A DNA stretch of 64,000 nucleotides, taken from Pseudomonadota bacterium. Its GTDB lineage: Bacteria; Pseudomonadota; Gammaproteobacteria; Burkholderiales; Gallionellaceae. Shown piece by piece: positions 1-64,000 of this stretch. Location of the stretch: contig JBMOPZ010000040.1 of NCBI GenBank assembly GCA_049321355.1, forward strand, positions 59,410 through 123,409. The letters are read 5' to 3'. The position numbers were made by a program, and so were the translations under genes. How positions within the stretch are numbered: the stretch's first letter is position 1; every line of letters starts with the position of its first letter. A model generated the notes under the pieces. It had not been told where the DNA came from and made no database searches. It saw nothing but the letters and a program-made list of their open reading frames with translations.

Positions 1-27
1 AAAACGCTACAGCCATATCGAGAAAAC

Positions 28-64
28 CATCCGGCGCAATGCGCTACGCTTATTGACACCCTAC
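28..64. repeat. REP-like palindromic repeat (GTAGGG..CAATAA..GCATTGCGCCG family)
   Basis: Reverse complement GTAGGGTGTCAATAAGCGTAGCGCATTGCGCCGGATG resembles the copy at 40276-40312 (GCAGGGCGCAATAACCAACTGGCATTGCGCCGGATG). Confidence 0.6.
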
Positions 65-77
65 CGAATACGCCTTG

Positions 78-102
78 CCCCGCTTGAGCGTAAGGTTAGG
101 CA
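78..102 (-). mobile_element. Left half of an attC-like site after hicB
   Basis: Minus strand reads TGCCTAAC-CTTACGCTCAAGCGGGG. The hicB stop TAA lies inside the inverse core GCCTAAC. No right half is visible before the REP repeat. Confidence 0.6.
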
Positions 103-308
103 GCGATTTCGAGGTACTCAACAATGCTTGCCGGTTGCGGGATGGGCAACCCGTCTTCGATAAGCCCCTCGATATGAAATTCGATGGCCTCACGAATCTC
201 GCGCTCCGTTTCTTCAAGGGTAAATCCTGTGGCGACGCAACCGGGCAAGTCCGGCACGTAAGCAGAGAAATTGTTTTTTGTTTTTTCGACAACGATAGCG
301 TAGCGCAT
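96..308 (-). CDS. hicB: HicB-family antitoxin (short form)
   Basis: 70 aa, MRYAIVVEK..FSAYVPDLPGCVATG.TLEE motif typical of HicB; directly downstream of a hicA-like frame. Confidence 0.9.
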   Translation of the reverse strand: MRYAIVVEKTKNNFSAYVPDLPGCVATGFTLEETEREIREAIEFHIEGLIEDGLPIPQPASIVEYLEIAA

Positions 309-311
309 ATG

Positions 312-500
312 CTAGTCCTTTAATTGTGCCTGTTTAAGTATGCTGTTCAACGTGCCGGGCGCTAAATCATCGCTTGGTTTTCCGGGTACGGTGACACGAC
401 CTCTCTTGACGGGATGCTTGAATTACCGATGGCTACCTCGCGTTGCGGCGAGATACCAACCCTCCGCTTTTAGCATGAGCAAGATTTCATTTACTTTCAT
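312..500 (-). pseudogene. hicA: HicA-family toxin with in-frame nonsense codon
   Basis: Manual translation: MKVNEILLMLKAEGWYLAATRGSHR*FKHPVKRGRVTVPGKPSDDLAPGTLNSILKQAQLKD*. TAA at 423-425 falls where GSHRQFKHP normally has Gln. Confidence 0.85.
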
Positions 501-540
501 GCGGCAAGGATAGCAGATTGCCCCCCAGTGCTGCCGAGCT

Positions 541-565
541 TGCCTAACGTTTGAGTTGGCCGTCA
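541..565 (-). mobile_element. Right half of an attC-like site (core GTTAGGC) starting the hicAB cassette
   Basis: Minus strand TGACGGCCAACTCAAAC-GTTAGGCA. GTTAGGCA is the exact complement of TGCCTAAC at the hicB end (95-102). Confidence 0.6.
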
Positions 566-1143
566 TTTGCGAGGATCTCTGATACTCGCGCTCGAATAGT
601 TGGAATGAGCTCGTCTTCAAACCATGGGTTGCGTTTGAGCCAAAAATTATTGCGTGGGCTTGGATGGGGCAAGGGGACAGTATTTGGCCAATACTTTCGC
701 CATGCCTGAACTGTCTCGGTGACTGATGCAGCTTCGCCCGGAAGGTGGTAAGCCTGCGCGTACTGCCCGATGACAAGCGTAAGCTCGAGAGCCTTCAAGC
801 GCGATAGTAACGCTGCACGCCATGCTGAAGCGCATTCGGATCGCGGAGGTAGATCTCCAGACTTACCCGTTCCCGGAAAACAGAACCCCATTGGAAGGAT
901 GGCAACTTGCTTGGCATCGTAGAAAACTTCGCGGGAAATGCCCAACCATTCGCGCAGCCTGTCCCCACTAGCATCATTGAAGGGCACGCCCGTTTCGTGA
1001 ACCTTTCTGCCAGGTGCTTGACCCGCGATCAAGATACGAGCCGACGGGTGCAGTTGCACGATTGGGCGCGGCCCTAGCGGCAGATGTTCAGTGCAAAGCT
1101 TGCAGGCACGAACTTCAGTAAGCAATGCGGCGAAAGAAGACAT
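544..1143 (-). CDS. Uracil-DNA glycosylase superfamily protein
   Basis: 199 aa; N-terminal CxxC, GQAPG motif, MGFCFPG..DLPPR.EC and C-terminal LPHPSPRN motif. Confidence 0.85.
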   Translation of the reverse strand: MSSFAALLTEVRACKLCTEHLPLGPRPIVQLHPSARILIAGQAPGRKVHETGVPFNDASGDRLREWLGISREVFYDAKQVAILPMGFCFPGTGKSGDLPPRSECASAWRAALLSRLKALELTLVIGQYAQAYHLPGEAASVTETVQAWRKYWPNTVPLPHPSPRNNFWLKRNPWFEDELIPTIRARVSEILANDGQLKR

Positions 1144-1149
1144 TCGGGG

Positions 1150-1187
1150 CGCTTTTTGCTGTCCGAGTGCATGTGATTGTTAGCTGC
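1150..1187 (-). mobile_element. Left half of an attC-like site after the TIR gene
   Basis: Minus strand GCAGCTAAC-AATCACATGCACTCGGACAGCAAAAAGCG; the TIR stop lies inside the inverse core; truncated just before the UDG start codon. Confidence 0.65.
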
Positions 1188-2244
1188 CGTTCTCTTGCTC
1201 TTCGTCCGACGAATTACTAGGAGTTTCTTTCAATTTTGAATAACGGTGCAGGTAATGCTCGATCACCATAGGGAACTCTCGCATCATCATGTATTTTTCT
1301 TTCGATATAAAGCTGAATTCCTTTATAAACGGGCCATGAAAGGTCATCTCTGATGCATCTCGAAAGATGCGAAGCGCTTCCTTCAATTCAATACCACTAC
1401 CCGATTTTGCGGCTCGATATGCGTCTAGACCAAGCTCGTAAAGCCAAGGGAAGTCATCTTTAACCAAACTTGCAATAAACAATATTCCAATCGGGTCGTC
1501 GGAACGTTTAGAAACCATATGCACCATTTCATCAATCATCATCGGATGAAATTTTCTAAATGGTCTTTTTCTATACCGTTCGGGTTCTTCGATTACTCTA
1601 CGTTCAATGCGGTCTGGAAGATCCCTAACCATCAATTTCATTTCTTCCAGCAACTTTGCAACAGCGCCCTCATCCGTTGACGACTGTTCTTTTGCCGAGG
1701 TTGGCTCTTTTAGTTGATTGAGGACCTCGTTCGCCGTTTCCTTAAAAGTCTGAACCTGAGTTTTTACAACGTCTTCGTCAGGTTCAAGAGAAGGAATACG
1801 CTCACATAATTGCATTACCAGCTTGGTAAGGGAATCCTCGCTGTCATCACTGTTTTGGAATTGATAGAAAGGCCCCGTTCCGACACGATTAAGAGAAACA
1901 CCAAGCGCAATACCATGAACTGGGGTTTCCAACTTCCCTTTTGCAACGCCAGCTTCGTATAGAATCCAAGGACGATCTACACTTCTTTCTGTCAAAAGAC
2001 ACACCACATCGGACGCGCTATCCAGTTTTGTCATTAGCCTCTTATACCAATCGTCGCCGAATTGAATTCCCTCAGTTCCCTTCTTATCTGAGGAGCGAAA
2101 CGATTTGAGCATTCCGGCGCTCACGCTTTTTAGCAGCTTACTGAACGCTTCTGCCAACCCCGCATCTCGGCTGTCATGGCTAATAAATATCAACGGCTTA
2201 TCTATTGACTTGGTTGTCTTCGATGCGCTCTCTTCGTCTGTCAT
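1180..2244 (-). CDS. TIR-domain protein with uncharacterised C-terminal helical domain
   Basis: N-terminal IFISHDSRD...VVCLLTERSVDRPWILYEAGVA matches bacterial TIR domains including the catalytic Glu; visibly AT-richer than neighbours. Confidence 0.85.
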   Translation of the reverse strand: MTDEESASKTTKSIDKPLIFISHDSRDAGLAEAFSKLLKSVSAGMLKSFRSSDKKGTEGIQFGDDWYKRLMTKLDSASDVVCLLTERSVDRPWILYEAGVAKGKLETPVHGIALGVSLNRVGTGPFYQFQNSDDSEDSLTKLVMQLCERIPSLEPDEDVVKTQVQTFKETANEVLNQLKEPTSAKEQSSTDEGAVAKLLEEMKLMVRDLPDRIERRVIEEPERYRKRPFRKFHPMMIDEMVHMVSKRSDDPIGILFIASLVKDDFPWLYELGLDAYRAAKSGSGIELKEALRIFRDASEMTFHGPFIKEFSFISKEKYMMMREFPMVIEHYLHRYSKLKETPSNSSDEEQENGS

Positions 2245-2276
2245 GATTTTTGTTTCTCCTTCCTGTGTATTTTTGA

Positions 2277-2340
2277 GCAGCTAACTTAAAGTAGACGGAA
2301 AAAATGCCGTATATCCTGAGACCACCTGCCATATATCCTG
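2277..2340 (-). mobile_element. attI-like leader: core site plus two 14-bp direct repeats
   Basis: Core GTTAGCTGC (minus, 2277-2285) complements the inverse core at 1179-1187. Plus-strand repeats TGCCGTATATCCTG (2305-2318) and TGCCATATATCCTG (2327-2340). Confidence 0.45.
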
Positions 2341-2457
2341 CTTAACCACATTTACCCCTTTGATTCTAAAATACTTAAACACGCTAACATGGCGAGTGAT
2401 TCCGTGAAAAGCGGCATGTCCTCCCATAACTCCCCGGCAAGGATACCCGAACCGCAT

Positions 2458-3246
2458 TCATGCCGTAAGCCTGCGCCGCAACCAAAAGCTGATGCCATCA
2501 ACGGCGACGATCATCAACAGCATGGCGATAATCACGGTGGCGGCTTGTTGCATCTGAAACAGTGCGAGGTGGTATTTCAGCATTTGCCCGAGGCCGCCCG
2601 CGCCGACCACGCCGAGGATGGCGGCGGCGCGGATGTTGTTTTCCCAGCGGTAGAGTGTGTAGGACATGATCTGCGGCAGGGCTTGCGGCAAGGCGGCGTA
2701 GTAAAAAGCCGCCAGCGGTTTCACGCCGTTGGTGCGCAGGGTCGTCTCCGCTGCGGGGGGCAGGTTTTCCAGGGTGTCGGCGAACAGCCTCCCCAGCACG
2801 CCGGTGGTGTGTACCGCCAATGCCAGCGTGCCGGTGAACGGCCCCAGTCCGGCGGCGATCAGCAGTATCACCGCCCAGACCAGTTCCGGGACCGAGCGCA
2901 GGGCGTTCAGCAACAGGCGCGTCGGCAGCCGCGCTGTCGCGCCGAACCGTCCGCCCGCCACCGGTGCCAGCGCGAGGCCGAAAATCAGGGCGAGCAGCGT
3001 GCCGATTGCCGACATGGCGAATGTTTCGACCGCACCGTCGGCAACTTTCACGATGAAGTCCCACGCCAAATCGGGCGGCGCAAAGCCGCGCAAGAATTCC
3101 GCCGCAGTGCCGATTGCCGTGGGGGTAAACAGGGTGTGCCAGTCCAGGGGCAGCGAGTAGAAGCTGGCGCACACCAGCAACAGCAAGCCTAGCAGGAGCG
3201 CGATTGTGGTCGGGGTGGGCGGGTTGGGTGGGCGGTAGGAATGCAC
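2458..3246 (-). CDS. PhnE/PtxC-family ABC transporter permease
   Basis: LRSVPELVWA, GxLGRLFADTLE, YRWENNIR..ILG.VGAGGLG motifs. GTG start at 3246 chosen (ORF track starts at 3294). Confidence 0.85.
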   Translation of the reverse strand: MHSYRPPNPPTPTTIALLLGLLLLVCASFYSLPLDWHTLFTPTAIGTAAEFLRGFAPPDLAWDFIVKVADGAVETFAMSAIGTLLALIFGLALAPVAGGRFGATARLPTRLLLNALRSVPELVWAVILLIAAGLGPFTGTLALAVHTTGVLGRLFADTLENLPPAAETTLRTNGVKPLAAFYYAALPQALPQIMSYTLYRWENNIRAAAILGVVGAGGLGQMLKYHLALFQMQQAATVIIAMLLMIVAVDGISFWLRRRLTA

Positions 3247-3250
3247 GGCG

Positions 3251-4084
3251 TTATCCCAATCGCTTGCGCAGCAGGCCGCTGAGCGCGTCGGCACACGCCA
3301 CCAGCAGCATTAAAACAATCAGCAGGGTCGCCACTTCGCCCCCGGCCAACATTTTCATCGACTGGTCGAGCTGTTGCCCCAGGCCGCCCGCGCCGACGAA
3401 GCCCATGATGACCGAGCCGCGAACCGCGCATTCCCAGCGGTAACAGGTGTATGACACCAGTTCGGCGGCGCAGGTTGGCAGCACCGCATACAGCAGGGTG
3501 TTGAGGCGACTGCTGCCGTTTTGTAACAGCGATGTGCTGACGCTGGCTTCCGCCGATTCGAGTATCTCGGCATAGGCCTTGCCCAACATGCCGCAGTAGG
3601 TGAGGACGATAGCCAATACGCCGGCGGTGGGCCCCAAGCCGACGATGCGCACGAACAATAATGCCCAGACCAGCTCGGGAACGCTGCGTAATACCACCAG
3701 CAGCCAGCGCACGGCTTGTCGCAGTAACGCGCCCGGCAGGCGCATCCGTCCGGTTTCCATGCGCGATAGGGATAGGGAGGCGGTCGCCAATAGCGTGAGC
3801 GGAATCGCGCCCAGCAATGCCAGCACCAGCCCGACAGTGGCGATGGCGACGGTTTGCCAGGTCGCGTGCAGTGTCAGTTGCAAAAATTCAGCGGAGTATT
3901 CCGGCGGCACGAAGTCCGCCAGAAAGCTGCCCGTTGCGCGCAGGCTTTGTCCGTCCAGCAATATCCACGGCTGAAACTCGCAAGCCAGCAGCAGCGGCCA
4001 CAGCAGCACCAGCGCGATCACCGATAGCGTCAGGCGACCCTGCCACGCGGGGTCGCGGTGATGGTTGCGGTTGGCGGGACTCAT
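3251..4084 (-). CDS. PhnE/PtxC-family ABC transporter permease
   Basis: LRSVPELVWALLFVRIVGLGP and YRWECAVRGS.IMGFVGAGGLG motifs. Confidence 0.88.
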   Translation of the reverse strand: MSPANRNHHRDPAWQGRLTLSVIALVLLWPLLLACEFQPWILLDGQSLRATGSFLADFVPPEYSAEFLQLTLHATWQTVAIATVGLVLALLGAIPLTLLATASLSLSRMETGRMRLPGALLRQAVRWLLVVLRSVPELVWALLFVRIVGLGPTAGVLAIVLTYCGMLGKAYAEILESAEASVSTSLLQNGSSRLNTLLYAVLPTCAAELVSYTCYRWECAVRGSVIMGFVGAGGLGQQLDQSMKMLAGGEVATLLIVLMLLVACADALSGLLRKRLG

Positions 4085-4174
4085 GGAAAGGGCGTTCCCT
4101 TATCTACACCAAAATCCCGGTGGCGCGGGGAATGTCCCGCTCTCGTATTGGGAGAAGAACACGCGACGCGCATC

Positions 4175-4993
4175 TCAGCAAATCACCCCGTTGCTCACGG
4201 TCGCAAGGGACGCTGCGCCTTCGTCCAGTGCACGATGCGCGGCATTGCGGTAGAGCGCGTCTATCATCGCATCCGTCACTTCGGCGCTGGCGGCATCGAA
4301 TACCACGCGACCTTCACGCAGCCCGATTAGGCGCGGGAAGCGGCTGCGCGCCAGCTCCACTTGATGCAGGCTGCATACCAGCGTTGCCTTGCGTGCATGC
4401 GCCTCTTGTTGCAGCACTGCCAGGGTGCCAAAAGACAGGGTGGGATCCAGGCCGGAAAGCGGCTCGTCCACCAGCAGGATTTTCGCACCCGACACCAGCA
4501 GGCGCGCCAGGCCGCAGCGTTGCCGCTCGCCACCGGACAAGCGGTCAACCCGCGCATACAGTTTGTCTTGCAGATGAAATTTTGCCAGTGCCCGATAAGC
4601 GGTCTCGGCATCGCGCGGATAAATCAAGGAACTGACGGCCTGCCAGAAACTCCACTGCGGCAATCGCCCGGCGAGTACCGCCGACACCACCCGTTGGCGC
4701 GGCGGTAGCGGCGGGGTTTGCGGCGCGAGAAACAGCCGTGCGCGCAGCGCGTGACGCTCGCCGTGACTGAGCGACCACGGCGCGACACCGCACAGCGAAA
4801 GCTCCCCCGAAACCGGCGGATGCGTGCAGGCCATGGTGTGCAGCAAAGTGGTTTTGCCCGCACCCGACGGTCCGATCAGCGCGACCTGCTCGCCCGCAGC
4901 GATGTTCAGATTGATGCCGCTCAGCGCGCGCACCCCGGCCTGGCGTGAAGCCGCCGGGTAATGCACGCACACGTCACGGAGCAACAGCGGCAT
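4175..4993 (-). CDS. PhnC-like ABC transporter ATPase
   Basis: Walker A GPSGAGKT, signature LSGGERQR, Walker B LLVDEP. Confidence 0.9.
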   Translation of the reverse strand: MPLLLRDVCVHYPAASRQAGVRALSGINLNIAAGEQVALIGPSGAGKTTLLHTMACTHPPVSGELSLCGVAPWSLSHGERHALRARLFLAPQTPPLPPRQRVVSAVLAGRLPQWSFWQAVSSLIYPRDAETAYRALAKFHLQDKLYARVDRLSGGERQRCGLARLLVSGAKILLVDEPLSGLDPTLSFGTLAVLQQEAHARKATLVCSLHQVELARSRFPRLIGLREGRVVFDAASAEVTDAMIDALYRNAAHRALDEGAASLATVSNGVIC

Positions 4994-5868
4994 TACTTCA
5001 ACAGTCCCGCGCTACGTGCAGCCTGTTCGATTGCGTCGTAATTTTCCACTTTGGTGGGAATGAAACGGGTGGCGCGTTGCAGTTCGAGGATTGCCCTGTC
5101 ATGCAGATTGTCGCGATCAAGCGCGAGGAATGCCTCTGTCAACTTTTGGCGCAGTGCCGCATCCATATCGGTGCGCACTGCCCAGTTGTAATCGTAATAC
5201 CCCGGCGTGGTGTAAAAAACACCCACGACTTGCTCGTTCACCTTGCCTTGCGCCAACAACTTTTGCCATACCGAGATGTTCAGCGCGCCCGCGTCCACCT
5301 TGCCACCCGCCACCGCCGCAACAGTCGCGTCATGCGCCCCGGAAAAGGCAATACGCTTCATGTCCGCCTCGGGGTTGACACCCGCCGCAAGCAAATACGA
5401 GCGCGGCATCAGATGCCCCGAAGTGGAAGACTCCGAGCCAAAACTGAAAGTCTTGCCCTTCAAATCGCCCAGACTGGCAATGTCATTGCGCGTGGTAATG
5501 AAAACCGACTTGAATTTTTCATCCTCCTCGCGCTGCACCAGCGGAATCACCTGATTGTGGCTGCGCACTTTGGCCTGCACAAAAGTGAAGCCGCCAAACC
5601 AGACCATATCCAGTTTATTGTTGACCAGACTTTCCACCGCGGCGGCGTAATCGCTCACCGGCGTGAATTCGACCTTCATGCCGATTTTCTTCTCCAGATA
5701 CTCCCCCAGCGGCGTGAATTTACGCTGCAACTCGGTCGGAGCCTCATCCGGTATGGCCGACACGCGCAATACCGGTTGCGCCGACGACATGCCTGCGGAA
5801 AGCGTCAATATTGCTGTCACGATAAAACTGAAAATAGATTTCCCTGCTGCTGAAAACGCGTAATTCAA
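4993..5868 (-). CDS. PhnD-like substrate-binding protein (putative selenate ABC transporter type)
   Basis: Signal peptide, SAIPDEAPTELQRKF, DYAAAVE, WFGGFT, STSGHLMPR; TAATG coupling to the ATPase gene. Confidence 0.8.
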   Translation of the reverse strand: MNYAFSAAGKSIFSFIVTAILTLSAGMSSAQPVLRVSAIPDEAPTELQRKFTPLGEYLEKKIGMKVEFTPVSDYAAAVESLVNNKLDMVWFGGFTFVQAKVRSHNQVIPLVQREEDEKFKSVFITTRNDIASLGDLKGKTFSFGSESSTSGHLMPRSYLLAAGVNPEADMKRIAFSGAHDATVAAVAGGKVDAGALNISVWQKLLAQGKVNEQVVGVFYTTPGYYDYNWAVRTDMDAALRQKLTEAFLALDRDNLHDRAILELQRATRFIPTKVENYDAIEQAARSAGLLK

Positions 5869-6078
5869 GATGAATGCTCCATGCGGGTTGAAAAGGGCGA
5901 GAAGTATAAATTAGGCGGCTACCAATAGGCGGCACAAATCACATCGCTGCATGGTCGATTTGGTTTTGCGCCCCCGAGTTTTTCCGGGATGATGGTGTCG
6001 CCGAATCTGGTCTAATTTGTTTTTTTGGTTGCCTTATAATGCCGCGCTATCCCTGCCCCGGTAGAAATATCCGCCCAC

Positions 6079-7950
6079 ATGAGCCGCGAATCTTCGCAAC
6101 AAAAATTGCCCGCACTGGCCCTGGGTGCGCTGGGCGTGGTATATGGCGACATTGGCACCAGTCCGCTGTATGCCCTCAAAGAAACTTTTGCCGGACATCA
6201 CCCGCTTGCCGTCGTCGAGGGGAATATTCTGGGGGTGCTGTCCATCATGTTCTGGACCATCATGTTGCTGGTGTCGCTCAAGTACGTCGCGATCATCATG
6301 CGCGCCGATAACCACGGCGAAGGGGGTTCACTCTCTCTGCTGGCACTGGTCGGTGATCTGACGGCAGAATCCCCCAAAACCAAATGGTTCATCACCGCCC
6401 TCGGCATTTTTGCCGCCGCACTGTTCTACGGCGACAGCATGATTACCCCCGCCATTTCGGTACTGTCGGCTGTCGAGGGGCTGAAAGTGGTTTCGCCGCA
6501 ACTGAGCCACTACGTCATTCCACTCACCATTGTCATTCTGACCGGATTATTTTTTATCCAGAAGCACGGTACCGGCAAAGTGGGTATGGCTTTCGGCCCT
6601 ATTATGATTTTCTGGTTTGGCTGCCTTGCGGTTCTCGGGCTGATTTCCATTGCACAAAGCCCGCACGTACTCTTGGCACTCAATCCGGTTCATGCCTATC
6701 GCTTCCTGACTGCGGAACCGTGGATGGCATTTCTGTCTCTCGGCACGATCGTGCTCGCCGTAACTGGCGGTGAGGCGTTATATACAGACATGGGGCACTT
6801 CGGAAAATTTCCGATTAGGGTAACGTGGTTTTCATTCGTGTTGCCCGCTCTGGTGCTCAACTACTTCGGGCAAGGCGCGCTGTTATTACAGGATGCGCAC
6901 GCCATCGAGAATCCGTTCTACCTGCTCGCGCCGGTCTGGGCGTTGCTTCCCATGATTCTATTGGCTACAGCGGCAACCATTATCGCCTCGCAAGCCGTGA
7001 TCTCCGGTGCTTTCTCGGTCGCCAATCAGTCTGTGCAAATGGGGCTGCTGCCGCGTATGGAAATTCGCCAGACTTCGGATAAAGCCCAAGGGCAGATTTA
7101 CGTGCCCTTCACCAACTGGACACTTTATCTAGCCGTGCTATTTTTGGTTCTCACCTTCCAAAGTTCCAGCAACCTGGCCGCCGCATATGGTATTGCCGTC
7201 ACCGGCACGATGACGATCGACACGCTGCTGATCGCTTTTGTCATCCTGATGGCCTGGCGCTGGCCGATGCCGCTCGCAATCCCGTTGATTGCAATCATTC
7301 TGATTGCCGACCTCGCCTATTTCGCCGCCAACGCACTGAAGATACCCCAAGGCGGCTGGTTTCCACTGGGTATCGCGGCGATCTCTTTCACTGTTCTCAC
7401 CACCTGGAAACGGGGGCGAAAATTATTATTTACCGAGATTGAGCGCCGCAATATCCCGATGCAGGTCATTATTGACGGCACCGATGACGTATCCAGAGTG
7501 CAGGGTACGGCAGTGTTCCTCACCAGTGCGAGCCATGGCGCACCGTCGGCCATGATGCACAATCTTAAACACAACCAGGTGCTGCACGAGCGCAACATAT
7601 TACTGACCGTGCGAATCGAAGATCGTCCCTATGTCACGGAAGACGAACGTCTCGTCATCAAGGATTTGAAAAAAGGCTTCTTCAGGGTGATCGTCAATTA
7701 CGGCTTTATGGAAATTCCCGACATTCCAGCCGCACTGACACTATGTGACGCCAGGGGGTTGCCCTTCGATATGATGTCCACGTCGTTCTTCATTTCGCGC
7801 GCCATGATTGTTTCCAGTCCGACCCCCGGCATGACAAAATGGCGCGAACGATTATTCCTTGCCTTGTCCAAAAACGCGATGAATGCGGCCGACTTCTTCA
7901 AAATCCCGGTCAACCGCGTGATTGAAATGGGTACGCGAATCGAGATTTGA
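6079..7950 (+). CDS. kup: KUP/HAK/KT potassium transporter
   Basis: [15 protein letters not shown] signature; 623 aa polytopic membrane protein. Confidence 0.95.
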
Positions 7951-7962
7951 TTACACCCAATC

Positions 7963-9387
7963 TCAACGCAACATCGCCAGCCCCCAGGCCACACCAAACC
8001 CCGTCACCTCACTGCTCACCGCACCCAGACCGCCCTCGCAGCGGCTGGCAGACAAATCCACATGCAGCCACGGCACATCGTGTTCGACAAAGCGTTTCAG
8101 GAAACGGGTAGCGAGAATATGATCGGCATCACCGCTGAGCGTGCATTGTTTGATGTCGGCAACCTTGGAGTCCAGCGCGGCCTCGTAGTCTTCGTCCAGC
8201 GGGAAGGCACACAAACGTTCGCCCGTCTGCCTGCCAAGCTGTACCGCACGCTGCACCAGGTCATCGCGATTACCCAGCACGCCGCTATAACGCGCGCCCA
8301 GTGCCGTCGCCATACTACCTGTAAGAGTGGCAAAGTCGATCAGCAAATTCGGCCTGGCACGCGAGGCCAGCGTAAGCGTGTCCGCCAGCACCATGCGGCC
8401 TTCGGCATCGGTGTGCATGATTTCTATGGTGGTGCCGTTGAGTGCGGTGACAATGTCGTTTTGTTTGTAGGCTTGCGGGCCGATGTGATTTTGCGCAATC
8501 GCCAGCCAGCAGTCGATATTGACGGATAATTTCTGCTGCGTGGCCGCCAGCAAAATGCCGAGTACGACCGCCGAGCCGTTCATGTCTTCGTGCATATTGT
8601 GCATGTAGCGCGCGGGTTTCAGGTTGTGCCCGCCGGTATCGAAACAAATGCCTTTGCCGACCAGTGCGACTGTTTGCCGCGCTTGCGGATGGCGGTAACC
8701 GAGATGCACGATAGCCGCGTCTTGCGGATTGCTGCCCTGTGCCACCGCGAGGAATGCGCCCGCCCGAATTTTGCGCAGTTTGGGCAGGGTAAATTCCTCA
8801 TGCTTCCAGCCATGCTGTTGTGCCAGCTTTTTCACCCGCCGACGATACCCGGCCGGTGTCAGCTCGTTGGGCGGCAGAACGGTCAACTCGCGGCACAGCA
8901 CGTTCCCCTGCGCCCGTGCGCGCAGCGCGGAAAATGGTTTTTTGTCGATATTGCCAACCACCACAATCTTTTTCAGAGGTTTGCGCTCATCCTTTTTTTT
9001 ACATACCGGCAACAGCGCGCCGTTTACCCACGCGCCATACACTGCCAGTTCGGCGGCGTGTTGGGCGATACCGCCGGTCACGGCGATGCTTAAGGCTTTG
9101 GGTTGTTCATCCAGCAGCAATTGCAAGGCCTTGCGCACCTGAACCTGCTGCGCGAAGGTCTCTTTCCCCGCGTCCAGCATGACCCATACCACCAGCGCAC
9201 CGTTTGCGGCATTCGCGGCGACCGGGGTTTTCGCCAACTCGGTCGCCTTCAGGTCGCGGCGTTTGAGCACTGCGGCGAGCAAATCACCGTGCGGCACATC
9301 TTTCGGCAGGTGCTTATCCGATGGCAACAACACCAGCAAATGCGTGCTGGCGGGCAAGGTCTGGGAATAGCTCAATTGTGCTAGCAT
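7963..9387 (-). CDS. M17 leucyl aminopeptidase-family protein
   Basis: [24 protein letters not shown] and ATLTG metal-binding motifs. Confidence 0.9.
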
Positions 9388-9434
9388 TACGTCCTCTAAA
9401 AGTCATTCAACCCCGCGATTATACGGGCTTCACC

Positions 9435-10229
9435 ATGCGCCAATATCTCGATTTAATGCAATATGTGCTGGATCACGGCACACAAAAATCCGACCGCACC
9501 GGAACCGGAACGCTGAGCGTGTTCGGCTATCAGATGCGCTTCGATTTGCAGCAGGGTTTCCCGCTGGTCACCACTAAAAAATGCCATCTGAAATCCATCA
9601 TTCACGAGTTGCTGTGGTTTTTGCGGGGCGACACCAATATCAACTACCTCAAAGAAAACGGGGTGCGTATTTGGGATGAGTGGGCGGATGAGCACGGCAA
9701 TCTCGGCCCGGTATATGGCAAGCAATGGCGCTCGTGGGCGGCGGCGGACGGTCGCGTGATTGACCAGATCAAGATTGCGGTCGAACAGATTAAGCACAAT
9801 CCCGATTCGCGCCGTATCATCGTCTCGGCCTGGAACGTGGGCGAGCTGGACAAAATGGCATTGGCACCCTGCCATGCTTTCTTTCAGTTTTATGTCGCGG
9901 ATGGGAAACTGTCTTGCCAGCTGTACCAGCGCAGTGCCGACATCTTTCTCGGCGTGCCGTTCAACATCGCCAGCTACGCGCTGCTCACCATGATGATGGC
10001 ACAAGTATGCGGTTTACAGTACGGCGACTTCGTGCATACTTTCGGCGATGCGCATCTGTACTCAAACCACATGGAGCAAACCCGCTTGCAGTTATCACGG
10101 AATCCCCGTCCCTTGCCCACCATGACAATCAATCCCGAAGTGCGCGATATTTTCGGCTTCAAGTTTGAAGATTTCGCGCTGGAAAACTACGACCCGCATC
10201 CGGCGATTAAGGCATCGGTTGCCATCTAG
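9435..10229 (+). CDS. thyA: Thymidylate synthase
   Basis: MRQYLDLM start at 9435; [20 protein letters not shown] motifs; 264 aa. Confidence 0.97.
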
Positions 10230-10679
10230 TTGTTACTGGAGGCGTTGGCACAACGCAACGCCGCCAGTCTGGGCATAGTCGCCAAAATAGAAACCAAGAA
10301 AGGTTTGGCCAATCTGCCGGATATTATTGTGCGCGGCTGCGGCAAATATCCCTTCGGCGTAATGATTGCACGCGGCGATCTGGCGGTGGAAATCGGCTAT
10401 GAACAACTCGCCGAAACGCAGGAAGAAATCATGTGGTTGTGCGAATCGGCACACGTGCCGGTCATCTGGGCGACCCAGGTGCTGGAAGGGTTGATCAAAC
10501 AGAACATCACTTCGCGTGCCGAGGTCACCGATGCGGCCATGGCGGAACGTGCGGAGTGTATTATGCTCAACAAGGGGCCGTTCGTACTGGATGCAATCAA
10601 CGTGCTGGATCATGTCGTCGCGCGAATGCAGTCGCACCAGCAAAAGAAAAGTTCACGTATGCGCACCCTGAACTGGTAA
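10230..10679 (+). pseudogene. C-terminal fragment of a pyruvate kinase barrel
   Basis: AKIET, IARGDLAVE, WATQVLE, RAEVTD, MLNKG motifs; 149 aa only; begins immediately after the thyA stop with TTG and no RBS. Confidence 0.75.
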
Positions 10680-10694
10680 ACACGGAGAATTCGC

Positions 10695-11201
10695 ATGGAC
10701 TCGCCCGGAAAATTCGCCATCATCGTCGCAATGGCAAAAAATCGCACCATCGGTGTCAATAATACGCTGCCGTGGCACTGTCCGGCTGACTTGCAGCACT
10801 TCAAGCAGCTCACCATGGGGCATCACATGATTATGGGACGCAAGACTTTCGATTCGATCGGCAAGCCATTGCCGGGGCGTACCACGGTAGTCGTTTCCCG
10901 CACACCCAACTTACAGATACCCGGCTGCATTGTTGTCAACTCGCTTCCCGAAGCCATCGCCAGGTGCGCCCGAGACAGCCAGCCATTTGTGGTTGGCGGC
11001 GAGGACATTTACCGGCAGGCATTAGCCTTTGTTGACACCTTATACATCACCGAAATTCAACAGGATGTTCTGGGCGATGCGGCTTTTCCCGAATTCTCCA
11101 AAGACACCTGGCGAGAAATGTCCCGCGAAAAGCACTATCAACAACTGCCCCAGCCTTTGGAATATCACTTTGTCACCTATAGCCGTAATGGCAAACCGTA
11201 A
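10695..11201 (+). CDS. folA: Dihydrofolate reductase
   Basis: IGVNNTLPW, MGRKTF, LPGR, VVGG motifs. Confidence 0.95.
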   Translation: MDSPGKFAIIVAMAKNRTIGVNNTLPWHCPADLQHFKQLTMGHHMIMGRKTFDSIGKPLPGRTTVVVSRTPNLQIPGCIVVNSLPEAIARCARDSQPFVVGGEDIYRQALAFVDTLYITEIQQDVLGDAAFPEFSKDTWREMSREKHYQQLPQPLEYHFVTYSRNGKP

Positions 11202-11208
11202 AGTGTGA

Positions 11209-12120
11209 CTAGGCGGGCTGATTCAGGGACACCGAAAGCGTACCGGAGCGCACATGCAAATCCCGTTGCGGGAAAGGAATTTCAAGATTGCGTTTTGCCA
11301 ACTCGGTCTCAATCGCCCACATATAGCGTGCGTTGGTTCTACCCGGCGCACTGACCGAACCTTCTCCCACCCACACGATTAACTCAAAATCTAGGCTGCT
11401 ATCGCCAAACTTGACTAACCAGACATCCGGGGCACGATTCGGGTCGGTCACGGTGTCGGGAACACTATGTGCGGCGGCAATACCCGCCTCTTTGACCAAA
11501 TCTTTATCGCTCCCGTAAGCAACACCGAAAGGAACGTGCAATCTGCGCAGCCGTTCGCCCATCGTCCAGTTAACCACGCGACCGGAAATAAACTCGGAGT
11601 TGGGGACAACAATGTCTATCAAGTCGGTGGTGGTAATGCGGGTGTAACGCAGATTGATTTCTATCACTTTGCCCATCGTGCCGGACTGCAATTCGACAAA
11701 GTCGTCAACCTTGATGGTTTTTTCAATCAGGATGATGATGCCGGAGACAAAGTTGTTGATGATGTTTTGCAGACCAAAGCCGACACCCACACCGATGGCA
11801 CCGCCCAGTACCGCAAAGCTGCCCACATTAAACCCTAGATAGCCCAAACCAATGGCCGAACCCACAATCCAGACGATATAACGCCCGATACGGCTCAAGG
11901 CATACCAGCCGGGGCTTGCCTCTTTGCCATGCTCGCTACCAATACGGGAAATAGCACGCTCAAAAACCAGCCCGACACGCCACACCACAAATAAAATTAT
12001 CAGCAAACCCGATATTTTCAGCAGGTTCACCTCACTCCCGGAAATGCTGAACCACGGCATCAGGAATAAATTCTTCGTAATTTCATATGATTGCAGCAAA
12101 AAATCCACAATGACCTCCAA
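11209..12120 (-). CDS. MscS-family mechanosensitive channel
   Basis: GAIGVGVGFGLQNIINNFVSG, IVVPNSEF, IPFPQRDL motifs. Confidence 0.9.
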   Translation of the reverse strand: MEVIVDFLLQSYEITKNLFLMPWFSISGSEVNLLKISGLLIILFVVWRVGLVFERAISRIGSEHGKEASPGWYALSRIGRYIVWIVGSAIGLGYLGFNVGSFAVLGGAIGVGVGFGLQNIINNFVSGIIILIEKTIKVDDFVELQSGTMGKVIEINLRYTRITTTDLIDIVVPNSEFISGRVVNWTMGERLRRLHVPFGVAYGSDKDLVKEAGIAAAHSVPDTVTDPNRAPDVWLVKFGDSSLDFELIVWVGEGSVSAPGRTNARYMWAIETELAKRNLEIPFPQRDLHVRSGTLSVSLNQPA

Positions 12121-12216
12121 TTTAGACGTGACGAAGCACGCGCACAGCCTTTTGCATGAGCCGGAATGCTATAAGCGGGACAATTTACAGAACGCCGAAC
12201 GTAATTTTACGCTGGA

Positions 12217-12594
12217 TTATTTAACGACACGCAAGCTCGGTTTGCCCGGCTTGGGTCTGTCTGGCGGCGGTGATGCCGGCGAGTCAACAGGCTGGAATAC
12301 CAGACCTTGGCCGCTTTCCTTGGCGAAAATCCCCATCACTGCCGCAACGGGAACCATCAGATCGAATGGCACGCCGCCAAAGCGCCCATTGCAGGTGATC
12401 ATCTCATTACCCATTTCCAGATTGCGGACAGCCCCGACACCCAGGTTAAGAACAATCTCGCCATCTTTGACGTAAGACATCGGAACCGCCGTCTGCTCGC
12501 TGACCCGAACCGCCAAATAAGGGGTCAACGCATTATCCACGCACCATTCATAAATCGCCCGAATCAGGTAGGGTCGCGTGGATAAATCGTTCAC
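12217..12594 (-). CDS. sspB: ClpXP adaptor, stringent starvation protein B
   Basis: STRPYLIRAIYEWCVDN, GEIVLNL, C-terminal PSLRVVK. Confidence 0.95.
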   Translation of the reverse strand: MNDLSTRPYLIRAIYEWCVDNALTPYLAVRVSEQTAVPMSYVKDGEIVLNLGVGAVRNLEMGNEMITCNGRFGGVPFDLMVPVAAVMGIFAKESGQGLVFQPVDSPASPPPDRPKPGKPSLRVVK

Positions 12595-13193
12595 TTGCGC
12601 ATCGCTCTTTCTGTGGAAGTGAGCGCGTCAATGAAACCCTGGCGGGAAAACAAACGTTCGGCGTATTTCATCAATGGCGCGGCATCCTTGCCCAGCTGGA
12701 TGCCGTAGTGTTCCAGACGCCACAACAACGGGGCAATCGCCACGTCGAGCATGGAAAACTCGTCCTGCAACAAGAACTTCTGCTTGATCAAGAGTTGGGA
12801 CAGTTGCGTCAGCTGGTTACGAATCGCCGCGCGTGCCGCGTCTGCCGCCTTGCCGCTCACACCGGATTCGAGTAAATCAACTTGGCTATACAACTCTTTC
12901 TCGAAACCAAACAGCAACAGCCGCGTCCGTCCGCGTATAACAGGATCGGGCGGCATCAGCTGAGGGTGGGGAAAGCGTTCGTCAATATACTCGTTGATGA
13001 TATTCGACTCATACAATACCAAATCGCGATCCACCAGAACCGGCACCCGATTGTAAGGATTGATGGCAGCAACATCTTCTGATTTATGCATCAGATCGAC
13101 ATCAACCACCTCGAAATCCATACCTTTTTCAAACAACACGATCCGGCAGCGGTGGCTGTAGGGACAGGCTGTCCCGGAATACAAGCGCATCAT
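12591..13193 (-). CDS. sspA: Stringent starvation protein A (GST-like)
   Basis: MMRLYSGTACPYSHR, NPYNRVPVLVDRDL, YIDERFPHPQLMP. Confidence 0.95.
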   Translation of the reverse strand: MMRLYSGTACPYSHRCRIVLFEKGMDFEVVDVDLMHKSEDVAAINPYNRVPVLVDRDLVLYESNIINEYIDERFPHPQLMPPDPVIRGRTRLLLFGFEKELYSQVDLLESGVSGKAADAARAAIRNQLTQLSQLLIKQKFLLQDEFSMLDVAIAPLLWRLEHYGIQLGKDAAPLMKYAERLFSRQGFIDALTSTERAMRK

Positions 13194-13199
13194 CTTGGT

Positions 13200-14216
13200 C
13201 TAGCCTTTGATTAGTTGATTGCTGTGCATGCGTGAGCGCACCAGGAAGTAGCCTATTGTTGCGACAACTCCACCGACCACAATCGCTGCCAGAATCGGAT
13301 AGGAACCCGTACCGTTCACACCACCGATCCAGACGAATCTCTCCAGCAGGGTACCAACAATGATGCTTGCCGCCACCGCGTTAATTGCGGCGACATTGTG
13401 ACGCGGTTTGGGAAAACAGAACGTCACGAACGGAACAACAAACTTCAGCACCAGCACCGACCACCATATAAAGCGGTAATCCCCATTTTGCATACCCATT
13501 ACACGGGTTGTCTCGTCGGGAATGTTGCCGTACCAAATTGTCAAATACTGGGCGTAGAAGGTGTATATCCACAACAAGGTGAATGCAAGCAACATTTGCG
13601 CAATGTAGTTATAGATGTGATCCGAAACGGGGCGCACCAATTTGTTGCGGCGATTCAACAAGGTAATCCACACCACAAGGAAGGCGAGGAACATGCCGAA
13701 GTTGCTGACAAATTGCTGCATACCGTAGATCGCGCTATGCCATGCCGGAACCAAAGTCATCTCGAAATCCCAGGCAATCATGGTGCTGTAAAGCACGAAG
13801 AAGAATGGAATCCAAGTTGCAATACTGTGGAAACTGGCCGCATCTTCCGGGCTGCGCTCACTCACCGCTTGGCGTTTGATGAATTCCGAATACAACCCCA
13901 TCATGAATATCATGCCGACAATTTCGCGGGAAAATAACCAAGTCGGGTGATACCAGCCCGGCATGTGCGCGCCATGCCCCGCCGGATTGTGGCCAAACCA
14001 CGGGAAAGTATGCTCGGCACCCACCAGCAGGATAATCAATAACACAAACGCCAGCGGAAACAAAGCCGACAAAGAAGTCGCCAAGTGACGCACTTCAAAA
14101 CGCCATTTTGCATTGACCAAATGCAGCACCGAACACAGTGCGACACCGCTCAAGGCGAGCGATAGCACCACCACAAAACTCGCCGTCAAAACTGCCCAAT
14201 TGCTATATTCCAACAT
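13200..14216 (-). CDS. actF: Alternative complex III subunit F (NrfD-like membrane paralogue)
   Basis: Multi-TM protein, WHSAIYG and YAQYLTIWYGNIPDE motifs; last gene of the act cluster. Confidence 0.8.
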   Translation of the reverse strand: MLEYSNWAVLTASFVVVLSLALSGVALCSVLHLVNAKWRFEVRHLATSLSALFPLAFVLLIILLVGAEHTFPWFGHNPAGHGAHMPGWYHPTWLFSREIVGMIFMMGLYSEFIKRQAVSERSPEDAASFHSIATWIPFFFVLYSTMIAWDFEMTLVPAWHSAIYGMQQFVSNFGMFLAFLVVWITLLNRRNKLVRPVSDHIYNYIAQMLLAFTLLWIYTFYAQYLTIWYGNIPDETTRVMGMQNGDYRFIWWSVLVLKFVVPFVTFCFPKPRHNVAAINAVAASIIVGTLLERFVWIGGVNGTGSYPILAAIVVGGVVATIGYFLVRSRMHSNQLIKG

Positions 14217-14227
14217 GTCAGTGCCTC

Positions 14228-14779
14228 CTATTGTGCTTGCGCCGTGGTGGTCGCGGTATCAGCTTGCAATGTCTTGCGTATGTAGTTCACCACATGCCAA
14301 CGCTCGGTGGGCGATAAATCATTGGCATAACTCGGCATCACCGCACCGCCCAGCGTCATGTAGCCAAAAATATAGCCGTCCGGATATTCACTCGGCGCCC
14401 AACTGTGCATGGTGCTACCCGATGTCAAATCCCATGGCTTCATCAACAGTTTTTCGCCGACCAAGCCGTCTCCCGTACCTGACTTCCCGTGACAAGGCGT
14501 ACAGTAAATGCCGAACAAATGTTTGCCGGTTGCTACAGACTTCTCATCCGCCGCCACCGGATTTTTCATTTCCCGTGCCGCACCCATATCCGAGACCCTC
14601 ACCGTAGTTCCGGCAACCGGAACTGAGCGTTTTGGAAAAGGCTTCATCCCCGAACTGGCCGAGTCCACACTTTCCTGAGGCTTGATACTCACCTGATTCG
14701 CCATGTCCTGAGACCACGGCCACGCATGCGCCAAGGAAGGCGAAAGCAACAACGCAACTGTCAAGACTATTTTTTTCAT
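14228..14779 (-). CDS. actE: ACIII monoheme cytochrome c subunit
   Basis: Signal peptide, single CTPCH, distal MPSY; operon position. Confidence 0.8.
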   Translation of the reverse strand: MKKIVLTVALLLSPSLAHAWPWSQDMANQVSIKPQESVDSASSGMKPFPKRSVPVAGTTVRVSDMGAAREMKNPVAADEKSVATGKHLFGIYCTPCHGKSGTGDGLVGEKLLMKPWDLTSGSTMHSWAPSEYPDGYIFGYMTLGGAVMPSYANDLSPTERWHVVNYIRKTLQADTATTTAQAQ

Positions 14780-15306
14780 CTTCCTGCCTCTTCCTGAATT
14801 TCCAACGCCTGATGCTTGGTAAAAATGGCCTTCAAGGTACCGGTCGCCGCCTCATCGGCTTTTACCAAAATACCAATCCGATCCTCGGAAACCTTTGCGC
14901 TATACAACGGTGACCGCTTGGCAGGCAAACCCGCACAAATCAGAAAACCGAGAATTGTAATGAACACGCCACCGAGAATGAACATTTCGTAAGTCAGCAC
15001 AAAGTTGGGTGGGAACGGCACGATAGGCTTGCCGCCCTTCATTTGCGCATAGAAATTTGCCTGCGCGCCCGAAATCAGGAAGAAACCCAGCAGTCCGCCC
15101 ATCAATGCCCCAACAAGCGTAAACCACTGTACATAGACGGGCTTTTCACCGAGAAATTCTTCCACCTCAGGATGCTCGATGGCCGATTTCACAATCATGT
15201 CGTCGTTGACATCAAATCCGCTTATTTGGGTGCTGCGCAATTCTTTAACGACTGCTTCTGCCTCATCAAAGTTATTGAACAGCGCAAGTAGATGACGTTG
15301 GCTCAT
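14776..15306 (-). CDS. actD: ACIII subunit D (DUF3341-like)
   Basis: Two TM helices, GGKPIVPFPP and LTYEMFIL; position after actC. Confidence 0.8.
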   Translation of the reverse strand: MSQRHLLALFNNFDEAEAVVKELRSTQISGFDVNDDMIVKSAIEHPEVEEFLGEKPVYVQWFTLVGALMGGLLGFFLISGAQANFYAQMKGGKPIVPFPPNFVLTYEMFILGGVFITILGFLICAGLPAKRSPLYSAKVSEDRIGILVKADEAATGTLKAIFTKHQALEIQEEAGR

Positions 15307-15308
15307 AA

Positions 15309-16673
15309 TTAATGTGCTCCCTGCTCGGCAGCCTCACTCTTTTTAGAGTGCAAACTGCGGTGATAGACCATTTCTTTGACCTCATACATGGATACCGATG
15401 GAAACACCTTGCAGAACACCATAAACAACAAGGTAAACCAACCAAAACTACCAAATACCATGCCCCACTGAATCAAGCTCGGCCATTGATCGTGATCCCA
15501 TGTCCACGGATAGTAGCCATCCGCAAATGTCGGCGACACAATCATCCAGCGCTCCAACCACATACCCAAGTTCAATAACAAGGACACGATAAACAACACT
15601 GGAATGTTGGTTTGATAACGCTTGAAGGCCAACACCAGCGGCACAACAGAGCCGCAGAAAATCATTCCCCACCAGGCGAAAGCGTAAGTTCCCGTCGCTT
15701 TCTCAAGAAGGACGTGCTTTGCCGCCTCATCATGCCCGTACCACACCGAAGCGAACTCCACCGCATTCAGATACGTCCACACCATCGCAATCGCGAAAGT
15801 CAGACGCACCGTCTTTTTCAAAATCGGCAATGTCATGTATTCCTCAAAGCGGAACACGTAACGCAGGATGATGAACAGCGTGATAATCGCCGCACAACCC
15901 GAATACAGCGCACCCGCCACGAAGTACGGCGGGAAAGAAGTCACGTGCCAGCCCGGCTGTTGCGACATCGCAAAGTCGGAAGCCACGATGGAGTGTACCG
16001 ACACCGCCAATGGAATCAGGAAACACGCAACGGTAAGATACGTCACGCGGAAGTTGCGCCATTGGCGATCCGTTCCTTCCCAACCCAGTGCCAACAGGGT
16101 GTACAACTTTTTGCGCCAACCGTCCTTCATATTGTCGCGACAGATAGCCAAGTCCGGGATCATCCCGACATACAGGAAGATAATGGAAGAACTCAGGTAA
16201 GTGAAAATCGCCATCGCATCCCACAACAACGGGGATTGGAAGTTCGGCCAGATGCCGCGCTCGTTCGGGTACGGCAAGGAGTAATAGAATTGCCACAACC
16301 GACCGATGTGCACCATCACAAACAGTCCCGCCGTCATTAACGAGAAAGTGGTCATCGCCTCGGCAAAACGGTAAATCGGCTTACGCCAATCGGCATGCAT
16401 CAAGTGCAAAATCGCCGATAGCAACGTACCCGAGTGACTCATGCCAATCCAGAAAATGAAGGTGGCAATATACAGCCCCCACACATGCGGGTTGTTCAAG
16501 TTAGCCACACCCATACCGACGTTATATTGGTAAATTTCACACCCCAAACCCACCGAAAAAACGGCCAGTGCCGCGAACACAATGACCCAATATAGTTTCC
16601 TCGGATTTTCCAAGCTCTTGAGCACATCCTGATTGATCTTTGCCCAGGCTATATCTTCGCGAATATCTTTCAT
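15309..16673 (-). CDS. actC: ACIII quinol-binding NrfD-family subunit C
   Basis: WGLYIATFIFWIGMSHSGTLLSAIL, HIGRLW, PNFQSPLLWD, IPLAVSVHSIV motifs. Confidence 0.9.
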   Translation of the reverse strand: MKDIREDIAWAKINQDVLKSLENPRKLYWVIVFAALAVFSVGLGCEIYQYNVGMGVANLNNPHVWGLYIATFIFWIGMSHSGTLLSAILHLMHADWRKPIYRFAEAMTTFSLMTAGLFVMVHIGRLWQFYYSLPYPNERGIWPNFQSPLLWDAMAIFTYLSSSIIFLYVGMIPDLAICRDNMKDGWRKKLYTLLALGWEGTDRQWRNFRVTYLTVACFLIPLAVSVHSIVASDFAMSQQPGWHVTSFPPYFVAGALYSGCAAIITLFIILRYVFRFEEYMTLPILKKTVRLTFAIAMVWTYLNAVEFASVWYGHDEAAKHVLLEKATGTYAFAWWGMIFCGSVVPLVLAFKRYQTNIPVLFIVSLLLNLGMWLERWMIVSPTFADGYYPWTWDHDQWPSLIQWGMVFGSFGWFTLLFMVFCKVFPSVSMYEVKEMVYHRSLHSKKSEAAEQGAH

Positions 16674-16710
16674 GCTGATTCCTTCAAGGAGTTCCAGTTA
16701 TCTGACCGAA

Positions 16711-17565
16711 TTAAACCGCGCTCTCGCGCACACGTTCCAAGTACATCACCGACGGGTAGGGGCGTAACTCTTCCAGGATACGGTAGCCGCGCAACTCACT
16801 ACGCTCTTCACCTTTATCCTTGGTTTGCTTATCTTTATCCAGCTCGACCTGCTGCGCCTGCCACTGCTTGTGCACCTTGGACTCGACATCGACCAAGTTA
16901 CCAAAAGAAATCGCCCCCGTCGGACAAGATTGCTGACACGCTGTCTGCACCTCCCCCTCGCGCACGATGCGTCCTTCGCTCTTGGCATTGCTCTTGGCCT
17001 CATGCAGACGCTGCACACAGAACGTGCATTTCTCCATGACACCCTTGCTGCGCACCGACACATCAGGATTCAATTGCTGCGTCATCTCCGCAGGCCAGAC
17101 CGCGTCATCGGTCGGGTAGTCATACCAGTTGAAATAACGCACTTTGAACGGGCAGTTAGCCGAGCAATAACGGGAACCGATGCAACGATTGTAAATCTGC
17201 GAGTTCAAACCGTCTGAAGTGTGGTTGGTTGCCGCCACCGGACACACCGTCTCGCAAGGCGCGGCCTCGCATTGTTGGCACATCATGGGCAAGAATTGCA
17301 CGCCCTGATCGGGGAATTCGCGACCATCCTCATCCCAATAACGCTCAATGCGCATCCAGTGCATTACCTGCCCATGCTGGAATTTTTCCCTACCCACCAC
17401 GGGCAAGTTGTTTTCGGCATAACAGGCAATGCTGCACGCATTGCAGCCGGTACACGCATCCAAATCAATGCTCATCGCCCATTTGTATGGATCGTGCGGC
17501 TTGTCATCCACAGGGTGAAAATGACGGAACTCAGCCCAGTTTTCTAATAGGTTACCTACTGACAT
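16711..17565 (-). CDS. actB2: ACIII Fe-S subunit (ActB2, NrfC-like)
   Basis: CTGCNACSIAC, CQQCEAAPCETVCP, CIGSRYCSANCP, CTFC..CQQSCP cluster motifs. Confidence 0.88.
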   Translation of the reverse strand: MSVGNLLENWAEFRHFHPVDDKPHDPYKWAMSIDLDACTGCNACSIACYAENNLPVVGREKFQHGQVMHWMRIERYWDEDGREFPDQGVQFLPMMCQQCEAAPCETVCPVAATNHTSDGLNSQIYNRCIGSRYCSANCPFKVRYFNWYDYPTDDAVWPAEMTQQLNPDVSVRSKGVMEKCTFCVQRLHEAKSNAKSEGRIVREGEVQTACQQSCPTGAISFGNLVDVESKVHKQWQAQQVELDKDKQTKDKGEERSELRGYRILEELRPYPSVMYLERVRESAV

Positions 17566-17568
17566 ACT

Positions 17569-19764
17569 TTAGACCTCCTCCGAAAGATCGACTTCATCCG
17601 TGGATACGCGCACCGCAATTTTCTTACCCATTTGCTTGCCGCCTACCGCACCCTCATCCTTAACCACAATGACACGTTTCCCTGTTTTGCTGATCTGAAC
17701 GCGAGTCTCATGGGTCGCCAATTCACCTGTCTCCCGGTCATAAACCGTCTCCAGGATTTGCAGGGGATTAACGCCATAGCCCTTGGCATAACGCCCCATC
17801 GCCTCATGCCCACGCCCCACGGGAATCGACACCGCTTCCGGGTGTATTCCGGGGAATAGGTAGGCCTGCGCCTCGACCGAGCCATGCTTGGAGGAAACCT
17901 TCAAGATGTCGCCCTCAACAATCCCCAACTCGGCAGCACGCTTGGGATGAATCTCCACCCATGAATCCCAGACAATAGTCGTCAACGGATCGGGCGACTC
18001 TTGCAACCACGGCTGATTGGTATGGCGACCATCGCGCAGACTGGCACTGATGCCGGGAATCAAACGGAACATCGTTGCATCTTCGGAGGACTCCGGCAAA
18101 TGCAAATTGGCCGCGCCCATCTTGTCACCCAGCGGACTGACCGCGCCCCCCAGCTTGACGAAGCCACGCATCAAAGTTTCGTTCCAGAAAGTCTCGTCAT
18201 CACTATTCGCCCCGCCCAATGCCGCTTTATTTTGCGCGAACGCATTGCGCAGATAGGCGTAATAGTCTTCAAATGCACCGTATTCTTCGGCACGATTCTG
18301 CTTGAGCAAGGCCAGCAAAACATCGCCCATGCCACGCGTATTCGCGTGCAATTTTTCCATCAAGGGTTGCTGAACATTGATCTGCGCATCAGCAGGCAGG
18401 TATTCAGGAATCTGCGTACCCCAATCTTCCAAAGCGGAGTCCAGCGGCAACACCAAATCGGCCTGCAAAGCCGTCTCATCAAGGTAATGCGCGAATGCCA
18501 CCTTAAAGTCAGCCTTGGCGAAATTCTCCTTGAATTTGGTTGCTGCCGGCGCGGTAAATACCGGATTCACACCATAACTAAACAACACCTTGTAACGCCC
18601 TGCCGCCAAATCATTATTCAAGGACTTCAGTGCCGCCGTGCCGCCTTTGGCCGGAGCCAATTGCGGGAATGGCACGGCACTTGGAGCTTCAATCGTTTTA
18701 CCGACGTTGCCCAACACATGATTCAACAGGTAAATTGCTGCCGCATTTTGCGAACCATGTGCATACCCCTCGGCGGCACTACCCGCCAGCACCAAGCTGG
18801 GCGAGCGCAGTTTCAGCAACGCGGCAATCTTGTCAATCTGCCCGACCGGCACACCGGTCTCTTTGCTGACACGCTCACGGTCATACTCTTTGACCATTTC
18901 GGCGATTTCACCCGTTGCCATACCCAAGGCATGAATAATCCCCAACGCCAAGACACCCTCGGTGCCGGGACGTACCGCGACCCAACGATCCGCGTTCGCG
19001 CCCGTCAATGTCATCTTGGATTCAACTTGAATCAGCACACCGCGCTGCCCGTCAACACCCTTACGGAATTGCCCATACTGCTGCGAAAAATGCACCGGAG
19101 AAACCCAACTGCCCAAGAAGTCCGCACCGAAAGACAACACCACCTTGGCCTTGTCGATACTGAAACGGGGCATTTCCACCCCGTAAGCCCTCATATTCGC
19201 GGCTCTCACCACGGCAGGCGCGACCGCTTCATACACAAAGTGATTTTTGCACCCGAGACTATCCAGATAATTGCCCAACAACACCCTGAGGTGCCCGCTC
19301 ACCCCGCCGCTCAAGAAAGCCACTTGATCGCCACTCACGCCCTTAAGCTTCTCAGCAATCAGCGCATAAGCTTTTTCCCAGGTAATGGCTTCGCCTTGGC
19401 TACCCTTGCGCAGCAATGGCTCACGCACCCGATCCGGATTGTAGTGATGCTGCACACCCGCCTGACCCAGGCCGCACAATTTTCCACGATTGATTGCGGA
19501 ATCAGGATTACCTTCCAACTTCAATACGCGACCCTCGCGCACTCGCCCGCTGATACTGCAACCCGCATCGCATTGCGCGCATGTCGAGTTGTAATACACA
19601 CCAATCCCGGGAATCACATAATCGGCAGCCTCCACGTATGAGACCACTGTTTCCTTGCCATCCTCAATCGAAGTGTTGCCGCAGCCAGTCAGCGCAACCG
19701 CCGCCCCACCCCAGCCCAACACCTTCAGAAAATCACGCCGATCAAAACCGTTGTCTATCATCAC
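17569..19764 (-). CDS. actB1: ACIII molybdopterin-oxidoreductase-like subunit (ActB1)
   Basis: Tat motif DRRDFLK, lipobox-like LTGC, CAQCDAGC..C motif, MopB-like N and C domains. Confidence 0.85.
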   Translation of the reverse strand: MMIDNGFDRRDFLKVLGWGGAAVALTGCGNTSIEDGKETVVSYVEAADYVIPGIGVYYNSTCAQCDAGCSISGRVREGRVLKLEGNPDSAINRGKLCGLGQAGVQHHYNPDRVREPLLRKGSQGEAITWEKAYALIAEKLKGVSGDQVAFLSGGVSGHLRVLLGNYLDSLGCKNHFVYEAVAPAVVRAANMRAYGVEMPRFSIDKAKVVLSFGADFLGSWVSPVHFSQQYGQFRKGVDGQRGVLIQVESKMTLTGANADRWVAVRPGTEGVLALGIIHALGMATGEIAEMVKEYDRERVSKETGVPVGQIDKIAALLKLRSPSLVLAGSAAEGYAHGSQNAAAIYLLNHVLGNVGKTIEAPSAVPFPQLAPAKGGTAALKSLNNDLAAGRYKVLFSYGVNPVFTAPAATKFKENFAKADFKVAFAHYLDETALQADLVLPLDSALEDWGTQIPEYLPADAQINVQQPLMEKLHANTRGMGDVLLALLKQNRAEEYGAFEDYYAYLRNAFAQNKAALGGANSDDETFWNETLMRGFVKLGGAVSPLGDKMGAANLHLPESSEDATMFRLIPGISASLRDGRHTNQPWLQESPDPLTTIVWDSWVEIHPKRAAELGIVEGDILKVSSKHGSVEAQAYLFPGIHPEAVSIPVGRGHEAMGRYAKGYGVNPLQILETVYDRETGELATHETRVQISKTGKRVIVVKDEGAVGGKQMGKKIAVRVSTDEVDLSEEV

Positions 19765-19803
19765 AACCTCTCTGGAAAATTCTTTTGGAATGTTAACGTC
19801 CGC

Positions 19804-20475
19804 TTATTTGTGGCACTGCCAGCAATCATTCGGACCATGCGCCTTGACCGCGTCCGGCGCACCAGTTTCACGCTCTTTCTTTTGATAGCCATACCAGTAA
19901 GCCTGATCGCCCACCGATTTGCCGCCCGCAGCGGTAACCGGATGCTCTTTCTCGTGACAGCTGGCACACCACCCCATAGACAACGCCTTGCTGCGACGCG
20001 CAACCGTCATCTCTTTGACATCACCATGGCAATAGCCGCACGCCTCCTGAGTGGGACGATTTTGCTGCTCAATAAAACGCTTGATATGGCGCTCGTGATT
20101 AAAGCGGACGAAGTCCGGCAAATCATGCACTTTCTTCCACGGAATCGGCTTTTTAGCCTCCCAATGCTCAAACAGCTGCTTGATGCGCGGCGACTCGCGC
20201 ACCGACTCGATACTTTGGTGGCAACCAATACATTTCTGCACCGGCGGAATGCCCGCTACCGCACTACGTCTTGCATAGGTGTGGCAGTACATGCAATCAA
20301 TCTGCATATCCTTGGCGTGGCGTACATGTGGGAATTCGATTGGCTGCTTGACTTCCGGACCCAAACTACTTTCGGTCGTCAGCGCAGGCTGTGTGGCATC
20401 AGCCGCATAGCTGTTGTTGCCAGCTATCGCAAACAATCCCAGCAACAGGACAGAGAAACGAAAAAAACGGTGCAT
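19804..20475 (-). CDS. actA: ACIII pentaheme cytochrome c
   Basis: Five CxxCH motifs: CMYCH, CIGCH, CGYCH, CASCH, CWQCH; LPDFVRFNH motif. Confidence 0.88.
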   Translation of the reverse strand: MHRFFRFSVLLLGLFAIAGNNSYAADATQPALTTESSLGPEVKQPIEFPHVRHAKDMQIDCMYCHTYARRSAVAGIPPVQKCIGCHQSIESVRESPRIKQLFEHWEAKKPIPWKKVHDLPDFVRFNHERHIKRFIEQQNRPTQEACGYCHGDVKEMTVARRSKALSMGWCASCHEKEHPVTAAGGKSVGDQAYWYGYQKKERETGAPDAVKAHGPNDCWQCHK

Positions 20476-20509
20476 CGTAAGGGCTCCCTAAACAAACATA
20501 ATGACCCCA

Positions 20510-20525
20510 TGCCAGATTCATGCCA
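20510..20525 (-). promoter_or_regulatory. Candidate sigma54 (-24/-12) promoter of the act operon
   Basis: Minus strand TGGCATGAATCTGGCA has GG-N10-GC spacing, 35 bp upstream of the actA ATG; deviates from the TGGCACG-N4-TTGC consensus. Confidence 0.35.
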
Positions 20526-20773
20526 GCATGAATGAACTAGGTGATTCAGATTATTTTTGATGCGGTACGTCGCGATAAATTATTATTGGTTTTTTATCTT
20601 CCCGCCGCTGAGGCACGGGGCGAACACACGGGCGAATAATGTCGAGTCTGAAAAACAAAGTCAATACCATAATGCCAAAAATACCCGCGACGCCACGCTA
20701 AAAGCCATTCCCCGCAAGCTATTACATCATTTACTTATATTTGGTTTCCTACAAATAACATTGGGCAAGCATC

Positions 20774-21403
20774 ATGAACGAAGAGCAGGCAGTATTGGAC
20801 TTTTTTGCGAAAACCGAAAATTTACCCTTGGCATTATCGGTCGCGGAGCTGGTCGATCGGATACGCGAACATAACAACACCTCCTTCTGGAGAGCCTTGC
20901 AACAACGCATAAATAAAGTAATTGAAAGTAATGCGCTGCAATGGACAACGCAGGTCACCGACGATAAAAGCAGTGATGGCAGTCTGGTGGGTCTGTATTG
21001 CCAGTCCATCGCCGGGCAAACCGTTTTTTTGCGTCCCATGCTGGAGCAACAATTTTCAGGCGGGCATTGGCGTATCTATTTCGGCCTGATGTGGAGCGCG
21101 GAACCCGGTCCCGAACAGCTTGCCCTGCCTGCCGTCATCGCCCTGCAAGATGCACTACAACAACTGGGCTTCAAGAACAACAGCAGCTTTCTCGCCTGGC
21201 AATGGTCTCGCTTTTATCCGCGCGGCAAAGACTTCCAGTTGCGTTTTTCGCAACACGCGGATGCGCTGCTTGCCGATTTTGAATCCTTGTTTTCAGTGTT
21301 GCTGGTTGATCACCAACAGCCGATAGCAGCCGCCAACCACGCACTCGCCAACGCGCGCGGCAGCTCCCCTGTTTCGTTGGCTCACTTGCGCCGCAACGTA
21401 TGA
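20774..21403 (+). CDS. Hypothetical protein
   Basis: 209-aa ORF overlapping the greB start (ATGA); no recognised motif. Confidence 0.7.
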   Translation: MNEEQAVLDFFAKTENLPLALSVAELVDRIREHNNTSFWRALQQRINKVIESNALQWTTQVTDDKSSDGSLVGLYCQSIAGQTVFLRPMLEQQFSGGHWRIYFGLMWSAEPGPEQLALPAVIALQDALQQLGFKNNSSFLAWQWSRFYPRGKDFQLRFSQHADALLADFESLFSVLLVDHQQPIAAANHALANARGSSPVSLAHLRRNV

Positions 21404-21909
21404 ACAGCGAGCCTCAGTTACCCGCCGGGGTAAAGAACTACATCACCCCCGACGGCTATCACAAGCTGCACGAGGAGCTCAACCAACTATGGACGCAAGA
21501 GCGTCCCGCGTTGGTAAAAACAATTGCTTGGGCGGCTTCCAACGGTGACCGCTCGGAGAACGGCGACTACATTTACGGCAAGAAGCGCCTGCGCGAAATT
21601 GACCGCCGTATTCGTTTCTTGCGCAAACGCCTGGAGCTGGCCGAGGTTATCAATCCCGCACAGCGCGGAAATTGCGGGCAAATATTCTTTGGGGCGACCG
21701 TCACGGTTTGCGATAATGACGGACGCGAGTACACTTACAGTATTGTTGGCGTGGATGAAGCAAACGCGGGTTCGGGAAAAATCAGCTGGGTTTCACCGTT
21801 GGCGCGCGCACTGGTAAAACTACGGGAGGGCGATGTCGCCGTGCTACAAACACCGGGCGGCATCAGCGAATTGGAAATACTGAAAATCCACTACCAAACC
21901 ATCATTTGA
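21400..21909 (+). CDS. greB: Transcription elongation factor GreB
   Basis: KNYITPDG, WAASNGDRSENGDYIYGKKRLREIDRRIRFL, ISWVSPLARAL. Confidence 0.95.
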   Translation: MNSEPQLPAGVKNYITPDGYHKLHEELNQLWTQERPALVKTIAWAASNGDRSENGDYIYGKKRLREIDRRIRFLRKRLELAEVINPAQRGNCGQIFFGATVTVCDNDGREYTYSIVGVDEANAGSGKISWVSPLARALVKLREGDVAVLQTPGGISELEILKIHYQTII

Positions 21910-21922
21910 ACTAAATCGGGGA

Positions 21923-22846
21923 GTGGCGAATCTCACCCCGTCATCATCAAAAACAGATTGGCGTCAGCGTATGGACCCGAAATTACTGAGAATACTCAAC
22001 AACCGCCAGCAGAATTATCCGAATGCCCTGGCGCAGCAGTTTCCGCGCATCCTCTCGAAACTTGTGGCGATGTGGGAATCTCCCGAAATTGACAATTATT
22101 TTTCCGACTTGTTGATTGCGGATCGCCATGATCGTCAGGGATTCCCGCCCGACGTGGTATCGGACATCATTTACCTGAGCATGGTGCACCACAAACAGCG
22201 CGGCGAAGAACCCAAAGCCGTTTGGGGGCACGTCAGTGAAAACGCCAAAGAGGAAATCGAGCAACAAGGCATCCCCTTTTCCCCCGACGGGCTGATTAAG
22301 GCGGCGGAATCCGGATCAACGCAAATTGTCTCGCTTTTTTTGCAATCCGGCTTTGATGTTGACACCACGGATGAACGTCTGTGGACACCGCTGATGATTT
22401 CCGCCTTTAACGGCGATATGGAAATGGCCGAATTACTCATCAAAAGCGGTGCCAGCATCCTGCATCGTGACAATGCCGGTTACACCCCGCTGCATTGGGC
22501 TGCCTTCAATGGTTATGCAAACGTTGTGCGTTTGTTGTTGGACAAAAAAATTGATGCCGACATCCGCAGCAACCACGACTGGACCGCGCTGCTGCAAGCC
22601 GCAACGCGCGGGCATTTGACCGTCTGCTCCATCCTGATTGAACGCGGCGCAAATGTAAACGCCGCCTCCCGGGATGGCTGGACACCGTTGCACAAGGCTG
22701 CCGCAAATGGGCATTTGCCGGTTGTCGTGCTGTTGATGAACAAGGGGGCCGATGTCATGGCAAAGTATGCGGATGGCACCACTGCGCTCGACCTTGTGAG
22801 CAAGACCAAAAACCAGCAGTTGATGAACATTCTCTCGAAAAAATAA
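21923..22846 (+). CDS. Ankyrin-repeat protein with a distinct N-terminal helical domain
   Basis: Repeats WTPLMISA, YTPLHWAA, WTALLQAA, WTPLHKAA; start may be GTG 21923 or ATG 21971. Confidence 0.85.
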   Translation: MANLTPSSSKTDWRQRMDPKLLRILNNRQQNYPNALAQQFPRILSKLVAMWESPEIDNYFSDLLIADRHDRQGFPPDVVSDIIYLSMVHHKQRGEEPKAVWGHVSENAKEEIEQQGIPFSPDGLIKAAESGSTQIVSLFLQSGFDVDTTDERLWTPLMISAFNGDMEMAELLIKSGASILHRDNAGYTPLHWAAFNGYANVVRLLLDKKIDADIRSNHDWTALLQAATRGHLTVCSILIERGANVNAASRDGWTPLHKAAANGHLPVVVLLMNKGADVMAKYADGTTALDLVSKTKNQQLMNILSKK

Positions 22847-22898
22847 ATATCGGCCGGGCTGTCTGCTTGCTACAATTTCGCCACCTAACCCGCGCTGA

Positions 22899-23249
<351 letters not shown>

Positions 23250-23284
23250 AAACAACGTCCGCTCGTGGTATAGCACCCCGCTTT

Positions 23285-23293
23285 TGCTATAAT
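23285..23293 (+). promoter_or_regulatory. Extended -10 promoter element upstream of guaB
   Basis: TGCTATAAT 27 bp upstream of the guaB ATG. Confidence 0.5.
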
Positions 23294-23319
23294 GCGCCCT
23301 TTGTCGAGAGCCGTTCCCC

Positions 23320-24780
23320 ATGCGCACCATCCCAAAAGCACTCACCTTTGACGACGTTCTGCTCGTCCCCGCTTATTCCAACGTGTTGCCGCGCGATGTC
23401 AGTCTGCGCACACAACTAACCCGCAACATCAGCCTGAACATTCCCTTGCTGTCAGCGGCGATGGACACGGTTACCGAATCGCGCCTTGCGATCGCGCTGG
23501 CGCAGGAGGGCGGTATCGGTATCGTTCATAAAAACATGTCGTCCTCGGCGCAAGCCGCCAAAATTACCAAGGTCAAGCGCTTTGAAAGCGGCGTAGTGAA
23601 AGACCCCATCACCATTACCCCCGCAATGACCGTGCGTGACGTGCTGGCACTCACGCGGCAGCACAAAATATCCGGCCTGCCCGTGGTGCAAGGAAAGCAA
23701 CTGGTCGGCATTGTCACCAACCGCGACCTGCGTTTCGAGAGCAATCTCGACCAGCCGATACAAAACATCATGACACCGCGCGAGCGACTCATCACCGTCA
23801 AAGAAAATGCCAGCCTCGATGAGGCGCGCAATTTGATGCACAAGCACCGTATTGAGCGCGTGCTGGTGGTGAACAACGCTTTCGAACTGCGCGGCCTGAT
23901 GACCGTCAAGGACATCCTCAAATCCACCGAACACCCGCTCGCCAGCAAAGACACACAGGGGCGATTGCGGGTCGGCGCGGCGGTCGGGGTCGGCGAGGGA
24001 ACGGAAGAGCGCGTCACTTTGCTTGCCGAAGCGGGCGTGGACGTAATTGTGGTGGATACCGCGCACGGCCACTCCCAAGGGGTATTGGATCGGGTGAAAT
24101 GGGTTAAAACCACCTTTCCGCAAATCGAAGTCATCGGCGGAAATATCGCCACGGCTGCGGCTGCAAAAGCATTGCTGGATCATGGCGCGGACGGTGTCAA
24201 AGTCGGCATCGGCCCGGGTTCAATTTGCACCACCCGCATCGTCGCGGGAGTCGGCGTACCACAAATCGCCGCCATCCAGGGGGTTGCAAAGGCATTAAAG
24301 GGCAGCGGCGTACCGCTGATTGCAGACGGCGGCATCCGCTTTTCCGGTGATATTGCCAAGGCCATTGCTTCCGGTGCCGATGCCGTCATGCTCGGCGGCC
24401 TGTTTGCCGGCACCGAAGAGTCACCGGGAAAAATTGAGTTGTATCAGGGACGTTCCTATAAATCCTATCGCGGCATGGGCAGTCTCGGCGCGATGCAGCA
24501 GGGATCCAGCGACCGCTATTTTCAGGAAGGCGAAGAGAATCAGGACAAGCTGGTGCCGGAAGGTGTCGAAGGTCGCGTCCCCTACAAGGGCAGCGTACTG
24601 GCGGTCATCCATCAGTTGATGGGCGGATTACGCGCCAGCATGGGTTATCTCGGTTGCCCGGATATTCCGACCATGCATAGCCAGGCGGAATTCGTTGAAA
24701 TCACCTCATCCGGCATTCGCGAATCGCACGTCCACGACGTACAGATCACCAAAGAAGCACCGAATTATCATATTGATTAA
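23320..24780 (+). CDS. guaB: IMP dehydrogenase
   Basis: ALTFDDVLL, tandem CBS domains, [11 protein letters not shown] active site. Confidence 0.97.
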
Positions 24781-24783
24781 CGT

Positions 24784-24857
24784 GGCGTGGGCTGGCGCAA
24801 GCGCAGCCCGCCAAAACTATCGAGAGGGTGAATTGCGCTTGCGCCAACCCACCCTAT
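24784..24857. repeat. REP-like inverted doublet between guaB and guaA
   Basis: GGCGTGGGCTGGCGCAAGCGCAGCCCGCC followed by GGGTGAATTGCGCTTGCGCCAACCCACCCTA; GCGCAAGCGCA and TGCGCTTGCGC are complementary. Confidence 0.6.
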
Positions 24858-24862
24858 AAAAC

Positions 24863-26446
24863 ATGGCTCACAAAAAAATCCTCATCCTCGATTTCGGCTC
24901 CCAATACACCCAACTCATCGCTAGGCGGGTGCGTGAAACGCAGGTTTATTGCGAATTGCACCCTTGGGACATGAGCGTCGCGGACATCCGCGCTTTTGCC
25001 CCTTCCGGCATCATTCTCTCCGGCGGCCCGAACTCCGTGTATGAGAACGAAACCCCCAAGGCACCGCAGATAGTGTTCGAGTTGGGCGTACCGATTCTGG
25101 GGATTTGCTACGGAATGCAAACCATGGCGGCACAGTTGGGCGGCAAGGTGGAGAACGGTACAGTACGCGAGTTCGGCTATGCAGAGATTCGCACGCAGGG
25201 ACACTCCAAGTTATTCGACGGCGTGCAGGACAAAACCGGCGCGCGCGGACAAGGGCTACTGGATGTCTGGATGAGCCACGGCGACAAGGTGACGGCACTA
25301 CCGCCCGGCTTTGTCGCCATCGCTTGCAACGAGGCAACCCCGTTCGCCGCGATGGCGGACGAAACGCGCCGCTTCTATGCGGTGCAATTCCACCCGGAAG
25401 TCACCCACACCCGTCAGGGCAAGGCTATCCTGGGTCGCTTCGTACATGACATCTGCGGCTGCGGTCGGGATTGGAACATGCCCGACTATATCGCCGAAGC
25501 GGTGGCAAAAATACGCGCTCAAGTCGGTAGCGAAGAGGTCATTCTCGGACTATCGGGCGGCGTGGATTCTTCAGTTGCGGCGGCATTGATCCACCGCGCC
25601 ATTGGCAACCAACTTACCTGCGTATTTGTGGACAACGGCCTGCTGCGCCTAAATGAAGGCGCGCAGGTGATGGAAACCTTTGCCAACCATCTCCACATGA
25701 AAGTCATTCATGTCGATGCCAGCGGCGATTTTCTGCGCCACCTAAAGAGTGTCACCGACCCGGAACAGAAGCGCAAAATTATCGGACGCGAGTTCGTCGA
25801 GGTATTCCAGCGCGAATCGGCCAAACTCAAGCAGGCCAAGTGGTTGGCGCAAGGCACGATTTACCCCGACGTGATTGAGTCGGCAGGCGCAAAAACCAAA
25901 AAGGCGCACACCATCAAGTCGCATCATAATGTCGGCGGATTGCCGGAATCCATGCACCTCAAGCTGCTGGAGCCATTGCGCGAACTATTCAAAGACGAGG
26001 TGCGCGAACTGGGCGTGGCGCTCGGCTTGCCCGCGGATATGGTTTATCGCCACCCCTTCCCCGGACCGGGCTTGGGCGTGCGTATCCTCGGCGAGGTGAA
26101 AGCGGAATATGCCGAACTGCTGCGGCGCGCCGATGCCATTTTCATCGAGGAGCTACGCGCCGCCCAAGATACCGACGGGAAAAGCTGGTACGAAAAAACT
26201 TCTCAGGCATTCACCGTTTTTCTACCCGTCAAAAGCGTCGGCGTAATGGGTGACGGGCGCACTTACGAATGGGTGGTGTCTTTGCGCGCGGTGCAAACAC
26301 AGGACTTTATGACAGCACACTGGGCGCACCTTCCTTACGAACTGCTGGGCAAAGTCTCCAACCGCATCATCAATGAAGTGCGCGGCATCAACCGTGTGGT
26401 CTATGACATCTCCGGCAAGCCGCCCGCCACCATTGAGTGGGAGTAG
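24863..26446 (+). CDS. guaA: GMP synthase (glutamine-hydrolysing)
   Basis: [42 protein letters not shown]. Confidence 0.97.
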
Positions 26447-26577
26447 GCAATTCATCCGCAGCGTACAATTCCGGGTCGCACGTTGGGCGGTCGATACAAC
26501 GCAAAATATACTTTCCAGACTAAGCCCGCTAACCGTAATATCTCGGCCAGCTATCCACCTCTTTCCGATATTCACTG

Positions 26578-27633
26578 ATGATACACAGCGATAATCTTTC
26601 TACCGAGCCGCGCCTGATTTCAGCCGCAGCCTCCTCCGCGCAAGAGGAGGCATTAGAACGCGCGCTGCGCCCCAAGCATCTCGACGAATATGTCGGTCAG
26701 GAAAAAATACGCGGGCAGATGGAAATCTTCATCCAGGCGGCAAAGCAGCGCAAAGAGCCGCTCGACCACGTTCTGCTGTTCGGCCCGCCGGGCTTGGGCA
26801 AAACCACACTGGCGCAAATTATTGCCCGCGAGATGGGAGTCAACATTCGCCACACATCCGGCCCGGTATTGGAGCGCGCTGGTGACTTGGCGGCATTGTT
26901 GACCAACCTTGAGCCCCATGATGTGTTATTCATCGACGAAATCCACCGCCTGTCGCCCGTGGTAGAAGAAATTCTTTATCCGGCACTGGAGGATTATCAA
27001 ATCGACATCATGATAGGTGAGGGACCGGCGGCGCGTTCGGTCAAGCTGGATTTACCCCCCTTCACCCTGGTCGGCGCAACCACCCGCGCCGGGATGCTGA
27101 CCAACCCGCTACGCGACCGTTTCGGCATCGTGTCCCGGCTGGAGTTTTACACCGCGGAAGAGCTGCAGCGCATCGTGATGCGTTCTTCCGGGCTGCTGGC
27201 CATGAGCCTGTCGCAAGACGGCGCGCTGGAAATTGCCAGACGCTCGCGGGGCACACCGCGCATCGCCAACCGTTTACTGCGTCGCGTGCGCGATTTCGCA
27301 GACGTAAAAGCATCCGGCGATGCCAGCCGCGAGATTGCGGATGCCGCACTCACCATGCTGGATGTGGATTCACAAGGCTTGGACGTAATGGACAGAAAGC
27401 TACTGCTCACGGTCATCGAAAAATTCATGGGCGGCCCGGTCGGCGTGGACAACCTCGCCGCCGCTATCGGTGAGGAGCGCGACACCATCGAAGACGTGCT
27501 GGAACCCTACCTGATTCAACAAGGCTATCTGCAACGCACCCCGCGTGGACGCATGGCAACCGCAAATGCCTACCGGCATTTTGGACTGCCCGCGCCCCGC
27601 AATAACAATCCCGGAGAATTATGGGATGAATAA
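26578..27633 (+). CDS. ruvB: Holliday junction helicase RuvB
   Basis: [40 protein letters not shown]. Confidence 0.97.
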
Positions 27634-28042
27634 ACTCACGGTATCGCAGACATTCTCATTGCCGGTACGCGTATATTTCCACGACACCGATGCGGGTGGG
27701 GTGGTATATCACGGCAGTTATGTGAACTTTATGGAGCGCGCACGGACTGAGTGGCTGCGCGCCCATGGCTACAGCAATGCCGGATTGATGAAGGAGTTCG
27801 GCGCGGTATTTGTGGTGCGTTCGATGAAAATCGATTATCTGAAGCCCGCGTTACTGGATGATTTGTTGAGTATCACGGCACGAATCAAAGATGTCGGGCG
27901 CAGCCGGATTACCCTGTTGCAAACAGTGCGGCGCGATGATGCGCTGCTTGCCGAAGCCGAGGTGCATTTGGTCTGCGTCTCGCTGCATGAATTCAAACCG
28001 ATCAGTGTGCCGGACGTGTTACGCGCACAATGGAAAATCTAG
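27626..28042 (+). CDS. ybgC: Tol-pal-associated acyl-CoA thioesterase
   Basis: [26 protein letters not shown]; ATG at 27626. Confidence 0.92.
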
Positions 28043-28058
28043 TCAGGAAAGGTCAGCA

Positions 28059-28733
28059 ATGGAAATCACCCAAAACATCTCGTTTATTCAGCTTATTAGC
28101 AACGCCAGCGTGCTGGTGCAGTTGGTCATGGCCTTGCTGTTGGGGGTCTCACTGCTATCGTGGTGGTACATTTTTATCAAGCTGTTTGCCATTCGCAACG
28201 AGTCCAGGCTGACCGAGAAATTTGAGGATGCGTTCTGGAGCAACGCCAATCTGAACGATTTGTATGAGGTCAGCAGCCGCCCCGGACACCACCAGGGCGC
28301 ACTGGAACGCATTTTTGTCGCGGGGTTTACCGAATTCGGCAAGCTCAAGAAAAAGCATGGCGTGGACTCCAACGCCGTCACCGAAGGCACGCGCCGTGCG
28401 ATGCGCGCCACTTACCAGCGCGAGATGGACAGACTGGAATCACATCTGGCTTTTCTGGCTTCGGTGGGCTCGGTCAGTCCCTACGTGGGCTTGTTTGGCA
28501 CGGTGTGGGGCATCATGAATGCTTTCCGCGGCTTGTCCAATGTCGGGCAAGCCACGCTGGCGCATGTCGCCCCCGGTATTGCCGAAGCACTGGTCGCCAC
28601 GGCAATGGGTTTGTTCGCCGCCATCCCCGCCGTGGTTGCCTACAACCGTTATGCCCATGATATTGACCGACTCTCCACGCGCTTCGAGAGTTTTGCCGAA
28701 GAGTTCTCCAACGTATTGCAACGTCAACCGTAA
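28059..28733 (+). CDS. tolQ: TolQ
   Basis: SPYVGLFGTVWGIM, PGIAEALVATAMGLFAAIPAV; ATG at 28059. Confidence 0.95.
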   Translation: MEITQNISFIQLISNASVLVQLVMALLLGVSLLSWWYIFIKLFAIRNESRLTEKFEDAFWSNANLNDLYEVSSRPGHHQGALERIFVAGFTEFGKLKKKHGVDSNAVTEGTRRAMRATYQREMDRLESHLAFLASVGSVSPYVGLFGTVWGIMNAFRGLSNVGQATLAHVAPGIAEALVATAMGLFAAIPAVVAYNRYAHDIDRLSTRFESFAEEFSNVLQRQP

Positions 28734-28744
28734 AGGGCTGACCG

Positions 28745-29170
28745 ATGAGATCAAATCGTCGCAACAAAAACCGCCTGATGAACGAAATCAACGTCGTGCC
28801 TTACATCGATGTGATGCTGGTATTGCTGGTGATTTTCATGGTGACCGCGCCGATGATGACACCGGGGCAAGTGGATTTGCCCAAAGTCGGCAAGTCGCTA
28901 CCCTCACCCGTTGCACCCTTGGAGGTGATTATCAAGAAAGACTCTACCCTGGCATTGCGCGACCACGCCGACAGCGCCGGGGAACGCACGGTGTCACGCA
29001 ATGAATTGATAGACATCGTGCGCGCCAAACAGGCGGAACATCAGGATCAGGCGGTGGTCATTTCCGCCGACAAAGACGTGCGCTATGAAGAAGTGGTTGC
29101 CGTGATGGATGCCTTGCAGCAACAGCAAATCAACAAAGTCGGATTGTTGATGCAAACCGGTACGAAATGA
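28745..29170 (+). CDS. tolR: TolR
   Basis: EINVVPYIDVMLVLLVIFMVTAP. Confidence 0.95.
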   Translation: MRSNRRNKNRLMNEINVVPYIDVMLVLLVIFMVTAPMMTPGQVDLPKVGKSLPSPVAPLEVIIKKDSTLALRDHADSAGERTVSRNELIDIVRAKQAEHQDQAVVISADKDVRYEEVVAVMDALQQQQINKVGLLMQTGTK

Positions 29171-29922
29171 ATATCACCGCACCTCCCCAACCCTATCAAT
29201 TACCTGCCGGCATACTTGCCGTGGCGGTGCACTGCATTTTTTTTGCGCTGCTCTACTTTGGTTTCACTTGGCAAAACCACCCGGCGACAACCATGAGCGT
29301 GGAGTTGTGGCAACAACTGCAAAGCGCGACGCCCGCCCCGCCGCCGCCAAAAATTGTAGAACCTGTCGCCCCTGCCCCGGTACCGGTGGCAGTACCGCCG
29401 CCTATCGCCACTCCCAAACCCGACATTGTGATACCGGACAAACGGCCCAAGGTGAAAGTCGAGAAAAAACCGCCGCCCGTGACCAAGCCAGTCCCGGCGA
29501 AAACTCAAGCCGTCCCCGAGTTGAAAAAAATTGAGGTCAAATTGCCGCCGATTCGTCCCGAACTACCCAAAGCGGCAACGGTCGATCCGGCAGTGCAACA
29601 AGCCGAGCGGGCAAGGGCAGCAATGGCGGCGGCACGACAACGCAGCGTGGATGAATTCATCGGCAAAATTGTCGCAAAAGTGCGCCGCAACATCGTCATG
29701 CCACCCGATGTCGCGGATGATGCGCGCGCCGAATTTACCGTCACGCTGCTGCCGGACGGCTCGGTGCTGACTGCCCGCCTGACCAAATCCAGCGGCAATG
29801 CGGCCTACGACAATGCGGTGGAGCGGGCGATAGCCAAATCCCAGCCGTTACCGCTACCGGCGGATGCGGCAATGTTTAACGATTTCCGTAAGTTAAATCT
29901 CGGATTCAAACCAAAGGAATAA
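29167..29922 (+). CDS. tolA: TolA-like protein
   Basis: N-terminal TM with conserved His, Pro/Lys-rich linker, TonB/TolA C-terminal domain (SSGN.AYD.AVERAI); operon position. Confidence 0.85.
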   Translation: MNITAPPQPYQLPAGILAVAVHCIFFALLYFGFTWQNHPATTMSVELWQQLQSATPAPPPPKIVEPVAPAPVPVAVPPPIATPKPDIVIPDKRPKVKVEKKPPPVTKPVPAKTQAVPELKKIEVKLPPIRPELPKAATVDPAVQQAERARAAMAAARQRSVDEFIGKIVAKVRRNIVMPPDVADDARAEFTVTLLPDGSVLTARLTKSSGNAAYDNAVERAIAKSQPLPLPADAAMFNDFRKLNLGFKPKE

Positions 29923-29931
29923 GGAGTCTGC

Positions 29932-31209
29932 ATGATGCAACTATTACGTATCACCGTGGGATTGTTACTGTGGGCGCACTTTTCTTTGGCGCACGCGGCA
30001 TTGAATATCGAAATTATCGGTGCGGGCGAATTTCAAATTCCCATCACCATCGCGCCGCTGGGTGGCGATGCCAAGCTGGGTGCCTCCATTCAGGAAGTGG
30101 TGGTGAGCGACTTGCAGCGTAGCGGTCTGTTCCGCATCGTCGCTGCGGGCGACAACCCACCGCAGCGTCCCGAGCAGGTTGATTACCCCGGTTGGCAGGC
30201 GCGCGGAGCGGAGGCTCTGGCAATTGGCACGGTGGAAACCAAAGTCAACGGGCGCATCGAGGCGCAATTCCGCCTGCTTGATATCGTCAAACAAACCCAG
30301 TTAACCGGGCAGGTTGTCGCTTCCAACGAAGGGAAAATGCGCGCAGTCGCCCACCGTATCGCGGATCTGATTTATGAAAAGTTAACGGGTGACCAGGGGA
30401 TATTCAGCACCCGCATCGCTTACGTCAACCGCAAAGGTAAACACTTCAGCCTGATTGTTGCCGACAGCGATGGCTACAACGAACAAACCGTGTTGGCCCT
30501 GAACGAGCCGATTATGTCGCCCGCCTGGTCGCCGGATGGCAGCCACCTCGCCTATGTCAGCTTTGAGTCGGGACGCGCCGCCGTTTATGTGCAATCGCTC
30601 TATACCAATCAACGCACCGTAGTCGCCAATTTTCGCGGCAGCAACAGCGCGCCCGCCTGGTCTCCCGATGGCAAACAACTGGCCGTGGTGCTTACCCGCG
30701 ACGGCGGCTCACAAATTTATTTGGTGCGCCCCGACGGCAGCGGCTTGCGCCGGCTCACGTTTAACGGCGCGATTGATACCGAACCCAATTTTTCGCCGGA
30801 CGGCCAGTTTTTACTGTTTACCTCCGATCGCGGCGGCAGCGCGCAGATCTACCGTATGTCCGTTAATGGCGGCGCGGCACTGCGTCTAACCTTTGGCGGC
30901 GGCACCAATTTCTCACCGCGCCATAGCCCGGACGGCAAGAGCTTTGTTTTTGCGCATCTCGAGCACGGCGGATTTCGCATTGCCACCCAGGATTTCCTCA
31001 GCGGGCAAATGCAGATATTGACCGACACCGGATGGGGCAAAAAACCCAGCTTCGCGCCCAACGGCAAGCTCATCCTGTTTGCCAGCGAGGCGCGTGGTCG
31101 TGGTATATTAGCGACCGTTTCCAGCGACGGGCGCGTCAAGCAGAACATGTTCACGCAAAGCGGTGATGCGCGTGAGCCGATGTGGGGTCCGACTTTATTA
31201 ATTCAGTAA
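29932..31209 (+). CDS. tolB: TolB
   Basis: Beta-propeller repeats SPAWSPDG; AHRIADLIYEKLTG. Confidence 0.95.
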   Translation: MMQLLRITVGLLLWAHFSLAHAALNIEIIGAGEFQIPITIAPLGGDAKLGASIQEVVVSDLQRSGLFRIVAAGDNPPQRPEQVDYPGWQARGAEALAIGTVETKVNGRIEAQFRLLDIVKQTQLTGQVVASNEGKMRAVAHRIADLIYEKLTGDQGIFSTRIAYVNRKGKHFSLIVADSDGYNEQTVLALNEPIMSPAWSPDGSHLAYVSFESGRAAVYVQSLYTNQRTVVANFRGSNSAPAWSPDGKQLAVVLTRDGGSQIYLVRPDGSGLRRLTFNGAIDTEPNFSPDGQFLLFTSDRGGSAQIYRMSVNGGAALRLTFGGGTNFSPRHSPDGKSFVFAHLEHGGFRIATQDFLSGQMQILTDTGWGKKPSFAPNGKLILFASEARGRGILATVSSDGRVKQNMFTQSGDAREPMWGPTLLIQ

Positions 31210-31228
31210 TGCATAAAGGAGAAATGCC

Positions 31229-31738
31229 GTGAAAAAAATTATCATTAGCATCGTACTGGTGAATTTGTTGACCGCTTGTGCCAGCCAAAAACCCAAAGCT
31301 CCCGTGGTTGACGCGATGCCTGACAGCAAAGCCTCCTCCAGCATGTCCGCGCCGATTAGCGAACCTGCGCGCACGGCGGTTGATCCGCTGAATGACCCCT
31401 CCAGCATTTTGGCGAAACGCAGCGTTTACTACCCGCTGGATGTTGATGTCGTGCAGGACGAAGACAAACCCGTGGTACGCGCCCATGCCAAATATCTGAG
31501 CCAGCATCCCAATCGCAATGTGCGCCTGGAAGGCAATGCCGACGAACGCGGCAGCAATGAGTACAACCTTGCATTGGGTCAGCGCCGCGCCGATGGCGTG
31601 AAGAAAATGCTCGAATTGGGCGGTGCGGATGCCGGCCAATTGGAGAGCGTCAGCTATGGCGAAGAAAAACCGCGTGGTACCGACCATAACGAGGCATCCT
31701 GGTCGCAGAATCGCCGTACCGACTTGAACTACAGGTAA
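31229..31738 (+). CDS. pal: Peptidoglycan-associated lipoprotein
   Basis: Lipobox LTAC; EGNADERGSNEYNLALGQRRA; SYGEEKP. Confidence 0.95.
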   Translation: MKKIIISIVLVNLLTACASQKPKAPVVDAMPDSKASSSMSAPISEPARTAVDPLNDPSSILAKRSVYYPLDVDVVQDEDKPVVRAHAKYLSQHPNRNVRLEGNADERGSNEYNLALGQRRADGVKKMLELGGADAGQLESVSYGEEKPRGTDHNEASWSQNRRTDLNYR

Positions 31739-31742
31739 CATC

Positions 31743-32510
31743 ATGCTCAAACTACGCGCCCCGCTACTATTGGTTTGCTGCATTGCCTTTCCGGCACATG
31801 CCGGACTGTTTTCGGACGATCAGGCTCGCAAGCAGGCACAGTCGTTGGAAGAGCGCGTAGCACCGCTGGAAGAAAGCAACAAGCAACAAACCAAATCCCT
31901 GCTTGATTTGCAGGAACAGATAGACTCGTTGAACGGCGAAATCCGTAATCTGCGCGGTCGCAATGAAGAATTGGCGCACGGTCTACAGGATGCGGAGAAA
32001 CGCTCGCGTGACTTTTATATCGATCTGGATGCACGCATACGCCATCTTGAAGAAGCCCAACAAGCGGCAATCGCGGCCGCGAAAGAAAAAACCGTTGCGG
32101 AACAAGCACCCGTAGTCGAGCCTTATGACCCGGTCAAAGAAAATCGCGCCTTTGAAAGTGCTTACGGCTTAATGCAGGAAGGTAAATATGCCGATGCCGC
32201 CACAGCCTTCCAAGACTTTCTGAAACACTATCCCGACTCTGTCCACGCGGCCAACACCACATTCTGGCTGGGGAGTGCCCAGTTCGGGCAGGGTGAATAC
32301 CAGAAAGCCTTGGCCACTTTCGAGAGCCTGCTCAAATCCTCGCCCAACACCGCTAAAGCACCCGATGCGCTGTTTAGTATCGCGGGCTGTCAGCAAGAAT
32401 TAAATCAAGCGGATGCCGCAAGAAAAACACTAGCTCAAATCATCTCCAAATATCCCGACAGCAGTGCTGCTGCAAAAGCGAAGGAGTTGCTCGCACCAAC
32501 CCAGCAGTAA
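31743..32510 (+). CDS. cpoB: Tol-pal protein YbgF/CpoB
   Basis: Signal peptide, coiled coil, TPRs (FWLG, KAPDAL); position after pal. Confidence 0.9.
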   Translation: MLKLRAPLLLVCCIAFPAHAGLFSDDQARKQAQSLEERVAPLEESNKQQTKSLLDLQEQIDSLNGEIRNLRGRNEELAHGLQDAEKRSRDFYIDLDARIRHLEEAQQAAIAAAKEKTVAEQAPVVEPYDPVKENRAFESAYGLMQEGKYADAATAFQDFLKHYPDSVHAANTTFWLGSAQFGQGEYQKALATFESLLKSSPNTAKAPDALFSIAGCQQELNQADAARKTLAQIISKYPDSSAAAKAKELLAPTQQ

Positions 32511-32513
32511 GTA

Positions 32514-33248
32514 ATGTCACACGTAAAACCGGCAGTTAAAATAACCCCATCGGGCAACACCTCGACCTTTCCGACCCGCTCGGCCAGAGTAGCAAGCGCG
32601 GCGACAGAACAGTCGCTGCGCATCAGCGAGATATTTTTTTCCCTGCAAGGCGAGACCCGGCGCATAGGCCTACCTACGGTATTTATTCGCCTGACCGGTT
32701 GCCCGCTGCGCTGTAGCTATTGCGATACGGCTTATGCGTTTAGCGGTGGTGAAAACATGACGCTGGACAATATCCTGCGGCAAGTTGCCAACTATACGCC
32801 GCGCCATGTAACCGTTACCGGCGGAGAACCGCTGGCACAGAAAAATTGCATCCCGTTACTCGCCGCCCTGTGCGATGCGGGCTATCAGGTGTCACTCGAA
32901 ACCGGCGGCGCACTGGACATCAGCCCGGTGGATACTCGCGTTATGCGCGTATTGGACATCAAAACACCCGCATCGGCAGAGGCGGATAAAAATCATTGGG
33001 AGAATCTTGCTCTGCTCACACCGCATGATGAAATCAAGTTCGTGTTATGCGATGAAAACGACTATGTGTGGGCAAAGCAAATCCTGCAACAACATCGCCT
33101 GAACGAAAAGTGCGGTGTTCTATTTTCCCCCGCCCATCAAACCATGAACCCGACAACCTTGGCCGAATGGATACTCAGGGATCGGCTTCCCGTCAGAATG
33201 CAAATTCAGTTGCATAAAATTTTATGGAAAAACGCCCAGGGCCATTAA
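32514..33248 (+). CDS. queE: 7-carboxy-7-deazaguanine synthase (radical SAM)
   Basis: [31 protein letters not shown]. Confidence 0.93.
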
Positions 33249-33925
33249 AAGCACACCATGCCGTCGTCCTGCTTTCGGGAGGACTGGATTCCGCAACCGT
33301 GCTCGCCATGGCGCGAGCGGAAAATTTTAACTGCTACGCCCTCAGCATCGATTATGGGCAACGCCATCACTCCGAACTTACCGCTGCCAGGCAAGTTGCC
33401 CGATCACTGGGCGCGCAAGAATTCAGAATCGTCAAAATTGACCTCACCGGCTTTGGCAGATCGGCACTAACCGACAACCGCATCGCCGTACCGCAGCAAC
33501 CCGGTAGCGGCATTCCAGTCACCTACGTTCCGGCGCGCAACACCATCATGCTGTCGCTGGCACTCGCCTGGGCAGAGGTATTAAATGCACAAGATATTTT
33601 TATCGGTGTCAATGCAGTTGATTATTCCGGCTATCCCGACTGCCGACCCGCCTATATTGCGGCATTTGAAAAAATGGCTAACCTCGCCACCAAATCCGCC
33701 ATCGAAGGCAGCCAGGTTTCCATTCACGCGCCTTTGCTGCATCTCTCAAAAACCGAAATTATCCGGCGAGGGCACGCACTCGGTGTTGATTACGCGCAAA
33801 CCATTTCCTGCTATCAAGCCAACGAGCAAGGCTACGCCTGTGGAAAGTGTGATTCCTGTCGCATCCGCCGCGACGGATTCTTAAACGCGGCACTTACCGA
33901 CCCGACACGTTACCGCCCCGCATAA
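33224..33925 (+). CDS. queC: 7-cyano-7-deazaguanine synthase
   Basis: [29 protein letters not shown]. Confidence 0.95.
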
Positions 33926-33971
33926 ATACCGAATCAATGCGGCGAAACCCGCATCCATATTGGATTTTACG

Positions 33972-33999
33972 TTGACAGCACGGGCTAATTCCGTATAAT
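33972..33999 (+). promoter_or_regulatory. Consensus sigma70 promoter for tRNA-Lys
   Basis: TTGACA (33972-33977), 16-bp spacer, TATAAT (33994-33999), 20 bp before the tRNA. Confidence 0.8.
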
Positions 34000-34019
34000 T
34001 CGCGCTCGTTTTGAGTACC

Positions 34020-34095
34020 GGGTCGTTAGCTCAGCCGGTAGAGCAGCGGACTTTTAATCCGTTGGTCGCGTGTTCGAATCACGCACGACCCACCA
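34020..34095 (+). tRNA. tRNA-Lys (anticodon TTT)
   Basis: GGGTCGT acceptor arm pairs with ACGACCC, anticodon loop CTTTTAA, T-loop GTTCGAAT, encoded CCA; 76 nt. Confidence 0.97.
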
Positions 34096-34102
34096 GAAAG
34101 TT

Positions 34103-34130
34103 AAAGCCTTGCAGAGATGCGAGGCTTTTT
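34103..34130 (+). terminator. Rho-independent terminator after tRNA-Lys
   Basis: AAAGCCTTGCA-gaga-TGCGAGGCTTTTT hairpin with T-tract. Confidence 0.75.
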
Positions 34131-34286
34131 ACATTCCAATGATCGCAACCGCAGCGCGAATTCAACCGCACCTCCAGCGTTCCCTGCCAACAGAAAGCAA
34201 TGGATTTTATTTGGAACAGAATTGTGATAAATTTTCCTTGGGCTGACTTTCGTCCATCAAACAACCACCAACAAAGGGAGATTTAA

Positions 34287-34382
34287 ATGAATATTACGAC
34301 CGTCCTATTGACTGTTTTTGGCGTTGCCGCGCTCATTGGCATCATTGCGGTAATTATCGTTGAAGCGGCACGCCCCAAATAA
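34287..34382 (+). CDS. Unannotated 31-aa single-TM micro-protein
   Basis: AAGGGAG RBS, then MNITTVLLTVFGVAALIGIIAVIIVEAARPK*; below the ORF-track cutoff. Confidence 0.55.
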   Translation: MNITTVLLTVFGVAALIGIIAVIIVEAARPK

Positions 34383-34434
34383 ACTCAACTCTGCGATAGA
34401 TGCTTGCACTGGCCTCCGCATAAGCCGAGGTCAG

Positions 34435-35295
34435 TCAGTCGATCAGTTCAACCTTGAGTAATATTCGCCGTTGTGTTTCTTGGCTTACGCCGTCATGGTC
34501 GGATAATGTCGCACCACTCTGCGTTTGTTGCTCGCGGATATCTCCTACTGCCAACCATGTGCCCAATCGCCCACGAATGGTACTGGCGGCACGTTGCTGC
34601 TCGGTGGCAGGATAGCCGTTAGTCACATCGGCAACGTTGTCATTTTGCGCGCTAATTTCCAGATCGACCCAATCGCCATTTAGCCTGGGCAAAACAAAAA
34701 AACCACTCTCCACCTGCTGATACTGGACACTCTCCACCACCTCACTCCCCCACCGGCGGTGAATCACCTGAGTTTGCGGTATCGCCAGGTTTTGACCGCT
34801 ACGGATCAAGGCGCGATTACCTTCCAACACCCGCAACTGTTGTATCTTGTGATCGTTGGCCAACTCGCGTTGCGAGACAATACGGGCATTCAAATAATCC
34901 TGTCCGTTAGCAAGCCGAACATTCAAACCGCCGTCTTCCGTGCTTGCGGGAATACGCAAGCGCGCATCATCTGACAAACCCACATCGGCGGAGATTTCGG
35001 TCAACCGGCTCACCGTCTCACTATCCACATTCTGCAATACGGTGATACGCAAATTGTGTGGCGCGGTATCCAGATGCCGCAACACCTGCCTCACCGATTC
35101 CAGATGCTGCGCTGAGGCACGCAGAACAATCTGGTAATCCATCCCCGTGACCGTTTCATCGTCATCCAGCAAAGGACGAATACTCGGCAGCATTGCTTCC
35201 GCACTACGATGCCTGAGCTGTATCACCTCCAGCTCGGCACACGACGCAACCTGGGTAAAGGTGCCAAACAGCAGTAACAACAGGATTTTTTTCAT
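34435..35295 (-). CDS. Exported secretin-N/NolW-like domain protein
   Basis: Signal peptide MKKILLLLL..; EVIQLRHRSAE..LP.IRPLL KH-like domain; QQLRVLEGNRALI..G segment reminiscent of secretin cores; about 286 aa. Confidence 0.65.
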   Translation of the reverse strand: MKKILLLLLFGTFTQVASCAELEVIQLRHRSAEAMLPSIRPLLDDDETVTGMDYQIVLRASAQHLESVRQVLRHLDTAPHNLRITVLQNVDSETVSRLTEISADVGLSDDARLRIPASTEDGGLNVRLANGQDYLNARIVSQRELANDHKIQQLRVLEGNRALIRSGQNLAIPQTQVIHRRWGSEVVESVQYQQVESGFFVLPRLNGDWVDLEISAQNDNVADVTNGYPATEQQRAASTIRGRLGTWLAVGDIREQQTQSGATLSDHDGVSQETQRRILLKVELID

Positions 35296-35417
35296 CGCGC
35301 TTCTCCTTCGATACAACGCTATACCCCCGACACCTTAACTCTAAACAACCCGTTACAATGAAATCGCCCCGGCATTCATGATTAAGACATGAACCCGAGG
35401 CGACGGATCTTGAAAAC

Positions 35418-35531
35418 TTACGTGTGGCTGGCAATAAAGGAAGTGAAGATGGGTAACGCGACAATGGCGGAAACCACCCCCGCCACAACCCAACGGACAA
35501 ACCTTGCAATACCGTCATAAGCCTTTTTCAT
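35418..35531 (-). CDS. Unannotated 37-aa single-TM micro-protein
   Basis: GAGGTG RBS, then MKKAYDGIARFVRWVVAGVVSAIVALPIFTSFIASHT*. Confidence 0.55.
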   Translation of the reverse strand: MKKAYDGIARFVRWVVAGVVSAIVALPIFTSFIASHT

Positions 35532-35628
35532 TTGAGCACCTCATAGAGTTTTAATATGTCCGGCTAATCCAGTAACCGGACGAAAGCTCAGATACGCGCG
35601 ACCCAAAATGGTTCCATCAGACAAAAAC

Positions 35629-35657
35629 TTGCGTAATTACGTGTGCTTATGGATAAT
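35629..35657 (+). promoter_or_regulatory. Putative sigma70 promoter of rpmE
   Basis: TTGCGT-17 bp-GATAAT. Confidence 0.5.
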
Positions 35658-35712
35658 ACGCGCCCCCGAGAGTGCGTACACCCGCCGCACCAAACCATTT
35701 TAAGGAAAGAAA

Positions 35713-35931
35713 ATGAAAGCTGATATTCATCCCAATTACCAGGAAATTACCGTTACGTGCAGTTGCGGTAGTAGTTTCAAGACCAAATCTGTCATCGGCA
35801 AACCCGAGTTGCGCGTTGAAGTTTGTTCGGAATGCCACCCTTTTTACACCGGCACGCAGAAGATTATGGACACCGCCGGTCGTATTGATAAGTTCCGCCA
35901 AAAATACGGTGCGAAATCAACTGGGGCATAA
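35713..35931 (+). CDS. rpmE: 50S ribosomal protein L31 (Zn-binding type)
   Basis: [30 protein letters not shown]. Confidence 0.97.
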
Positions 35932-35986
35932 TCGCGAGTTGCTTTGCGGTAAGCATACATCGCGAAACGTGCCGTCGCACGGCGAT

Positions 35987-36013
35987 AAAAAGGCAGCCTG
36001 AGCTGCCTTTTTT
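35987..36013 (+). terminator. Rho-independent terminator after rpmE
   Basis: AAAAAGGCAGC-ctga-GCTGCCTTTTTT. Confidence 0.85.
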
Positions 36014-36061
36014 ATTTAGCGCAATAAACCACTTTTTCATTCATCTGGACGGGAGCTTGAA

Positions 36062-37483
36062 ATGCGTTTACTGATCATACTGACAGCGTTATTGGCACTC
36101 TCCGCTTGCGCGCAGAATCCGGTCTCCGGCAGAACCGATTTCGTAATGATGTCGGAAAGCCAGGAAGTTGCCACCGGTCGCGCCGCCGATGCGGACGTAA
36201 AAAAACAATACCGCGTCTATGAATCAAAAGCGTTGCAAGATTACGTTAACGATGTCGGCCAACGGCTGGCACAAAAAAGCCACCGCCCGGAACTGGAGTA
36301 CCACTTCACCGTACTTGATTCTCCCGAGATCAATGCCTTTGCCCTGCCCGGCGGCTACATCTACATCACCCGTGGCATCATGGCCTACCTCAACAGCGAG
36401 GCGGAACTGGCTGCGGTCATCGGCCACGAAATCGGCCACGTAACTGCACGCCATGGCGTGCGCCAGCAAAGCAGTGCACAGATGGCCGGTCTCGGATTAA
36501 CCATCGCCTCAATTTTTCTGCCCACGATGCAATCGGCAACTATGCAAAACCTCGCCAACACACTGGGCACGGCTTGGCTGTCTGGCTATGGTCGCGACCA
36601 CGAGCTGGAAGCGGATCGTCTCGGCGCGAGCTACTTGGCGCAAAGCGGTTACGACCCGCAAGCCATCATCAGCGTGATTCGCGTACTAAAGAATCAGGAA
36701 TTACGCGATGCCCAAATCGCGCAACAGGAAGGGCGTGAACCGCGCCGCTACCACGGACTCTTCGCCTCCCATCCCGACAACGACACCCGCCTGCAGCAGG
36801 CTGTCGGCGAAGCCGCCGCCCAACAAGTCGCCGCCTCCCCTTACCGGGGGCGCGATGCCTTCCTCGATGTCACCGACGGCATGGTGTTTAACGACAATAC
36901 CGAACAGGGCGTGGTTCGCAACAATCACTTTTACCACGCCGAGCTGGGGTTGGCACTGCGCTTCCCCGAGTCGTGGCGGATACACAATCTGCCGGAGACC
37001 TTAATCGCCATCAGTCCGCAGGGCGCGGCACAACTGCAACTGCAAATGGACCAACAACCGCACGGCTCGCCCGCCGAGTACGCGCGGCAACTGGCGGGTT
37101 ACGATGCCCGGATTCGCTCCCTGGACATCAACGGCTTGCCCGCCGCAACGATTGAACTGGGCAACACGGTGGCGGCGATTGTTTATCTTAACGGTTATGC
37201 CTATTTGCTGCGCGGCGAGGCACAAACACCGCAGCATTTGGCCGCCTATCGCGAGGATATAGTGGACACTCTGATGAGCTTCCACGCACTGACCAACCGC
37301 GAGCGTCACACCATCAAGCCGCTCGTCATTCGCGTGATCAAAGCCCGTCAAAATGACAGCTTCGCCAAACTGGCACAACGTTCACCCCTGGGCGCATCGG
37401 CGGAAAGTTATTTGCGTTTAATCAACGCGATGTACCCGGAAGGTGAACCGCGCGCGGGTCAGTTCATCAAAATAGTCGAGTGA
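36062..37483 (+). CDS. M48-family Zn metalloprotease lipoprotein with C-terminal extension
   Basis: Lipobox LSAC; INAFALPGG; HEIGH; ELEAD; SHP. Confidence 0.88.
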   Translation: MRLLIILTALLALSACAQNPVSGRTDFVMMSESQEVATGRAADADVKKQYRVYESKALQDYVNDVGQRLAQKSHRPELEYHFTVLDSPEINAFALPGGYIYITRGIMAYLNSEAELAAVIGHEIGHVTARHGVRQQSSAQMAGLGLTIASIFLPTMQSATMQNLANTLGTAWLSGYGRDHELEADRLGASYLAQSGYDPQAIISVIRVLKNQELRDAQIAQQEGREPRRYHGLFASHPDNDTRLQQAVGEAAAQQVAASPYRGRDAFLDVTDGMVFNDNTEQGVVRNNHFYHAELGLALRFPESWRIHNLPETLIAISPQGAAQLQLQMDQQPHGSPAEYARQLAGYDARIRSLDINGLPAATIELGNTVAAIVYLNGYAYLLRGEAQTPQHLAAYREDIVDTLMSFHALTNRERHTIKPLVIRVIKARQNDSFAKLAQRSPLGASAESYLRLINAMYPEGEPRAGQFIKIVE

Positions 37484-37514
37484 ACGCGTGCAACATCGCA
37501 GCCGATAAACAGCC

Positions 37515-39164
37515 ATGTATTTCATCAAACCCACCGACCCGTACCCCATCACCCCCGGCAAAGCGCTGATACTTGCCCTGCTGTGCTTGGTCTGGCTGGT
37601 CACGGGTTTGATCGGACATGACCCGTGGAAACCCGACGAGGCATACAGCTTCGGCTTAATCTACTCCATCCTGCAAAACGGTCATTGGTTGGCTCCCACA
37701 CTGGCGGGTGAACCGTATATGAACAACCCGCCGCTGTTCTATTGGACCGCCGCGCTATTCGCCAAACTGCTCTCCCCCTGGTTGGCGCTACACGATGGCG
37801 CGCGTCTCGCCAGCGGTTTCTACACCGCACTCGCCCTACTGTTCATCGGCCTGAGCGGACGCAAACTGTACGGTGAAAATCGCGGCTGGGCGGCAGCCGT
37901 CATCCTCATCGGTTGCATCGGTATGCTGATGCGCGCGCACCAGATGATTACCGACCTGGCACTCTTGGCGGGCTGCGCCATGATGCTGTACGGCTACACA
38001 CTCAGCCAGGAACGCACGGTTCGCGCGGGCATTTGGATGGGCATCGGAGTCGGCATCGGCTTCATGTCCAAAGGCTTTATCGCCCCGCTGTTATTTTTGT
38101 TCATGGCTGCCGCACTACCGCTGCTATCCAACAAGTGGCGGGTGCGCCGCTACTTCTACAGTCTGATTCTCGCTGCATTGTGCGCGTTGCCCTGGCTGAC
38201 AATCTGGCCATTGTTACTCTACCAACATGCGCCGCAATTATTTGCCGACTGGGTATGGACACACAATTTCGGCAACTGGCTAACTTACGCCGCCGGCGGC
38301 CCGGGCAAAGACTCTCTCTACTACCTGAAAAACCTGCCCTGGCTGGCTTGGCCCGCGCTGCCGCTGGCAGCCTGGGTGGTGTGGCAATCTCGCCGCCGCT
38401 TGGCACAACGTGACGATTTGCAGCTACCGCTGGTCAGCCTTTTCGTCATGTTGCTCACCCTCAGCCTGACTCCCAATATCAAAGAAGTCTTCGCCCTGCC
38501 GATGTTACTGCCGATTACATTGTTAGCCACGGCATCGCTCTCGACACTCAAACGTGGCGCGGCCAATGCGCTGGACTGGTTCGGCCTGATGACCTTCGCG
38601 CTATTTGCCATCCTGATGTGGTGGGGCTGGGCGGGCTTGCTGTTGGACAACCACGCCAAAATCACCCAATGGCTAAAAGACTATCAGCCGGGATTCGAAC
38701 CCGCGCTACAACTTAAACACTTCATCGTCGCCATCGTCGCCACCCTACTCTGGCTGATCGTGGTTTGGCGCGTGGGTCGCTCCATGCGCCGCGCCGTGGT
38801 CAACTGGGCGGCGGGCATGACACTCATCTGGATATTGGCAATGACCCTGTGGTTACCCTGGCTGGATAGCGGCAAAAGTTACCGCCACATGGTCGGGTCG
38901 TTGCAACAATCCCTGCCGCCCCATTACCGCTGCATCGGACGCGAAACCCTGGGCGACGGACAACGCGCCATGCTGCACTACTTCGGCGACCTCATCACCC
39001 GGTCCGACCCGCGACAACAATGCGATTTACGCCTGATACAGGGCGGCAAATTATCCGCCGACCTGCCCGATGCACGGCACTGGAAGAAAATCTGGGAAGG
39101 CAGCCGCAAAGGCGACAAAGACGAGCACTATCGGCTGTATCAAAGAATCGATCAACATGACTAA
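37515..39164 (+). CDS. ArnT/PMT-family (GT-C) glycosyltransferase
   Basis: DPWKPDEAY, PPLFYW, SKG; many TM helices. Confidence 0.8.
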   Translation: MYFIKPTDPYPITPGKALILALLCLVWLVTGLIGHDPWKPDEAYSFGLIYSILQNGHWLAPTLAGEPYMNNPPLFYWTAALFAKLLSPWLALHDGARLASGFYTALALLFIGLSGRKLYGENRGWAAAVILIGCIGMLMRAHQMITDLALLAGCAMMLYGYTLSQERTVRAGIWMGIGVGIGFMSKGFIAPLLFLFMAAALPLLSNKWRVRRYFYSLILAALCALPWLTIWPLLLYQHAPQLFADWVWTHNFGNWLTYAAGGPGKDSLYYLKNLPWLAWPALPLAAWVVWQSRRRLAQRDDLQLPLVSLFVMLLTLSLTPNIKEVFALPMLLPITLLATASLSTLKRGAANALDWFGLMTFALFAILMWWGWAGLLLDNHAKITQWLKDYQPGFEPALQLKHFIVAIVATLLWLIVVWRVGRSMRRAVVNWAAGMTLIWILAMTLWLPWLDSGKSYRHMVGSLQQSLPPHYRCIGRETLGDGQRAMLHYFGDLITRSDPRQQCDLRLIQGGKLSADLPDARHWKKIWEGSRKGDKDEHYRLYQRIDQHD

Positions 39165-39182
39165 AACCGGCACCCCGACGAC

Positions 39183-39686
39183 TCAAGCGTTGTGGCAAAC
39201 CATGCACAACGCGCTGTGCGCATTATCAATACGCAAATAAGATCCCGCCGACTCTTTAGCCAACCCCGCCACACCATGCGGCTTATGGCAAGTTGCGCAC
39301 TCCACGGTAGCCGCACCTTTCGCGCCAAACAACTGCACTTCATCCATATCAGGCTGACCGTTGCCATTACGATCAAAGAAAGACACCGCCGCCAACTCCA
39401 CCGTCGGATGCAAATACTCCGAACTGCGGCCATTTCCGGAAAAATGCCGCACCCCCACCGGGTGATGTGATTTTTGCGCCGCGTATAGCCCGCTAAAATT
39501 TCTCGCACCCGGAGCCAACCTGGGCGCATGGCAGACCCGGCAATCGACATTACCCGCCACCTCGTCCACCGTTGCCGGAAACTTATTCTTGGCACAGCCG
39601 ACAAACAACAGCCCGCTCGCCAACACCCCAAACAACACGCCGGAAAATTTAATTCTGCAAGTCATCTCAACCTCCAAAATCCGCAC
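39183..39686 (-). CDS. Small triheme c-type cytochrome lipoprotein
   Basis: CRVCH, CATCH, CMVCH; lipobox FVGC; SHHP distal His; exact start uncertain. Confidence 0.75.
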   Translation of the reverse strand: MRILEVEMTCRIKFSGVLFGVLASGLLFVGCAKNKFPATVDEVAGNVDCRVCHAPRLAPGARNFSGLYAAQKSHHPVGVRHFSGNGRSSEYLHPTVELAAVSFFDRNGNGQPDMDEVQLFGAKGAATVECATCHKPHGVAGLAKESAGSYLRIDNAHSALCMVCHNA

Positions 39687-39740
39687 AACTCCCCTGCGCT
39701 TACTCTACTCCGAATCAAAACAAGTGTCGCGCCCGGACAC

Positions 39741-40235
39741 TTAAGACAGCGGCTGCACCACCACCCCGCGCGACTGCGCCACCTGCCGCACCGCAGCGAC
39801 AAATTGGGCATCATCCCCAAGCGGCGCATCCTGCGCTGCGGGGAAGCGCGCCAGCACCTCGTCGGCAAACGCGCGCAGCGTGGCAACACGCCCGTCATGC
39901 CCTTTGCCCTGCGGCGCGGTCGCCTGAAAATACACCATGCCGTTACGCCGCGTAATCGCCAGCAAATAACAATCGTCGCCGTGCGCCGTCACCTGCCTGT
40001 CGCGCACCTCGAAATAAACACTGGCCGTATTCTGTCCCGCATCCCCCGCCTGTCCCAACTGCTGCGCCACCGCCTCGACAAACGGCTGTGCCAGATTAAG
40101 CTGCGGTGCCAGCGTCATGTGATACTGCCCCGGACGCTCAATCACCAAAGGATTCTTCAACGGCTCGGTCTTCCCGGGACGGAAAAAAACCAGATACAAC
40201 ACACACAGGGTAATAATCGTTATCGTCTCAATCAT
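39741..40235 (-). CDS. Hypothetical protein with N-terminal membrane anchor
   Basis: 164 aa; hydrophobic N-terminus MIETITIITLCVLYLVFF. Confidence 0.65.
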   Translation of the reverse strand: MIETITIITLCVLYLVFFRPGKTEPLKNPLVIERPGQYHMTLAPQLNLAQPFVEAVAQQLGQAGDAGQNTASVYFEVRDRQVTAHGDDCYLLAITRRNGMVYFQATAPQGKGHDGRVATLRAFADEVLARFPAAQDAPLGDDAQFVAAVRQVAQSRGVVVQPLS

Positions 40236-40275
40236 ATCTCGCTCACATCACGTTACAGGTTAGGATTCAGCCAAC

Positions 40276-40312
40276 GCAGGGCGCAATAACCAACTGGCAT
40301 TGCGCCGGATGG
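40276..40312. repeat. REP-like repeat related to the copy at 28-64
   Basis: AGGGCGCAAT...ATTGCGCCGGATG hairpin. Confidence 0.55.
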
Positions 40313-40562
40313 GTATGTTGTGCACCTTACGCGGGTTGCATTCAGCGATATGTGTCTTGAGCAAGTTGATTTACGAGCTGCGATGCTAGGGCTTATTTTG
40401 CCGGGTTACCACCAACCACACACACAAAGTCATCTCGAACAATCTTTCCCCGAGGTGTCACGCGCCAGAAACTCCTTCTCTCGTCACATAGCAGCTCGAA
40501 GCCGGAGACTACGAAGTGATGCAGGAACCCCAACCGCAACACTCTTCGTCAATTCAAAAAAC

Positions 40563-41816
40563 TCAGAGGATCATTCCCGCCGCGACGGTATTGTTGCTTG
40601 CTTCGTCAATCACGATGAAACTGCCGGTGGCGCGGTCGGTGGTGTAGCTGTCAACCACCAGCGGCAGTTGGGTTTTGAGCGACACTTTTGCGATGTCATT
40701 CATTGCCATGGTTTCCGCCGGATGCTGTTCCAGGGTGTTCACGTCCACCCGGAAGTCAATGCTGGAGAACAGGCACTTCGCCACGCGCGTGGTGTGCTTG
40801 ACCAGATATTTGCGATTTTTGTCCAGCGGCGATTCCGACAGCCAGCACAGCATGGCGCGATGTTCTTTTTCCACTTTGGGCGGATTGCTGCTGCTCTTCA
40901 CAAACATATCGCCGCGCGAGACGTCGATTTCGTCCGCCAAGGTTAACGTCACCGACTGCGGCGCGAATGCCGATTCCAATTCGCCTTCCAGCGTCACAAT
41001 CTGCTTAATCTTGGTGCTGCGACCGGACGGTTGTATGGTGATTTCATCGCCGACGGATACTTCGCCCGCTTCGATGCGCCCCATGAAGCCGCGAAAATCG
41101 TGATGCTCGTCGGTCTGCGGACGGCATACCCACTGCACCGGGAAACGGAAGTCCCGGGTGTTCACGTCGTGATCGATTCCGATGGTCTCCAGCTTTTCCA
41201 TCAGCGTGGCACCCTGATACCAATCCAACTGTTCACCGCGCTCCACCACCATGTCGCCTTTCAGCGCAGACAGGGGAATGCAGGTGATGTCGTACATATG
41301 AAGTTGCGCGGCAAATTTGCGGTATTCGGCGCAGATGGTGTCGAATACTTCTTTCGAGTAATCCACCATGTCCATTTTGTTCACCGCCAACACGATGTGC
41401 GGCACGCCGACCAGGCTGGCGAGATAGGTGTGGCGGCGCGTCTGGGTCAACACGCCTTTGCGCGCGTCAATCAGGATGACGGCGAGGTTGGCGGTGGAAG
41501 CCGCCGTCACCATGTTGCGCGTGTATTGCTCGTGACCCGGCGTGTCGCCGATGATGAACTTGCGCTTGGGCGTGGCGAAATAACGGTAGGCGACGTCGAT
41601 GGTAATGCCTTGCTCGCGCTCGGCCTGCAAGCCGTCCGTCAGCAAAGACAAGTCAACCGTAGTCATCCCGCGCTTCTCACTGGTCTTGCTGATGGCGGAG
41701 AATTGATCCTCGAAGATGGATTTCGAGTCGTGCAGCAGGCGACCGATCAAGGTGCTCTTGCCGTCGTCCACGCTGCCGGCGGTGATGAAACGTAATAGTT
41801 GTGTGTTGGTGTTCAT
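40563..41816 (-). CDS. cysN: Sulfate adenylyltransferase subunit 1
   Basis: GSVDDGKST, EREQGITID, DTPGH, NKMD; no fused APS kinase domain; ATG at 41816. Confidence 0.95.
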   Translation of the reverse strand: MNTNTQLLRFITAGSVDDGKSTLIGRLLHDSKSIFEDQFSAISKTSEKRGMTTVDLSLLTDGLQAEREQGITIDVAYRYFATPKRKFIIGDTPGHEQYTRNMVTAASTANLAVILIDARKGVLTQTRRHTYLASLVGVPHIVLAVNKMDMVDYSKEVFDTICAEYRKFAAQLHMYDITCIPLSALKGDMVVERGEQLDWYQGATLMEKLETIGIDHDVNTRDFRFPVQWVCRPQTDEHHDFRGFMGRIEAGEVSVGDEITIQPSGRSTKIKQIVTLEGELESAFAPQSVTLTLADEIDVSRGDMFVKSSSNPPKVEKEHRAMLCWLSESPLDKNRKYLVKHTTRVAKCLFSSIDFRVDVNTLEQHPAETMAMNDIAKVSLKTQLPLVVDSYTTDRATGSFIVIDEASNNTVAAGMIL

Positions 41817-41842
41817 GTTTAATACCTCTAAAGTTTCTTGTT

Positions 41843-41920
41843 CCACGCGGAGGCGCGGAGGTCACGGAGAAGACCTTTATATGTGCTGTTGATCTCCGCG
41901 TGCCCCGCGTTCCCGCGTGA
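41843..41920. repeat. GC-rich imperfect palindromic repeat between cysD and cysN
   Basis: CACGCGGAGGCGCGGAGGTCACGGAGA and TCTCCGCGTGCCCCGCGTTCCCGCGTG arms around an AT-rich loop. Confidence 0.65.
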
Positions 41921-41927
41921 GCAATTT

Positions 41928-42833
41928 TCAGAAATAGCCTTCTTTTTTGCGCAGCTCCATCGACGCCTCCGATGTCTGGTCGTCCATGCGCGTCGCGCCG
42001 CGTTCGGTGATGCGCGTCACCGCCGTCTCCGCAATAATTTCCAGCGCATTACTGGCGGTGGATTCCACCGGTGCGGTACAGGTCATGTCGCCCACGGTGC
42101 GGAAGCGCACTGACACCACCTCCACTTTCTCGCCCGCTTTGGGCTGTACCAGATGCGATACCGGGATGACGTTGCCGCCGCGACGAATCACCTCGCGCCG
42201 GTGGGCGTAATAGATTTCCGGGATGTACAGATTTTCGCGGCTGATGTATTCCCAAATGTCGGTCTCGGTCCAGTTTGAAATCGGGAACACGCGAATGTTT
42301 TCGCCGTTATGCACGCGGGTGTTATAGATGTCCCACAATTCGGGGCGTTGATTCTTCGGATCCCACTGGCCAAATTCGTCGCGGAACGAGAAGATGCGTT
42401 CTTTGGCGCGCGCCTTTTCTTCATCACGGCGCGCACCGCCCATGCAGGCATCAAAGCCGAATTCGGCGATGGTTTCCAGCAGGGTCACCGACTGGTAGGG
42501 GTTGCGCGGCAAGTCCGGGTCTTTAATCACTATCGTGCCGCGCTTGATGGAGTCTTCCAGGGAACGCACGATCAATCGCTCGCCCAAATCTGCGGCGAGT
42601 TTGTCGCGGGTGGCAATCACTTCGGGGAAGTTGTGCTCGGTGTCGATATGCACCAGCGGGAAGGGAAACTTCGCCGGGCGGAACGCCTTTTCAGCAATGC
42701 GTAACATCACGATGGAATCCTTGCCGCCGGAAAACAGCAACGCCGGATTTTTACACTCCGCCGCGACTTCGCGCATGATGTGGATAGATTCGCTTTCCAA
42801 CGCGTCCAGATGGGTAAATGTATGTGTGCTCAT
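41928..42833 (-). CDS. cysD: Sulfate adenylyltransferase subunit 2
   Basis: LFSGGKDS, GGARRDEEKARAKER, MELRKKEGYF; ATG at 42833. Confidence 0.96.
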   Translation of the reverse strand: MSTHTFTHLDALESESIHIMREVAAECKNPALLFSGGKDSIVMLRIAEKAFRPAKFPFPLVHIDTEHNFPEVIATRDKLAADLGERLIVRSLEDSIKRGTIVIKDPDLPRNPYQSVTLLETIAEFGFDACMGGARRDEEKARAKERIFSFRDEFGQWDPKNQRPELWDIYNTRVHNGENIRVFPISNWTETDIWEYISRENLYIPEIYYAHRREVIRRGGNVIPVSHLVQPKAGEKVEVVSVRFRTVGDMTCTAPVESTASNALEIIAETAVTRITERGATRMDDQTSEASMELRKKEGYF

Positions 42834-42870
42834 TTCCTTAACTTCCTGTTCAATCAAATTGCTTCAGTGG

Positions 42871-43557
42871 TCATGCCTTGCCTACATGCAAACCACACTC
42901 TTTATTTTCAGGTTGTTCCCACCACCACCGCCCCGAGCGAATATCCTCACCCGGCGTAACCGGACGGGTGCAGGGCGCGCAGCCGATGCTGGGATAAAAA
43001 CGGTCATGCAATTTATTGTATGGCACGTCATTTTGCCTGAGGTATTCCCATATCTCGGCATTTGTCCAGTCCAGCAGCGGGTTGATCTTTTGCAGACCGT
43101 TCTCGGCATCAAATGACGATACCTGCAAACTTCCCCGCGTCACCGCCTGATCGTGACGCATCCCGGTAATCCATGCTTGCTTGCCCTGTAACGCGCGCTT
43201 CAGCGGTTCGACCTTGCGCACATGGCAGCATGCCTTGCGGTTTTCCACGCTGTCGTAAAAACCGTTCACGCCGATACGCGCGACCAGCGCCTCCACTTGC
43301 GCCGCATCGGGAAAATAAATTTTCAACGGCACGCTGTAGCGCGCGCGCACTTCCTGCATCAGGTCGTAGGTTTCCTGCGGCAACCGTCCGGTATCGAGAC
43401 TGAACATCCCGATAGACGGTTGATGTTTGGCAATCAGGTCGGTCAACACCATGTCTTCCGCGCCCAGGCTATTGGCGAAGCTGACCGGAGAAAAGTCGTC
43501 CGCCGCCTGTTGCAGCACGGCTATCGTCTGCGCCAATTTTTGTTGCGGAGTCGTCAC
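42871..43557 (-). CDS. cysH: APS reductase (Fe-S type CysH)
   Basis: CCHVRKVEP and SIGCAPCT cluster ligands, ECGLH C-terminus; no cysC in the cluster. Confidence 0.9.
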   Translation of the reverse strand: MTTPQQKLAQTIAVLQQAADDFSPVSFANSLGAEDMVLTDLIAKHQPSIGMFSLDTGRLPQETYDLMQEVRARYSVPLKIYFPDAAQVEALVARIGVNGFYDSVENRKACCHVRKVEPLKRALQGKQAWITGMRHDQAVTRGSLQVSSFDAENGLQKINPLLDWTNAEIWEYLRQNDVPYNKLHDRFYPSIGCAPCTRPVTPGEDIRSGRWWWEQPENKECGLHVGKA

Positions 43558-44066
43558 GCGACACCTCCGCGCGACACGCGGCGAAACAGCGGCTGCGCCT
43601 CGTCCGCCGAAGCTTGGTAAGTCACTGAAAAATCGCTCAACCCTTTCAGAACATCGTCGGGGTTTTTATCCGCGCGCGGCACAAAGGCATCAAAACCAAC
43701 GCGCTGCATGTAGAAAATCTGGTCGCGCAGCACATCGCCAATCGCGCGCAATTCGCCCTGATAACCAAAGCGGGTGCGCAAATGGTAGGCAATCGAATAA
43801 CCGCGCCCATCGGCGAATCTTGGAAAATCCACGGCAATCACGGCAAATTTATCCAGATCGGCTTGCAGGTCTTCGGCGCGCTGATCGCTCGCCAGCCACA
43901 CGCCCAGTTCGGCGCGCTGTTGCAACACGGCGCGTTGCGCCTGCCATACCGACAACGGCACGATGACCTTGCCGGCGGGAATCTCGACCTTGTCCGCCGT
44001 GTCGCTATCACACGGACGCAGCACACTCCAGTCATCGCTCACTACGGTTTTATTTTTGATAATCAC
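43554..44066 (-). CDS. DUF934 family protein
   Basis: FPRFADGRGYSIA..LR.RFGYQGELRAIGDVLRDQ; position after sulfite reductase. Confidence 0.9.
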   Translation of the reverse strand: MIIKNKTVVSDDWSVLRPCDSDTADKVEIPAGKVIVPLSVWQAQRAVLQQRAELGVWLASDQRAEDLQADLDKFAVIAVDFPRFADGRGYSIAYHLRTRFGYQGELRAIGDVLRDQIFYMQRVGFDAFVPRADKNPDDVLKGLSDFSVTYQASADEAQPLFRRVSRGGVA

Positions 44067-44067
44067 G

Positions 44068-45813
44068 TTAGAACCTCGGCGAATAATAGGGGGTGTCGTA
44101 AGACATGCCTTTTTTCAGCAAGTCATAGTCCGGTGTCAGCAAATTTTCATCCTCGGGCACGTCCGTCGCATACACAAACTCCTTGAAAGGCTCGTGTCCG
44201 ATGCGGCGCACGGTGTCGATGAAACGCTCGCCCTCATCGCGCTCACGCACATACACGTGCAGCAAGCGGCCAATCACTTCGGGGATTTGCGCGAACGAGA
44301 ACGCGCGCCCGATGACTTTGCCCAGACTGGCATCATTGCCCTGCGCGCCGCCTATCGACACCTGATTCCACTCGGTGCCGTCCTTGTCCACACCGAGAAT
44401 ACCGATGTGACCGACGTGATGATGCCCGCAGGCATTCATGCAGCCGGACATATTCAACTCAATCTCGCCGATGTCATGCTGAAAATCAATGCTGTCGAAA
44501 CGCTCCGCAATCGCCTTCGCCAGCGGAATGGATCGGGCGTTTGCCAGCGTGCAGAAATCTCCGCCCGGACAGCAAATAATATCCGTCAGCAGCCCGATGT
44601 TGGGCGTGGCAAAGCCTTGTGCTTTGGCGGATTCCCACAAGGCAATCAAGTCGGACTGCCGGACATCCGCCAGCACCAGATTCTGCATGTGGGTCACGCG
44701 CAGCTCGCCAAAACTGTATTGCTCCGCAAGTTGCGCCGCCGCGTCCATCTGTGCGGAAGTTGCATCGCCGGGCGCAATCCCGGTTTTTTTCAGCGACAGC
44801 ACCACCGCCGCATAACCGGGAACTTTGTGCGGCTTGACGTTGCGTTGCAGCCAATTGGCAAACGCCTTGTTATCGCGCTGCAAGGCTGCAACCGCCGCAT
44901 CGTGTTCCGGCAGTTGTTCGTAGGCGGGCGCGGTGAAGCACGCGGCGACACGCTGCAACTCGGCTTCCGTAACGGTGCAGGGGCCATCTTGGGTGAACTG
45001 CCAATCGGCCTCCACTTGACGCTTGAATTCCTTGATGCCGACGGCTTTCACCAATATCTTGATGCGTGCCTTGTACATATTGTCGCGGCGACCGTACTCG
45101 TTATAGACGCGCACGATGGACTCCAGATAACTGATGACGTGTTGCCAGGGCACAAAGTCGCAAATTTCCACGCCGATAATCGGTGTGCGCCCCAGCCCGC
45201 CGCCCACCAATACGCGGAACCCCACTTCACCGTGGGCATTTTTCACCGCTTGCAGCCCGATGTCATGCACCGCAATCGCGGCACGATCCGCCGCCGCACC
45301 GGTCATGGAAATTTTGAACTTGCGCGGCAGGTAGGCAAACTCGGGGTGGAAGGTGCTCCATTGCCGCAATATCTCGGCGTAAGGACGCGGATCAACCACC
45401 TCGTCACGCGCCACACCGGCGAATTCGTCACAGGTGATATTGCGGATGCAGTTGCCCGAAGTCTGATTGGCATGCATCTCCACGGTCGCAAGATCCGCGA
45501 GGATATCCGGCGCGTCCTGCAATTTGAGCCAGTTGAACTGGATGTTCTGGCGCGTGGTGAAATGGCCGTAATCGCGGTCATAGTTGCGCGCGATATGCGC
45601 GAACATGCGCATCTGCGCGGCACTCACCAAACCGTAAGGCACGGCAATGCGCAGCATATAGGCATGAATCTGCATGTACAGGCCGTTTTGCAGCCGCAAA
45701 ATACGAAACTCGTCTTCGCTCAACTCGCCCGACAAGCGGCGACGCACCTGGTCGCGGAACTGCGCGACGCGCTCGGCGGTGATTTGGTGATCGAATTGAT
45801 CGTAGCGATACAT
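44068..45813 (-). CDS. cysI: Sulfite reductase hemoprotein (nitrite/sulfite reductase family)
   Basis: HFTTRQNIQ, YLPRKFKI, ICCPGGDFC and SGCMNACGHHH siroheme/Fe-S ligands. Confidence 0.93.
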   Translation of the reverse strand: MYRYDQFDHQITAERVAQFRDQVRRRLSGELSEDEFRILRLQNGLYMQIHAYMLRIAVPYGLVSAAQMRMFAHIARNYDRDYGHFTTRQNIQFNWLKLQDAPDILADLATVEMHANQTSGNCIRNITCDEFAGVARDEVVDPRPYAEILRQWSTFHPEFAYLPRKFKISMTGAAADRAAIAVHDIGLQAVKNAHGEVGFRVLVGGGLGRTPIIGVEICDFVPWQHVISYLESIVRVYNEYGRRDNMYKARIKILVKAVGIKEFKRQVEADWQFTQDGPCTVTEAELQRVAACFTAPAYEQLPEHDAAVAALQRDNKAFANWLQRNVKPHKVPGYAAVVLSLKKTGIAPGDATSAQMDAAAQLAEQYSFGELRVTHMQNLVLADVRQSDLIALWESAKAQGFATPNIGLLTDIICCPGGDFCTLANARSIPLAKAIAERFDSIDFQHDIGEIELNMSGCMNACGHHHVGHIGILGVDKDGTEWNQVSIGGAQGNDASLGKVIGRAFSFAQIPEVIGRLLHVYVRERDEGERFIDTVRRIGHEPFKEFVYATDVPEDENLLTPDYDLLKKGMSYDTPYYSPRF

Positions 45814-46044
45814 TTAACTTTCCCCGTTCGGATATTGCCTGGACACCGGCAGCAACAACGCCGCCTCCAGCGGAAATTTCGCGCCATAGGCCAGTATGTG
45901 CGCGACATCGTCATCCTCGTCGTGGCGCAAAGCCATGCCGATATAGGCATGTTCGCCACTTTGGCCAACCACCACGCCGATACGCCCGCCGCAACCGTTA
46001 AACCAACTGACCTGCTTGGGTTTATTGGGCTTATTGGTACTCAT
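45814..46044 (-). CDS. Small hypothetical protein in the cys operon
   Basis: 76 aa; its TAA directly abuts the cysI ATG; RBS AAGGAAGAG upstream. Confidence 0.7.
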   Translation of the reverse strand: MSTNKPNKPKQVSWFNGCGGRIGVVVGQSGEHAYIGMALRHDEDDDVAHILAYGAKFPLEAALLLPVSRQYPNGES

Positions 46045-46054
46045 AACTCTTCCT

Positions 46055-46840
46055 TTATTTATAAAACAGCATCTTCAAGCCGATGATAAGCAGCATGATT
46101 GCCAATATCCTGCGCAACAGTTTTTCAGGCACTTTAACGCCCAAGTGGCTGCCGATATAAATGCCGGGCAATGAACCCAACAGCAAACTGCCCAGCAGCA
46201 CCAAATCCACCGTCCCCAACGCGAGATGTCCCATTCCCGCCACCGCAGTGAGCGGAACTGCATGCACGATGTCGGTACCAACCACCTTGACAGCGGGCAT
46301 ACGCGGGTACAAAAACAAAATAACCACCGTGCCCAGCACTCCCGCACCAATCGAAGAAACCGTCACCAGCGACCCGACCGCCGCGCCCGTTGCAATGGTT
46401 GCCGCAGGCAGATAACGGTGGTGCAACTGATAAATTGTCCCGTCCCTGCGCCGCGCCAATTTTTTGATGGCATCCTTGAACAGCAGCACCGTGGCGGTTG
46501 CCAGCAACGCCACGCTGAGCACGCTGGTCACCACACTGCGCAATGTCGCCTCTTCCAGTGCCAGAAATTTCAACAATGAAATCGTCACCACCGCCGCAGG
46601 CAAGCTGCCCATCGCCAGCAAACCGAACACTTTCCAATCGACTGTGCCGCGCCGACCGTGTACCCAGCCGCCCACCGTCTTGGTCAGCGAGGCATAAAGT
46701 AAATCCGTACCCACGGCTGTTGCCGGAGAAACACCGAAGAACAACACCAGCAGCGGTGTCATCAGCGAACCGCCACCGACACCTGTCACCCCGACGATTA
46801 AACCGACCAAAAATCCCGACAGGGTGTACAACCAGTCCAC
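46055..46840 (-). CDS. TauE/SafE (CysZ-like) anion permease
   Basis: GVTGVGGGSLMTPLL, AVGTDL, VVGTDIVHAVPL; GTG start at 46840 after AAGGAG. Confidence 0.88.
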   Translation of the reverse strand: MDWLYTLSGFLVGLIVGVTGVGGGSLMTPLLVLFFGVSPATAVGTDLLYASLTKTVGGWVHGRRGTVDWKVFGLLAMGSLPAAVVTISLLKFLALEEATLRSVVTSVLSVALLATATVLLFKDAIKKLARRRDGTIYQLHHRYLPAATIATGAAVGSLVTVSSIGAGVLGTVVILFLYPRMPAVKVVGTDIVHAVPLTAVAGMGHLALGTVDLVLLGSLLLGSLPGIYIGSHLGVKVPEKLLRRILAIMLLIIGLKMLFYK

Positions 46841-46941
46841 AAATAGCTCCTTCAAAGAGGCGCGCATCTTACCGGACTGGCTTATCTTTTCAAAATGGCG
46901 ATATGTTAGGATGATATAACTGTTCGTTATGAAGCCCCGCC

Positions 46942-47862
46942 ATGAACCTTCAGCAACTACGCTATCTGCACGAGATCGTCAAAAACGACCTGAGCATCTC
47001 CGCCGCCGCACAAGCGCTCTACACCTCGCAACCCGGTATCAGCAAGCAACTCAAGCTGCTGGAAGAAGAATTGGGCATCGACATTTTTGTACGCAACGGC
47101 AAGCGTCTTGCCGCACTCACCGATCCCGGCAAAGCCATCCTCGAAGTTGCCGAGCGCATGTTGCTGGATGCCGCCAATCTGAAAAAAGTAGGTCAGGAAT
47201 TTCGCGGCAAACGCGAGGGCGAACTGACCATTGCCACCACCCACACCCAAGCGCGCTACGCGTTGCCGCCAGTCATCAAACAATTTATCAAACACTACCC
47301 CGGGGTAAAACTCGGCCTGCATCAGGGCAACCCCACGCAAATCGCCGAACAGGTTTTAAGCGGCGAAGCAGACCTCGGCATCGCCACCGAAAGCTTGGCA
47401 CTATACGACGAACTGGTCACCCTGCCCTGTTACGAATGGCATCACTGTGTAATCGCCCCCGCCAACCACCCGCTACTGCGAGAAAAACGCCTGACACTGA
47501 AAAAACTCGCCGAATACCCGCTCATCACCTACGACTTCGCCTTTACCGGGCGCAATAAAATCAATCAGGCATTCAGCGAAGCGGGCATCGCGCCCAATAT
47601 CGCCCTCACCGCGATTGATGCCGACGTGATCAAGACTTACGTGGAGCTCGGCATGGGCGTTGGCATCGTGGCACAAATGGCGTTTGTGGCGGAGCGCGAC
47701 AAGCATCTGAAAATGCTGGATGCCGGACATTTGTTCGAACCCAGCACCACCCGCATCGCCATCCGCAAGAATCAATACCTGCGCGGCTTTGCCTATCATT
47801 TCATCGAGTTGATTGCACCGCATCTGACGCGCGATGTTGTCAGCCAAACGCTCCATCGCTAG
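46942..47862 (+). CDS. cysB: CysB/Cbl-family LysR regulator
   Basis: MNLQQLRYL, LYTSQPGISKQ, IATTHTQARY, DADVIKTYV; divergent from the cys operon. Confidence 0.93.
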   Translation: MNLQQLRYLHEIVKNDLSISAAAQALYTSQPGISKQLKLLEEELGIDIFVRNGKRLAALTDPGKAILEVAERMLLDAANLKKVGQEFRGKREGELTIATTHTQARYALPPVIKQFIKHYPGVKLGLHQGNPTQIAEQVLSGEADLGIATESLALYDELVTLPCYEWHHCVIAPANHPLLREKRLTLKKLAEYPLITYDFAFTGRNKINQAFSEAGIAPNIALTAIDADVIKTYVELGMGVGIVAQMAFVAERDKHLKMLDAGHLFEPSTTRIAIRKNQYLRGFAYHFIELIAPHLTRDVVSQTLHR

Positions 47863-47892
47863 CAGCCTGCCGAAAGCATCGGGGCTTTACAC

Positions 47893-49233
47893 CTACTCCA
47901 CAAGTTTTTTGCGCACCAAACCAATATGGCTGCGAAGCTCGTACAGGTGACTGGAGAACGCCACCGGCAAGCGCAAGTTATTCACCTTGTTTTCGATGTC
48001 ATCAAGCTCGTTACGAAAACGCGATAAATCGCCCCGCCCGGCATTGCGCAATTGCATCTCCAGAAAGCGCAGCTCGCCATATAACTTATAGATACGCGAT
48101 TTAATCAGCCAGATGTATATCGCCGGAATCAGGCGGCTCAGGGGAATGGCGAGTGCCGCCAGCGGCAACAAAATAATCAGCACGCGATTGACGAAGGTCG
48201 CCGCCCAAAATGGCAGGTAGCGATCCAGAAACGGCGGCCCGGATTCATAAAAATGCGTCGCCTGATCACTCATCTCGAAATCGCTGTCTTTATCGGAAGG
48301 GAACGCCCCAGCCTGCTGCAACATGCCCGCATCGCCATGAACCCGGGAAATAACCTTGAGTACCAGATACACCAGTGCCTGGTGCAGGGACTCGCGCGCC
48401 ACCAAAGTAACCGTGGGTGCCAGCATGTGAATCTCATGCGGGGGAATATTGTGTTCCAGACTCAATGCGCCCTTGGGCAACACCAGATGGTGCAGAAAAT
48501 CGAATTGCCGCGACAACGCCTCGGCTTCGGAAAGGTCTGCCAGTGTCACGCCCGGCATCTCCGCCACCTCCTGTATCAACGGCGTGGTCGGCACACCGGA
48601 CAAAAACGCCACATCCACCAAACCCTCGCGTAGCGCGTGTGCCGCCTCCTCGTCACCGATTTCCAGCAAACTGCTGTTCTCCGCCGTCACCCCCGCCGCA
48701 CCCAGCAACATCTGCGCCAAAATATAACTCCCGCTACCGGCGCGACCCACCGCGATGCGCTTGCCGCGCATTTCCGACACCCCATTCACGGCGGATTGCG
48801 CGCGATGGAATATCCACAACGGTTCGTAATACAGGCTGCCCAAAGAAACCAGCCCGACCGTGGACTCCAAGCGCGCCACCCCGCCCGGCATGAACGCCAT
48901 ATCCACCCCGGCATCCTCCTTGCGCAACGCTTGCAGACTTTGCAACGGCCCCTCGGACTCCCTGATCTCCAGCGTCACCCCATCCTGTTGCAGCAACACA
49001 CCGTACAAGCTGGCATACGCCTGATAGTTACCGTCCTGCTTGCTAATGGAAACGACAATATGCTTGGGCGGCGCGGGATCAATCAGCCAATATCCGCCAA
49101 CCGCGATGAACAACAATGCCGCCAAATACGGCAATGCCGTCTTGAAAGCCTCGCGCGGCAAGGAAACGTGCAAATCCTCCTGCTCGTCTTCGTCATTAGG
49201 TTTATTGGGTTTAGGGGGGGTAACTAACGTCAT
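47893..49233 (-). CDS. Membrane-anchored TAXI-family solute-binding protein
   Basis: N-terminal TM, LGSLYYEPLW, RIAVGRAGSG; C-terminal FLDRYLPFWAA, TM and cytoplasmic helices. Confidence 0.8.
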   Translation of the reverse strand: MTLVTPPKPNKPNDEDEQEDLHVSLPREAFKTALPYLAALLFIAVGGYWLIDPAPPKHIVVSISKQDGNYQAYASLYGVLLQQDGVTLEIRESEGPLQSLQALRKEDAGVDMAFMPGGVARLESTVGLVSLGSLYYEPLWIFHRAQSAVNGVSEMRGKRIAVGRAGSGSYILAQMLLGAAGVTAENSSLLEIGDEEAAHALREGLVDVAFLSGVPTTPLIQEVAEMPGVTLADLSEAEALSRQFDFLHHLVLPKGALSLEHNIPPHEIHMLAPTVTLVARESLHQALVYLVLKVISRVHGDAGMLQQAGAFPSDKDSDFEMSDQATHFYESGPPFLDRYLPFWAATFVNRVLIILLPLAALAIPLSRLIPAIYIWLIKSRIYKLYGELRFLEMQLRNAGRGDLSRFRNELDDIENKVNNLRLPVAFSSHLYELRSHIGLVRKKLVE

Positions 49234-49242
49234 TTGGCAACC

Positions 49243-50787
49243 TCAAGTCGCGCCGCGCTTGGAAAAATCTTTCAGCCGGAATCCCAAGGCAAGCAGTACG
49301 GCGAAATACACCACGACACCGCCCGTCACCAAGCCGGACAAATGCAGGATGCGCTCCCAGCCGGAGGTGGTGAGCCAGTGTTGTTGGCTGCCCATGCCGA
49401 ACCACAAGGTGAGTCCGAGTGCCAGCAGTGCCACGGCCACTTTGATGAAGAAGCCGTTCCAGCCGGATTCCGGCTGGTAGATGTCGCGCTTGCGCAGGAA
49501 GTAGAACAGAATCGCCGAGTTGAAACAGGCTCCGAGACCGATTGCCAGCGCCAGCCCGGCGTGATCCAGTTGCATCCCGAAGACGAACAGCAGGTTCATC
49601 AATTGCGTGGCAATCAGGGTAACGATGCCGATTTTCACCGGGGTTCTGATGTCCTGCCGCGCATAAAAACCGGGCGCGAGAATTTTCACCAGTATCAAGC
49701 CGATTAAACCGACGCTGTAGCCGACCAGCGCGTAACTGGTCATCAGCACGTCATGCGCGTCGAATGCACCGTGCTGAAAGAAGGTCGCCAACAACGGCAC
49801 GGCAATCATGCCCAGCGCCAACGCGGCGGGCAAGGCCAGCAAGAAGGTCAGGCGCAATCCCCAGTCAAGCAGCCTGGAATATTCCGCCGTATCGTTATCG
49901 GCGTGACTCTTGGAGAGCGACGGCAACAAAATCGTGCCGAGTGCCACTCCCAGAATGCCGCTGGGGAATTCCATCAGGCGATCGGCGTAATACAGCCAGG
50001 ACACGCTACCCGCCACCAGAAACGAGGCGAAGATGGTATTGATGATGAGGCTCAGTTGCGCGATGGATACGCCGAACACTGCCGGCCCCATCTGCTTGAT
50101 AACGCGCCACATGCCCGCATCCTTGAGACTGAAACGGAGGCCGGGCAACATGCCGATTTTTTTCAGAAACGGCAGTTGGAAAGCGAGTTGCACCATGCCC
50201 GCGACGAATACCGCCCACGCCAGTGCCAAAATCGGCGGGTTGAAATACGGTGCCGCCCATAACGCGCCGCCGATAAAACAGATATTGAGCAAAATGGGCG
50301 CGAATGCGGGTACCCAGAACTTGTTATAGGTATTGAGGATGCCCGCCGCCACCGCCACCAGCGAGATGAAGAAGATATAGGGCGAGGTGATGCGCAACAG
50401 TTGCACGGTGAGCGCAAACTTGTCCGGCTCTTTGGCAAAACCCGGCGCACTGATCCACACCAGTATCGGCGCGGCGATAATGCCGATGAGCGTCACCACA
50501 AACAAAATCAGCGCGAGCATGGTAGTCACGTGATCGACCAGCAACCTGGTCTCATCGTGCCCGCGCCGGTTCTTATACTCGCCTAAAATCGGCACAAAAG
50601 CCTGCGAAAACGCGCCCTCGGCAAACAAGCGCCGCAACAGATTGGGCAATTTGAACGCGACGAAAAAAGCATCCGTCGCCGCCCCCGCACCGAATACGCG
50701 CGCAATCAACACGTCGCGCACAAAAGCAAGAATGCGCGAAACCAGCGTCAGGCTGCTAATGGTGGCAAGGGCTTTGAGTAGATTCAT
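49243..50787 (-). CDS. murJ: Lipid II flippase MurJ
   Basis: [47 protein letters not shown]; ATG at 50787. Confidence 0.96.
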
Positions 50788-50862
50788 GCTTGGGCGCGGA
50801 GGGACACTATCAACGCCGCGCATCATAACATTGCACATGTAGGCGCGATGCGCATAAACGTG

Positions 50863-51223
50863 TGGAGCCGTTCGCCCTGAGTAGGTTGGGTTAGCGGCTT
50901 CATCGCGTAACCCAACATAAAAACCAAAATCGCCAAGGGTTGCGCATCATACAAGGCCGTTCGTGGTGAGCTTGTCGAACCATGAACGACAAAATCACAA
51001 TCAAAACCGTCGGGGGTCGCCTTCTTTTTGGTTACTTTTTCTTTGGCGAAGCAAGAAAAAGTGACTAGCTGTCGGGCTACCCCCGACGATTTTTAATTTT
51101 TTTCGCAATTCACAATGCGCCAGCCGCTTCGCGGCGATCCTTCGACAAGCTCAGGACGAACGGATGTATGCATACCCCATCTACCGCGAGGGGAGAGAGG
51201 GCGCTGCAACCCGCCTAACCACC
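50863..51223. repeat. Mosaic cluster of REP-like and MITE-like repeats (murJ-rpsT intergenic)
   Basis: GTAGGTTGGGTTAGC..GTAACCCAAC (50881-50916); CCGTTCGTGGTGAGCTTGTCGAACCATG (from 50957); 81-bp element with CGTCGGGGG/CCCCCGACG ends (51008-51088); CCTTCGACAAGCTCAGGACGAACGG (about 51139-51163). Confidence 0.75.
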
Positions 51224-51239
51224 CGCCCCGCAAAAAGAT

Positions 51240-51268
51240 TTGCAAAAATAGGCACAAGTCACTAGAAT
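51240..51268 (+). promoter_or_regulatory. Putative sigma70 promoter of rpsT
   Basis: TTGCAA-17 bp-TAGAAT. Confidence 0.55.
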
Positions 51269-51307
51269 GCTCGCCTTTCGTCGTACCGAATTTTCAAGGA
51301 GTGGTTC

Positions 51308-51571
51308 ATGGCCAATACTGCACAAGCCCGCAAGCGTGCCCGTCAGTCAATTAAACAAAACGCGCACAACAGTAGTTTGCGCTCGGAATTGCGTACCGCA
51401 ATCAAAAAAGTAATCAAGGCGATCGAAGCCGGTGATAAGAGTGCCGCCAAAGCCGTTTATCAAACTTCTGTCAGCACGGTGGACAGCATCGCCGACAAAA
51501 AAATTATCCATAAGAACAAGGCAGCGCGACACAAGAGCCGCTTGTCCGCCGCGATCAAGGCGATGGCTTAA
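51308..51571 (+). CDS. rpsT: 30S ribosomal protein S20
   Basis: [27 protein letters not shown]. Confidence 0.97.
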
Positions 51572-51599
51572 TTATTGCAGACGATATCACTGCGACAAC

Positions 51600-51627
51600 A
51601 AGGCCGACAGCTTCGTCGGCCTTTTTT
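51600..51627 (+). terminator. Rho-independent terminator after rpsT
   Basis: AAGGCCGAC-agcttc-GTCGGCCTTTTTT. Confidence 0.85.
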
Positions 51628-51673
51628 GTTTGCGATTTCGAATTAACGATGTAACACGACTAAAAACTTGCTT

Positions 51674-52846
51674 ATGTCACATTTAATGAACACTTATGCC
51701 CGCTTGCCTGTCACCTTTGAGAAGGGTGACGGGGTATGGCTTTGGGATGCCGATGGCAAACGTTATCTCGACGCGCTATCGGGTATCGCCGTCAATACGC
51801 TGGGGCATGCCCACCCGCGTTTTGTTGGCGCGTTAAATGCGCAAATCGGCAAGTTAATCCACTGTTCCAACGTCTATCAGATAGCCGGGCAGGAAGCACT
51901 GGCCGACAAGCTGTGCGCCATTTCCGGCATGCGGGAAGTGTTCTTCAGCAATTCCGGCTGCGAAGCGAACGAGGCGGCAATCAAGCTGGCGCGGCTGTAC
52001 GGCCACAATCGGGGCATCGAAAATCCCGCCATCATCGTGATGGAAAAATCCTTCCACGGACGCACTCTGGCGACGCTGTCGGCCACCGGGAACCGCAAGG
52101 TACAAGCGGGTTTCGAGCCGCTGGTTAAGGGTTTTGTACGGGTTCCATACGATGACGTGGAGGCGGTGCGTCAGGTTGCGCAACATAACCGCGATGTCGT
52201 CGCCATCCTGGTCGAACCGATTCAGGGCGAAGGCGGCATCCGCACTCCCGATGCGGGCTACCTGCAGGCATTACGCACAATTTGTGACGAACACAGCTGG
52301 TTGCTGATGCTGGACGAGGTACAAAGCGGTATCGGACGCACCGGAAAATGGTTCGCCCACCAGCACACCGGCATCCTGCCGGACGTCATGACGCTTGCCA
52401 AAGGGCTGGGGTCGGGCGTGCCTATCGGTGCCTGCCTGGCAGCGGGTCAGGCTGCGGGAACATTCAAACCCGGCAACCACGGATCCACCTTTGGCGGCAA
52501 CCCCCTGGCGTGTACCGCCGGATTGGCAACACTGAACATCATCGAACAAGACCGGTTAATGGAACATGCCGAGAAACTCGGCATGTTCCTGCGCGACGGC
52601 TTTGCCCGCGCACTCAAAGATGTCGCGGGTATCCGGACGATTCGCGGACAGGGTCTGATGATGGGCATTGAATTGGCCAAACCCTGCGGCGATCTGGTCA
52701 AACTGGCTTTGGCGAAAAACCTGCTGATTAACGTCACCGCCGATAACGTAATCCGTTTATTGCCGCCACTGGTTATGTCGCAAGATGAAGCGCGGCAACT
52801 GATCGATGCCTTGAGTCCTGTCATCGGGGAATTCTTGCAATCCTGA
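51674..52846 (+). CDS. argD: Acetylornithine aminotransferase
   Basis: NSGCEANEAAIK, SFHGRTL, EPIQGEGG, DEVQSG, TLAKGLG PLP lysine. Confidence 0.93.
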   Translation: MSHLMNTYARLPVTFEKGDGVWLWDADGKRYLDALSGIAVNTLGHAHPRFVGALNAQIGKLIHCSNVYQIAGQEALADKLCAISGMREVFFSNSGCEANEAAIKLARLYGHNRGIENPAIIVMEKSFHGRTLATLSATGNRKVQAGFEPLVKGFVRVPYDDVEAVRQVAQHNRDVVAILVEPIQGEGGIRTPDAGYLQALRTICDEHSWLLMLDEVQSGIGRTGKWFAHQHTGILPDVMTLAKGLGSGVPIGACLAAGQAAGTFKPGNHGSTFGGNPLACTAGLATLNIIEQDRLMEHAEKLGMFLRDGFARALKDVAGIRTIRGQGLMMGIELAKPCGDLVKLALAKNLLINVTADNVIRLLPPLVMSQDEARQLIDALSPVIGEFLQS

Positions 52847-52859
52847 ATCAAAACGTATC

Positions 52860-53783
52860 ATGACCACACCGCTCAAACACTTCCTGCAATTCAAAGACCT
52901 TAACCGCGAAGAACTGGAATACCTGTTCGAACGTACCCGCATCATCAAGGAAAAATTCAAGTCCTACCAGCAGTACTGGCCGTTACAGGATCGCACACTG
53001 GTGATGATTTTCGAAAAAGCCAGCACCCGCACCCGCCTGTCGTTCGAGGCGGGAATGCAACAACTGGGCGGCGCGGCGATTTATCTGAATACCCGCGACT
53101 CGCAACTGGGGCGCGGCGAACCGGTGGAGGATGCCGGACAGGTCATCTCGCGCATGAGCGACATCGTGATGATCCGCACCTTCGAGCAGGACATCATCGA
53201 ACGTTTCGCGGCAAACTCGCGCGTACCCATCATCAACGGCCTGACCAACGAATACCATCCCTGCCAGATACTGGCCGACATCTACACCTACATCGAGCAT
53301 CGCGGCGGCATCCGGGGCAAGACCGTGGCGTGGATAGGCGACTCCAACAACATGTGCAACACTTGGCTACAGGCGGCGGAAATACTGGGCTTCAACCTGC
53401 ACGTCTCGACACCGCCCGGCTATGAAGTGGAGGCGGAACGCGCCGGACTGTACGGTCACGAACATTACGAAGAGTTTCCCGATCCGATGGACGCCGCGCG
53501 CGGCGCGGATTTGGTCACCACCGACGTATGGACCTCAATGGGTTTTGAAGCCGAAAACGAAGAGCGCATGAAAGACTTTGCCGACTGGCAAGTGGATGGC
53601 GACATGATGCGCGTTGCCGCAAAAGACGCGCTGTTCATGCACTGCCTGCCCGCCCATCGCGGCGAAGAGGTATCCGCCGAAGTCATCGACGGCCCGCAAT
53701 CCGTAGTCTGGGACGAAGCTGAAAACAGGCTGCACGTGCAGAAAGCCCTGATGGAATACCTATTGTTGGGGAAAGTGAAGTGA
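52860..53783 (+). CDS. argF: Ornithine carbamoyltransferase
   Basis: FEKASTRTR, HPCQ, HCLP motifs. Confidence 0.96.
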   Translation: MTTPLKHFLQFKDLNREELEYLFERTRIIKEKFKSYQQYWPLQDRTLVMIFEKASTRTRLSFEAGMQQLGGAAIYLNTRDSQLGRGEPVEDAGQVISRMSDIVMIRTFEQDIIERFAANSRVPIINGLTNEYHPCQILADIYTYIEHRGGIRGKTVAWIGDSNNMCNTWLQAAEILGFNLHVSTPPGYEVEAERAGLYGHEHYEEFPDPMDAARGADLVTTDVWTSMGFEAENEERMKDFADWQVDGDMMRVAAKDALFMHCLPAHRGEEVSAEVIDGPQSVVWDEAENRLHVQKALMEYLLLGKVK

Positions 53784-53861
53784 AATGCCCACCCCCAACG
53801 CAGCCTGTTTCGGCGGACGCTAACATGAGCACAGCGAATGTTAAGCCGCGTAGCGGCGGCG

Positions 53862-53929
53862 GAAGCCAAAATCGTTTGCACGTGCAGAAAGCCCTGATGG
53901 AATACCTGTTGCTGGGTAAAGTTACTTAG
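53862..53929 (+). repeat. Diverged duplicate of the argF 3' end
   Basis: 31-bp exact repeat (53731-53761 vs 53877-53907) within a longer copy encoding EA(E)NRLHVQKALMEYLLLGKVT*. Confidence 0.85.
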
Positions 53930-53941
53930 AGGAAGTGCACT

Positions 53942-54211
53942 ATGCCAACAATCAGCATGTTTTACGGCATTCTTGTCCTGATGTTTTACCGGGACAACCG
54001 CCGCCATCATCTTCCTCACATCCATGTCAGATACCAGGGCATGGAAGCGGCAATTTCTATTGAAGATGGTGCTATCTTTGACGGTGAGCTGCCCCCAAAG
54101 CAACTCAAAATGGTGCAAGCATGGATTGAGATTCACAAAGAAGAGTTGGTGCTTGACTGGGAATTAGCCGTTAATGGCGAGCAACCCTTCAGAATCGCGC
54201 CCCTGCAATGA
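53942..54211 (+). CDS. DUF4160-family protein (putative TA component)
   Basis: MPTISMFYGI..M...D...H..PHIHVRY; WIEIHKEEL...W. Confidence 0.85.
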   Translation: MPTISMFYGILVLMFYRDNRRHHLPHIHVRYQGMEAAISIEDGAIFDGELPPKQLKMVQAWIEIHKEELVLDWELAVNGEQPFRIAPLQ

Positions 54212-54221
54212 AAGGTCAGCC

Positions 54222-54458
54222 ATGTTAGTCGATGTCATCCGCGTCAAAACCACCCAAGACTTTCAACTTGAACTCACCTATCAAAATGGTGAGAAACGCC
54301 GTTTTGATATGCGGCCACTGCTGACCCAGCGTCCTTGGAATCGCATTGCCGCACCACAACTTTTTCACCATGCCGAAGTGGCCTACGGAACAGTCATTTG
54401 GCCGGGTGAAATCGACATCGCGCCGGAAACCCTGTATGACGACTCTGTGCCCCTGTAA
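54222..54458 (+). CDS. DUF2442-family protein (putative TA component)
   Basis: L.LTYQNGEKRRFDM, GTVIWPGEIDIAPETLY; ATG at 54222. Confidence 0.85.
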   Translation: MLVDVIRVKTTQDFQLELTYQNGEKRRFDMRPLLTQRPWNRIAAPQLFHHAEVAYGTVIWPGEIDIAPETLYDDSVPL

Positions 54459-54485
54459 CGATTAGTAGAACAGCGAATGCAAAAT

Positions 54486-54522
54486 GTAGGGCGGGTTAAC
54501 CGCGTAGCGGTGTAACCTGCCA
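54486..54522. repeat. REP-like repeat upstream of argG
   Basis: GTAGGGCGGGTTAACCGCGTAGCGGTGTAACCTGCC; same pattern as 50881-50916. Confidence 0.6.
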
Positions 54523-54553
54523 CCCTGACCCATCCCACGAGTGAGAAAACAAC

Positions 54554-55780
54554 ATGAGTGAAATAAAAAAAGCCGTCCTCGCCTACTCCGGCGGACTGGA
54601 CACCTCGGTCATTCTGAAATGGCTGCAAGATACCTACCAATGCGAGGTGGTTACCTTTACCGCCGATCTCGGACAGGGCGAGGAGTTGGAACCGGCACGC
54701 CAGAAAGCACTGCAATTCGGCATCCCGGCGGAGAGCATCTTCATCGACGATCTGCGCGAAGAGTTTGTGCGCGATTTTGTATTCCCGATGTTTCGCGCCA
54801 ATACCGTTTACGAAGGCGAGTACCTGCTCGGCACCTCGATTGCGCGCCCGCTGATTGCCAAACGCTTAATCGACATCGCCAGGGAAACCGGCGCGCAGGC
54901 CATCTCCCACGGCGCAACCGGCAAGGGCAACGACCAAGTACGTTTTGAGCTGGGTGCTTACGCACTGAATCCCAACATCAAAATCATCGCGCCGTGGCGC
55001 GAATGGAATTTGCTGTCGCGTGAAAAATTGATGGCGTATGCCGAGCAACACGGCATCCCGGTCGAGATGAAACACAAGCAGGGCGGCTCACCCTACTCCA
55101 TGGATGCCAACCTGCTGCACATCAGCTACGAGGGTCGCCATTTGGAAGACCCGGCCGCCGAAGCCGAGGAGTCGATGTGGCGCTGGTCGGTGTCGCCGGA
55201 GAATGCCCCCGATGCAGCCGAGTATCTGGACATCGAATTCAATCAAGGCGACATCGTTGCCCTGAATGGCAACAAGATGACTGCCGCACAGGTGTTGGCA
55301 AAACTGAACGAGCTGGGCGGCAAGCACGGTATCGGCCGTCTAGACCTGGTGGAAAACCGCTACGTCGGCATGAAATCGCGCGGCTGTTATGAAACCCCCG
55401 GCGGCACGATTATGCTCAAAGCGCACCGCGCCATCGAATCCATCACGCTGGATCGCGAAGTCGCCCACCTTAAGGACGAGCTGATGCCGCGCTACGCCAG
55501 CATGATTTACAACGGCTACTGGTGGGCGCCGGAACGTTTGGCGTTGCAAACACTGATTGACCAAACCCAGCGCACCGTAAACGGCTGGGTGCGTGTCAAG
55601 CTGTACAAAGGCAACGTGATTGTCACGGGTCGAGATTCCAAAACCGATTCGCTGTTCGACCCGACCATCGCCACCTTCGAAGACGATAAAGGTGCTTACG
55701 ACCAAAAAGATGCCGCCGGTTTTATCAAACTGAACGCGCTGCGTATGCGCATCGCCGCCAATCTTAAAAGCCGCACATAA
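54554..55780 (+). CDS. argG: Argininosuccinate synthase
   Basis: [33 protein letters not shown]. Confidence 0.97.
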
Positions 55781-55792
55781 CCGGGGAAAACC

Positions 55793-56110
55793 ATGGCAGA
55801 CAAAATCAACAACGTCAGCGTCGGTAAAAAAGCCAATGTGTTTTTTGACGGCAAGTGCGTATCACACTCGATATTCTTTCCGGACGGCTCGCGCAAAACC
55901 TTGGGGGTCATCATGCCGGGCAGCCAATTGACCTTCAATATCGGCGTGGCGGAACTGATGGAAATCACCGCCGGGGAATGCTCCGTAAAGATTGCCGGCG
56001 AATCCGCATTTAAGACCTATACCAGCGGCATGAGCTTCGCTGTTGCGGAAAATAGCAGCTTCGAAATTCACGCCAAGGATGAAGTAAACTACGTTTGCAG
56101 TTTTTGCTGA
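55793..56110 (+). CDS. ppnP: Pyrimidine/purine nucleoside phosphorylase (DUF1255 cupin)
   Basis: KANVFFDGKCVSH, KTLGVIMPG, E.MEITAG. Confidence 0.88.
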   Translation: MADKINNVSVGKKANVFFDGKCVSHSIFFPDGSRKTLGVIMPGSQLTFNIGVAELMEITAGECSVKIAGESAFKTYTSGMSFAVAENSSFEIHAKDEVNYVCSFC

Positions 56111-56118
56111 GAAGGTGT

Positions 56119-56165
56119 TCCCCAACCCTCTCCCGCCGGGAGAGGGTGCCGAAGGCGGGTGAGGG
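56119..56165. repeat. REP-like repeat (CCCTCTCCC/GGGAGAGGG family)
   Basis: CCCTCTCCCGCCGGGAGAGGGTGCCGAAGGCGGGTGAGGG; related to 57519-57606. Confidence 0.65.
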
Positions 56166-56194
56166 AACACGCTGTATCCAAGGAGGATAAAACC

Positions 56195-56683
56195 ATGCCA
56201 TCTTTCGACATCGTTTCCGAAGTAGATAAAACAGAAGTTAAGAACGCGCTTGAGCAAACCAATAAGGAGGTCAGCACACGCTTCGACTTCAAGGGCAGCG
56301 ATGCCCGCGTCGAGCAGGCGGAACTGGTGCTCACCCTCCATGCCGATAACGAATTCCAGCTCAATCAGGTGCAGGACATTCTCAACGGCAAACTAACCAA
56401 GCGCGGCGTGGATATTAAATGTCTGGAAATCAGCGACAAGATCGAAAAAGTCAGCGGCAACAAGGTCAAACGCGCTTGCACCGTCAAAGTGGGCGTGGAA
56501 ATTGAACTGGCAAAAAAAATCGTCAAGCTGCTCAAAGACAGCAAAATAAAAGTGCAGGCCAGCATTCAGGGTGACACGGTGCGCGTTTCCGGGAAGAATC
56601 GTGACGATTTACAGGAAGCTATCGCCTTCGTTAAAAAATCCGTCAGCGATTTCCCCTTGCAATATCAAAACTTTAGAGACTAA
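56195..56683 (+). CDS. yajQ: YajQ-family nucleotide-binding protein
   Basis: [44 protein letters not shown]; AAGGAGG RBS. Confidence 0.95.
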
Positions 56684-56688
56684 CAGCA

Positions 56689-57231
56689 ATGAAAACCGCA
56701 CTGGTCTTATTCGCGCGGGGTAGCGAAGAATTGGAGGCTATCACCATAGTCAATATCCTGCGGCGCGGCGCGGTAAGTGTCACGCTTGCCGGGCTCGAAG
56801 CGGGTGTTTTACGCGGCAGCCGGAACACGCAAATCATGCCGGACACCACGCTAGAAGAGGCACTCGCTCACGATTACGACATGCTGGTACTGCCCGGCGG
56901 ACAACCCGGCACCCACAACTTCAAGGCGGACACGCGCGTCATTGATCTGATACAAAAAATGGCAGCCCGGGGCCGTTATGTGTGCGCAATTTGCGCCGCA
57001 CCCTCGGTGCTGGCCGCCGCCGGGTTGCTGGACGGCAAGCGCGCCACCGGCTATCCCGGCACGCTGGATGGCTACGCCGCCGTGCAACAGCAGGCAAGCG
57101 CGGTCGTGGAAGACGGTCGCATCATCACCTCTCGCGGTCCCGGCACGGCGATGGACTTCGCACTCACGCTATTGGAACGTCTGGCGGGATCGGCGAAACG
57201 GGCGGAAGTCGAGGCCGGGCTGGTACGCTAA
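56689..57231 (+). CDS. DJ-1/YajL/ThiJ-family protein
   Basis: GSEELEA, LVLPGG, AICAAP, TSRGPGTA. Confidence 0.92.
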   Translation: MKTALVLFARGSEELEAITIVNILRRGAVSVTLAGLEAGVLRGSRNTQIMPDTTLEEALAHDYDMLVLPGGQPGTHNFKADTRVIDLIQKMAARGRYVCAICAAPSVLAAAGLLDGKRATGYPGTLDGYAAVQQQASAVVEDGRIITSRGPGTAMDFALTLLERLAGSAKRAEVEAGLVR

Positions 57232-57341
57232 AGAAACGCGGAAGGACGGTCATGCCCCATAGTCGGGCATCCAGCTTGTTGAATTGACTGGGTTCCCGTC
57301 TGCGCGGGCGTGGCGGGAGCGGATTTGTTCAGTGCCGAATC

Positions 57342-57606
57342 GATAGCACAGCCCCCCCTTCTCCCGGAAAGACCTCGACATCGAATTCCGCGATGTTTGA
57401 TAGCACAGCCCCTCATCCCCACCCCTTCTCCCGGGAAATTGACGCGCGCCGAGTTTAGAGAGTTGATAGCACAGCCCCTCATCCCCACCCCTTCTCCCGG
57501 AGGGAGAAGGGAGTAAAGCCCCTCTCCCTGTGGGAGAGGGATTGGGCGGCAAAGCGTCCGCGAGAGTGAAGCCCCTCTCCCTTTGGGAGAGGGGTTGGGG
57601 TGAGGG
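57342..57606. repeat. REP-derived tandem array: 38-bp unit, unique 28-29-bp spacers, then inverted REP hairpins
   Basis: TTGATAGCACAGCCCCTCATCCCCACCCCTTCTCCCGG exact at 57397-57434 and 57463-57500; shortened copy at 57342-57367; CCCTCTCCC/GGGAGAGGG hairpins follow. Confidence 0.8.
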
Positions 57607-57700
57607 AAATCATGCCCCGGCTTACTTGGCCTTGTGTTACCTGCACCCAACTGCGGTTTTTAGCTTCAGCGTGCCTAACACGCCCTCAAAGAGTACGCCC

Positions 57701-60199
57701 TCATATTTCATACATTAAGTTTGATCCCGAAGATTCTGCCTGCTCATCTGCTGCCTGACGCTTAACAAGCGCGACAAACTCTTCCACAGGAAGCGGCATC
57801 CCGAACAAATAGCCCTGATACAACATACAGCCCGTCTGCGCCAGGAAATCCCGGTTCTGCCGGGTCTCGACACCCTCGGCAATCACCTCCATCCCCAGCG
57901 ATTTTGCCATCAACACAATGGTCTGAACGATGGCCGCATCGGTATGCGTTTCTTCCATATTGCGTACAAATGACTGGTCTATCTTCAGCTGATCCAGCGG
58001 CAACTTGGTCAGATAGGACAACGATGAGTAACCCGTACCAAAGTCATCCATGGAAAAGCGTATGCCGCCTTTTCTGAGCGCCTGCATCTTATCCACGGTA
58101 TCGGAGACATCGTCAAGCATGATACTTTCTGTCAATTCCAGCTTGAGGCGTAGCGGGTTCACTTCATATTGCAGCAACAACTCCTGAATATGCTCGACAA
58201 AATTCGCCTGACGGAACTGTAACGCACTGACATTGATGGCGAGATCAATGTGTTTCAACAGCGGATCGCGCGCCCATTCGTACAGTTGCTGCATGGCTGT
58301 TTCCAACACCCATTCACCTATCGGCAAAATCAAATTGGTCTCCTCCGCCAAGGGAATAAAGTCGCTTGGTAACACCATGCCGTCCTTACCATGCTGCCAA
58401 CGCAATAGAATTTCGGCGCCGATGATGCGCCCCTGCCGGTTGACCTGCTGCTGGTAATGCAATCTGAATTCTTTGCGCGCCAAGGCATTACGCAGGTCAA
58501 TTTCACGCTGCGCGCGCAACTCCAGTTCGTGTTGCATACCGGGATCGAAGAAACACAAACGATTACGCCCATTCTTCTTGGCGGCATACATCGCCATATC
58601 CGCCTGTTTGAGAAGATCATTGGGGTTCTGTTGCTGCCCGATAAAGGTGGTAATGCCGACGCTGGATGAGCCATGATGCGTATGTCCGTCAAGGTAATAC
58701 GGTTGGTTAGTCAATTCCAGCAACTTCTCCCCTACCGACCGCGCCTGCTGCACGGCGGTCTCATCCAGTTCGCTCAAGCCTTCCAGCAACACCACGAACT
58801 CATCACCGCCGAAACGTGCCACAGTATCGCATTCGCGCACACAGGACTGCAAACGCTTGGCGACCTCCATCAACAACATATCGCCCAACGCATGTCCCTT
58901 GGTATCATTCAGCGTCTTGAAATTATCCAGATCGAGAAACAACAAAGCACAGCGGTTTTCACTGATAGAGCCGCGCGCCACCGCCTGCTGCATCCGGTCA
59001 AACAGCAGGCGACGATTGGGAAGTTTGCTCAACTGGTCGTAAAAAGCCAGGTTATGGATTTCCCGCTCGGCGCGATTGCGTGCGGTCATATCAATAAAGG
59101 CAGCGAAGAAGTTGGTCACCCTACCGTCAGCACTCACAATCTTGCTGACGGTCAACAACTCCAGACGCGACTCACCGTTTTTGTGCTGCGTCCATAACTC
59201 CCCCTGCCAGTAATCATCCTGCTGGATGCTCCGCCACACGCCCCGATAAAAATCTTCATTCTGAATATCGGATTTGAGCATGGTCGGCCACTTGCCCATT
59301 ACCTCTTCCGCGCTATAACCGGTCAAATCGGTGAACGCCTGATTCACGCGCATCACCTTGCCACGCGCATCGGTCACCACCATCCCCTCATCCGACTCAA
59401 AGGCGACGGCCGCAATACGCAAGTCGGCATCGCGCGCCTCCAGCCCCGCCATCATCTGATTAAAGGCATCCGCCATTTCCACAATATCTTTAGGGCCGGA
59501 CGGTGCGATGCGCACCCCGGTTTGACCCGACTGCGCCAATCCCATCTTGGCCTCCAGACGCTGCAATGGCACCGTGATACGGTGCGTCAGGAACCTGATC
59601 AGCAACAAAAACAGCACGGCAAAAACGGCTGCCGTGGTCACATTACTGACAAAAATTTCCCGGCTGGTCGCCGCCAGAATCTCCTTGCTCAGCACCACCC
59701 TGACACTGCCGACCAGCTCGGGTTTACCCGCCTCAAGATTAAACGGTGAAGAACCGTCGTTGCTCGGCTTGGTATAAGCGGGGGCAACAAACATCCATGC
59801 GGCATTATTTTCCGCCGCCACCGCCATCTCCCCGAACGAGCCATTGGGTGATTGATTGAGAAAATCGCGATGTACCGAAGCAACATCCTGCAGCAACACC
59901 GTTTGGTCGAGATTGCGTACCTGCACCCCGACCACGCCCGGGAATGCCATGGTCGCCTTGGCCGCCACCTCGACATTCTCCGGTGACTGATACAGCAATG
60001 CCAACACACTTTGATGCGCCAAACTTTCTGTGATCCGCTCCCCCTGAGCCAATAAATCGGCACGCACACGCTGATTCACTTGCCAGGATGCCACCACGGA
60101 AATCGCCAGCGCCAGCAACACCACACCCAGGGTAATGGTCACGCTCAGCTCGCGCCGCAAGGTGAATTTACCGATCAATTTTGAAACAAACTGTCTCAT
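57701..60199 (-). CDS. Membrane HAMP-PAS-GGDEF-EAL c-di-GMP enzyme
   Basis: Two TMs around a periplasmic domain, HAMP, PAS, RECD I-site, RFGGDEF, EIL motif, DDFGTGYSS, EGVET. Confidence 0.93.
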   Translation of the reverse strand: MRQFVSKLIGKFTLRRELSVTITLGVVLLALAISVVASWQVNQRVRADLLAQGERITESLAHQSVLALLYQSPENVEVAAKATMAFPGVVGVQVRNLDQTVLLQDVASVHRDFLNQSPNGSFGEMAVAAENNAAWMFVAPAYTKPSNDGSSPFNLEAGKPELVGSVRVVLSKEILAATSREIFVSNVTTAAVFAVLFLLLIRFLTHRITVPLQRLEAKMGLAQSGQTGVRIAPSGPKDIVEMADAFNQMMAGLEARDADLRIAAVAFESDEGMVVTDARGKVMRVNQAFTDLTGYSAEEVMGKWPTMLKSDIQNEDFYRGVWRSIQQDDYWQGELWTQHKNGESRLELLTVSKIVSADGRVTNFFAAFIDMTARNRAEREIHNLAFYDQLSKLPNRRLLFDRMQQAVARGSISENRCALLFLDLDNFKTLNDTKGHALGDMLLMEVAKRLQSCVRECDTVARFGGDEFVVLLEGLSELDETAVQQARSVGEKLLELTNQPYYLDGHTHHGSSSVGITTFIGQQQNPNDLLKQADMAMYAAKKNGRNRLCFFDPGMQHELELRAQREIDLRNALARKEFRLHYQQQVNRQGRIIGAEILLRWQHGKDGMVLPSDFIPLAEETNLILPIGEWVLETAMQQLYEWARDPLLKHIDLAINVSALQFRQANFVEHIQELLLQYEVNPLRLKLELTESIMLDDVSDTVDKMQALRKGGIRFSMDDFGTGYSSLSYLTKLPLDQLKIDQSFVRNMEETHTDAAIVQTIVLMAKSLGMEVIAEGVETRQNRDFLAQTGCMLYQGYLFGMPLPVEEFVALVKRQAADEQAESSGSNLMYEI

Positions 60200-60212
60200 T
60201 GCTTACGCCTTG

Positions 60213-61200
60213 TCATTGCGCATAGGTGGTTGCAAAAACCACATTACTTGGCAATTCCAAACTGGCACGTTGCGCCGCACGTAAATTAACCGCGCCTTTC
60301 AGGTTACGCAACGGCATCATGCCGTTTTTGACACTTCGCGGTGATTTCAACAACTCCTTTGCCAGCCGCCCCAGGCTCTGCCCCATTGCTTGATTGTCCG
60401 GGTAGAACGAAAACAGGGCACCGCGCTTGACATGGGAAAAATTACTCGAAAAGACAACCACGCCTTTCTCCCATGACTCGCCGAGTACCATGGGAACAAC
60501 GGCACGCTCTTCCACCGTGGTGCTGTCCTGCGGCAACCACAGCGCATCACTACGCTGGTCGGCCTGTAAAAAGAACGCTCGGTAAAAACTCACCGCACTG
60601 CGCAAATCACGCGCCTCAAACGCATCCAACTGCAAACCGTAACGTTGCGCCGCCGCTTTTGCCAACTCAATCAGCCAGGCATTTTGCTCCGGGTTATATA
60701 CCACCACCACCCGCTTGGCGGCGGGCATCAGTGCCCGCAAACGCTCAAATAGTACGGACGGATCGGGCGCAAGGCTGAGCACCGGATGTTCGAGCATTTC
60801 ATATTCTTTCACCTCCAACACGCAACCCAGTATCAATGGCACACCACCCGCATCGACAATTTCCTCGGCACGCAAGCTCTGGTTACCCAGAAAAATTGCC
60901 ACTTTATCTCTGCTTGCACCCGCCTGCCGACTTCTCTCCAGCACAGCTGGCATCCGCGTCAAATCAGTATCATCCTGCAATGGGAATTTGGCAACCGCGC
61001 CGCCCATTTCCGCCTCGATGCCTTCAATCACCTGATCAAAAATTGCACTATAGGGCTGCTTGAGTTGCGGATAAATCACAGCGGCATCCGCCCAACTGAA
61101 AGCGGGAAATATCAACAGTGTCACCAAAAAACTGTGTAAAGCCCGGCGGCGCAAGCCGACGCAACGCGAAGCGTGGGTAGCGGCGAAACACTGAACCAGC
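60213..61200 (-). CDS. Periplasmic ABC-type substrate-binding-like protein (no transporter partner)
   Basis: Signal-like segment ending FSWA; VVVYNP, DALWLPQDST, KRGALFS motifs. Start uncertain because the ORF-track start lies inside a repeat. Confidence 0.7.
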
Positions 61201-61292
61201 CCGTTCGCCTCGAGCTTGCCGAAGGGCAAGCTTCGTGACGCGTTCATTGTGCATCGCCCGCTCATGGTTCGACAGGCTCACCACGAACGGAG
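61200..61292. repeat. Inverted REP-like doublet
   Basis: CCGTTCGCCTCGAGCTTGCCGAAGGG ... CTCATGGTTCGACAGGCTCACCACGAACGG; the second arm is a near-exact reverse complement of 50957-50986. Confidence 0.75.
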
Positions 61293-61414
61293 GGCTTATT
61301 CAGCAGCTCCCCAAGGGAATATCGCAATGCAGGCAAAGGACGTAACATTCTCATTGGCTATATCGGCATTGTTTATCGGTGCGGTGCAACAACATATCAA
61401 TACATCTGAAATCC

Positions 61415-61494
61415 GTAGGGTGGAAAAAGCGTAGCGTTTCCACCGATGAACAACGCTTGCCGGTGGATACGCGCTCGCGCTTTATCCACCCTAC
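61415..61494. repeat. Inverted REP doublet (GTAGGGTGGA..TCCACCCTAC)
   Basis: GTAGGGTGGAAAAAGCGTAGCGTTTCCACC ... GGTGGATACGCGCTCGCGCTTTATCCACCCTAC. Confidence 0.75.
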
Positions 61495-61525
61495 CTTTTT
61501 CTTAAAAGTTAACGGTGCCATGGCA

Positions 61526-63646
61526 TTAAAACCTGTGCCGCGTCTCGACTCGCCACTCCCGCCCGGCGAGCGGCAAGTCGTTCAAAATCGTCGCTCCCGG
61601 CACGAACGGCGACGGTTCGCGCGCATCGGCATTGAACAGATTGCGCACACTCACCGCAAACTCCCAATCTTGCGCCTCGCTTTCGTTGCGCAGTGTCACA
61701 TCCGTGGTGGTGAAATCGGCCACGTTGGCACGGGCATCACCCAGCACCCGCTTGCGCCCGCCCACATGGTTCAATTGACCGCTCACCGTCCAGCGCGGCA
61801 TAAACAACCAATCGCCGCGCGTGTACACCTGATAGTGCGGCGCGTTGCCGGCATCATGGTTGGTCGCGGTATCAATCGCGCGCTGCTGGGCAAAATTTCC
61901 GGTTACGCGCAAATTGGCCAGCGCATCCCACACCAGTTCCGCCTCGATGCCTTGACCGCGCTGTTGTCCGCTGTTTTGCGCGGTTGCACCGCCGCCAACT
62001 ATATTGGGCACAAAGCGCAAAATATCTTTCATGTTGTAGCGGAACACGTTGACACTGGTTCTCAGGGTGTTGCTCGGTCGCCAGGAAAATGCCGCTTCCC
62101 AAGTGTCAATCTCCTCCGGCTTCAAGTTGGGATTCCCCAACGCCACCGGATTATTGACGTTATACAACTCGGCAAAAGCGGGCGGTCGGAACGCCTGTCC
62201 ATACATCACTTTGGCGGTCATGTCATAGGACAAGTCCCACACCAGGGCGACGCGCGGATTGGTGGTGCCGCCAAAATCCGAATACTGATCGTGCCGCACC
62301 CCGGCAGTCAGATACCAGTCGCGTGCCAGATTCCACTCATCCTGGACGTAGGCGTAATGCACCTCGCGCTTGTGCGGTGTCAGGAATGGTGTGGTATTGG
62401 TCACATCGACCACCGACCCCAATGGGGAGGGCACAAAACTCGACGTGCCGCCTGGCGGTATCAGAAAAGGATGGATCGGTGCCCAGTTAAAATTCCTGCT
62501 TTCGCGCACACGATACAAATCATCCGTCTGCGTACCCGCGCCAAAGCGTAGCGAGTGATTCTTCAACCCCTTATAAAGCACCGAACCATTCAAGCGCAGA
62601 TGACGCTCCCATTTATCCGGGTTACCAATCACCCCGTTCGGGAAAGCCGGCACAGGCGGAAATACTGTCAAATCGAAAAATCCCGCCGGAAACAATGTCG
62701 CCCGCGTCTGTTCGATAATCTCCAGATAACTTGCCTGTGCGTTGACTTCCCAATCCCCGGCAAACTGCGGGTTGTTATAACTCAGATCGGCGGAAGTGCG
62801 TTCGCCAAAACTGGTTCCGGCGGGATCCAATGCCGATGCAATCCCCACGCCCGCCTGCCCTTTATCACGCTGTTGATACCCCAGACGCAAGTGCCAGTTC
62901 CCGGTAGCGGCATCAAAACGGGCATCCAGCGCGTCGCGCCCCAAATTTACCGCTCCCGGAGCGCGTGATGGCACACCCAGCGCACTGGCGGCATCGGCAT
63001 CAATGATGCGCTGCTGCCCTTGGGTCGTGCCAAAACGCGCGTATGCCGACACCGACACCCCGGCCAAACTACCCCCGTATTGCGCCCAGACATCACCGCT
63101 ATCAAACGATCCGCCACGCACACCGATTTCGCCGCCCTTGAGATCATCGGCGGTTTTGGTTACCAGATTGATGATGCCGGAAAAAGCGTCCGCACCGTAT
63201 AGTGCCGAACCCGGCCCGCGTATCACCTCGATGCGCTCGATATTCTCCAGCGGCATCCCCGCCCACACTTGCGAACGATTGCCAAAAAATATCCCGGTAA
63301 CCGGAATGCCGTTAATCAACATCAAGGCCTGCGGATTAAATGCGGTGTGAATGCCGCGTATGCTGTAAATGGGGTTATAGCCTATCGGCGAGCGCGACAC
63401 ATGCAGGCCGGGGATGGTTTCCAGCACCTCGTCCAGATCGGTCGCCCCCATCACCTTGATGTCGTGCGCGGTCACCACGCTGGACACCGACGGTGCACGG
63501 ATGACCGATTGCTTGCTGCCCGTCGCCAGCTCGACAAAGTCGATGTCGCCATAGGCCATCGCCAGCTCTTCTTCCTGCGTCAGTGCCGCCGCAGTGAGCG
63601 GCAATGCCGTGAGCAGTGCAATGATCGCTATTTTTTTCATCGCCAT
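61526..63646 (-). CDS. TonB-dependent outer-membrane receptor
   Basis: Signal peptide, plug motif IERIEVIRGPGSALYGADAFSGIINLVTK, amphipathic barrel strands, terminal RHRF. Confidence 0.92.
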   Translation of the reverse strand: MAMKKIAIIALLTALPLTAAALTQEEELAMAYGDIDFVELATGSKQSVIRAPSVSSVVTAHDIKVMGATDLDEVLETIPGLHVSRSPIGYNPIYSIRGIHTAFNPQALMLINGIPVTGIFFGNRSQVWAGMPLENIERIEVIRGPGSALYGADAFSGIINLVTKTADDLKGGEIGVRGGSFDSGDVWAQYGGSLAGVSVSAYARFGTTQGQQRIIDADAASALGVPSRAPGAVNLGRDALDARFDAATGNWHLRLGYQQRDKGQAGVGIASALDPAGTSFGERTSADLSYNNPQFAGDWEVNAQASYLEIIEQTRATLFPAGFFDLTVFPPVPAFPNGVIGNPDKWERHLRLNGSVLYKGLKNHSLRFGAGTQTDDLYRVRESRNFNWAPIHPFLIPPGGTSSFVPSPLGSVVDVTNTTPFLTPHKREVHYAYVQDEWNLARDWYLTAGVRHDQYSDFGGTTNPRVALVWDLSYDMTAKVMYGQAFRPPAFAELYNVNNPVALGNPNLKPEEIDTWEAAFSWRPSNTLRTSVNVFRYNMKDILRFVPNIVGGGATAQNSGQQRGQGIEAELVWDALANLRVTGNFAQQRAIDTATNHDAGNAPHYQVYTRGDWLFMPRWTVSGQLNHVGGRKRVLGDARANVADFTTTDVTLRNESEAQDWEFAVSVRNLFNADAREPSPFVPGATILNDLPLAGREWRVETRHRF

Positions 63647-63652
63647 CCCTCC

Positions 63653-64000
63653 TTATTCACGCCAGCGGCGGCGCGCCACGCCATGATACGCCAATCCCCG
63701 GCAGGGCAGCGGAAACACCGCCCCCGTTGGTTTGGCTGCCGCCTCGATATAACCCGGCGGCATCCCCGCCAAAAATACGGGTACCGCCACCAGATAGTAT
63801 TCACGCGGCGACATCTCCATGTCCGCACAAATTGCTGCGGTCAGCGCGACCACATTCATCTGCCAGCGCCAACGGCCATTTTTGAGTATCTCTTCCACCG
63901 CAAATGCCAGCTTAAGATAAGCACCGTTCTCCAAGCCCTGTTCACGCACGATTGCCATCAAGGGTGGGATACGCTCATCCGAGGCAACGATGGGTCGCCC
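63653..64000 (-). CDS. Citrate-synthase-fold-like protein, 3' part (truncated by window edge)
   Basis: Frame open to the edge: GRPIVASDERIPP..MNVVALTAAICADM..SPRE..LAGMPPGYIEA, resembling the C-terminal half of citrate synthase/citryl-CoA lyase folds with altered catalytic positions. Confidence 0.6.
   Translation of the reverse strand, partial: GRPIVASDERIPPLMAIVREQGLENGAYLKLAFAVEEILKNGRWRWQMNVVALTAAICADMEMSPREYYLVAVPVFLAGMPPGYIEAAAKPTGAVFPLPCRGLAYHGVARRRWRE

Follow-up and report, generated by a model that had tools for sequence, protein, structure and literature searches.

Do the tightly packed genes at 78-2340 of this 64-kb stretch of DNA (hereafter the window) descend from integron cassettes, and if they do, how did they come to lie among housekeeping genes? 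The host is an uncultured groundwater betaproteobacterium, and the island is chromosomal, set between the phnDCEE transporter operon and a convergent DedA-like gene, with housekeeping genes on either side. It is 100% identical across contigs from five samples. Our reading, held with high confidence, is that 78-2340 on the minus strand is what remains of an array of integron cassettes, in which three former cassettes stand head to tail: one encoding a TIR protein, one a UDG-like protein, and one the HicAB pair. Features of the region are collected in Table 1.

Gene layout and cassette boundaries

The genes are co-oriented and separated by intergenic gaps of 36 and 43 nt. Each unit begins at, or ends in, a 7-nt core site of the kind cut by integron integrases (G|TTRRRY, or RYYYAAC enclosing the stop codon). 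On the coding strand, a GTTRRRY-type core lies upstream and the complement of that core lies at the stop. The four short sequences reported in a first-pass annotation of this DNA are all present on the plus strand where it placed them, GTTAGCTGC at 1179-1187 and GCAGCTAAC at 2277-2285 around the TIR gene, GTTAGGCA at 95-102 and TGCCTAAC at 541-548 around hicAB. It was also right that the TIR stop, a TAA, falls inside AGCTAAC and that the hicB stop, again TAA, falls inside GCCTAAC. The UDG stop is a TAG at 546-544, inside the hicAB core GTTAGGC. Both the TIR and hicAB units therefore show a TTRRRY start and a complementary R'' end, while the R'' of the UDG unit is mutated to GGCCAAC and its 5' end is deleted.

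Table 1. Features of the island and its immediate flanks, listed in the direction of transcription
Feature	Position	Strand	Description
Spacer, phnE stop to TIR cassette boundary	2286-2457	-	172 nt; chromosomal target or unrecognisable attI
TIR cassette 5' boundary	2277-2285	-	core GTTAGCTGC (R' type, GTTRRRY-like); crossover between G2285 and T2284
TIR gene	1180-2244	-	354 aa, intact; N-terminal TIR domain at about residues 18-150 with conserved Glu97; all-helical, conserved C-terminal domain
Left 40 nt of TIR attC	1148-1187	-	R'' AGCTAAC 1185-1179 with TIR stop, L'' region, ascending stem up to GCAAAAAGCGCC; right half and R' missing
Deletion joint	1144-1151	-	CGCC 1151-1148 common to attC loop start and UDG cassette leader
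UDG-superfamily gene	544-1143	-	199 aa, intact; 4 codons longer than relatives of 194-195 aa
UDG attC remnant fused to hicAB cassette start	542-561	-	R''-like GGCCAAC 561-555, TCAAAC 554-549, R' GTTAGGC 548-542
hicAB cassette leader	501-547	-	begins TTAGGC right after crossover G548
hicA toxin pseudogene	312-500	-	in-frame TAA at codon 26 (425-423), otherwise full length
hicB antitoxin gene	96-308	-	70 aa, intact; Pfam HicB_lk_antitox, E 7e-15
Left ~26 nt of hicAB attC	77-102	-	R'' GCCTAAC 101-95 with hicB stop, CTTAC, L''-type GCTCAAGCGGGGC; attC homology ends at about 77
37-nt repeat-like element GTAGGGTGTCAATAAGCGTAGCGCATTGCGCCGGATG	28-64	-	between truncated attC and DedA-like gene; outside the cassettes, marks the distal junction

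The first-pass annotation had left it to a comparison with chance whether complementary ends of 8-9 bp mean anything here, and by that comparison they are mildly unusual. Among random 70 x 24-nt pairs from the window, an inverted match of at least 8 nt arises in 2.2% of trials and one of at least 9 nt in 0.64%, and 3 of the 55 window genes have complementary ends of at least 8 nt. The pattern alone is therefore not decisive; what decides for a cassette origin is the comparative evidence. Sixty-three other loci were found with one of the units (47 TIR, 9 UDG, 7 hic), and since none of the 63 combines two of the three, we regard TIR, UDG and hicAB as independent modules.

The three units and their eroded recombination sites

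The TIR protein matches Pfam TIR_2 (E 1.2e-5) and, in PADLOC, TIR-TM, SpbK and ThsB. The TIR part of an AlphaFold model is similar to the SPARTA TIR, SpbK and ThsB, and a structure search with the helical C-terminal domain of about 200 aa returned no match. Full-length homologues (3460 detected, 58-88% identical) occur across several phyla and stand alone in varied contexts, and E97 is invariant in 42 homologues. In the GC profile the gene lies at about 43%, against about 55% for the host. The protein is probably a single-gene NAD-consuming anti-phage effector. Its family, a TIR domain plus a helical domain, is highly conserved and dispersed, can now be flagged as integron-borne, and can reasonably be put forward as a candidate compact anti-phage effector.

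Relatives of 63-93% identity begin at the same GTTAGCTGC as the window gene. In L086, L087, L095, L096 and L135 the core recurs some 33 nt ahead of the ATG, and the sequences upstream of G|TT are unrelated; in six unrelated contexts the 5' homology stops exactly at the crossover, G|TTAGCTGC. At the other end, four relatives (L086, L087, L098, L104) pass from the stop inside AGCTAAC into a full attC that folds as a hairpin closed by R'' and R' (z -2.1 to -9.7). Our attC models recover the sites of L098 and L104 (model R1) and of L087 (model R2), and the TIR homologue in L135 sits behind an attC. The 3' end of the window gene has no hairpin (z +0.79) and no covariance-model match. What is left there aligns to the full attC that follows the TIR gene in L086 with a score of 64, where shuffles score 18.4 +/- 3.6 and 0/300 reach it. 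Against a same-type attC in L135 the score is 59, which again no shuffle in 300 reaches.

The truncated TIR attC meets the next unit about 8 nt ahead of the UDG start codon. The UDG leader, which in the integron L139, described below, reads GTTAGCCGTCAGGATCGCCTCGA, has been reduced to CGCCCCGA; the alignment of CGCCCCGAATGTCTTCT from the window with CGCCTCGAATGTCTTCT from L139 scores 30 against 13.4 +/- 2.8 (0/300). A single deletion has taken out both the right half of the TIR attC and the first 19 nt or so of the UDG cassette, presumably at the CGCC microhomology. Some residual similarity of the 5' codons of the UDG gene to the right half of an attC is regarded as chance, these codons being conserved in UDG homologues elsewhere.

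The UDG protein scores well against Pfam UDG (PF03167, E 1.3e-25, 90.5 bits, cutoff 24.3). Among solved structures its closest relative is 3IKB (9e-50), itself an uncharacterised protein; distant family-4 UDGs are matched as well, and the family-4 UDG models score far under their cutoff. Judged by profile, it belongs to the UDG superfamily and falls short of assignment to family 4. PADLOC returns no match for it. Homologues share 77-91% identity with it, and most have a length of 195 aa. One of 87% identity is the sixth cassette in L139, a complete integron with a true IntI (482 bits against TIGR02249, cutoff 265) and with eight attC-bounded cassettes carrying RYCTAAC...GTTRRRY sites. With three L139 sites and one L104 site as its seed, an attC model picked up all remaining L139 sites. 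The gene also lies within cassette-like arrays in L136, L152 and L154. A UDG-like enzyme of uncharacterised substrate is thereby shown travelling as a cassette.

At the 3' end of the UDG gene, GACGGCTAAC of L139 corresponds to GACGGCCAAC of the window; the TAA inside R'' has become CAA, and the reading frame is four codons longer as a result. The roughly 70 nt that make up the attC interior in L139 are absent from the window, where both outer boxes are kept with 6 nt between them. For comparison, the attC of L139 is a full 85 nt, while those of L149 and L152 are shortened to 15 and 11 nt between boxes. The window site has lost its whole interior along with its stop codon. We entertain, as a speculation with the odds well against it, the idea that these three short R''-spacer-R' sites behind UDG are not dead scars, and are instead recurrent products of hairpin excision, each a double-stranded, attI-like "simple site". 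If that were true, simple sites would join adjacent cassettes in larger, still mobile units, or fix useful cassettes in chromosomes, such as that of the widely spread TIR-helical protein. Collapse of attC would then be a regular route of domestication for integron cargo, and its products a class of relic invisible to current attC-based detection.

The annotated co-orientation of the genes stands, and the description is to be corrected at the UDG stop, as given above, and at hicA. With its in-frame stop read as Gln, hicA matches Pfam HicA_toxin at E 2.4e-21; the TAA breaks the toxin gene, so that the unit, with hicB intact and hicA interrupted, is not an intact HicAB type II toxin-antitoxin operon. 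HicB has thousands of homologues, 83-94% identical, in Nitrosomonadales, Nitrotoga, Gallionella and others. From GTTAGGC onward, the hicAB leader is homologous to that of the hicAB cassette in L145 (score 71 vs 18.8 +/- 3.4, 0/300), a 90% relative that starts at the same GTTAGGC straight after the attC-like site of another cassette.

One groundwater contig shares this hicB end and runs on with GCTCAAACGGGGCTGCGCAAAAGCGCGCAG, where the stem is intact. The 3' end of hicB in the window has no hairpin (z +0.12), and its attC is cut about 26 nt in. Run over the 64 kb with filters off, model R2 gave a sole match, at 11-103 on the minus strand, which starts at the R'' holding the hicB stop and is sub-threshold (14.9 bits, E 0.24). 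We rejected a full-length degenerate attC at 11-103, as its right half coincides with the unrelated 37-nt repeat, and accepted the left part alone. The 37-nt element has a single copy in the window and is found at 500-1600x depth in many unrelated short contigs from four groundwater runs.

Detection of attC sites relied here on home-made covariance models (R1, R2). RNAalifold gave no consensus for nine heterogeneous attCs, and a seed of four sequences worked in their place. Across the 64-kb window these models found no site above threshold and nothing at joints other than the hicB stop, and no window site has the complete attC form (R''-L''-variable-L'-R', an imperfect palindrome of about 57-141 nt folding as a hairpin). 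A home-made scanner that combined core complementarity with folding energy missed known sites and returned 37 clusters in the window against about 16 in shuffles; it was discarded because it was unspecific. A tblastn search with the IntI of L139 at E <= 10 found no integron integrase in the window or in L001, and no intI lies in 9 kb beyond the window; this bears out the earlier statement that none lies between the array and phnE. The arrangement of a complete integron, with intI, attI and Pc by the first cassette, is not found, nor is a sigma-70-like promoter on the minus strand.

The first-pass annotation had every attC surviving as a half. This is essentially right: the TIR and hicB ends lack hairpins, their left parts align significantly to full attCs, and the UDG site retains its two outer boxes. 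The annotation had further proposed an array captured and then immobilised, to be abandoned if homologues never occur in attC-flanked arrays. They do occur there, UDG in L139, TIR with attC in L086, L087, L098 and L104, and hicAB after the attC-like site of L145; together with the truncated attCs of the window, this supports the proposal. Erosion may have followed capture at this locus, or the units may have been fused before arrival. The cassettes are probably stuck in the chromosome because their recombination sites are deleted and no integrase is nearby; without intact attC or nearby intI, they would no longer be excised or shuffled and would be inherited as ordinary chromosomal genes. The whole block might conceivably still be mobilised in trans through a cryptic site, the search for intI having covered the window and L001. 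The TIR, UDG and hicB genes are intact and presumably still useful.

Arrival of the array in the chromosome

For the arrival of the array, we lean towards an IntI acting in trans at a non-att site over decay of a resident integron. Insertion at such a site (attG/secondary), which we rate at somewhat better than an even chance, would have brought in a single cassette or an already fused multi-gene unit, with further decay to follow, and the empty site would read …CTACTTTAAG|(A/T)T…. Insertions at non-att sites do occur and have been proposed as the origin of SALINs and small CALINs (Loot et al., bioRxiv 10.1101/2022.09.11.507474). Relatives of each unit in islets of one or two genes fit insertion among housekeeping genes: a TIR gene flanked by uvrB and a radical-SAM gene, the R' of its attC being GTCGAAT (L087), a hicAB relative between recX and alaS (L143), and UDG with an HTH gene behind an opp operon (L149). 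The clean break at G|TT, with unique sequence upstream, also agrees with it, and the shortened UDG attCs of L149 and L152 suggest that UDG was fused to its downstream neighbour before arrival. Of the junctions expected, genome-G|TTRRRY…attC-G|WT-genome, the left one fits. At the right one, the truncated attC and the 37-nt repeat leave no G|WT target junction that can be read with confidence. Nor was an island-free relative found: among GTDB species representatives, no phnE relative exceeds 74% identity and only phnDCEE is shared, and contigs of public runs at the locus represent the same strain only, at low depth, with no joint that skips the island.

Decay in situ of a complete integron next to phnE, with TIR as first cassette, intI deleted and the 172-nt spacer as the remnant of attI and promoter, is possible, although we consider it unlikely. 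The length of the spacer is near that of the intI-attI interval of L139 (150 nt). The last 26 nt, including GTTAGC, resemble the end of the L139 attI (score 26 vs 16.7 +/- 2.2), but this similarity is lost without the shared TTAGC core (121/300 shuffles reach the score), and with that core excluded the spacer has no significant match to any attC or attI; an attI remnant upstream of TIR was accordingly rejected. The spacer also holds the direct repeat TGCCRTATATCCTG at 2305-2318 and 2327-2340; these two 14-nt copies, 20-55 nt before the crossover, have a geometry reminiscent of the direct repeats of attI. Against decay in place, the tblastn search at E <= 10 shows no IntI remnant in the window, and it gives no support to a candidate IntI N-terminus at 2416-2457 ("IPEPH" vs "IPHPH"). 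In a survey of CALINs, 95% are without a recognisable intI pseudogene nearby (PMC4889954).

A single co-evolved defence operon of three components, TIR, UDG and HicAB, whose repeats are regulatory, would account for the shared orientation and short gaps, and TIR proteins and toxin-antitoxin pairs are both known in defence systems; it is nonetheless very improbable, given that none of the 63 other TIR, UDG and hic loci pairs two units, that hicA is a pseudogene, and that UDG has no PADLOC match. Least credible of all is that the complementary ends are chance and the genes an ordinary islet brought by phage, transposon or homologous recombination: inverted 8-9-mers do arise in 0.6-2% of gene-end pairs, two other window genes have 8-mers, and the window has no detectable mobile-element genes or attCs, yet the same ends recur in homologues with full attCs and in an integron bearing IntI, homology breaks exactly at G|TT, and the truncated sites match full attCs at scores that no shuffle in 300 reaches.

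Comparison with known systems

The TIR protein resembles the single-gene TIR effectors (SpbK, ThsB of Thoeris, the SPARTA TIR) in its predicted TIR fold and catalytic-type glutamate, E97. It differs from them in having no ThsA or Argonaute partner and in its helical C-terminal domain, for which there is no structural match. The ThsB profile is weak (E 4e-4) and no ThsA-like gene, with SIR2 or TM and SLOG/Macro, is a neighbour, so the locus is not Thoeris.

Toxin-antitoxin systems are the commonest recognisable content of cassettes (bioRxiv 10.1101/2024.07.02.601686), and hicAB, which forms the distal cassette of the array and comprises two genes, is like the toxin-antitoxin cassettes of chromosomal integrons. 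Unlike them, it has hicA inactivated, in the window and in L145, and therefore has no addiction function left.

L139 (ENA ERZ27313556 k141_370092) is a sedentary chromosomal integron of betaproteobacteria. In addition to its UDG cassette, it has several toxin-antitoxin cassettes and shares with the window the attC family of the hicAB remnant (…CTAAC…CGCTCAAGCG…). It differs in possessing intI, attI and eight functional-looking attCs, where the window has none.

Like SALINs and attG insertions (Loot et al., bioRxiv 10.1101/2022.09.11.507474), the window holds cassettes outside an integron among housekeeping genes, with a clean G|TT junction, and relatives of these cassettes are solo islets (L087, L143, L149). 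Unlike them, it has three units rather than one, and, since the attC expected of a fresh insertion is cut short, the attG junction cannot be read.

Clusters of cassettes without an integrase, and their decay, are well documented (PMC4889954; bioRxiv 10.1101/2022.09.11.507474). With CALINs, described in 2016 (PMC4889954), the window shares co-oriented cassettes, a chromosomal location, cargo unrelated to resistance genes, and no integron integrase nearby, in the window or L001. A CALIN is defined by at least two detectable attCs, within 4 kb of each other; the window has a left half, a stub with its interior deleted and a left quarter, and the home-made models detect no such pair. As no attC of the window reaches the detection threshold, the island would be neither a CALIN nor a SALIN by the IntegronFinder definition, and it would escape that program, being one step further down the path of decay. 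It exposes a gap in detection. Where deletions destroy the attC hairpins and leave the cassette boundaries standing as cores of 7-9 nt, tools that depend on attC would not recognise where such genes came from, and surveys of CALINs and SALINs may therefore undercount genes derived from cassettes. The array is a decayed CALIN-like relic, a worked example of integron cargo becoming ordinary chromosomal DNA; it is a clear but ordinary case of a known process, which it exemplifies without overturning current understanding.

Gene layout and core repeats

Every gene within window positions 1-6000 lies on the minus strand. GC content is 40-46% in the TIR gene, compared with about 55% for the whole window. 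A 121-kb metagenome contig (L001) contains the same sequence and extends past the left end of the window, where it carries a DedA-like gene, DUF4197, lpdA, an aldehyde dehydrogenase gene, trpC and further housekeeping genes. The host, an uncultured betaproteobacterium, occurs in samples of groundwater, the subsurface and biofilms; compared with relatives from Sideroxydans, Gallionella and Oxalobacteraceae, its phnE reaches no more than 74% identity, and synteny with them ends at phnDCEE. A tblastn search with a genuine integron integrase as query found none in the window or L001; the first-pass annotation had seen no integrase between the array and phnE.

Features of the cassette-derived locus and its flanks (window coordinates)
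Feature	Position	Strand	Remarks
37-nt element GTAGGGTGTCAATAAGCGTAGCGCATTGCGCCGGATG	28-64	minus	single copy in window
hicB	96-308	minus	
hicA	312-500	minus	pseudogene
UDG attC remnant	542-561	minus	R''-like GGCCAAC, TCAAAC (6 nt), R' GTTAGGC
UDG-superfamily gene	544-1143	minus	
TIR attC remnant GCAGCTAACAATCACATGCACTCGGACAGCAAAAAGCGCC	1187-1148	minus	sole surviving part in window
TIR-domain gene	1180-2244	minus	
Phosphonate ABC transporter genes phnE, phnE, phnC, phnD	2458-5868	minus	

The four short sequences from which a cassette array had been proposed lie exactly where they were reported. On the coding strand, the TIR ATG is preceded at 33 nt by GTTAGCTGC, whose complement GCAGCTAAC holds the TIR stop; GTTAGGCA stands 41 nt 5' of the hicA ATG and TGCCTAAC holds the hicB stop. 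Inverted matches of at least 8 nt occur in 2.2%, and of at least 9 nt in 0.64%, of random 70 x 24-nt pairs from the window, and a match of at least 8 nt is found at three of the 55 window genes. By themselves, the core repeats are only mildly unusual. The deciding evidence for a cassette origin is comparison with homologues, which supports the proposed interpretation for the TIR, UDG and hicAB loci.

Comparison of the three units with homologues

The TIR protein family is tightly conserved over its full length (3460 matches); across 42 aligned members mean column identity is 62% and Glu97 is invariant. GTTAGCTGC precedes the gene in L001, L086, L087, L095, L096 and L135, and the sequence 5' of G|TT is unrelated in each of the six, so TIR homology ends at the integron crossover point. 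In homologues the stop lies within AGCTAAC, or AGTTAAC in the case of L104, and an imperfect palindrome ending GTTAGxx or GTTATGC comes next, as seen in L086, L098 and L104. These regions, like that of L087, fold as hairpins (z -2.1 to -9.7), with the stem closed by pairing of the outer core boxes R'' and R' in L086 and L098. The L086 homologue (86% identity) belongs to a co-oriented series of about ten small ORFs, that of L087 is a lone gene flanked by uvrB and a radical-SAM gene, with GTCGAAT as R', and that of L135 (93% identity) is immediately preceded by another cassette's attC. The window remnant aligns to the attC sites of L086 (score 64) and L135 (score 59); shuffled sequences score about 18, and none of 300 reaches these values. 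The remnant lacks the right half and forms no hairpin (z +0.79). By these comparisons, the TIR unit is an integron cassette. In predicted-structure comparison the TIR protein fold resembles SPARTA-TIR, SpbK and ThsB, with no structural match found for the helical C-terminal domain; the protein is predicted most likely to be a stand-alone NAD-degrading abortive-infection effector. In L135 the product of the cassette that precedes the TIR gene (22-1185) has 387 aa and a trypsin-like serine-protease signature (…GISGGGVF…). This cassette lies between attC sites that share a family with the TIR attC half in the window, and may be another defence-type cassette.

The UDG gene has a homologue at 87% identity, seen on 121 contigs, that forms cassette 6 in L139, a complete chromosomal integron. 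L139 has a divergent integrase scoring 482 bits against the 'integron integrase' model TIGR02249 (cutoff 265), an attI end reading …CTACTTTAC|GTTAGCC, and then eight cassettes, each with an end of the form RYCTAAC…stem…TTNAC|GTTRRRY and including ParE/antitoxin and BrnT/BrnA-like pairs, with acpS-pdxJ-recO-era-rnc downstream of the array. Its UDG cassette reads GTTAGCCGTCAGGATCGCCTCGA-ATG … GAC GGC TAA C-(attC, 85 nt)-GTTGGCC; in the window just CGCCCCGA is left of the leader before the ATG. This shortening indicates a single deletion that took away the TIR attC's right half and R' and reached about 19 nt into the UDG leader, and the CGCC common to both sides suggests a microhomology joint. 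At its other end the window gene has CAA in place of the TAA stop, extending the ORF by four codons to a TAG inside GTTAGGC (199 aa, vs 194-195 aa in homologues). Elsewhere, L154 keeps a UDG site of about 75 nt, and in L136 the gene follows the model-detected attC of an FRG-domain cassette. The UDG unit, on this evidence, is an integron cassette as well. Shortened sites occur in L149 (6582-6610; GGCTAAC-CCCCTCATGTTAAAC-GTTGAGG, 15 nt between boxes), where UDG forms an islet with an HTH gene behind an opp operon, and in L152 (4582-4606; AGCTAAC-ATGTTTAATTC-GTTCAGA, 11 nt between boxes), within an array of twelve co-oriented ORFs. Both contain CATGTT(T)AA, which suggests one collapsed ancestor. 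The two-box geometry of these sites and of the window remnant may resemble that of an attI simple site. The nearest solved relative of the UDG-like enzyme is the uncharacterised 3IKB, family-4 UDGs being only distant.

The hicA gene is made a pseudogene by an in-frame TAA at codon 26 (423-425); read through, it matches HicA_toxin with an E-value of 2.4e-21. HicB homologues at 83-94% identity number in the thousands in Nitrosomonadales, Nitrotoga, Gallionella and others. In L145 hicAB begins at the same GTTAGGC, directly behind the attC-like site of a ParE/antitoxin cassette, and the two leaders are homologous from GTTAGGC onward (score 71 vs 18.8 for shuffles). L143 has hicAB and an Imm-NTF2 gene between recX and alaS, with the hicB stop in GCTTAAC followed by …GTTAGGC. 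What the window keeps of the hicAB attC, GCCTAAC-CTTAC-GCTCAAGCGGGGC, is similar to left halves of L139 sites, for example GACTAAC-ACGGC-GCTCAAGCGAGCC; one groundwater contig that shares this hicB end runs on as GCTCAAACGGGGCTGCGCAAAAGCGCGCAG, an intact stem that the window leaves directly after GGGGC. Such similarities identify the hicAB unit as a third integron cassette. The Gln codon of hicA that is changed from CAA to TAA in the window is TAG in L145 (about 2620-2680), where a second nonsense change turns TGG into TAG; the L145 hicAB is a cassette independent of the window's. In L142, a Nitrosomonadales MAG locus, no hicA is called beside hicB, and this family of cassettes seems often to have orphan HicB antitoxins. 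Just upstream of that solo hicB lies an intein-bearing ribonucleotide reductase large-subunit gene (826-4821; Intein_splicing, LAGLIDADG).

attC models and flanking repeats

Covariance model R1, seeded with four sites, three from L139 and one from L104, recovered every other L139 site and sites in L098, L104, L145 and L135; R2, built from 13 sites, additionally found sites in L136, L087 and L152. With filters off, the best R2 match in the 64-kb window was 11-103 minus (14.9 bits, E 0.24), starting exactly at CTGCCTAAC, and there was no match at the two other junctions. This match was rejected as a full hicAB attC, its right half overlapping the unrelated 37-nt repeat, and the left part alone was accepted. 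The window is without any intact attC.

The 37-nt element adjoins the truncated hicAB attC. In four groundwater runs it reaches a summed depth of 500-1600x on many short contigs with unlike flanks, compared to 0-4x for the host. Two inverted copies lie 590 nt apart on one 1235-nt contig, and in some contexts a 15-bp hairpin is formed. The element starts GTAG and resembles repeats of the REP/REPIN type or MITE ends. The two arms of a perfect 12-nt inverted repeat, ATGCGCTACGCT / AGCGTAGCGCAT (39-50 and 297-308), lie in the hicB 3' flank within this element and in the first four hicB codons; chance alone would give about 0.2 such pairs in 2.6 kb. On the other side, upstream of the TIR cassette boundary, a spacer of 172 nt with no attC or attI match holds a 14-nt direct repeat, TGCCGTATATCCTG / TGCCATATATCCTG (2305-2318 and 2327-2340), at 20-55 nt from that boundary. 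The repeat may bind protein in the manner of attI repeats, or may be a regulatory site of the chromosome. The sole Rfam match in the window at gathering threshold is one tRNA gene (34020-34092), and GC dips slightly (0.51) around 34-36 kb.

Origin and classification

The locus consists of three cassette-derived units with recognisable crossover cores and with neither a foldable attC nor a nearby IntI. TIR, UDG and hicB are intact and the hicA toxin is dead. The units would be beyond excision or shuffling, behaving as fixed chromosomal genes. A search for sigma-70-like promoters upstream on the coding strand gave no match, and expression may occur by read-through from phnE. None of 63 other loci with one unit carries a second, so TIR, UDG and hicAB are independent modules.

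The somewhat favored route, with a little better than an even chance, is insertion by IntI acting in trans at a non-att genomic site, an event shown experimentally and proposed as a source of SALINs and small CALINs, cassettes without a nearby integrase (bioRxiv 10.1101/2022.09.11.507474). Consistent with it are the clean G|TT break beside unique sequence, the frequent occurrence of the same cassettes as solo islets (L087, L143, L149) and indications from other lineages of an earlier fusion between UDG and its neighbor. The second route that fits, decay of a resident integron, is less likely: an apparent resemblance to attI is lost once the common core is removed. The island is 100% identical across contigs of five samples, and no island-free form, hence no empty site that would tip the balance between the two routes, was seen among the metagenome contigs compared.

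Unlike a complete integron, the window locus has no intI or attI. The definition of a CALIN requires at least two detectable attC sites (PMC4889954), and the locus falls short of this number with our home-made attC models. It derives from, and works like, an integron cassette array, and is best described as a fossil CALIN at window 78-2340, a further instance of an already known kind.

Follow-up and report, generated by a model that had tools for sequence, protein, structure and literature searches.

The minus-strand gene at positions 1180..2244 of the window (the whole 64-kb stretch of DNA that was analysed) encodes a TIR-domain protein that is most likely a one-protein anti-phage sensor-effector. 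For the more specific reading, a self-contained abortive-infection NADase resembling SpbK, we estimate a probability of about 0.5. TIR enzymes are an immune currency common to bacteria, plants, and animals, and the systems differ in how infection is sensed. For the NADase activity, its activation by clustering, the ligand identity, and the anti-phage phenotype, we infer the following course of events. The TIR domain and an adjoining helical hairpin would form the effector, an NAD+ glycohydrolase active only once TIR domains cluster, and the variable methionine-rich helical domain at the C-terminus would be the sensor or regulator that keeps the enzyme off. The ligand bound by this tail would come from the phage; the most plausible candidate is an abundant phage protein of oligomeric or hydrophobic/amphipathic nature. 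Ligand binding would gather the TIR domains, NAD+ would be depleted, and phage replication would stop.

The open reading frame is exactly as the earlier note had placed it, and all peptides quoted there are present in its translation. The features of the gene and its upstream region are as follows.

1180..2244, minus strand: whole gene including the stop codon, an ATG-started open reading frame for a TIR domain plus a methionine-rich helical domain, 354 aa
1795..2196, minus strand: TIR domain, residues 17-150 (Pfam TIR_2, PADLOC, Foldseek, hhalign)
1954..1956, minus strand: E97 codon, GAA (reads ttc on the plus strand), for the putative catalytic glutamate
1591..1794, minus strand: two-helix hairpin, residues 151-218 (AF2 model, invariant columns)
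1546..1590, minus strand: Arg-rich linker, residues 219-233 (pLDDT <50 at 220-228; composition)
1225..1545, minus strand: all-helical C-terminal domain, residues 234-340 (AF2: seven helices, pLDDT 74-97)
2256..2261, minus strand: Shine-Dalgarno sequence AAGGAG, 11 nt before the ATG (read from the sequence)
2305..2340, no strand: tandem 14-nt direct repeat TGCC(G/A)TATATCCTG, two copies 22 nt apart (repeat search)

The search for homologues returned 3460 with E<=1e-3 (clustered at 90% identity), which rules out a chance open reading frame; the best 120 of these 3460 are full-length at 58-88% identity. The tandem repeat lies within the 213-nt intergenic region upstream of the TIR gene and is a candidate operator; no sigma-70 consensus promoter was found upstream of the gene.

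The N-terminal domain is predicted to be a TIR of the NAD-cleaving type by motif and fold. Its motifs are a box-1-like LIFISHDSRD, the catalytic-type S88-x4-W93-x3-E97, and GPFYQFQN. The peptide PWILYEAG, whose glutamate the earlier note had singled out in a TIR domain, corresponds to residues 92-99. In enzymatic TIRs, the catalytic Glu stands four residues past the motif Trp, in helix alpha-C. S88, W93, and E97 occur without exception in all 48 aligned sequences. The protein scores 26.2 bits against Pfam TIR_2 (PF13676; E 1.2e-5), slightly below the gathering score of 28. Relatives with the same N-terminal module exceed this cut-off (P0158 at 33.1, P0212 at 31.7, and P0194 at 30.3 bits), and the majority of family members have a precomputed PF13676 match. 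The AF2 model has a pLDDT of 79 overall and mostly 83-97 in the TIR region. A Foldseek search of the PDB ranked EcThsB, SpbK, BcThsB, and BtpA best with probabilities of 0.99-1.0, and the flavodoxin-like TIR fold was recovered in 8wcf, 9phb, 8fz9, 4lzp/4c7m, 2ndh, and 7ylf with probabilities of 0.96-1.0. The related folds of DNPH1, MilB, and nucleoside 2-deoxyribosyltransferase (NDT) were also found at similar scores. The PADLOC profiles matched by the protein are TIR-TM, spbK, and ThsB.

The hairpin, with helices at residues 157-179 and 192-218 in the AF2 model and invariant E200, E201, and K203, belongs with the TIR domain to the conserved N-terminal module. The coiled segment of the earlier note (VAKLLEEMKLMVRDL, residues 195-209) is present, but it forms the second helix of this hairpin. 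The linker that follows has an Arg content of 34.5% across the family. The helical tail, which had been put at roughly 130 aa, does exist; it spans residues 234-338, about 105 aa, with a disordered end. FHPMMIDEM corresponds to residues 232-240 and DPIGILFIASLVKDDFPWLYELG to residues 250-272. Met makes up 11% of the C-terminal domain, with about 11 conserved Met positions and conserved His residues. Over 75 genomes, the mean pairwise identity is 77% for the TIR domain versus 43% for the tail.

The first reading had assigned the tail to no named family, and our searches agree. A Pfam scan of 39 family C-termini gave no common match, and a PDB sequence-profile search with the tail returned just designed helical repeats and, at E about 1, a marginal stretch of GajB. 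With the full-length model, Foldseek against PDB and BFVD found only the N-terminal TIR/NDT-type fold or matches of low TM-score, and no SAVED, STING, cNMP-binding, or APAZ domain was found in the tail with Pfam. Among the searches made, the tail thus appears to be a methionine-rich helical domain with neither a Pfam family nor a PDB sequence relative. It carries the motif D(D/E)xPWLYExG, which echoes the catalytic DRPWILYEAG. We considered that the tail could be a degenerate TIR duplication and rejected this, as hhalign of the TIR and tail sub-profiles aligned 11 columns only with 21% probability; the likeness reads as a motif echo.

The TIR gene is a genuine, horizontally acquired single gene. 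It is the lowest-GC 1-kb stretch in the window (44.3% versus 55.3+-3.2%), and its GC3 is 44% versus 52-82% in the neighbour genes. The gene forms a low-GC islet of its own, with phosphonate-transporter genes on one side and a family-4 UDG on the other; phnE and UDG are the immediate neighbours, and 36 nt separate the TIR stop codon from the UDG start. The neighbours in the window are housekeeping genes by their Pfam list (phosphonate ABC transporter genes, UDG, dihydrolipoamide dehydrogenase). A decayed hicAB toxin-antitoxin pair, with an in-frame stop in hicA, also adjoins the gene. UDG and hicAB were considered as functional partners and rejected because the adjacency occurs only in this lineage among the loci examined and hicA is interrupted. 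In 80 metagenomic loci with UDG orthologues (63-90% identity), the TIR gene, phnE, and hicB were found in none, and the 8 best of these loci, examined closely, showed no synteny outside the UDG gene. Public runs with a partial k-mer share were low-coverage assemblies of the same strain, with no joint that skips the TIR gene, and none of the RNA runs searched holds the gene.

The family is uncharacterised and spans at least 211 species genomes in more than 10 bacterial phyla. Members at 50-69% identity come from Nitrospirota, Proteobacteria, Acidobacteriota, Planctomycetota, Chloroflexota, Bacteroidota, and Actinomycetota, and from one Bathyarchaeota MAG. The GC content of the family gene is below that of its own flanks in 67 of 71 loci (p about 1e-12). 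The family is horizontally mobile, since it spreads across phyla at 50-69% identity with this GC deficit. The family gene is nearly absent from sequenced plasmids and phages, and only 2 of 2.9 million viral contigs carry it: one (L176) holds it amid DUF2971 and Mrr_cat accessory genes, and the other (L177) has a terminase-like ORF, judged by eye, a few kb away. The family behaves as a stand-alone gene that moves horizontally, in support of the earlier note; its scarcity on plasmids and phages speaks against the cassette-borne gene proposed there.

The C-terminus is replaced in relatives. Among the matches listed, 53 of the 50%-identity representatives keep the N-terminal module alone, and their C-termini, about 49 kinds with no relation to one another, include a ricin-B lectin and TPR repeats (the latter in P0265). 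In these swapped-tail relatives, the match mostly ends at about residue 210-229 and, in a smaller group, at about 170-189. This joining of a conserved effector module to many different C-termini is the arrangement that a sensor-effector would be expected to have.

No partner gene is adjacent, as had been claimed from the sequence of this stretch, and the neighbour Pfam list, the PADLOC scan, and neighbour clustering agree on this. PADLOC found no Thoeris, CBASS, Pycsar, or pAgo component among the 61 ORFs of the window, and the window holds no CD-NTase, cyclase, or Argonaute. Clustering of the neighbours in 80 related loci gave no conserved neighbour, any one neighbour family occurring in at most 3 loci, and no ThsA, SLOG, SIR2, Macro, caspase, or TM partner is linked in these loci. 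TM partners were not enriched there: a TM segment was predicted in 5 of 27 upstream and 3 of 42 downstream co-directional close neighbours. With no linked partner, either a single protein combines sensor and effector or an unlinked partner exists. Of the 122 immediate neighbours in the 80 loci, roughly 10-13 are defence-like, a count among the top 25 families listed and without a matched control. They include ThsB_TIR (three), TIR_2 (two), DNA methylases, AAA_21, a GajB-like helicase, a DRT reverse transcriptase, and a type IV restriction enzyme. These are a minority, and most immediate neighbours are housekeeping genes; those at the P0084 loci, for example, are pyrimidine biosynthesis genes, RNase II, and cytochromes.

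We favor an immune receptor because the protein combines a TIR fold with invariant S88/W93/E97, its nearest relatives of known function are defence TIRs, the C-terminus is modular, conservation is much higher in the effector than in the tail, the gene bears a signature of horizontal transfer, some neighbours are defence genes, and SpbK and the single-protein TIRs of E. coli provide precedent. Other observations weaken a role in defence. The TIR identity of 77% across phyla is unusually high for an arms-race gene, the neighbours are mostly housekeeping genes, the family is scarce on phages and plasmids, the Pfam score is just below threshold, and the validated relative AC1 needs TM partners. 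As to the tail itself, we tentatively propose a new class of immune sensor, in which methionine-lined helices would sense a hydrophobic or amphipathic part of a conserved phage protein and license assembly of the near-invariant TIR NADase; we consider this version possible but doubtful. Such recognition would be analogous in principle to that of the SRP54 M-domain. Before the ligand binds, the D(D/E)xPWLYExG motif might keep TIR domains from assembling with one another by serving as a decoy within the molecule.

The same very strong purifying selection on the TIR domain and the mostly housekeeping neighbourhoods would also suit a non-immune NAD(P)+ or nucleotide N-glycosidase of host physiology (stress, dormancy, redox/metal response), in which the tail, rich in Met and His, would respond not to phage but to a cue from within the cell (oxidation, Cu(I), or a hydrophobic metabolite). 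A tail with 11% Met and conserved His has a composition typical of redox/metal sensors, and the DNPH1, MilB, and NDT folds match the domain about as well in Foldseek. We consider this explanation unlikely. The sequence profiles group the domain with TIR and defence TIRs and not with NDT/DNPH1, the patchy cross-phylum spread with a steady GC deficit points to an accessory rather than a core gene, no metabolic neighbour is conserved across the 80 loci, and tail swaps to lectin or TPR repeats are typical of immune receptors. A ThsB-like TIR producing a messenger of the cADPR-isomer or His-ADPR type for an effector encoded elsewhere in the genome would need such an effector, but neither the 80 loci nor the 64-kb window contains a ThsA, SLOG, SIR2, Macro, caspase, or TM partner, and a gene moving alone between phyla could not depend on an unlinked cognate effector. 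In its favor, the ThsB proteins 8wcf and 8fz9 rank first among the structural matches, the AC1 TIR has been proposed to signal to TM effectors (PMC9122126), and 5 of 122 immediate-neighbour proteins in the 80 loci are ThsB-like or TIR_2, recalling multi-TIR Thoeris arrays. On balance, signal production seems quite improbable.

The protein could be a selfish toxin or addiction module of a mobile element, a latent NADase toxin with its C-terminal domain as a cis-acting antitoxin, which would stabilise the carrier DNA. The horizontal movement of a single gene with a GC deficit and the adjoining decayed hicAB pair are consistent with this. However, no integrase, transposase, or repeats surround the gene here, the family is rare on plasmids and phages, and the hicAB adjacency is limited to this lineage among the loci examined, so that we give the idea little credence. 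The earlier note had described the gene as cassette-borne, and a single promoter-proximal gene of a composition unlike its surroundings is what an integron gene cassette would look like. This claim did not hold: the 36-nt 3' spacer and the flanks contain no attC-like imperfect inverted repeat, no flanking direct repeats, nearby tRNA, integrase, or cassette array was found, and the neighbours are housekeeping genes. An integron origin has a negligible probability in our view.

If the one-protein sensor-effector does act in defence, the family would contribute a novel sensor domain together with a highly compact system that needs one gene of about 1 kb. If the sensor reading is also true, it would represent a phylum-spanning single-protein pattern-recognition receptor of soil and groundwater bacteria that escapes the defence finders now in use. 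The roughly 49 tails on the same effector are a natural experiment in sensor swapping, as each tail can be studied against a constant TIR-hairpin effector. Experiments are feasible in that two carriers are in culture, Dysgonomonas hofstadii DSM 104969 (L070) and Noviluteimonas lactosilytica A6 (L075). If the function lies outside defence, the family would exemplify a bacterial TIR that is highly conserved and serves physiology, a kind of role that is likewise poorly charted.

Among known systems, the closest validated relative is the TIR protein gp02 of Escherichia phage P2_AC1, to which gp47 of phage mEp390 is related; the TIR sub-clade of gp02 and gp47 is common to this family. The hhalign comparison of the family with gp47/gp02 gave 97.8% probability and E 1e-12 over residues 19-148, and the motifs (K/L)IFIS(W/H), PWI(L/N)(Y/F)E(A/T)G, and GP(F/I)(Y/L)QFQ are common to all three, as is the order of an N-terminal TIR and then a helical tail. 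The identity is 25-32%, with the likeness confined to the TIR domain and the tails unrelated. Both gp02 and gp47 appear to correspond to the PADLOC TIR-TM profile PDLC03016, which mEp390 gp47 matches at E 1.6e-57 and to which gp02 is tied only via its 38% identity to gp47. Our protein matches this profile partially (E 1.9e-10, residues 57-224 versus profile 36-201 of 293). The P2_AC1 locus of one TIR and two TM proteins protects against lambda and LF82_P8 (Rousset et al. 2022, PMC9122126), and its authors viewed the AC1 TIR as a signal producer for the TM effectors rather than a depleting effector (PMC9122126). Neither this locus nor the 80 related loci have the two TM partner genes. mEp390 gp47 is a solitary moron flanked by the Q gene and the holin genes; like the AC1 TIR gene, it is carried by a phage, whereas members of this family sit on the chromosomes of environmental bacteria.

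The ThsB proteins of Thoeris (EcThsB 8wcf, BcThsB 8fz9) are the top Foldseek match (E 2.3e-3, probability 1.0) and keep the catalytic Glu, and the PADLOC ThsB matches of our protein are weak. ThsB is TIR-only, about 200 aa, and has an adjacent ThsA, whereas our protein has a further 200 aa and no ThsA in the window or the 80 loci. In E. coli, 12 of 32 TIR clusters tested give phage defence, several as single proteins (PMC11350192); in TIR-II, -V, -VI, and -IX, one TIR protein, alone or with TPR, defends in a catalytic-site-dependent manner (Wang et al. 2024, PMC11350192). By their description, the TIRs of Wang et al. 2024 carry TPR, TM, AAA, DUF4238, or nothing, and no Met-rich helical domain. 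In the literature, we found no named system with a TIR plus methionine-rich helical tail architecture; family members bear no annotation beyond 'TIR domain-containing protein', and none of the PADLOC system models covers them.

By analogy, the best mechanistic model for this family would be SpbK of Bacillus subtilis ICEBs1 (PDB 9phb), a single-protein TIR defence that Foldseek matches with probability 1.0 and a target-normalised TM-score of 0.61. The PADLOC spbK match covers the TIR region only (E 1.9e-5), with the query N-terminus on profile 139-214 of 308. The domain order of SpbK is reversed, with the sensor N-terminal and the TIR C-terminal, and there is no likeness to the family beyond the TIR. 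SpbK is a single NADase TIR protein that is switched on when the YonE phage portal clusters its TIRs into two-stranded assemblies (PMC12847820).

The TIR gene of the window is a real gene: its product has 3460 homologues among 5.8 billion protein clusters, and the best 120 of these homologues are all full-length (~355 aa) at 58-88% identity. Scanned exhaustively with HMMER, 1.84 billion 50%-identity representatives contained 2499 matches with E<=1e-3, 286 of them with E<=1e-30. The ORF described in the earlier note coincides exactly with an ATG-started frame on the minus strand, every peptide quoted there lies where expected in the protein, and its description of gene and protein is confirmed overall. 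The features of the region are as follows.

96..308, intact hicB, downstream of hicA
309..500, minus strand, hicA toxin gene, upstream of hicB, with an in-frame stop codon at 423..425
544..1143, minus strand, family-4 uracil-DNA glycosylase (UDG) gene (Pfam UDG, E 1e-25)
1180..2244, minus strand, TIR-gene ORF of 354 codons with ATG start (ORF call)
1954..1956, minus strand, codon of E97, putative catalytic Glu from its position relative to W93
2256..2261, minus strand, Shine-Dalgarno AAGGAG of the TIR gene (read from the sequence)
2305..2318 and 2327..2340, tandem 14-nt direct repeat (TGCCGTATATCCTG / TGCCATATATCCTG), spaced 22 nt

An AlphaFold2 model of the window protein, built on 48 diverse family members (mean pLDDT 79), has four parts.

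residues 17-150, alpha/beta domain, the TIR domain
residues 157-179 and 192-218, two long helices forming a hairpin
residues 219-233, low-confidence linker
residues 234-338, compact seven-helix bundle, the C-terminal domain (pLDDT 74-97)

The N-terminal domain is a TIR domain, as the earlier note had read it, according to Pfam, fold matches and an invariant motif. Pfam TIR_2 matched the window protein at E 1.2e-5 and 26.2 bits, slightly below the 28-bit cut-off, which relatives carrying the same N-terminal module exceed. The top PDB fold matches of the model are EcThsB, SpbK, BcThsB, and BtpA (probability 0.99-1.0), and all 48 aligned sequences keep S88, W93, and E97 of the 'SVDRPWILYEAG' motif unchanged. 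In enzymatic TIR domains (SARM1, plant TIRs, AbTir, and ThsB), the catalytic residue is the Glu four residues past this Trp. E97 is placed likewise after W93 and is therefore the obvious mutation target.

The C-terminal domain is still unassigned, as first proposed: 39 family tails have no shared Pfam match, and a profile search of all PDB sequences returned designed helical repeats only. Methionine makes up 11.0% of the tail vs 2.0-2.4% of the TIR and hairpin regions (75 family members); some eleven of the tail's Met positions are conserved, as are several His, and arginine makes up 34.5% of the linker in the family composition. As far as we can tell, the Met-rich tail and Arg-rich linker are undescribed features. 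A nearly invariant PW in the tail, inside D(D/E)xPWLYExG, resembles the catalytic DRPWILYEAG motif. A duplicated TIR domain was considered and rejected, as the profile-profile alignment spans only 11 columns at 21% probability; the likeness is a motif echo only.

The most informative comparative result is the modular replacement of the C-terminus. Mean pairwise identity is 77% in the TIR domain (minimum 57%), 43% in the tail and 13-25% at the termini. The N-terminal module alone is common to 53 of the listed 50%-identity representatives, where similarity mostly stops near residue 170-189 or 210-229. These run into 49 mutually unrelated C-terminal regions, including a ricin-B beta-trefoil lectin and TPR repeats, a count that is an upper estimate because some variants may be assembly or frameshift artefacts. 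Such a constant effector joined to exchangeable C-termini is the signature design of single-chain immune sensors.

The TIR gene is solitary, with two phosphonate ABC permease genes on one side and the UDG gene on the other; the decayed hicAB pair lies beyond the latter, with ordinary housekeeping genes farther out. It is the lowest-GC kilobase of the 64-kb window (44.3% vs 55.3+-3.2%), and its GC3 is 44% vs 52-82% in neighbouring genes, values that mark the gene as a single-gene islet acquired by horizontal transfer. The gene had been called cassette-borne, and this did not hold: no attC-like inverted repeat, flanking direct repeat, tRNA or integrase lies near it, and the 3' spacer to the next gene is only 36 nt, so we consider an integron cassette highly improbable. 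The UDG gene, which begins 36 nt past the end of the TIR gene in the same orientation, may be co-transcribed with it. Of 80 loci with UDG orthologues (63-90% identity), none has a TIR gene, which makes the pairing look fortuitous. The 14-nt repeat pair, 60-95 nt upstream of the start codon, is a candidate regulator-binding site; a consensus scan found no sigma-70-like promoter there. In hicA, the stop is codon 26, within ...ATRGSHR*FKHPVKRGRVTVPGKP..., at what we take to be the family consensus GSH-x-x-F-x-HP, and the remainder of the frame is undamaged. Five public contigs have no gene call at this place, and the toxin looks inactivated, or would need read-through. The identical TIR protein occurs in six public contigs, the five shown having the same gene arrangement, and sequencing runs with the gene come mainly from metagenomes of groundwater, the subsurface, freshwater, drinking water, and biofilm.

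The claim that no partner gene is adjacent extends to the whole window, since a PADLOC scan of 61 ORFs from across it found no partner of the ThsA, CD-NTase, Pycsar cyclase, Argonaute or SIR2 kind, and no complete known defence system was evident among them. Isolated matches were BrxP (2 ORFs), PDC-M72A, mad3, mad8, QueC, an ankyrin model, and MzaA.

With one genome scanned per species, starting from a motif, relatives were detected in 211 genomes. Identity is 48-69% for the best 80, which represent Nitrospirota, Gamma-, Alpha-, and Deltaproteobacteria, Acidobacteriota, Planctomycetota, Verrucomicrobiota, Chloroflexota, Bacteroidota, Actinomycetota, Ignavibacteria, and one Bathyarchaeota MAG. 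Such identity across phyla indicates repeated horizontal transfer, in agreement with a GC below that of the flanks at 67/71 loci (mean 6.8 points, Wilcoxon p about 1e-12). Sequenced phages and plasmids nearly lack the family. It occurs in only 2 of 2.9 million viral contigs, once alongside DUF2971 and an Mrr-type nuclease in a cluster of accessory genes and once within a few kb of an ORF that by eye resembles a terminase. An unannotated match on the Ralstonia sp. RS647 megaplasmid (NZ_CP086266.1, 1317994..1318722; residues 35-281, 52% identity) is probably a truncated or decayed copy. In a Bordetella-labelled MAG contig (CAMDLH010000082.1, about 2452..3369), the gene appears split, with the TIR part and the hairpin-plus-tail part in separate overlapping ORFs, either a frameshifted pseudogene or an assembly error.

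Clustering of four genes on each side at 80 loci gave no conserved neighbour, any one family being common to at most three loci. Immediate neighbours are mostly housekeeping. The defence-type minority, a raw count among the families listed, includes ThsB-like TIR (three), TIR_2 (two), DNA methylases, AAA_21, a GajB-like helicase, a DRT reverse transcriptase, a type IV restriction enzyme, and PDC candidates. In several genomes (L075 of Noviluteimonas lactosilytica A6, 11023..11499; L079, 2518..2937; L017, 7428..7844), a short TIR or ThsB-like gene lies directly downstream, forming a tandem pair of unrelated TIR genes without ThsA.

The analysis establishes the anatomy, fold, motif, solitary context, mobility, and modularity, and the earlier note's stand-alone sensor-effector is plausible, apart from its cassette; its defence role is putative. 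We put the probability that the window protein is a self-contained abortive-infection receptor at about 0.5. The TIR-hairpin module would be an NADase in a latent state; sensing of a phage product and control of TIR clustering would fall to the Met-rich tail, perhaps together with the Arg-rich linker, and activation would lead to NAD+ depletion. The housekeeping neighbourhoods and extreme TIR conservation would also suit a regulated NAD/nucleotide glycosidase that has no immune role, its Met/His-rich tail sensing redox state or metal; we regard this reading as unlikely. The ThsB structural matches and the precedent of AC1 (Escherichia phage P2_AC1) point to a ThsB-like signal producer with an unlinked effector, but solitary cross-phylum transfer argues against it, and it is more doubtful still. 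A selfish toxin module has a slight chance.

A TIR effector fused to a sensor is an already known kind of system, and specialists are unlikely to be surprised by one more TIR-based candidate. The architecture has three unusual features, namely a tail without detectable relatives, the abundance of methionine in that tail, and a TIR domain that hardly varies in a family spanning phyla and captured by no PADLOC system model. The TIR gene is a good, cheap experimental candidate.

The top PADLOC match of the window protein is 'TIR-TM' (E 1.9e-10), a profile also matched by gp47 of lambdoid phage mEp390 (E 1.6e-57). The gp47 gene, a moron that carries its own terminator, lies between the Q antiterminator and holin genes, and its product is 38% identical to P2_AC1 gp02. 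The P2-like AC1 carries a three-gene locus, one TIR and two transmembrane proteins, that protects E. coli against lambda, LF82_P8, and P2-like phages (PMC9122126). From position and sequence, gp02 is likely the published TIR protein. Profile-profile comparison matched the family to gp47 and gp02 at 97.8% probability over residues 19-148 only; the homology is confined to the TIR domain. The window protein thus appears to share its TIR sub-clade with a validated defence protein but is not a member of an AC1-type system, because the tails are unrelated and the transmembrane partners are missing; related loci showed no enrichment of small transmembrane proteins beside the family gene. In an E. coli survey, 12/32 TIR clusters defended against phage, several as single proteins (PMC11350192), which gives a reasonable prior for defence by the window protein. 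SpbK, one of its top structural matches, is also the best mechanistic model: in this single TIR protein, the NADase turns on once TIR domains are gathered into two-stranded assemblies by the phage portal (PMC12847820).

Follow-up and report, generated by a model that had tools for sequence, protein, structure and literature searches.

Do the genes at one end of this stretch of Pseudomonadota DNA form a circuit in which a small molecule enters through an outer-membrane receptor, is bound in the periplasm and sets the level of c-di-GMP? Such an operon, with an enzyme, a TonB-dependent receptor, an orphan binding protein and a c-di-GMP sensor, was the original prediction for positions 57701-64000 of the window, by which we mean the whole 64,000-nucleotide stretch that was analyzed. 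Four ORFs occupy this region where they had been placed, all on the minus strand. They encode the 3′ end of a citrate-synthase-like protein, CSL2 (63653..64000; the last 115 codons of a gene that runs on past the window end), a TonB-dependent outer-membrane receptor (TBDR) of 706 aa with Pfam Plug and barrel domains (61526..63646), an orphan periplasmic binding protein of family PF04392 with a class I PBP fold (60213..61265), and an inner-membrane sensor of 832 aa, recognized by its Pfam domains and motifs (57701..60199). CSL2 ends 6 bp ahead of the TBDR gene (63647-63652), and the binding-protein and sensor genes are 13 bp apart (60200-60212), both as predicted. No ABC permease or ATPase, ECF sigma or anti-sigma gene was found in the region, again in agreement with the prediction. 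Our reading of the whole, to which we give roughly an even chance of being right, is that the TBDR admits a ligand whose capture by the orphan binding protein gates the turnover of c-di-GMP, and that linked enzymes probably make this ligand.

A conserved six-gene block

As orthologous loci show, the window end cuts a conserved six-gene cluster, predicted to act in signaling, of which this region holds the 3′ two-thirds. The order in related loci is TPP enzyme, CSL1, CSL2, TBDR, PF04392 binding protein and sCache_4-HAMP sensor. The full block with Pfam-annotated neighbors was seen in two loci with different flanks (L001 and L004), from which the TPP gene, lying beyond the window end, was read. 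A second citrate-synthase-like gene had been predicted past position 64000, and the orthologous loci supply one (CSL1) along with an ALS-like TPP enzyme; the adenylate-forming enzyme that had also been suggested is not among these genes.

We surveyed linkage in 82 non-redundant loci and counted neighbor co-occurrence within 8 kb over 44 loci. All 44 had a TBDR gene, 38 the TPP gene and 32 both CSL genes. The sensor gene directly follows the binding-protein gene in 76 of 77 loci; where the junction was read, the spacing suits translational coupling (13 bp in the window and 3 bp in L001). The block is found among several different sets of flanking genes and has two layouts, a colinear one and a divergent one; in the latter, TPP, CSL1, CSL2 and TBDR run one way and the binding protein and sensor the other. 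The arrangement recurs in approximately 80 other genomes, and more distant representatives of the binding protein retain it. Binding-protein homologs comprised 844 word-indexed sequences (463 clusters at 50% identity, E ≤ 1e-30). The test of conservation across genomes set out with the original prediction thus comes out in its favor, with strong co-conservation of the cluster, and the gene arrangement is far beyond chance. The block is conserved in iron- and sulfur-oxidizing groundwater bacteria, and Sulfuricella sp. T08 is one of its carriers. We found no description of the six-gene block in the literature searched.

The receptor, the binding protein and the sensor

The TBDR has a signal peptide, a Plug domain (residues 50-158) and a 22-strand-type barrel (residues 237-670; both by Pfam), and it carries a TonB-box-like segment. 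Among its PDB matches, which are generic, CirA ranks first, and the receptor scores under every NCBIfam specific cut-off. Orthologs that are 46 to 72% identical adjoin the binding-protein gene in related loci. The receptor had been described as lacking an N-terminal signaling extension, and this was confirmed: the Plug begins at residue 50, with just the signal peptide ahead of it, and STN gives no match. FecA-FecR-FecI and FpvA-FpvR-PvdS resemble the present locus in that a TBDR belongs to a signaling chain reporting an external chelate; however, they include an STN extension, an anti-sigma and an ECF sigma, all absent here. Any signal here would have to go through the periplasmic binding protein. 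Cell-surface signaling of the FecA/FecR/FecI type was rejected as a candidate because there is no STN and there are no sigma or anti-sigma genes, and neither of these two families was recurrent in the 82 loci.

The binding protein matches Pfam PF04392 (ABC_sub_bind) in its C-lobe (E = 3e-12). Its 350-codon ORF probably starts internally, with the true start likely to be the TTG at 61154, which would yield a good signal peptide (MRRRALHSFLVTLLIFPAFSWA/DA, ending SWA/DA). An AF2 model (pLDDT 70; the N-lobe is divergent and modeled at lower confidence) aligns over approximately 310 columns with 3LFT, 3LKV, 6HNI and 6HNJ (E = 4e-13 to 1e-10). The best matches are the PF04392 structures 3LFT, 3LKV and CD0873, across both lobes, followed by LsrB and LuxP. 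In this model, the two-lobed PF04392 fold is kept, and a conserved xDxT loop lines up with the IDNT segment seen in PF04392 structures that have Trp or Phe bound.

Solved PF04392 structures, 3LFT and CD0873 among them, belong to proteins that work with ABC transporters and have Trp, Tyr or Phe as ligands, and TBDRs are classically uptake proteins. Both points favor a locus for nutrient or metal uptake and catabolism, in which the TBDR and binding protein would supply an ABC transporter encoded far away, TPP and the CSL proteins would break down the substrate, and the GGDEF-EAL protein would be an unrelated neighbor. However, none of the 82 loci has an ABC ATPase candidate within 7 kb. The search for a Fur box upstream of TPP in 46 loci gave best matches of 9 to 12 of 19, the same as in shuffled sequence, and the carriers belong mostly to chemolithoautotroph lineages. 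The near-invariant junction between binding protein and sensor, kept despite varying output domains, and the correlated evolution of the two (below) also argue against uptake, which we consider very unlikely. Metal-chelate sensing, one of the functions originally envisaged, gained no support from the Fur-box search. A TrpX-like partner of an ABC transporter was also rejected, given the missing ATPase candidates and a score of 32.8 bits against the cut-off of 390 for the NCBIfam TrpX equivalog. So was a Fur-regulated siderophore locus, which has neither its Fur box nor its gene families here: NRPS/NIS synthetase, exporter and Peripla_BP_2/FecCD/ABC import families were not recurrent in the loci.

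The sensor has two TM segments, with a probable periplasmic sCache_4-type domain (approximately residues 40-186) between them, followed by HAMP (203-254), PAS (269-373), GGDEF (385-547) and EAL (568-802) domains assigned with Pfam. Translation confirmed that its motifs are intact (RECD-TVARF-GGDEF with the RxxD I-site, EIL and DDFGTGYS), and 55 of 56 sensor orthologs retain GGDEF, RxxD and DDFGTGYS. Pfam sCache_4 (PF09984) matches 57 of 64 orthologous N-termini (best E = 1e-11), and the N-terminal family profile matches the GacS periplasmic domain 5O7J (E = 0.003). Note that the window's own copy has no sCache_4 match even at E ≤ 10; it is 37 to 60% identical to the 63 other sequences of the N-terminal alignment, most of which do match.

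Outputs differ among loci (PAS-GGDEF-EAL, GGDEF-EAL, HK, or HK-REC-Hpt-REC-GGDEF-EAL) while the binding protein and the sCache_4-HAMP input module stay constant, and most variants end in c-di-GMP turnover. Two HK-variant loci (L013 and L048) have a REC-PAS-GGDEF-EAL regulator upstream of TPP, and their enzymes are therefore bracketed by signaling genes. Another (L050) has a REC-REC-GGDEF regulator downstream, and at least one further variant (L091) shows no c-di-GMP regulator in its available DNA. Mirror-tree comparison gave a correlation of r = 0.91 between binding-protein and Cache-domain distances (partial 0.87 given GGDEF-EAL). The binding protein correlated at 0.55 with the GGDEF-EAL part of the same sensor, at 0.72 with TPP and at 0.39 with the TBDR, although this last, low value may be partly due to paralog choice. 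The relay from binding protein to sensor that was first proposed is well supported by these comparisons because the two genes are almost always adjacent and at coupling distances, the input module is constant, the Cache correlation is high and no ABC transporter is nearby. Beyond this relay, we infer physical contact between the two proteins, import through the TBDR, the origin and chemistry of the ligand, and the phenotype under control.

In the mechanism we propose, a specific small ligand would pass the outer membrane via the TBDR, driven by TonB energy, and would be captured in the periplasm by the transporter-less binding protein. The latter would then dock on, or alter its contact with, the periplasmic Cache domain of the sensor. 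Through HAMP and PAS, the balance between diguanylate cyclase and phosphodiesterase would shift, setting the c-di-GMP level.

YfiB/YfiR/YfiN likewise comprise an outer-membrane protein, a periplasmic protein and an inner-membrane c-di-GMP enzyme. This shared three-tier topology suggests a ligand-independent envelope sensor, in which the binding protein would inhibit the sensor until sequestered by the outer-membrane protein under stress, with no import; the divergent, less confidently modeled N-lobe would fit such a role. However, the outer-membrane partner here is a complete TBDR with a plug and a TonB-box-like segment, not a lipoprotein, the binding protein appears to keep its full two-lobed PBP fold and xDxT loop, and the co-conserved enzymes would be left unexplained. 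We regard this explanation as highly improbable.

The enzymes and the possible origin of the ligand

The family profiles of CSL1 and CSL2 match the H. thermophilus citryl-CoA lyase 6HXP over the whole fold of approximately 260 aa (E = 1.3e-16 and 1.9e-13, respectively). The two are homologous to each other (hhalign probability 97%), and their genes overlap by 4 bp. The window CSL2 fragment shares 81% identity with the complete CSL2 protein from L001 and has weak NCBIfam matches to citryl-CoA lyase (PRK06224, E = 7e-6). The citrate-synthase fold first ascribed to this ORF is thus borne out by homology, but the catalytic His/His/Asp residues are lacking. At the AHGGA His, GYGH His and NVDG Asp sites of citryl-CoA lyase, CSL1 has A/S, PGHPPGFDP and LAMxG, and CSL2 has Tyr, GYGRP and MNYxG, with the Asp lost. 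New invariant motifs are present (CxCHGYD and NPGPR in CSL1; SYPDxRxWNN and GYGRP..DER in CSL2), and all NCBIfam scores fall far under the citrate synthase and citryl-CoA lyase cut-offs. By these sequence criteria, CSL1 and CSL2 are degenerate citryl-CoA-lyase-like proteins without the canonical triad, and they probably form a heteromer. The lost residues and missed cut-offs led us to reject a canonical citrate synthase or citryl-CoA lyase for either.

The TPP enzyme has three domains (TPP_enzyme_N/M/C). With NCBIfam ALS/AHAS models it scores at most 284 bits, where the cut-off is 538, and its nearest solved relatives are 8X3X and 8X3Z, deposited as BbmA and CsmA. A short-chain dehydrogenase (SDR) gene lies between TPP and CSL1 in five loci. 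The enzymes of the block have no signal peptides. Most likely, these cytoplasmic enzymes, with the SDR in some genomes, would make the ligand or its precursor. With an enzyme-made ligand, the locus would resemble ScrABC in responding to a signal that the cell itself produces, and the gate in the outer membrane would be an addition to that scheme.

The triad of TBDR, binding protein and sensor could instead sense an exogenous ligand, for instance an organic acid or a foreign metallophore, that stems from other organisms or from geochemistry. TPP and the CSL proteins would then act on something else, or would process or inactivate the compound, instead of making the signal. Six of the 44 loci have the triad but no enzymes inside 8 kb, as do the loci outside Nitrosomonadales (L080, L071 and L082), and the enzymes are absent nearby in Methylococcaceae, Sulfuritalea and Aalborgicola loci. 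Thus, the ligand need not come from the enzymes. Several loci have TBDRs duplicated and diversified in the manner of xenosiderophore receptors (L058, L079, L082 and L083), the CSL proteins lack canonical catalytic residues, and the core block lacks a gene by which a self-made signal could be exported. However, the enzymes are present in 38 of the 44 loci and accompany the triad where flanks and orientations differ. They also sit between response regulator and receptor in L013 and L048, and the window CSL2 ends almost directly ahead of the TBDR gene. We consider an exogenous ligand possible but rather unlikely.

The self-produced signal that we favor also has a bolder form, which we put forward tentatively and think doubtful. 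Here, iron- and sulfur-oxidizing Betaproteobacteria would make, re-import and sense a new hydroxy- or keto-acid that serves as an autoinducer or resembles a metallophore. Synthesis of the small molecule would fall to an ALS-like TPP carboligase together with a neofunctionalized citryl-CoA-lyase-like heteromer, a dedicated TBDR would take it back, and the PF04392 protein on the sCache_4 GGDEF-EAL sensor would read its periplasmic level. If true, the locus would provide the first example of a quorum or chelate signal that is TonB-gated, mediated by a binding protein and coupled directly to c-di-GMP. It would then also be a candidate switch by which iron- and sulfur-oxidizing lithotrophs control the formation of biofilms, stalks or mats.

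By analogy, the block looks like an undescribed relative of the ScrABC signal-to-biofilm circuit of Vibrio, the best precedent, followed by NspS-MbaA. Trimble and McCarter reportedly described the DGC-to-PDE switch of ScrABC in 2011. ScrABC of Vibrio parahaemolyticus is encoded by one gene cluster and comprises an enzyme for an extracellular signal, a membrane GGDEF-EAL protein with a Cache-like periplasmic domain, and a transporter-less periplasmic binding protein that switches the activity of this membrane protein (PMC8050422). Here too, a GGDEF-EAL protein with a periplasmic sensor domain comes directly after a transporter-less binding protein, but only the GGDEF-EAL parts are homologous. 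ScrA is PLP aminotransferase-like, whereas the present enzymes are an ALS-like TPP enzyme and two degenerate citryl-CoA-lyase-like proteins; ScrB is SBP_bac_3 (class II) rather than PF04392 (class I); the Scr sensor domain is dCache-like rather than sCache_4; and Scr has no TBDR. Furthermore, the ScrABC enzyme makes the signal, whereas the present enzymes are candidate ligand producers by their co-conservation in 38 of 44 loci. The NspS-MbaA system of Vibrio cholerae shares an orphan binding-protein gene directly upstream of a transmembrane GGDEF-EAL gene, and NspS relays an external small molecule without transport (PMC8050422). However, NspS is SBP_bac_8 and senses exogenous polyamines, and it has neither a linked enzyme nor a TBDR.

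LuxP-LuxQ, TorT-TorS and ChvE-VirA pair a class I PBP with a membrane sensor that has a PAS/Cache-like periplasmic domain. Our model matches LuxP and LsrB, among others, in fold, and some orthologous loci have histidine-kinase outputs; nevertheless, these systems use other PBP families, have no TBDR and usually signal through a phosphorelay, not c-di-GMP. The original prediction named LuxP-LuxQ and NspS-MbaA; ScrABC was absent from it. In Bacteroides PULs (SusC-type TBDR; BT1754 hybrid two-component protein), a ligand is admitted to the periplasm and read by a PBP-fold module. That module, however, forms one polypeptide with the kinase, the ligand is a glycan that the cell also imports and consumes as a nutrient, and the response is transcriptional.

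Repeats within and beside the cluster

The four window genes are not uniformly tightly packed because the spacer between the TBDR and binding-protein genes is at least 260 bp long (260 to 370 bp) and holds a REP-like inverted repeat, I1, with 24-nt arms (61408..61501), located by a search for inverted pairs and by sequence inspection. At this repeat, metagenome depth rises to 5 to 15 times the flanking level, and assembled contigs are interrupted. The spacer could uncouple transcription of the TBDR and binding-protein genes in the window; L001 has no such spacer, and its two genes overlap. On metatranscriptome contigs, all genes are covered at flat depth, to which DNA carry-over may contribute.

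A second, REP-like palindromic repeat array (57337..57600; direct repeat families D1-D4 and inverted repeat I2) lies directly downstream of the sensor gene. The unit CCCTCTCCC-N3-GGGAGAGGG has four copies in the window versus zero expected. The array coincides with a spike in metagenome depth and with contig breaks, and it is probably where the unit ends on its 3′ side.

Gene block and its conservation

The four co-oriented ORFs of the original prediction were all found on the minus strand at the far end of the window, and the 6-bp gap between the CSL2 and receptor genes and the 13-bp gap between the binding-protein and sensor genes are both as it described. The sensor (57701-60199, 832 aa) has two hydrophobic segments around ~150 aa, followed by HAMP, PAS, GGDEF, and EAL domains (Pfam). 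Its motifs, read as RECD-x5-GGDEF, EIL, and DDFGTGYS, are all present as claimed, including RxxD. The binding protein (60213-61265) belongs to PF04392 (ABC_sub_bind, Pfam). As a correction to the first reading, its translation probably begins inside the ORF, from a TTG (61154) that yields a classic signal peptide. The TonB-dependent receptor (TBDR; 61526-63646, 706 aa) has a Plug domain from residue 50 and is without an STN extension. The first reading of the TBDR/binding-protein spacing needs correction: at least 260 bp separate the two genes, and this spacer holds a REP-like inverted repeat with 24-nt arms (61408-61501). The fourth gene, cut by the window end, is represented by the C-terminal 115 codons of a citryl-CoA-lyase-like protein, CSL2 (63653-64000), with weak citryl-CoA-lyase matches.

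The part beyond the window end was read from a syntenic locus, L001. We chose this proxy because database look-up gave no record of the window TBDR and the matches listed for the CSL2 fragment included no near-identical homologue (best there, 74%). The L001 CSL2 is 81% identical to the fragment, and the ORFs downstream of the window sensor (180-aa, YajQ-sized, argG-, argF-, and argD-sized) have counterparts in L001 of the same length, order, and relative strand, the 180-aa one being DJ-1/PfpI. Both L001 and L004, a locus with different flanks, have the order TPP enzyme (~570-600 aa), ~270-aa protein (CSL1), ~270-285-aa protein (CSL2), TBDR, PF04392 protein, and HAMP-PAS-GGDEF-EAL sensor. The CSL1 and CSL2 genes overlap by 4 bp, from which a CSL1-CSL2 heteromer is predicted. 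A second citrate-synthase-like gene had been predicted past 64000, and this holds, since CSL1, like CSL2, resembles citryl-CoA lyase; in place of the adenylate-forming enzyme also predicted, L001 and L004 have an ALS-like TPP enzyme.

Scanning one genome per GTDB species with the binding protein gave 396 relatives. The best 80 of these came nearly all from Gallionellaceae, Sideroxydans, Ferrigenium, Sulfuricella, or Nitrosomonadales MAGs, with Hydrogenophilales, Sulfuritalea, Aalborgicola, and Methylococcaceae MAGs also present, as was Sulfuricella sp. T08 (L036), so that the carriers include at least one named strain besides the MAGs. We mapped the six proteins on all loci and counted those with enough flanking DNA. 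A sensor with a homologous N-terminus directly follows the binding protein in 76 of 77 loci, and a TBDR lies no more than 8 kb upstream in all 44 assessed; the TPP enzyme (38/44) and both CSL genes (32/44) recur as well, and conservation of the cluster across genomes is thereby confirmed. Two layouts occur, one colinear and one divergent ([TBDR<-CSL2<-CSL1<-TPP]<>[binding protein->sensor]). Because the flanks vary among clades (purMN/hda; aroE/mtgA; grx/argH-lytS; trkAH), we conclude that the block moves as one. Exhaustive profile searching gave 463 binding-protein clusters at 50% identity (E<=1e-30), and three more distant representatives keep the same arrangement.

When all ORFs were clustered in an unbiased way, no further family travelled with the block, apart from a short-chain dehydrogenase (SDR) and clade-specific synteny (Grx, CitMHS, ArgH, and LytS/LytTR). 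Walker A plus ABC signature motifs occur in only 4 of 948 ORFs (Hda among them), none closer than 7 kb. An uptake and catabolism locus, its TBDR and binding protein served by a distant ABC transporter, is on our assessment very unlikely. We regard the cluster as real and widespread, and as apparently undescribed: no earlier description was found in the literature searched, although coverage was incomplete and this is absence of evidence only.

Proposed ligand binding and relay to the sensor

The AF2 model of the binding protein (pLDDT 70, C-lobe confident) is closest in both lobes to the PF04392 structures 3LFT (Trp-bound), 3LKV, and CD0873; class I PBPs, including LsrB and LuxP, rank after them. 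Ligands on record for PF04392 are L-Trp, L-Tyr, and L-Phe. An xDxT loop, aligned with the IDNT segment in 3LKV and 3LFT, is kept across the family, which also has several invariant Arg, Trp, and Tyr residues and no invariant His or Cys. These features hint weakly that the ligand may be an organic anion and not a bare metal.

Sensor N-termini were compared among locus-derived orthologues, as a homologue search with the N-terminus gave only two matches (word index). Among 64 of them, 57 match sCache_4, and the family profile matches the GacS periplasmic domain (5O7J); the window N-terminus is a divergent member with no sCache_4 match of its own. Of 56 full-length orthologues, 55 retain GGDEF, RxxD, and DDFGTGYS. 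At the EAL motif, orthologues have EAL or EVL, and EIL is seen only in the window. Because the catalytic motifs are kept, both sensor activities are plausibly live. Some orthologues replace the PAS-GGDEF-EAL output by GGDEF-EAL alone, by a histidine kinase (HK), or by HK-REC-Hpt-REC-GGDEF-EAL. In two plain-HK loci, a REC-PAS-GGDEF-EAL regulator (L013:1203-3344 and L048:1835-3988) is encoded upstream of TPP and the enzymes are thus bracketed by two signalling partners; a third has a REC-REC-GGDEF regulator (L050:4575-5912) downstream. No such c-di-GMP regulator was found in the available DNA of the kinase variant L091.

Mirror-tree comparison across 28 loci related binding-protein distances to those of the other parts. 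The correlation was highest with the periplasmic Cache domain (r = 0.91), followed by the TPP enzyme (r = 0.72), the GGDEF-EAL part of the same sensor (r = 0.55), and the TBDR (r = 0.39). Given GGDEF-EAL, the partial correlation between binding protein and Cache was 0.87. This fits either physical co-adaptation or the inheritance of binding protein and Cache-HAMP as one swappable module; under both readings the two form a functional unit. Adjacency, the constant input module, and the mirror-tree result thus all point to a relay from binding protein to sensor, as correlative evidence that does not prove contact.

As the best-supported model, we propose that a ligand would be let in through the TBDR and bound by the transporter-less binding protein, that the sCache_4 domain would read out the bound state, and that this readout would change c-di-GMP. 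We consider this sensing core probable. A ligand-independent envelope sensor resembling YfiBNR we judge very unlikely. The signalling circuit of the original prediction is supported in part: linkage and co-variation are shown, and we infer every mechanistic step past them.

In one Methylococcaceae MAG (L080:28-12940), the TBDR, binding protein, and sensor lie within a signalling island with no TPP or CSL enzymes nearby. Their neighbors are a REC protein, a pair formed by a Peripla_BP_4 binding protein and a 4HB hybrid kinase, and a MEDS-PAS hybrid kinase.

Enzymes, leader, and expression

The TBDR is generic, with CirA as its best solved relative and scores below all NCBIfam specific cut-offs. 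The TPP enzyme has all three TPP-enzyme domains and scores under every named model. Among solved structures, its nearest relatives carry the deposited names BbmA and CsmA, on whose chemistry nothing relevant was found in the literature searched. CSL1 and CSL2 show homology to each other and to citryl-CoA lyase 6HXP (E 1e-16 for CSL1, 2e-13 for CSL2). As a correction to the first reading, the citrate-synthase-fold protein is catalytically degenerate: neither CSL1 nor CSL2 keeps the catalytic His, His, or Asp. Each has invariant motifs of its own, and the enzymes all lack signal peptides.

The most likely role of the enzymes would be to supply the ligand, a step that we put forward tentatively; the whole model, sensing core and enzyme step together, we hold in even balance. 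That the ligand sensed is exogenous, the enzymes doing something else, is in our view unlikely.

An SDR gene lies between TPP and CSL1 in five loci (L055:2255-3013, L058, L067, L033:5228-5974, and L023:5156-5902), and further copies occur after CSL2 in L078 (a more distant one) and after the kinase in L088. The insertion suggests an optional reduction step in the putative pathway. In L068, L070, L078, L079, L029, and L031, a further CSL1/CSL2 pair, divergent and sharing 28-38% identity with the main type, occurs alongside one to three additional TBDR genes; in L071 the TBDR and binding-protein genes are repeated in tandem before the sensor (TBDR-binding protein-TBDR-binding protein-sensor). 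Such receptor and CSL diversification is reminiscent of the receptor multiplicity of siderophore systems.

The metal- or iron-chelate variant of the original prediction found no positive support; upstream of TPP in 46 loci, Fur-box matches did not rise above background. Sigma-54 promoters gave only a few weak matches, and a promoter and terminator scan of the region found no more sites than in shuffled sequence. A riboswitch search of six loci against Rfam gave no family at or above gathering score, and in the window it gave only chance-level matches on REP repeats. Gallionella-type loci share a conserved leader of ~120 nt upstream of TPP (18 loci, alignment A5; L020:4206-4350, L024:5555-5699, L033:3193-3337, and 15 others). 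It contains a promoter-like CTGTGCTACAGT, a hairpin-like segment (GGAGATGCAAAGTCTCC), and, directly against the start codon, a GATCAGTGATC palindrome. Several of these loci also have a short uORF (MRFETGSVISQ*) whose end overlaps the TPP start codon as ATGA. No conserved RNA structure was found with RNAalifold; we therefore rejected a structured riboswitch, and the leader is possibly an operator or a leader peptide.

The window sequence is present in biofilm and groundwater metagenomes. Contigs from three groundwater metatranscriptomes (X8, X12, and X17) cover every gene at a flat depth like that of neighboring genes (~34-38 in X8) and break at REP repeats only, which neither proves nor disproves co-transcription.

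Known systems, repeats, and other loci

A 2021 review of binding proteins in signalling lists only NspS-MbaA and ScrB-ScrC as binding-protein-dependent c-di-GMP sensors and has no PF04392 example (PMC8050422). The word TonB is absent from that review, as it is from a census of c-di-GMP inputs published in 2022. Closest in function is ScrABC of V. parahaemolyticus, which likewise combines enzyme, binding protein, and GGDEF-EAL, and NspS-MbaA comes next; in both, only GGDEF-EAL is homologous to components of our cluster. Given these non-homologous parts and the silence of the reviews on TonB and, in the former, PF04392, the cluster would work like ScrABC yet lies outside its family. LuxP-LuxQ, TorT-TorS, and ChvE-VirA share the PBP class of the window binding protein. 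Fec-type surface signalling is excluded because the cluster has neither an STN extension nor a sigma/anti-sigma pair. A TBDR that feeds a PBP-fold sensor in the periplasm has a precedent in Bacteroides PULs.

The cluster would contribute PF04392 plus sCache_4 as a new input module, together with an outer-membrane gate and a candidate new small-molecule pathway. It is present in Gallionellaceae, Sulfuricella, and Sideroxydans, for which it is poorly understood how mat or stalk formation and surface attachment are controlled. Genetics is hard in these organisms, and a heterologously testable sensor would therefore be useful. The cluster is experimentally tractable, and the hypothesis can be tested directly because Sulfuricella sp. 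T08 carries it.

REP-like palindromic repeat arrays lie beside the binding protein-sensor pair (57337-57600, 56126-56146, and 61408-61501), and the CCCTCTCCC-N3-GGGAGAGGG unit occurs four times against zero expected. At these sites, metagenome depth rises 5- to 40-fold and Logan contigs break. Read laying gave odd joints (57609/61414 and 61445/57572) connecting two of the sites. We rejected deletion or circularization of the binding protein-sensor pair as their cause and read them as assembly-graph links through multi-copy REP elements. A 140-aa ORF overlapping the array (57228-57650) is probably spurious.

Elsewhere in the window, two large ORFs, at 43963-46086 (707 aa) and 37515-39164 (549 aa), are without NCBIfam matches at E<=1e-20. 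At 15309-19764, a 731-aa molybdopterin oxidoreductase (QrcB/PhsA-like, under cut-offs) is followed by ORFs of 284 aa and 454 aa, the latter with no NCBIfam match at 1e-20; together they are possibly a sulfur-compound or quinone-linked redox complex.
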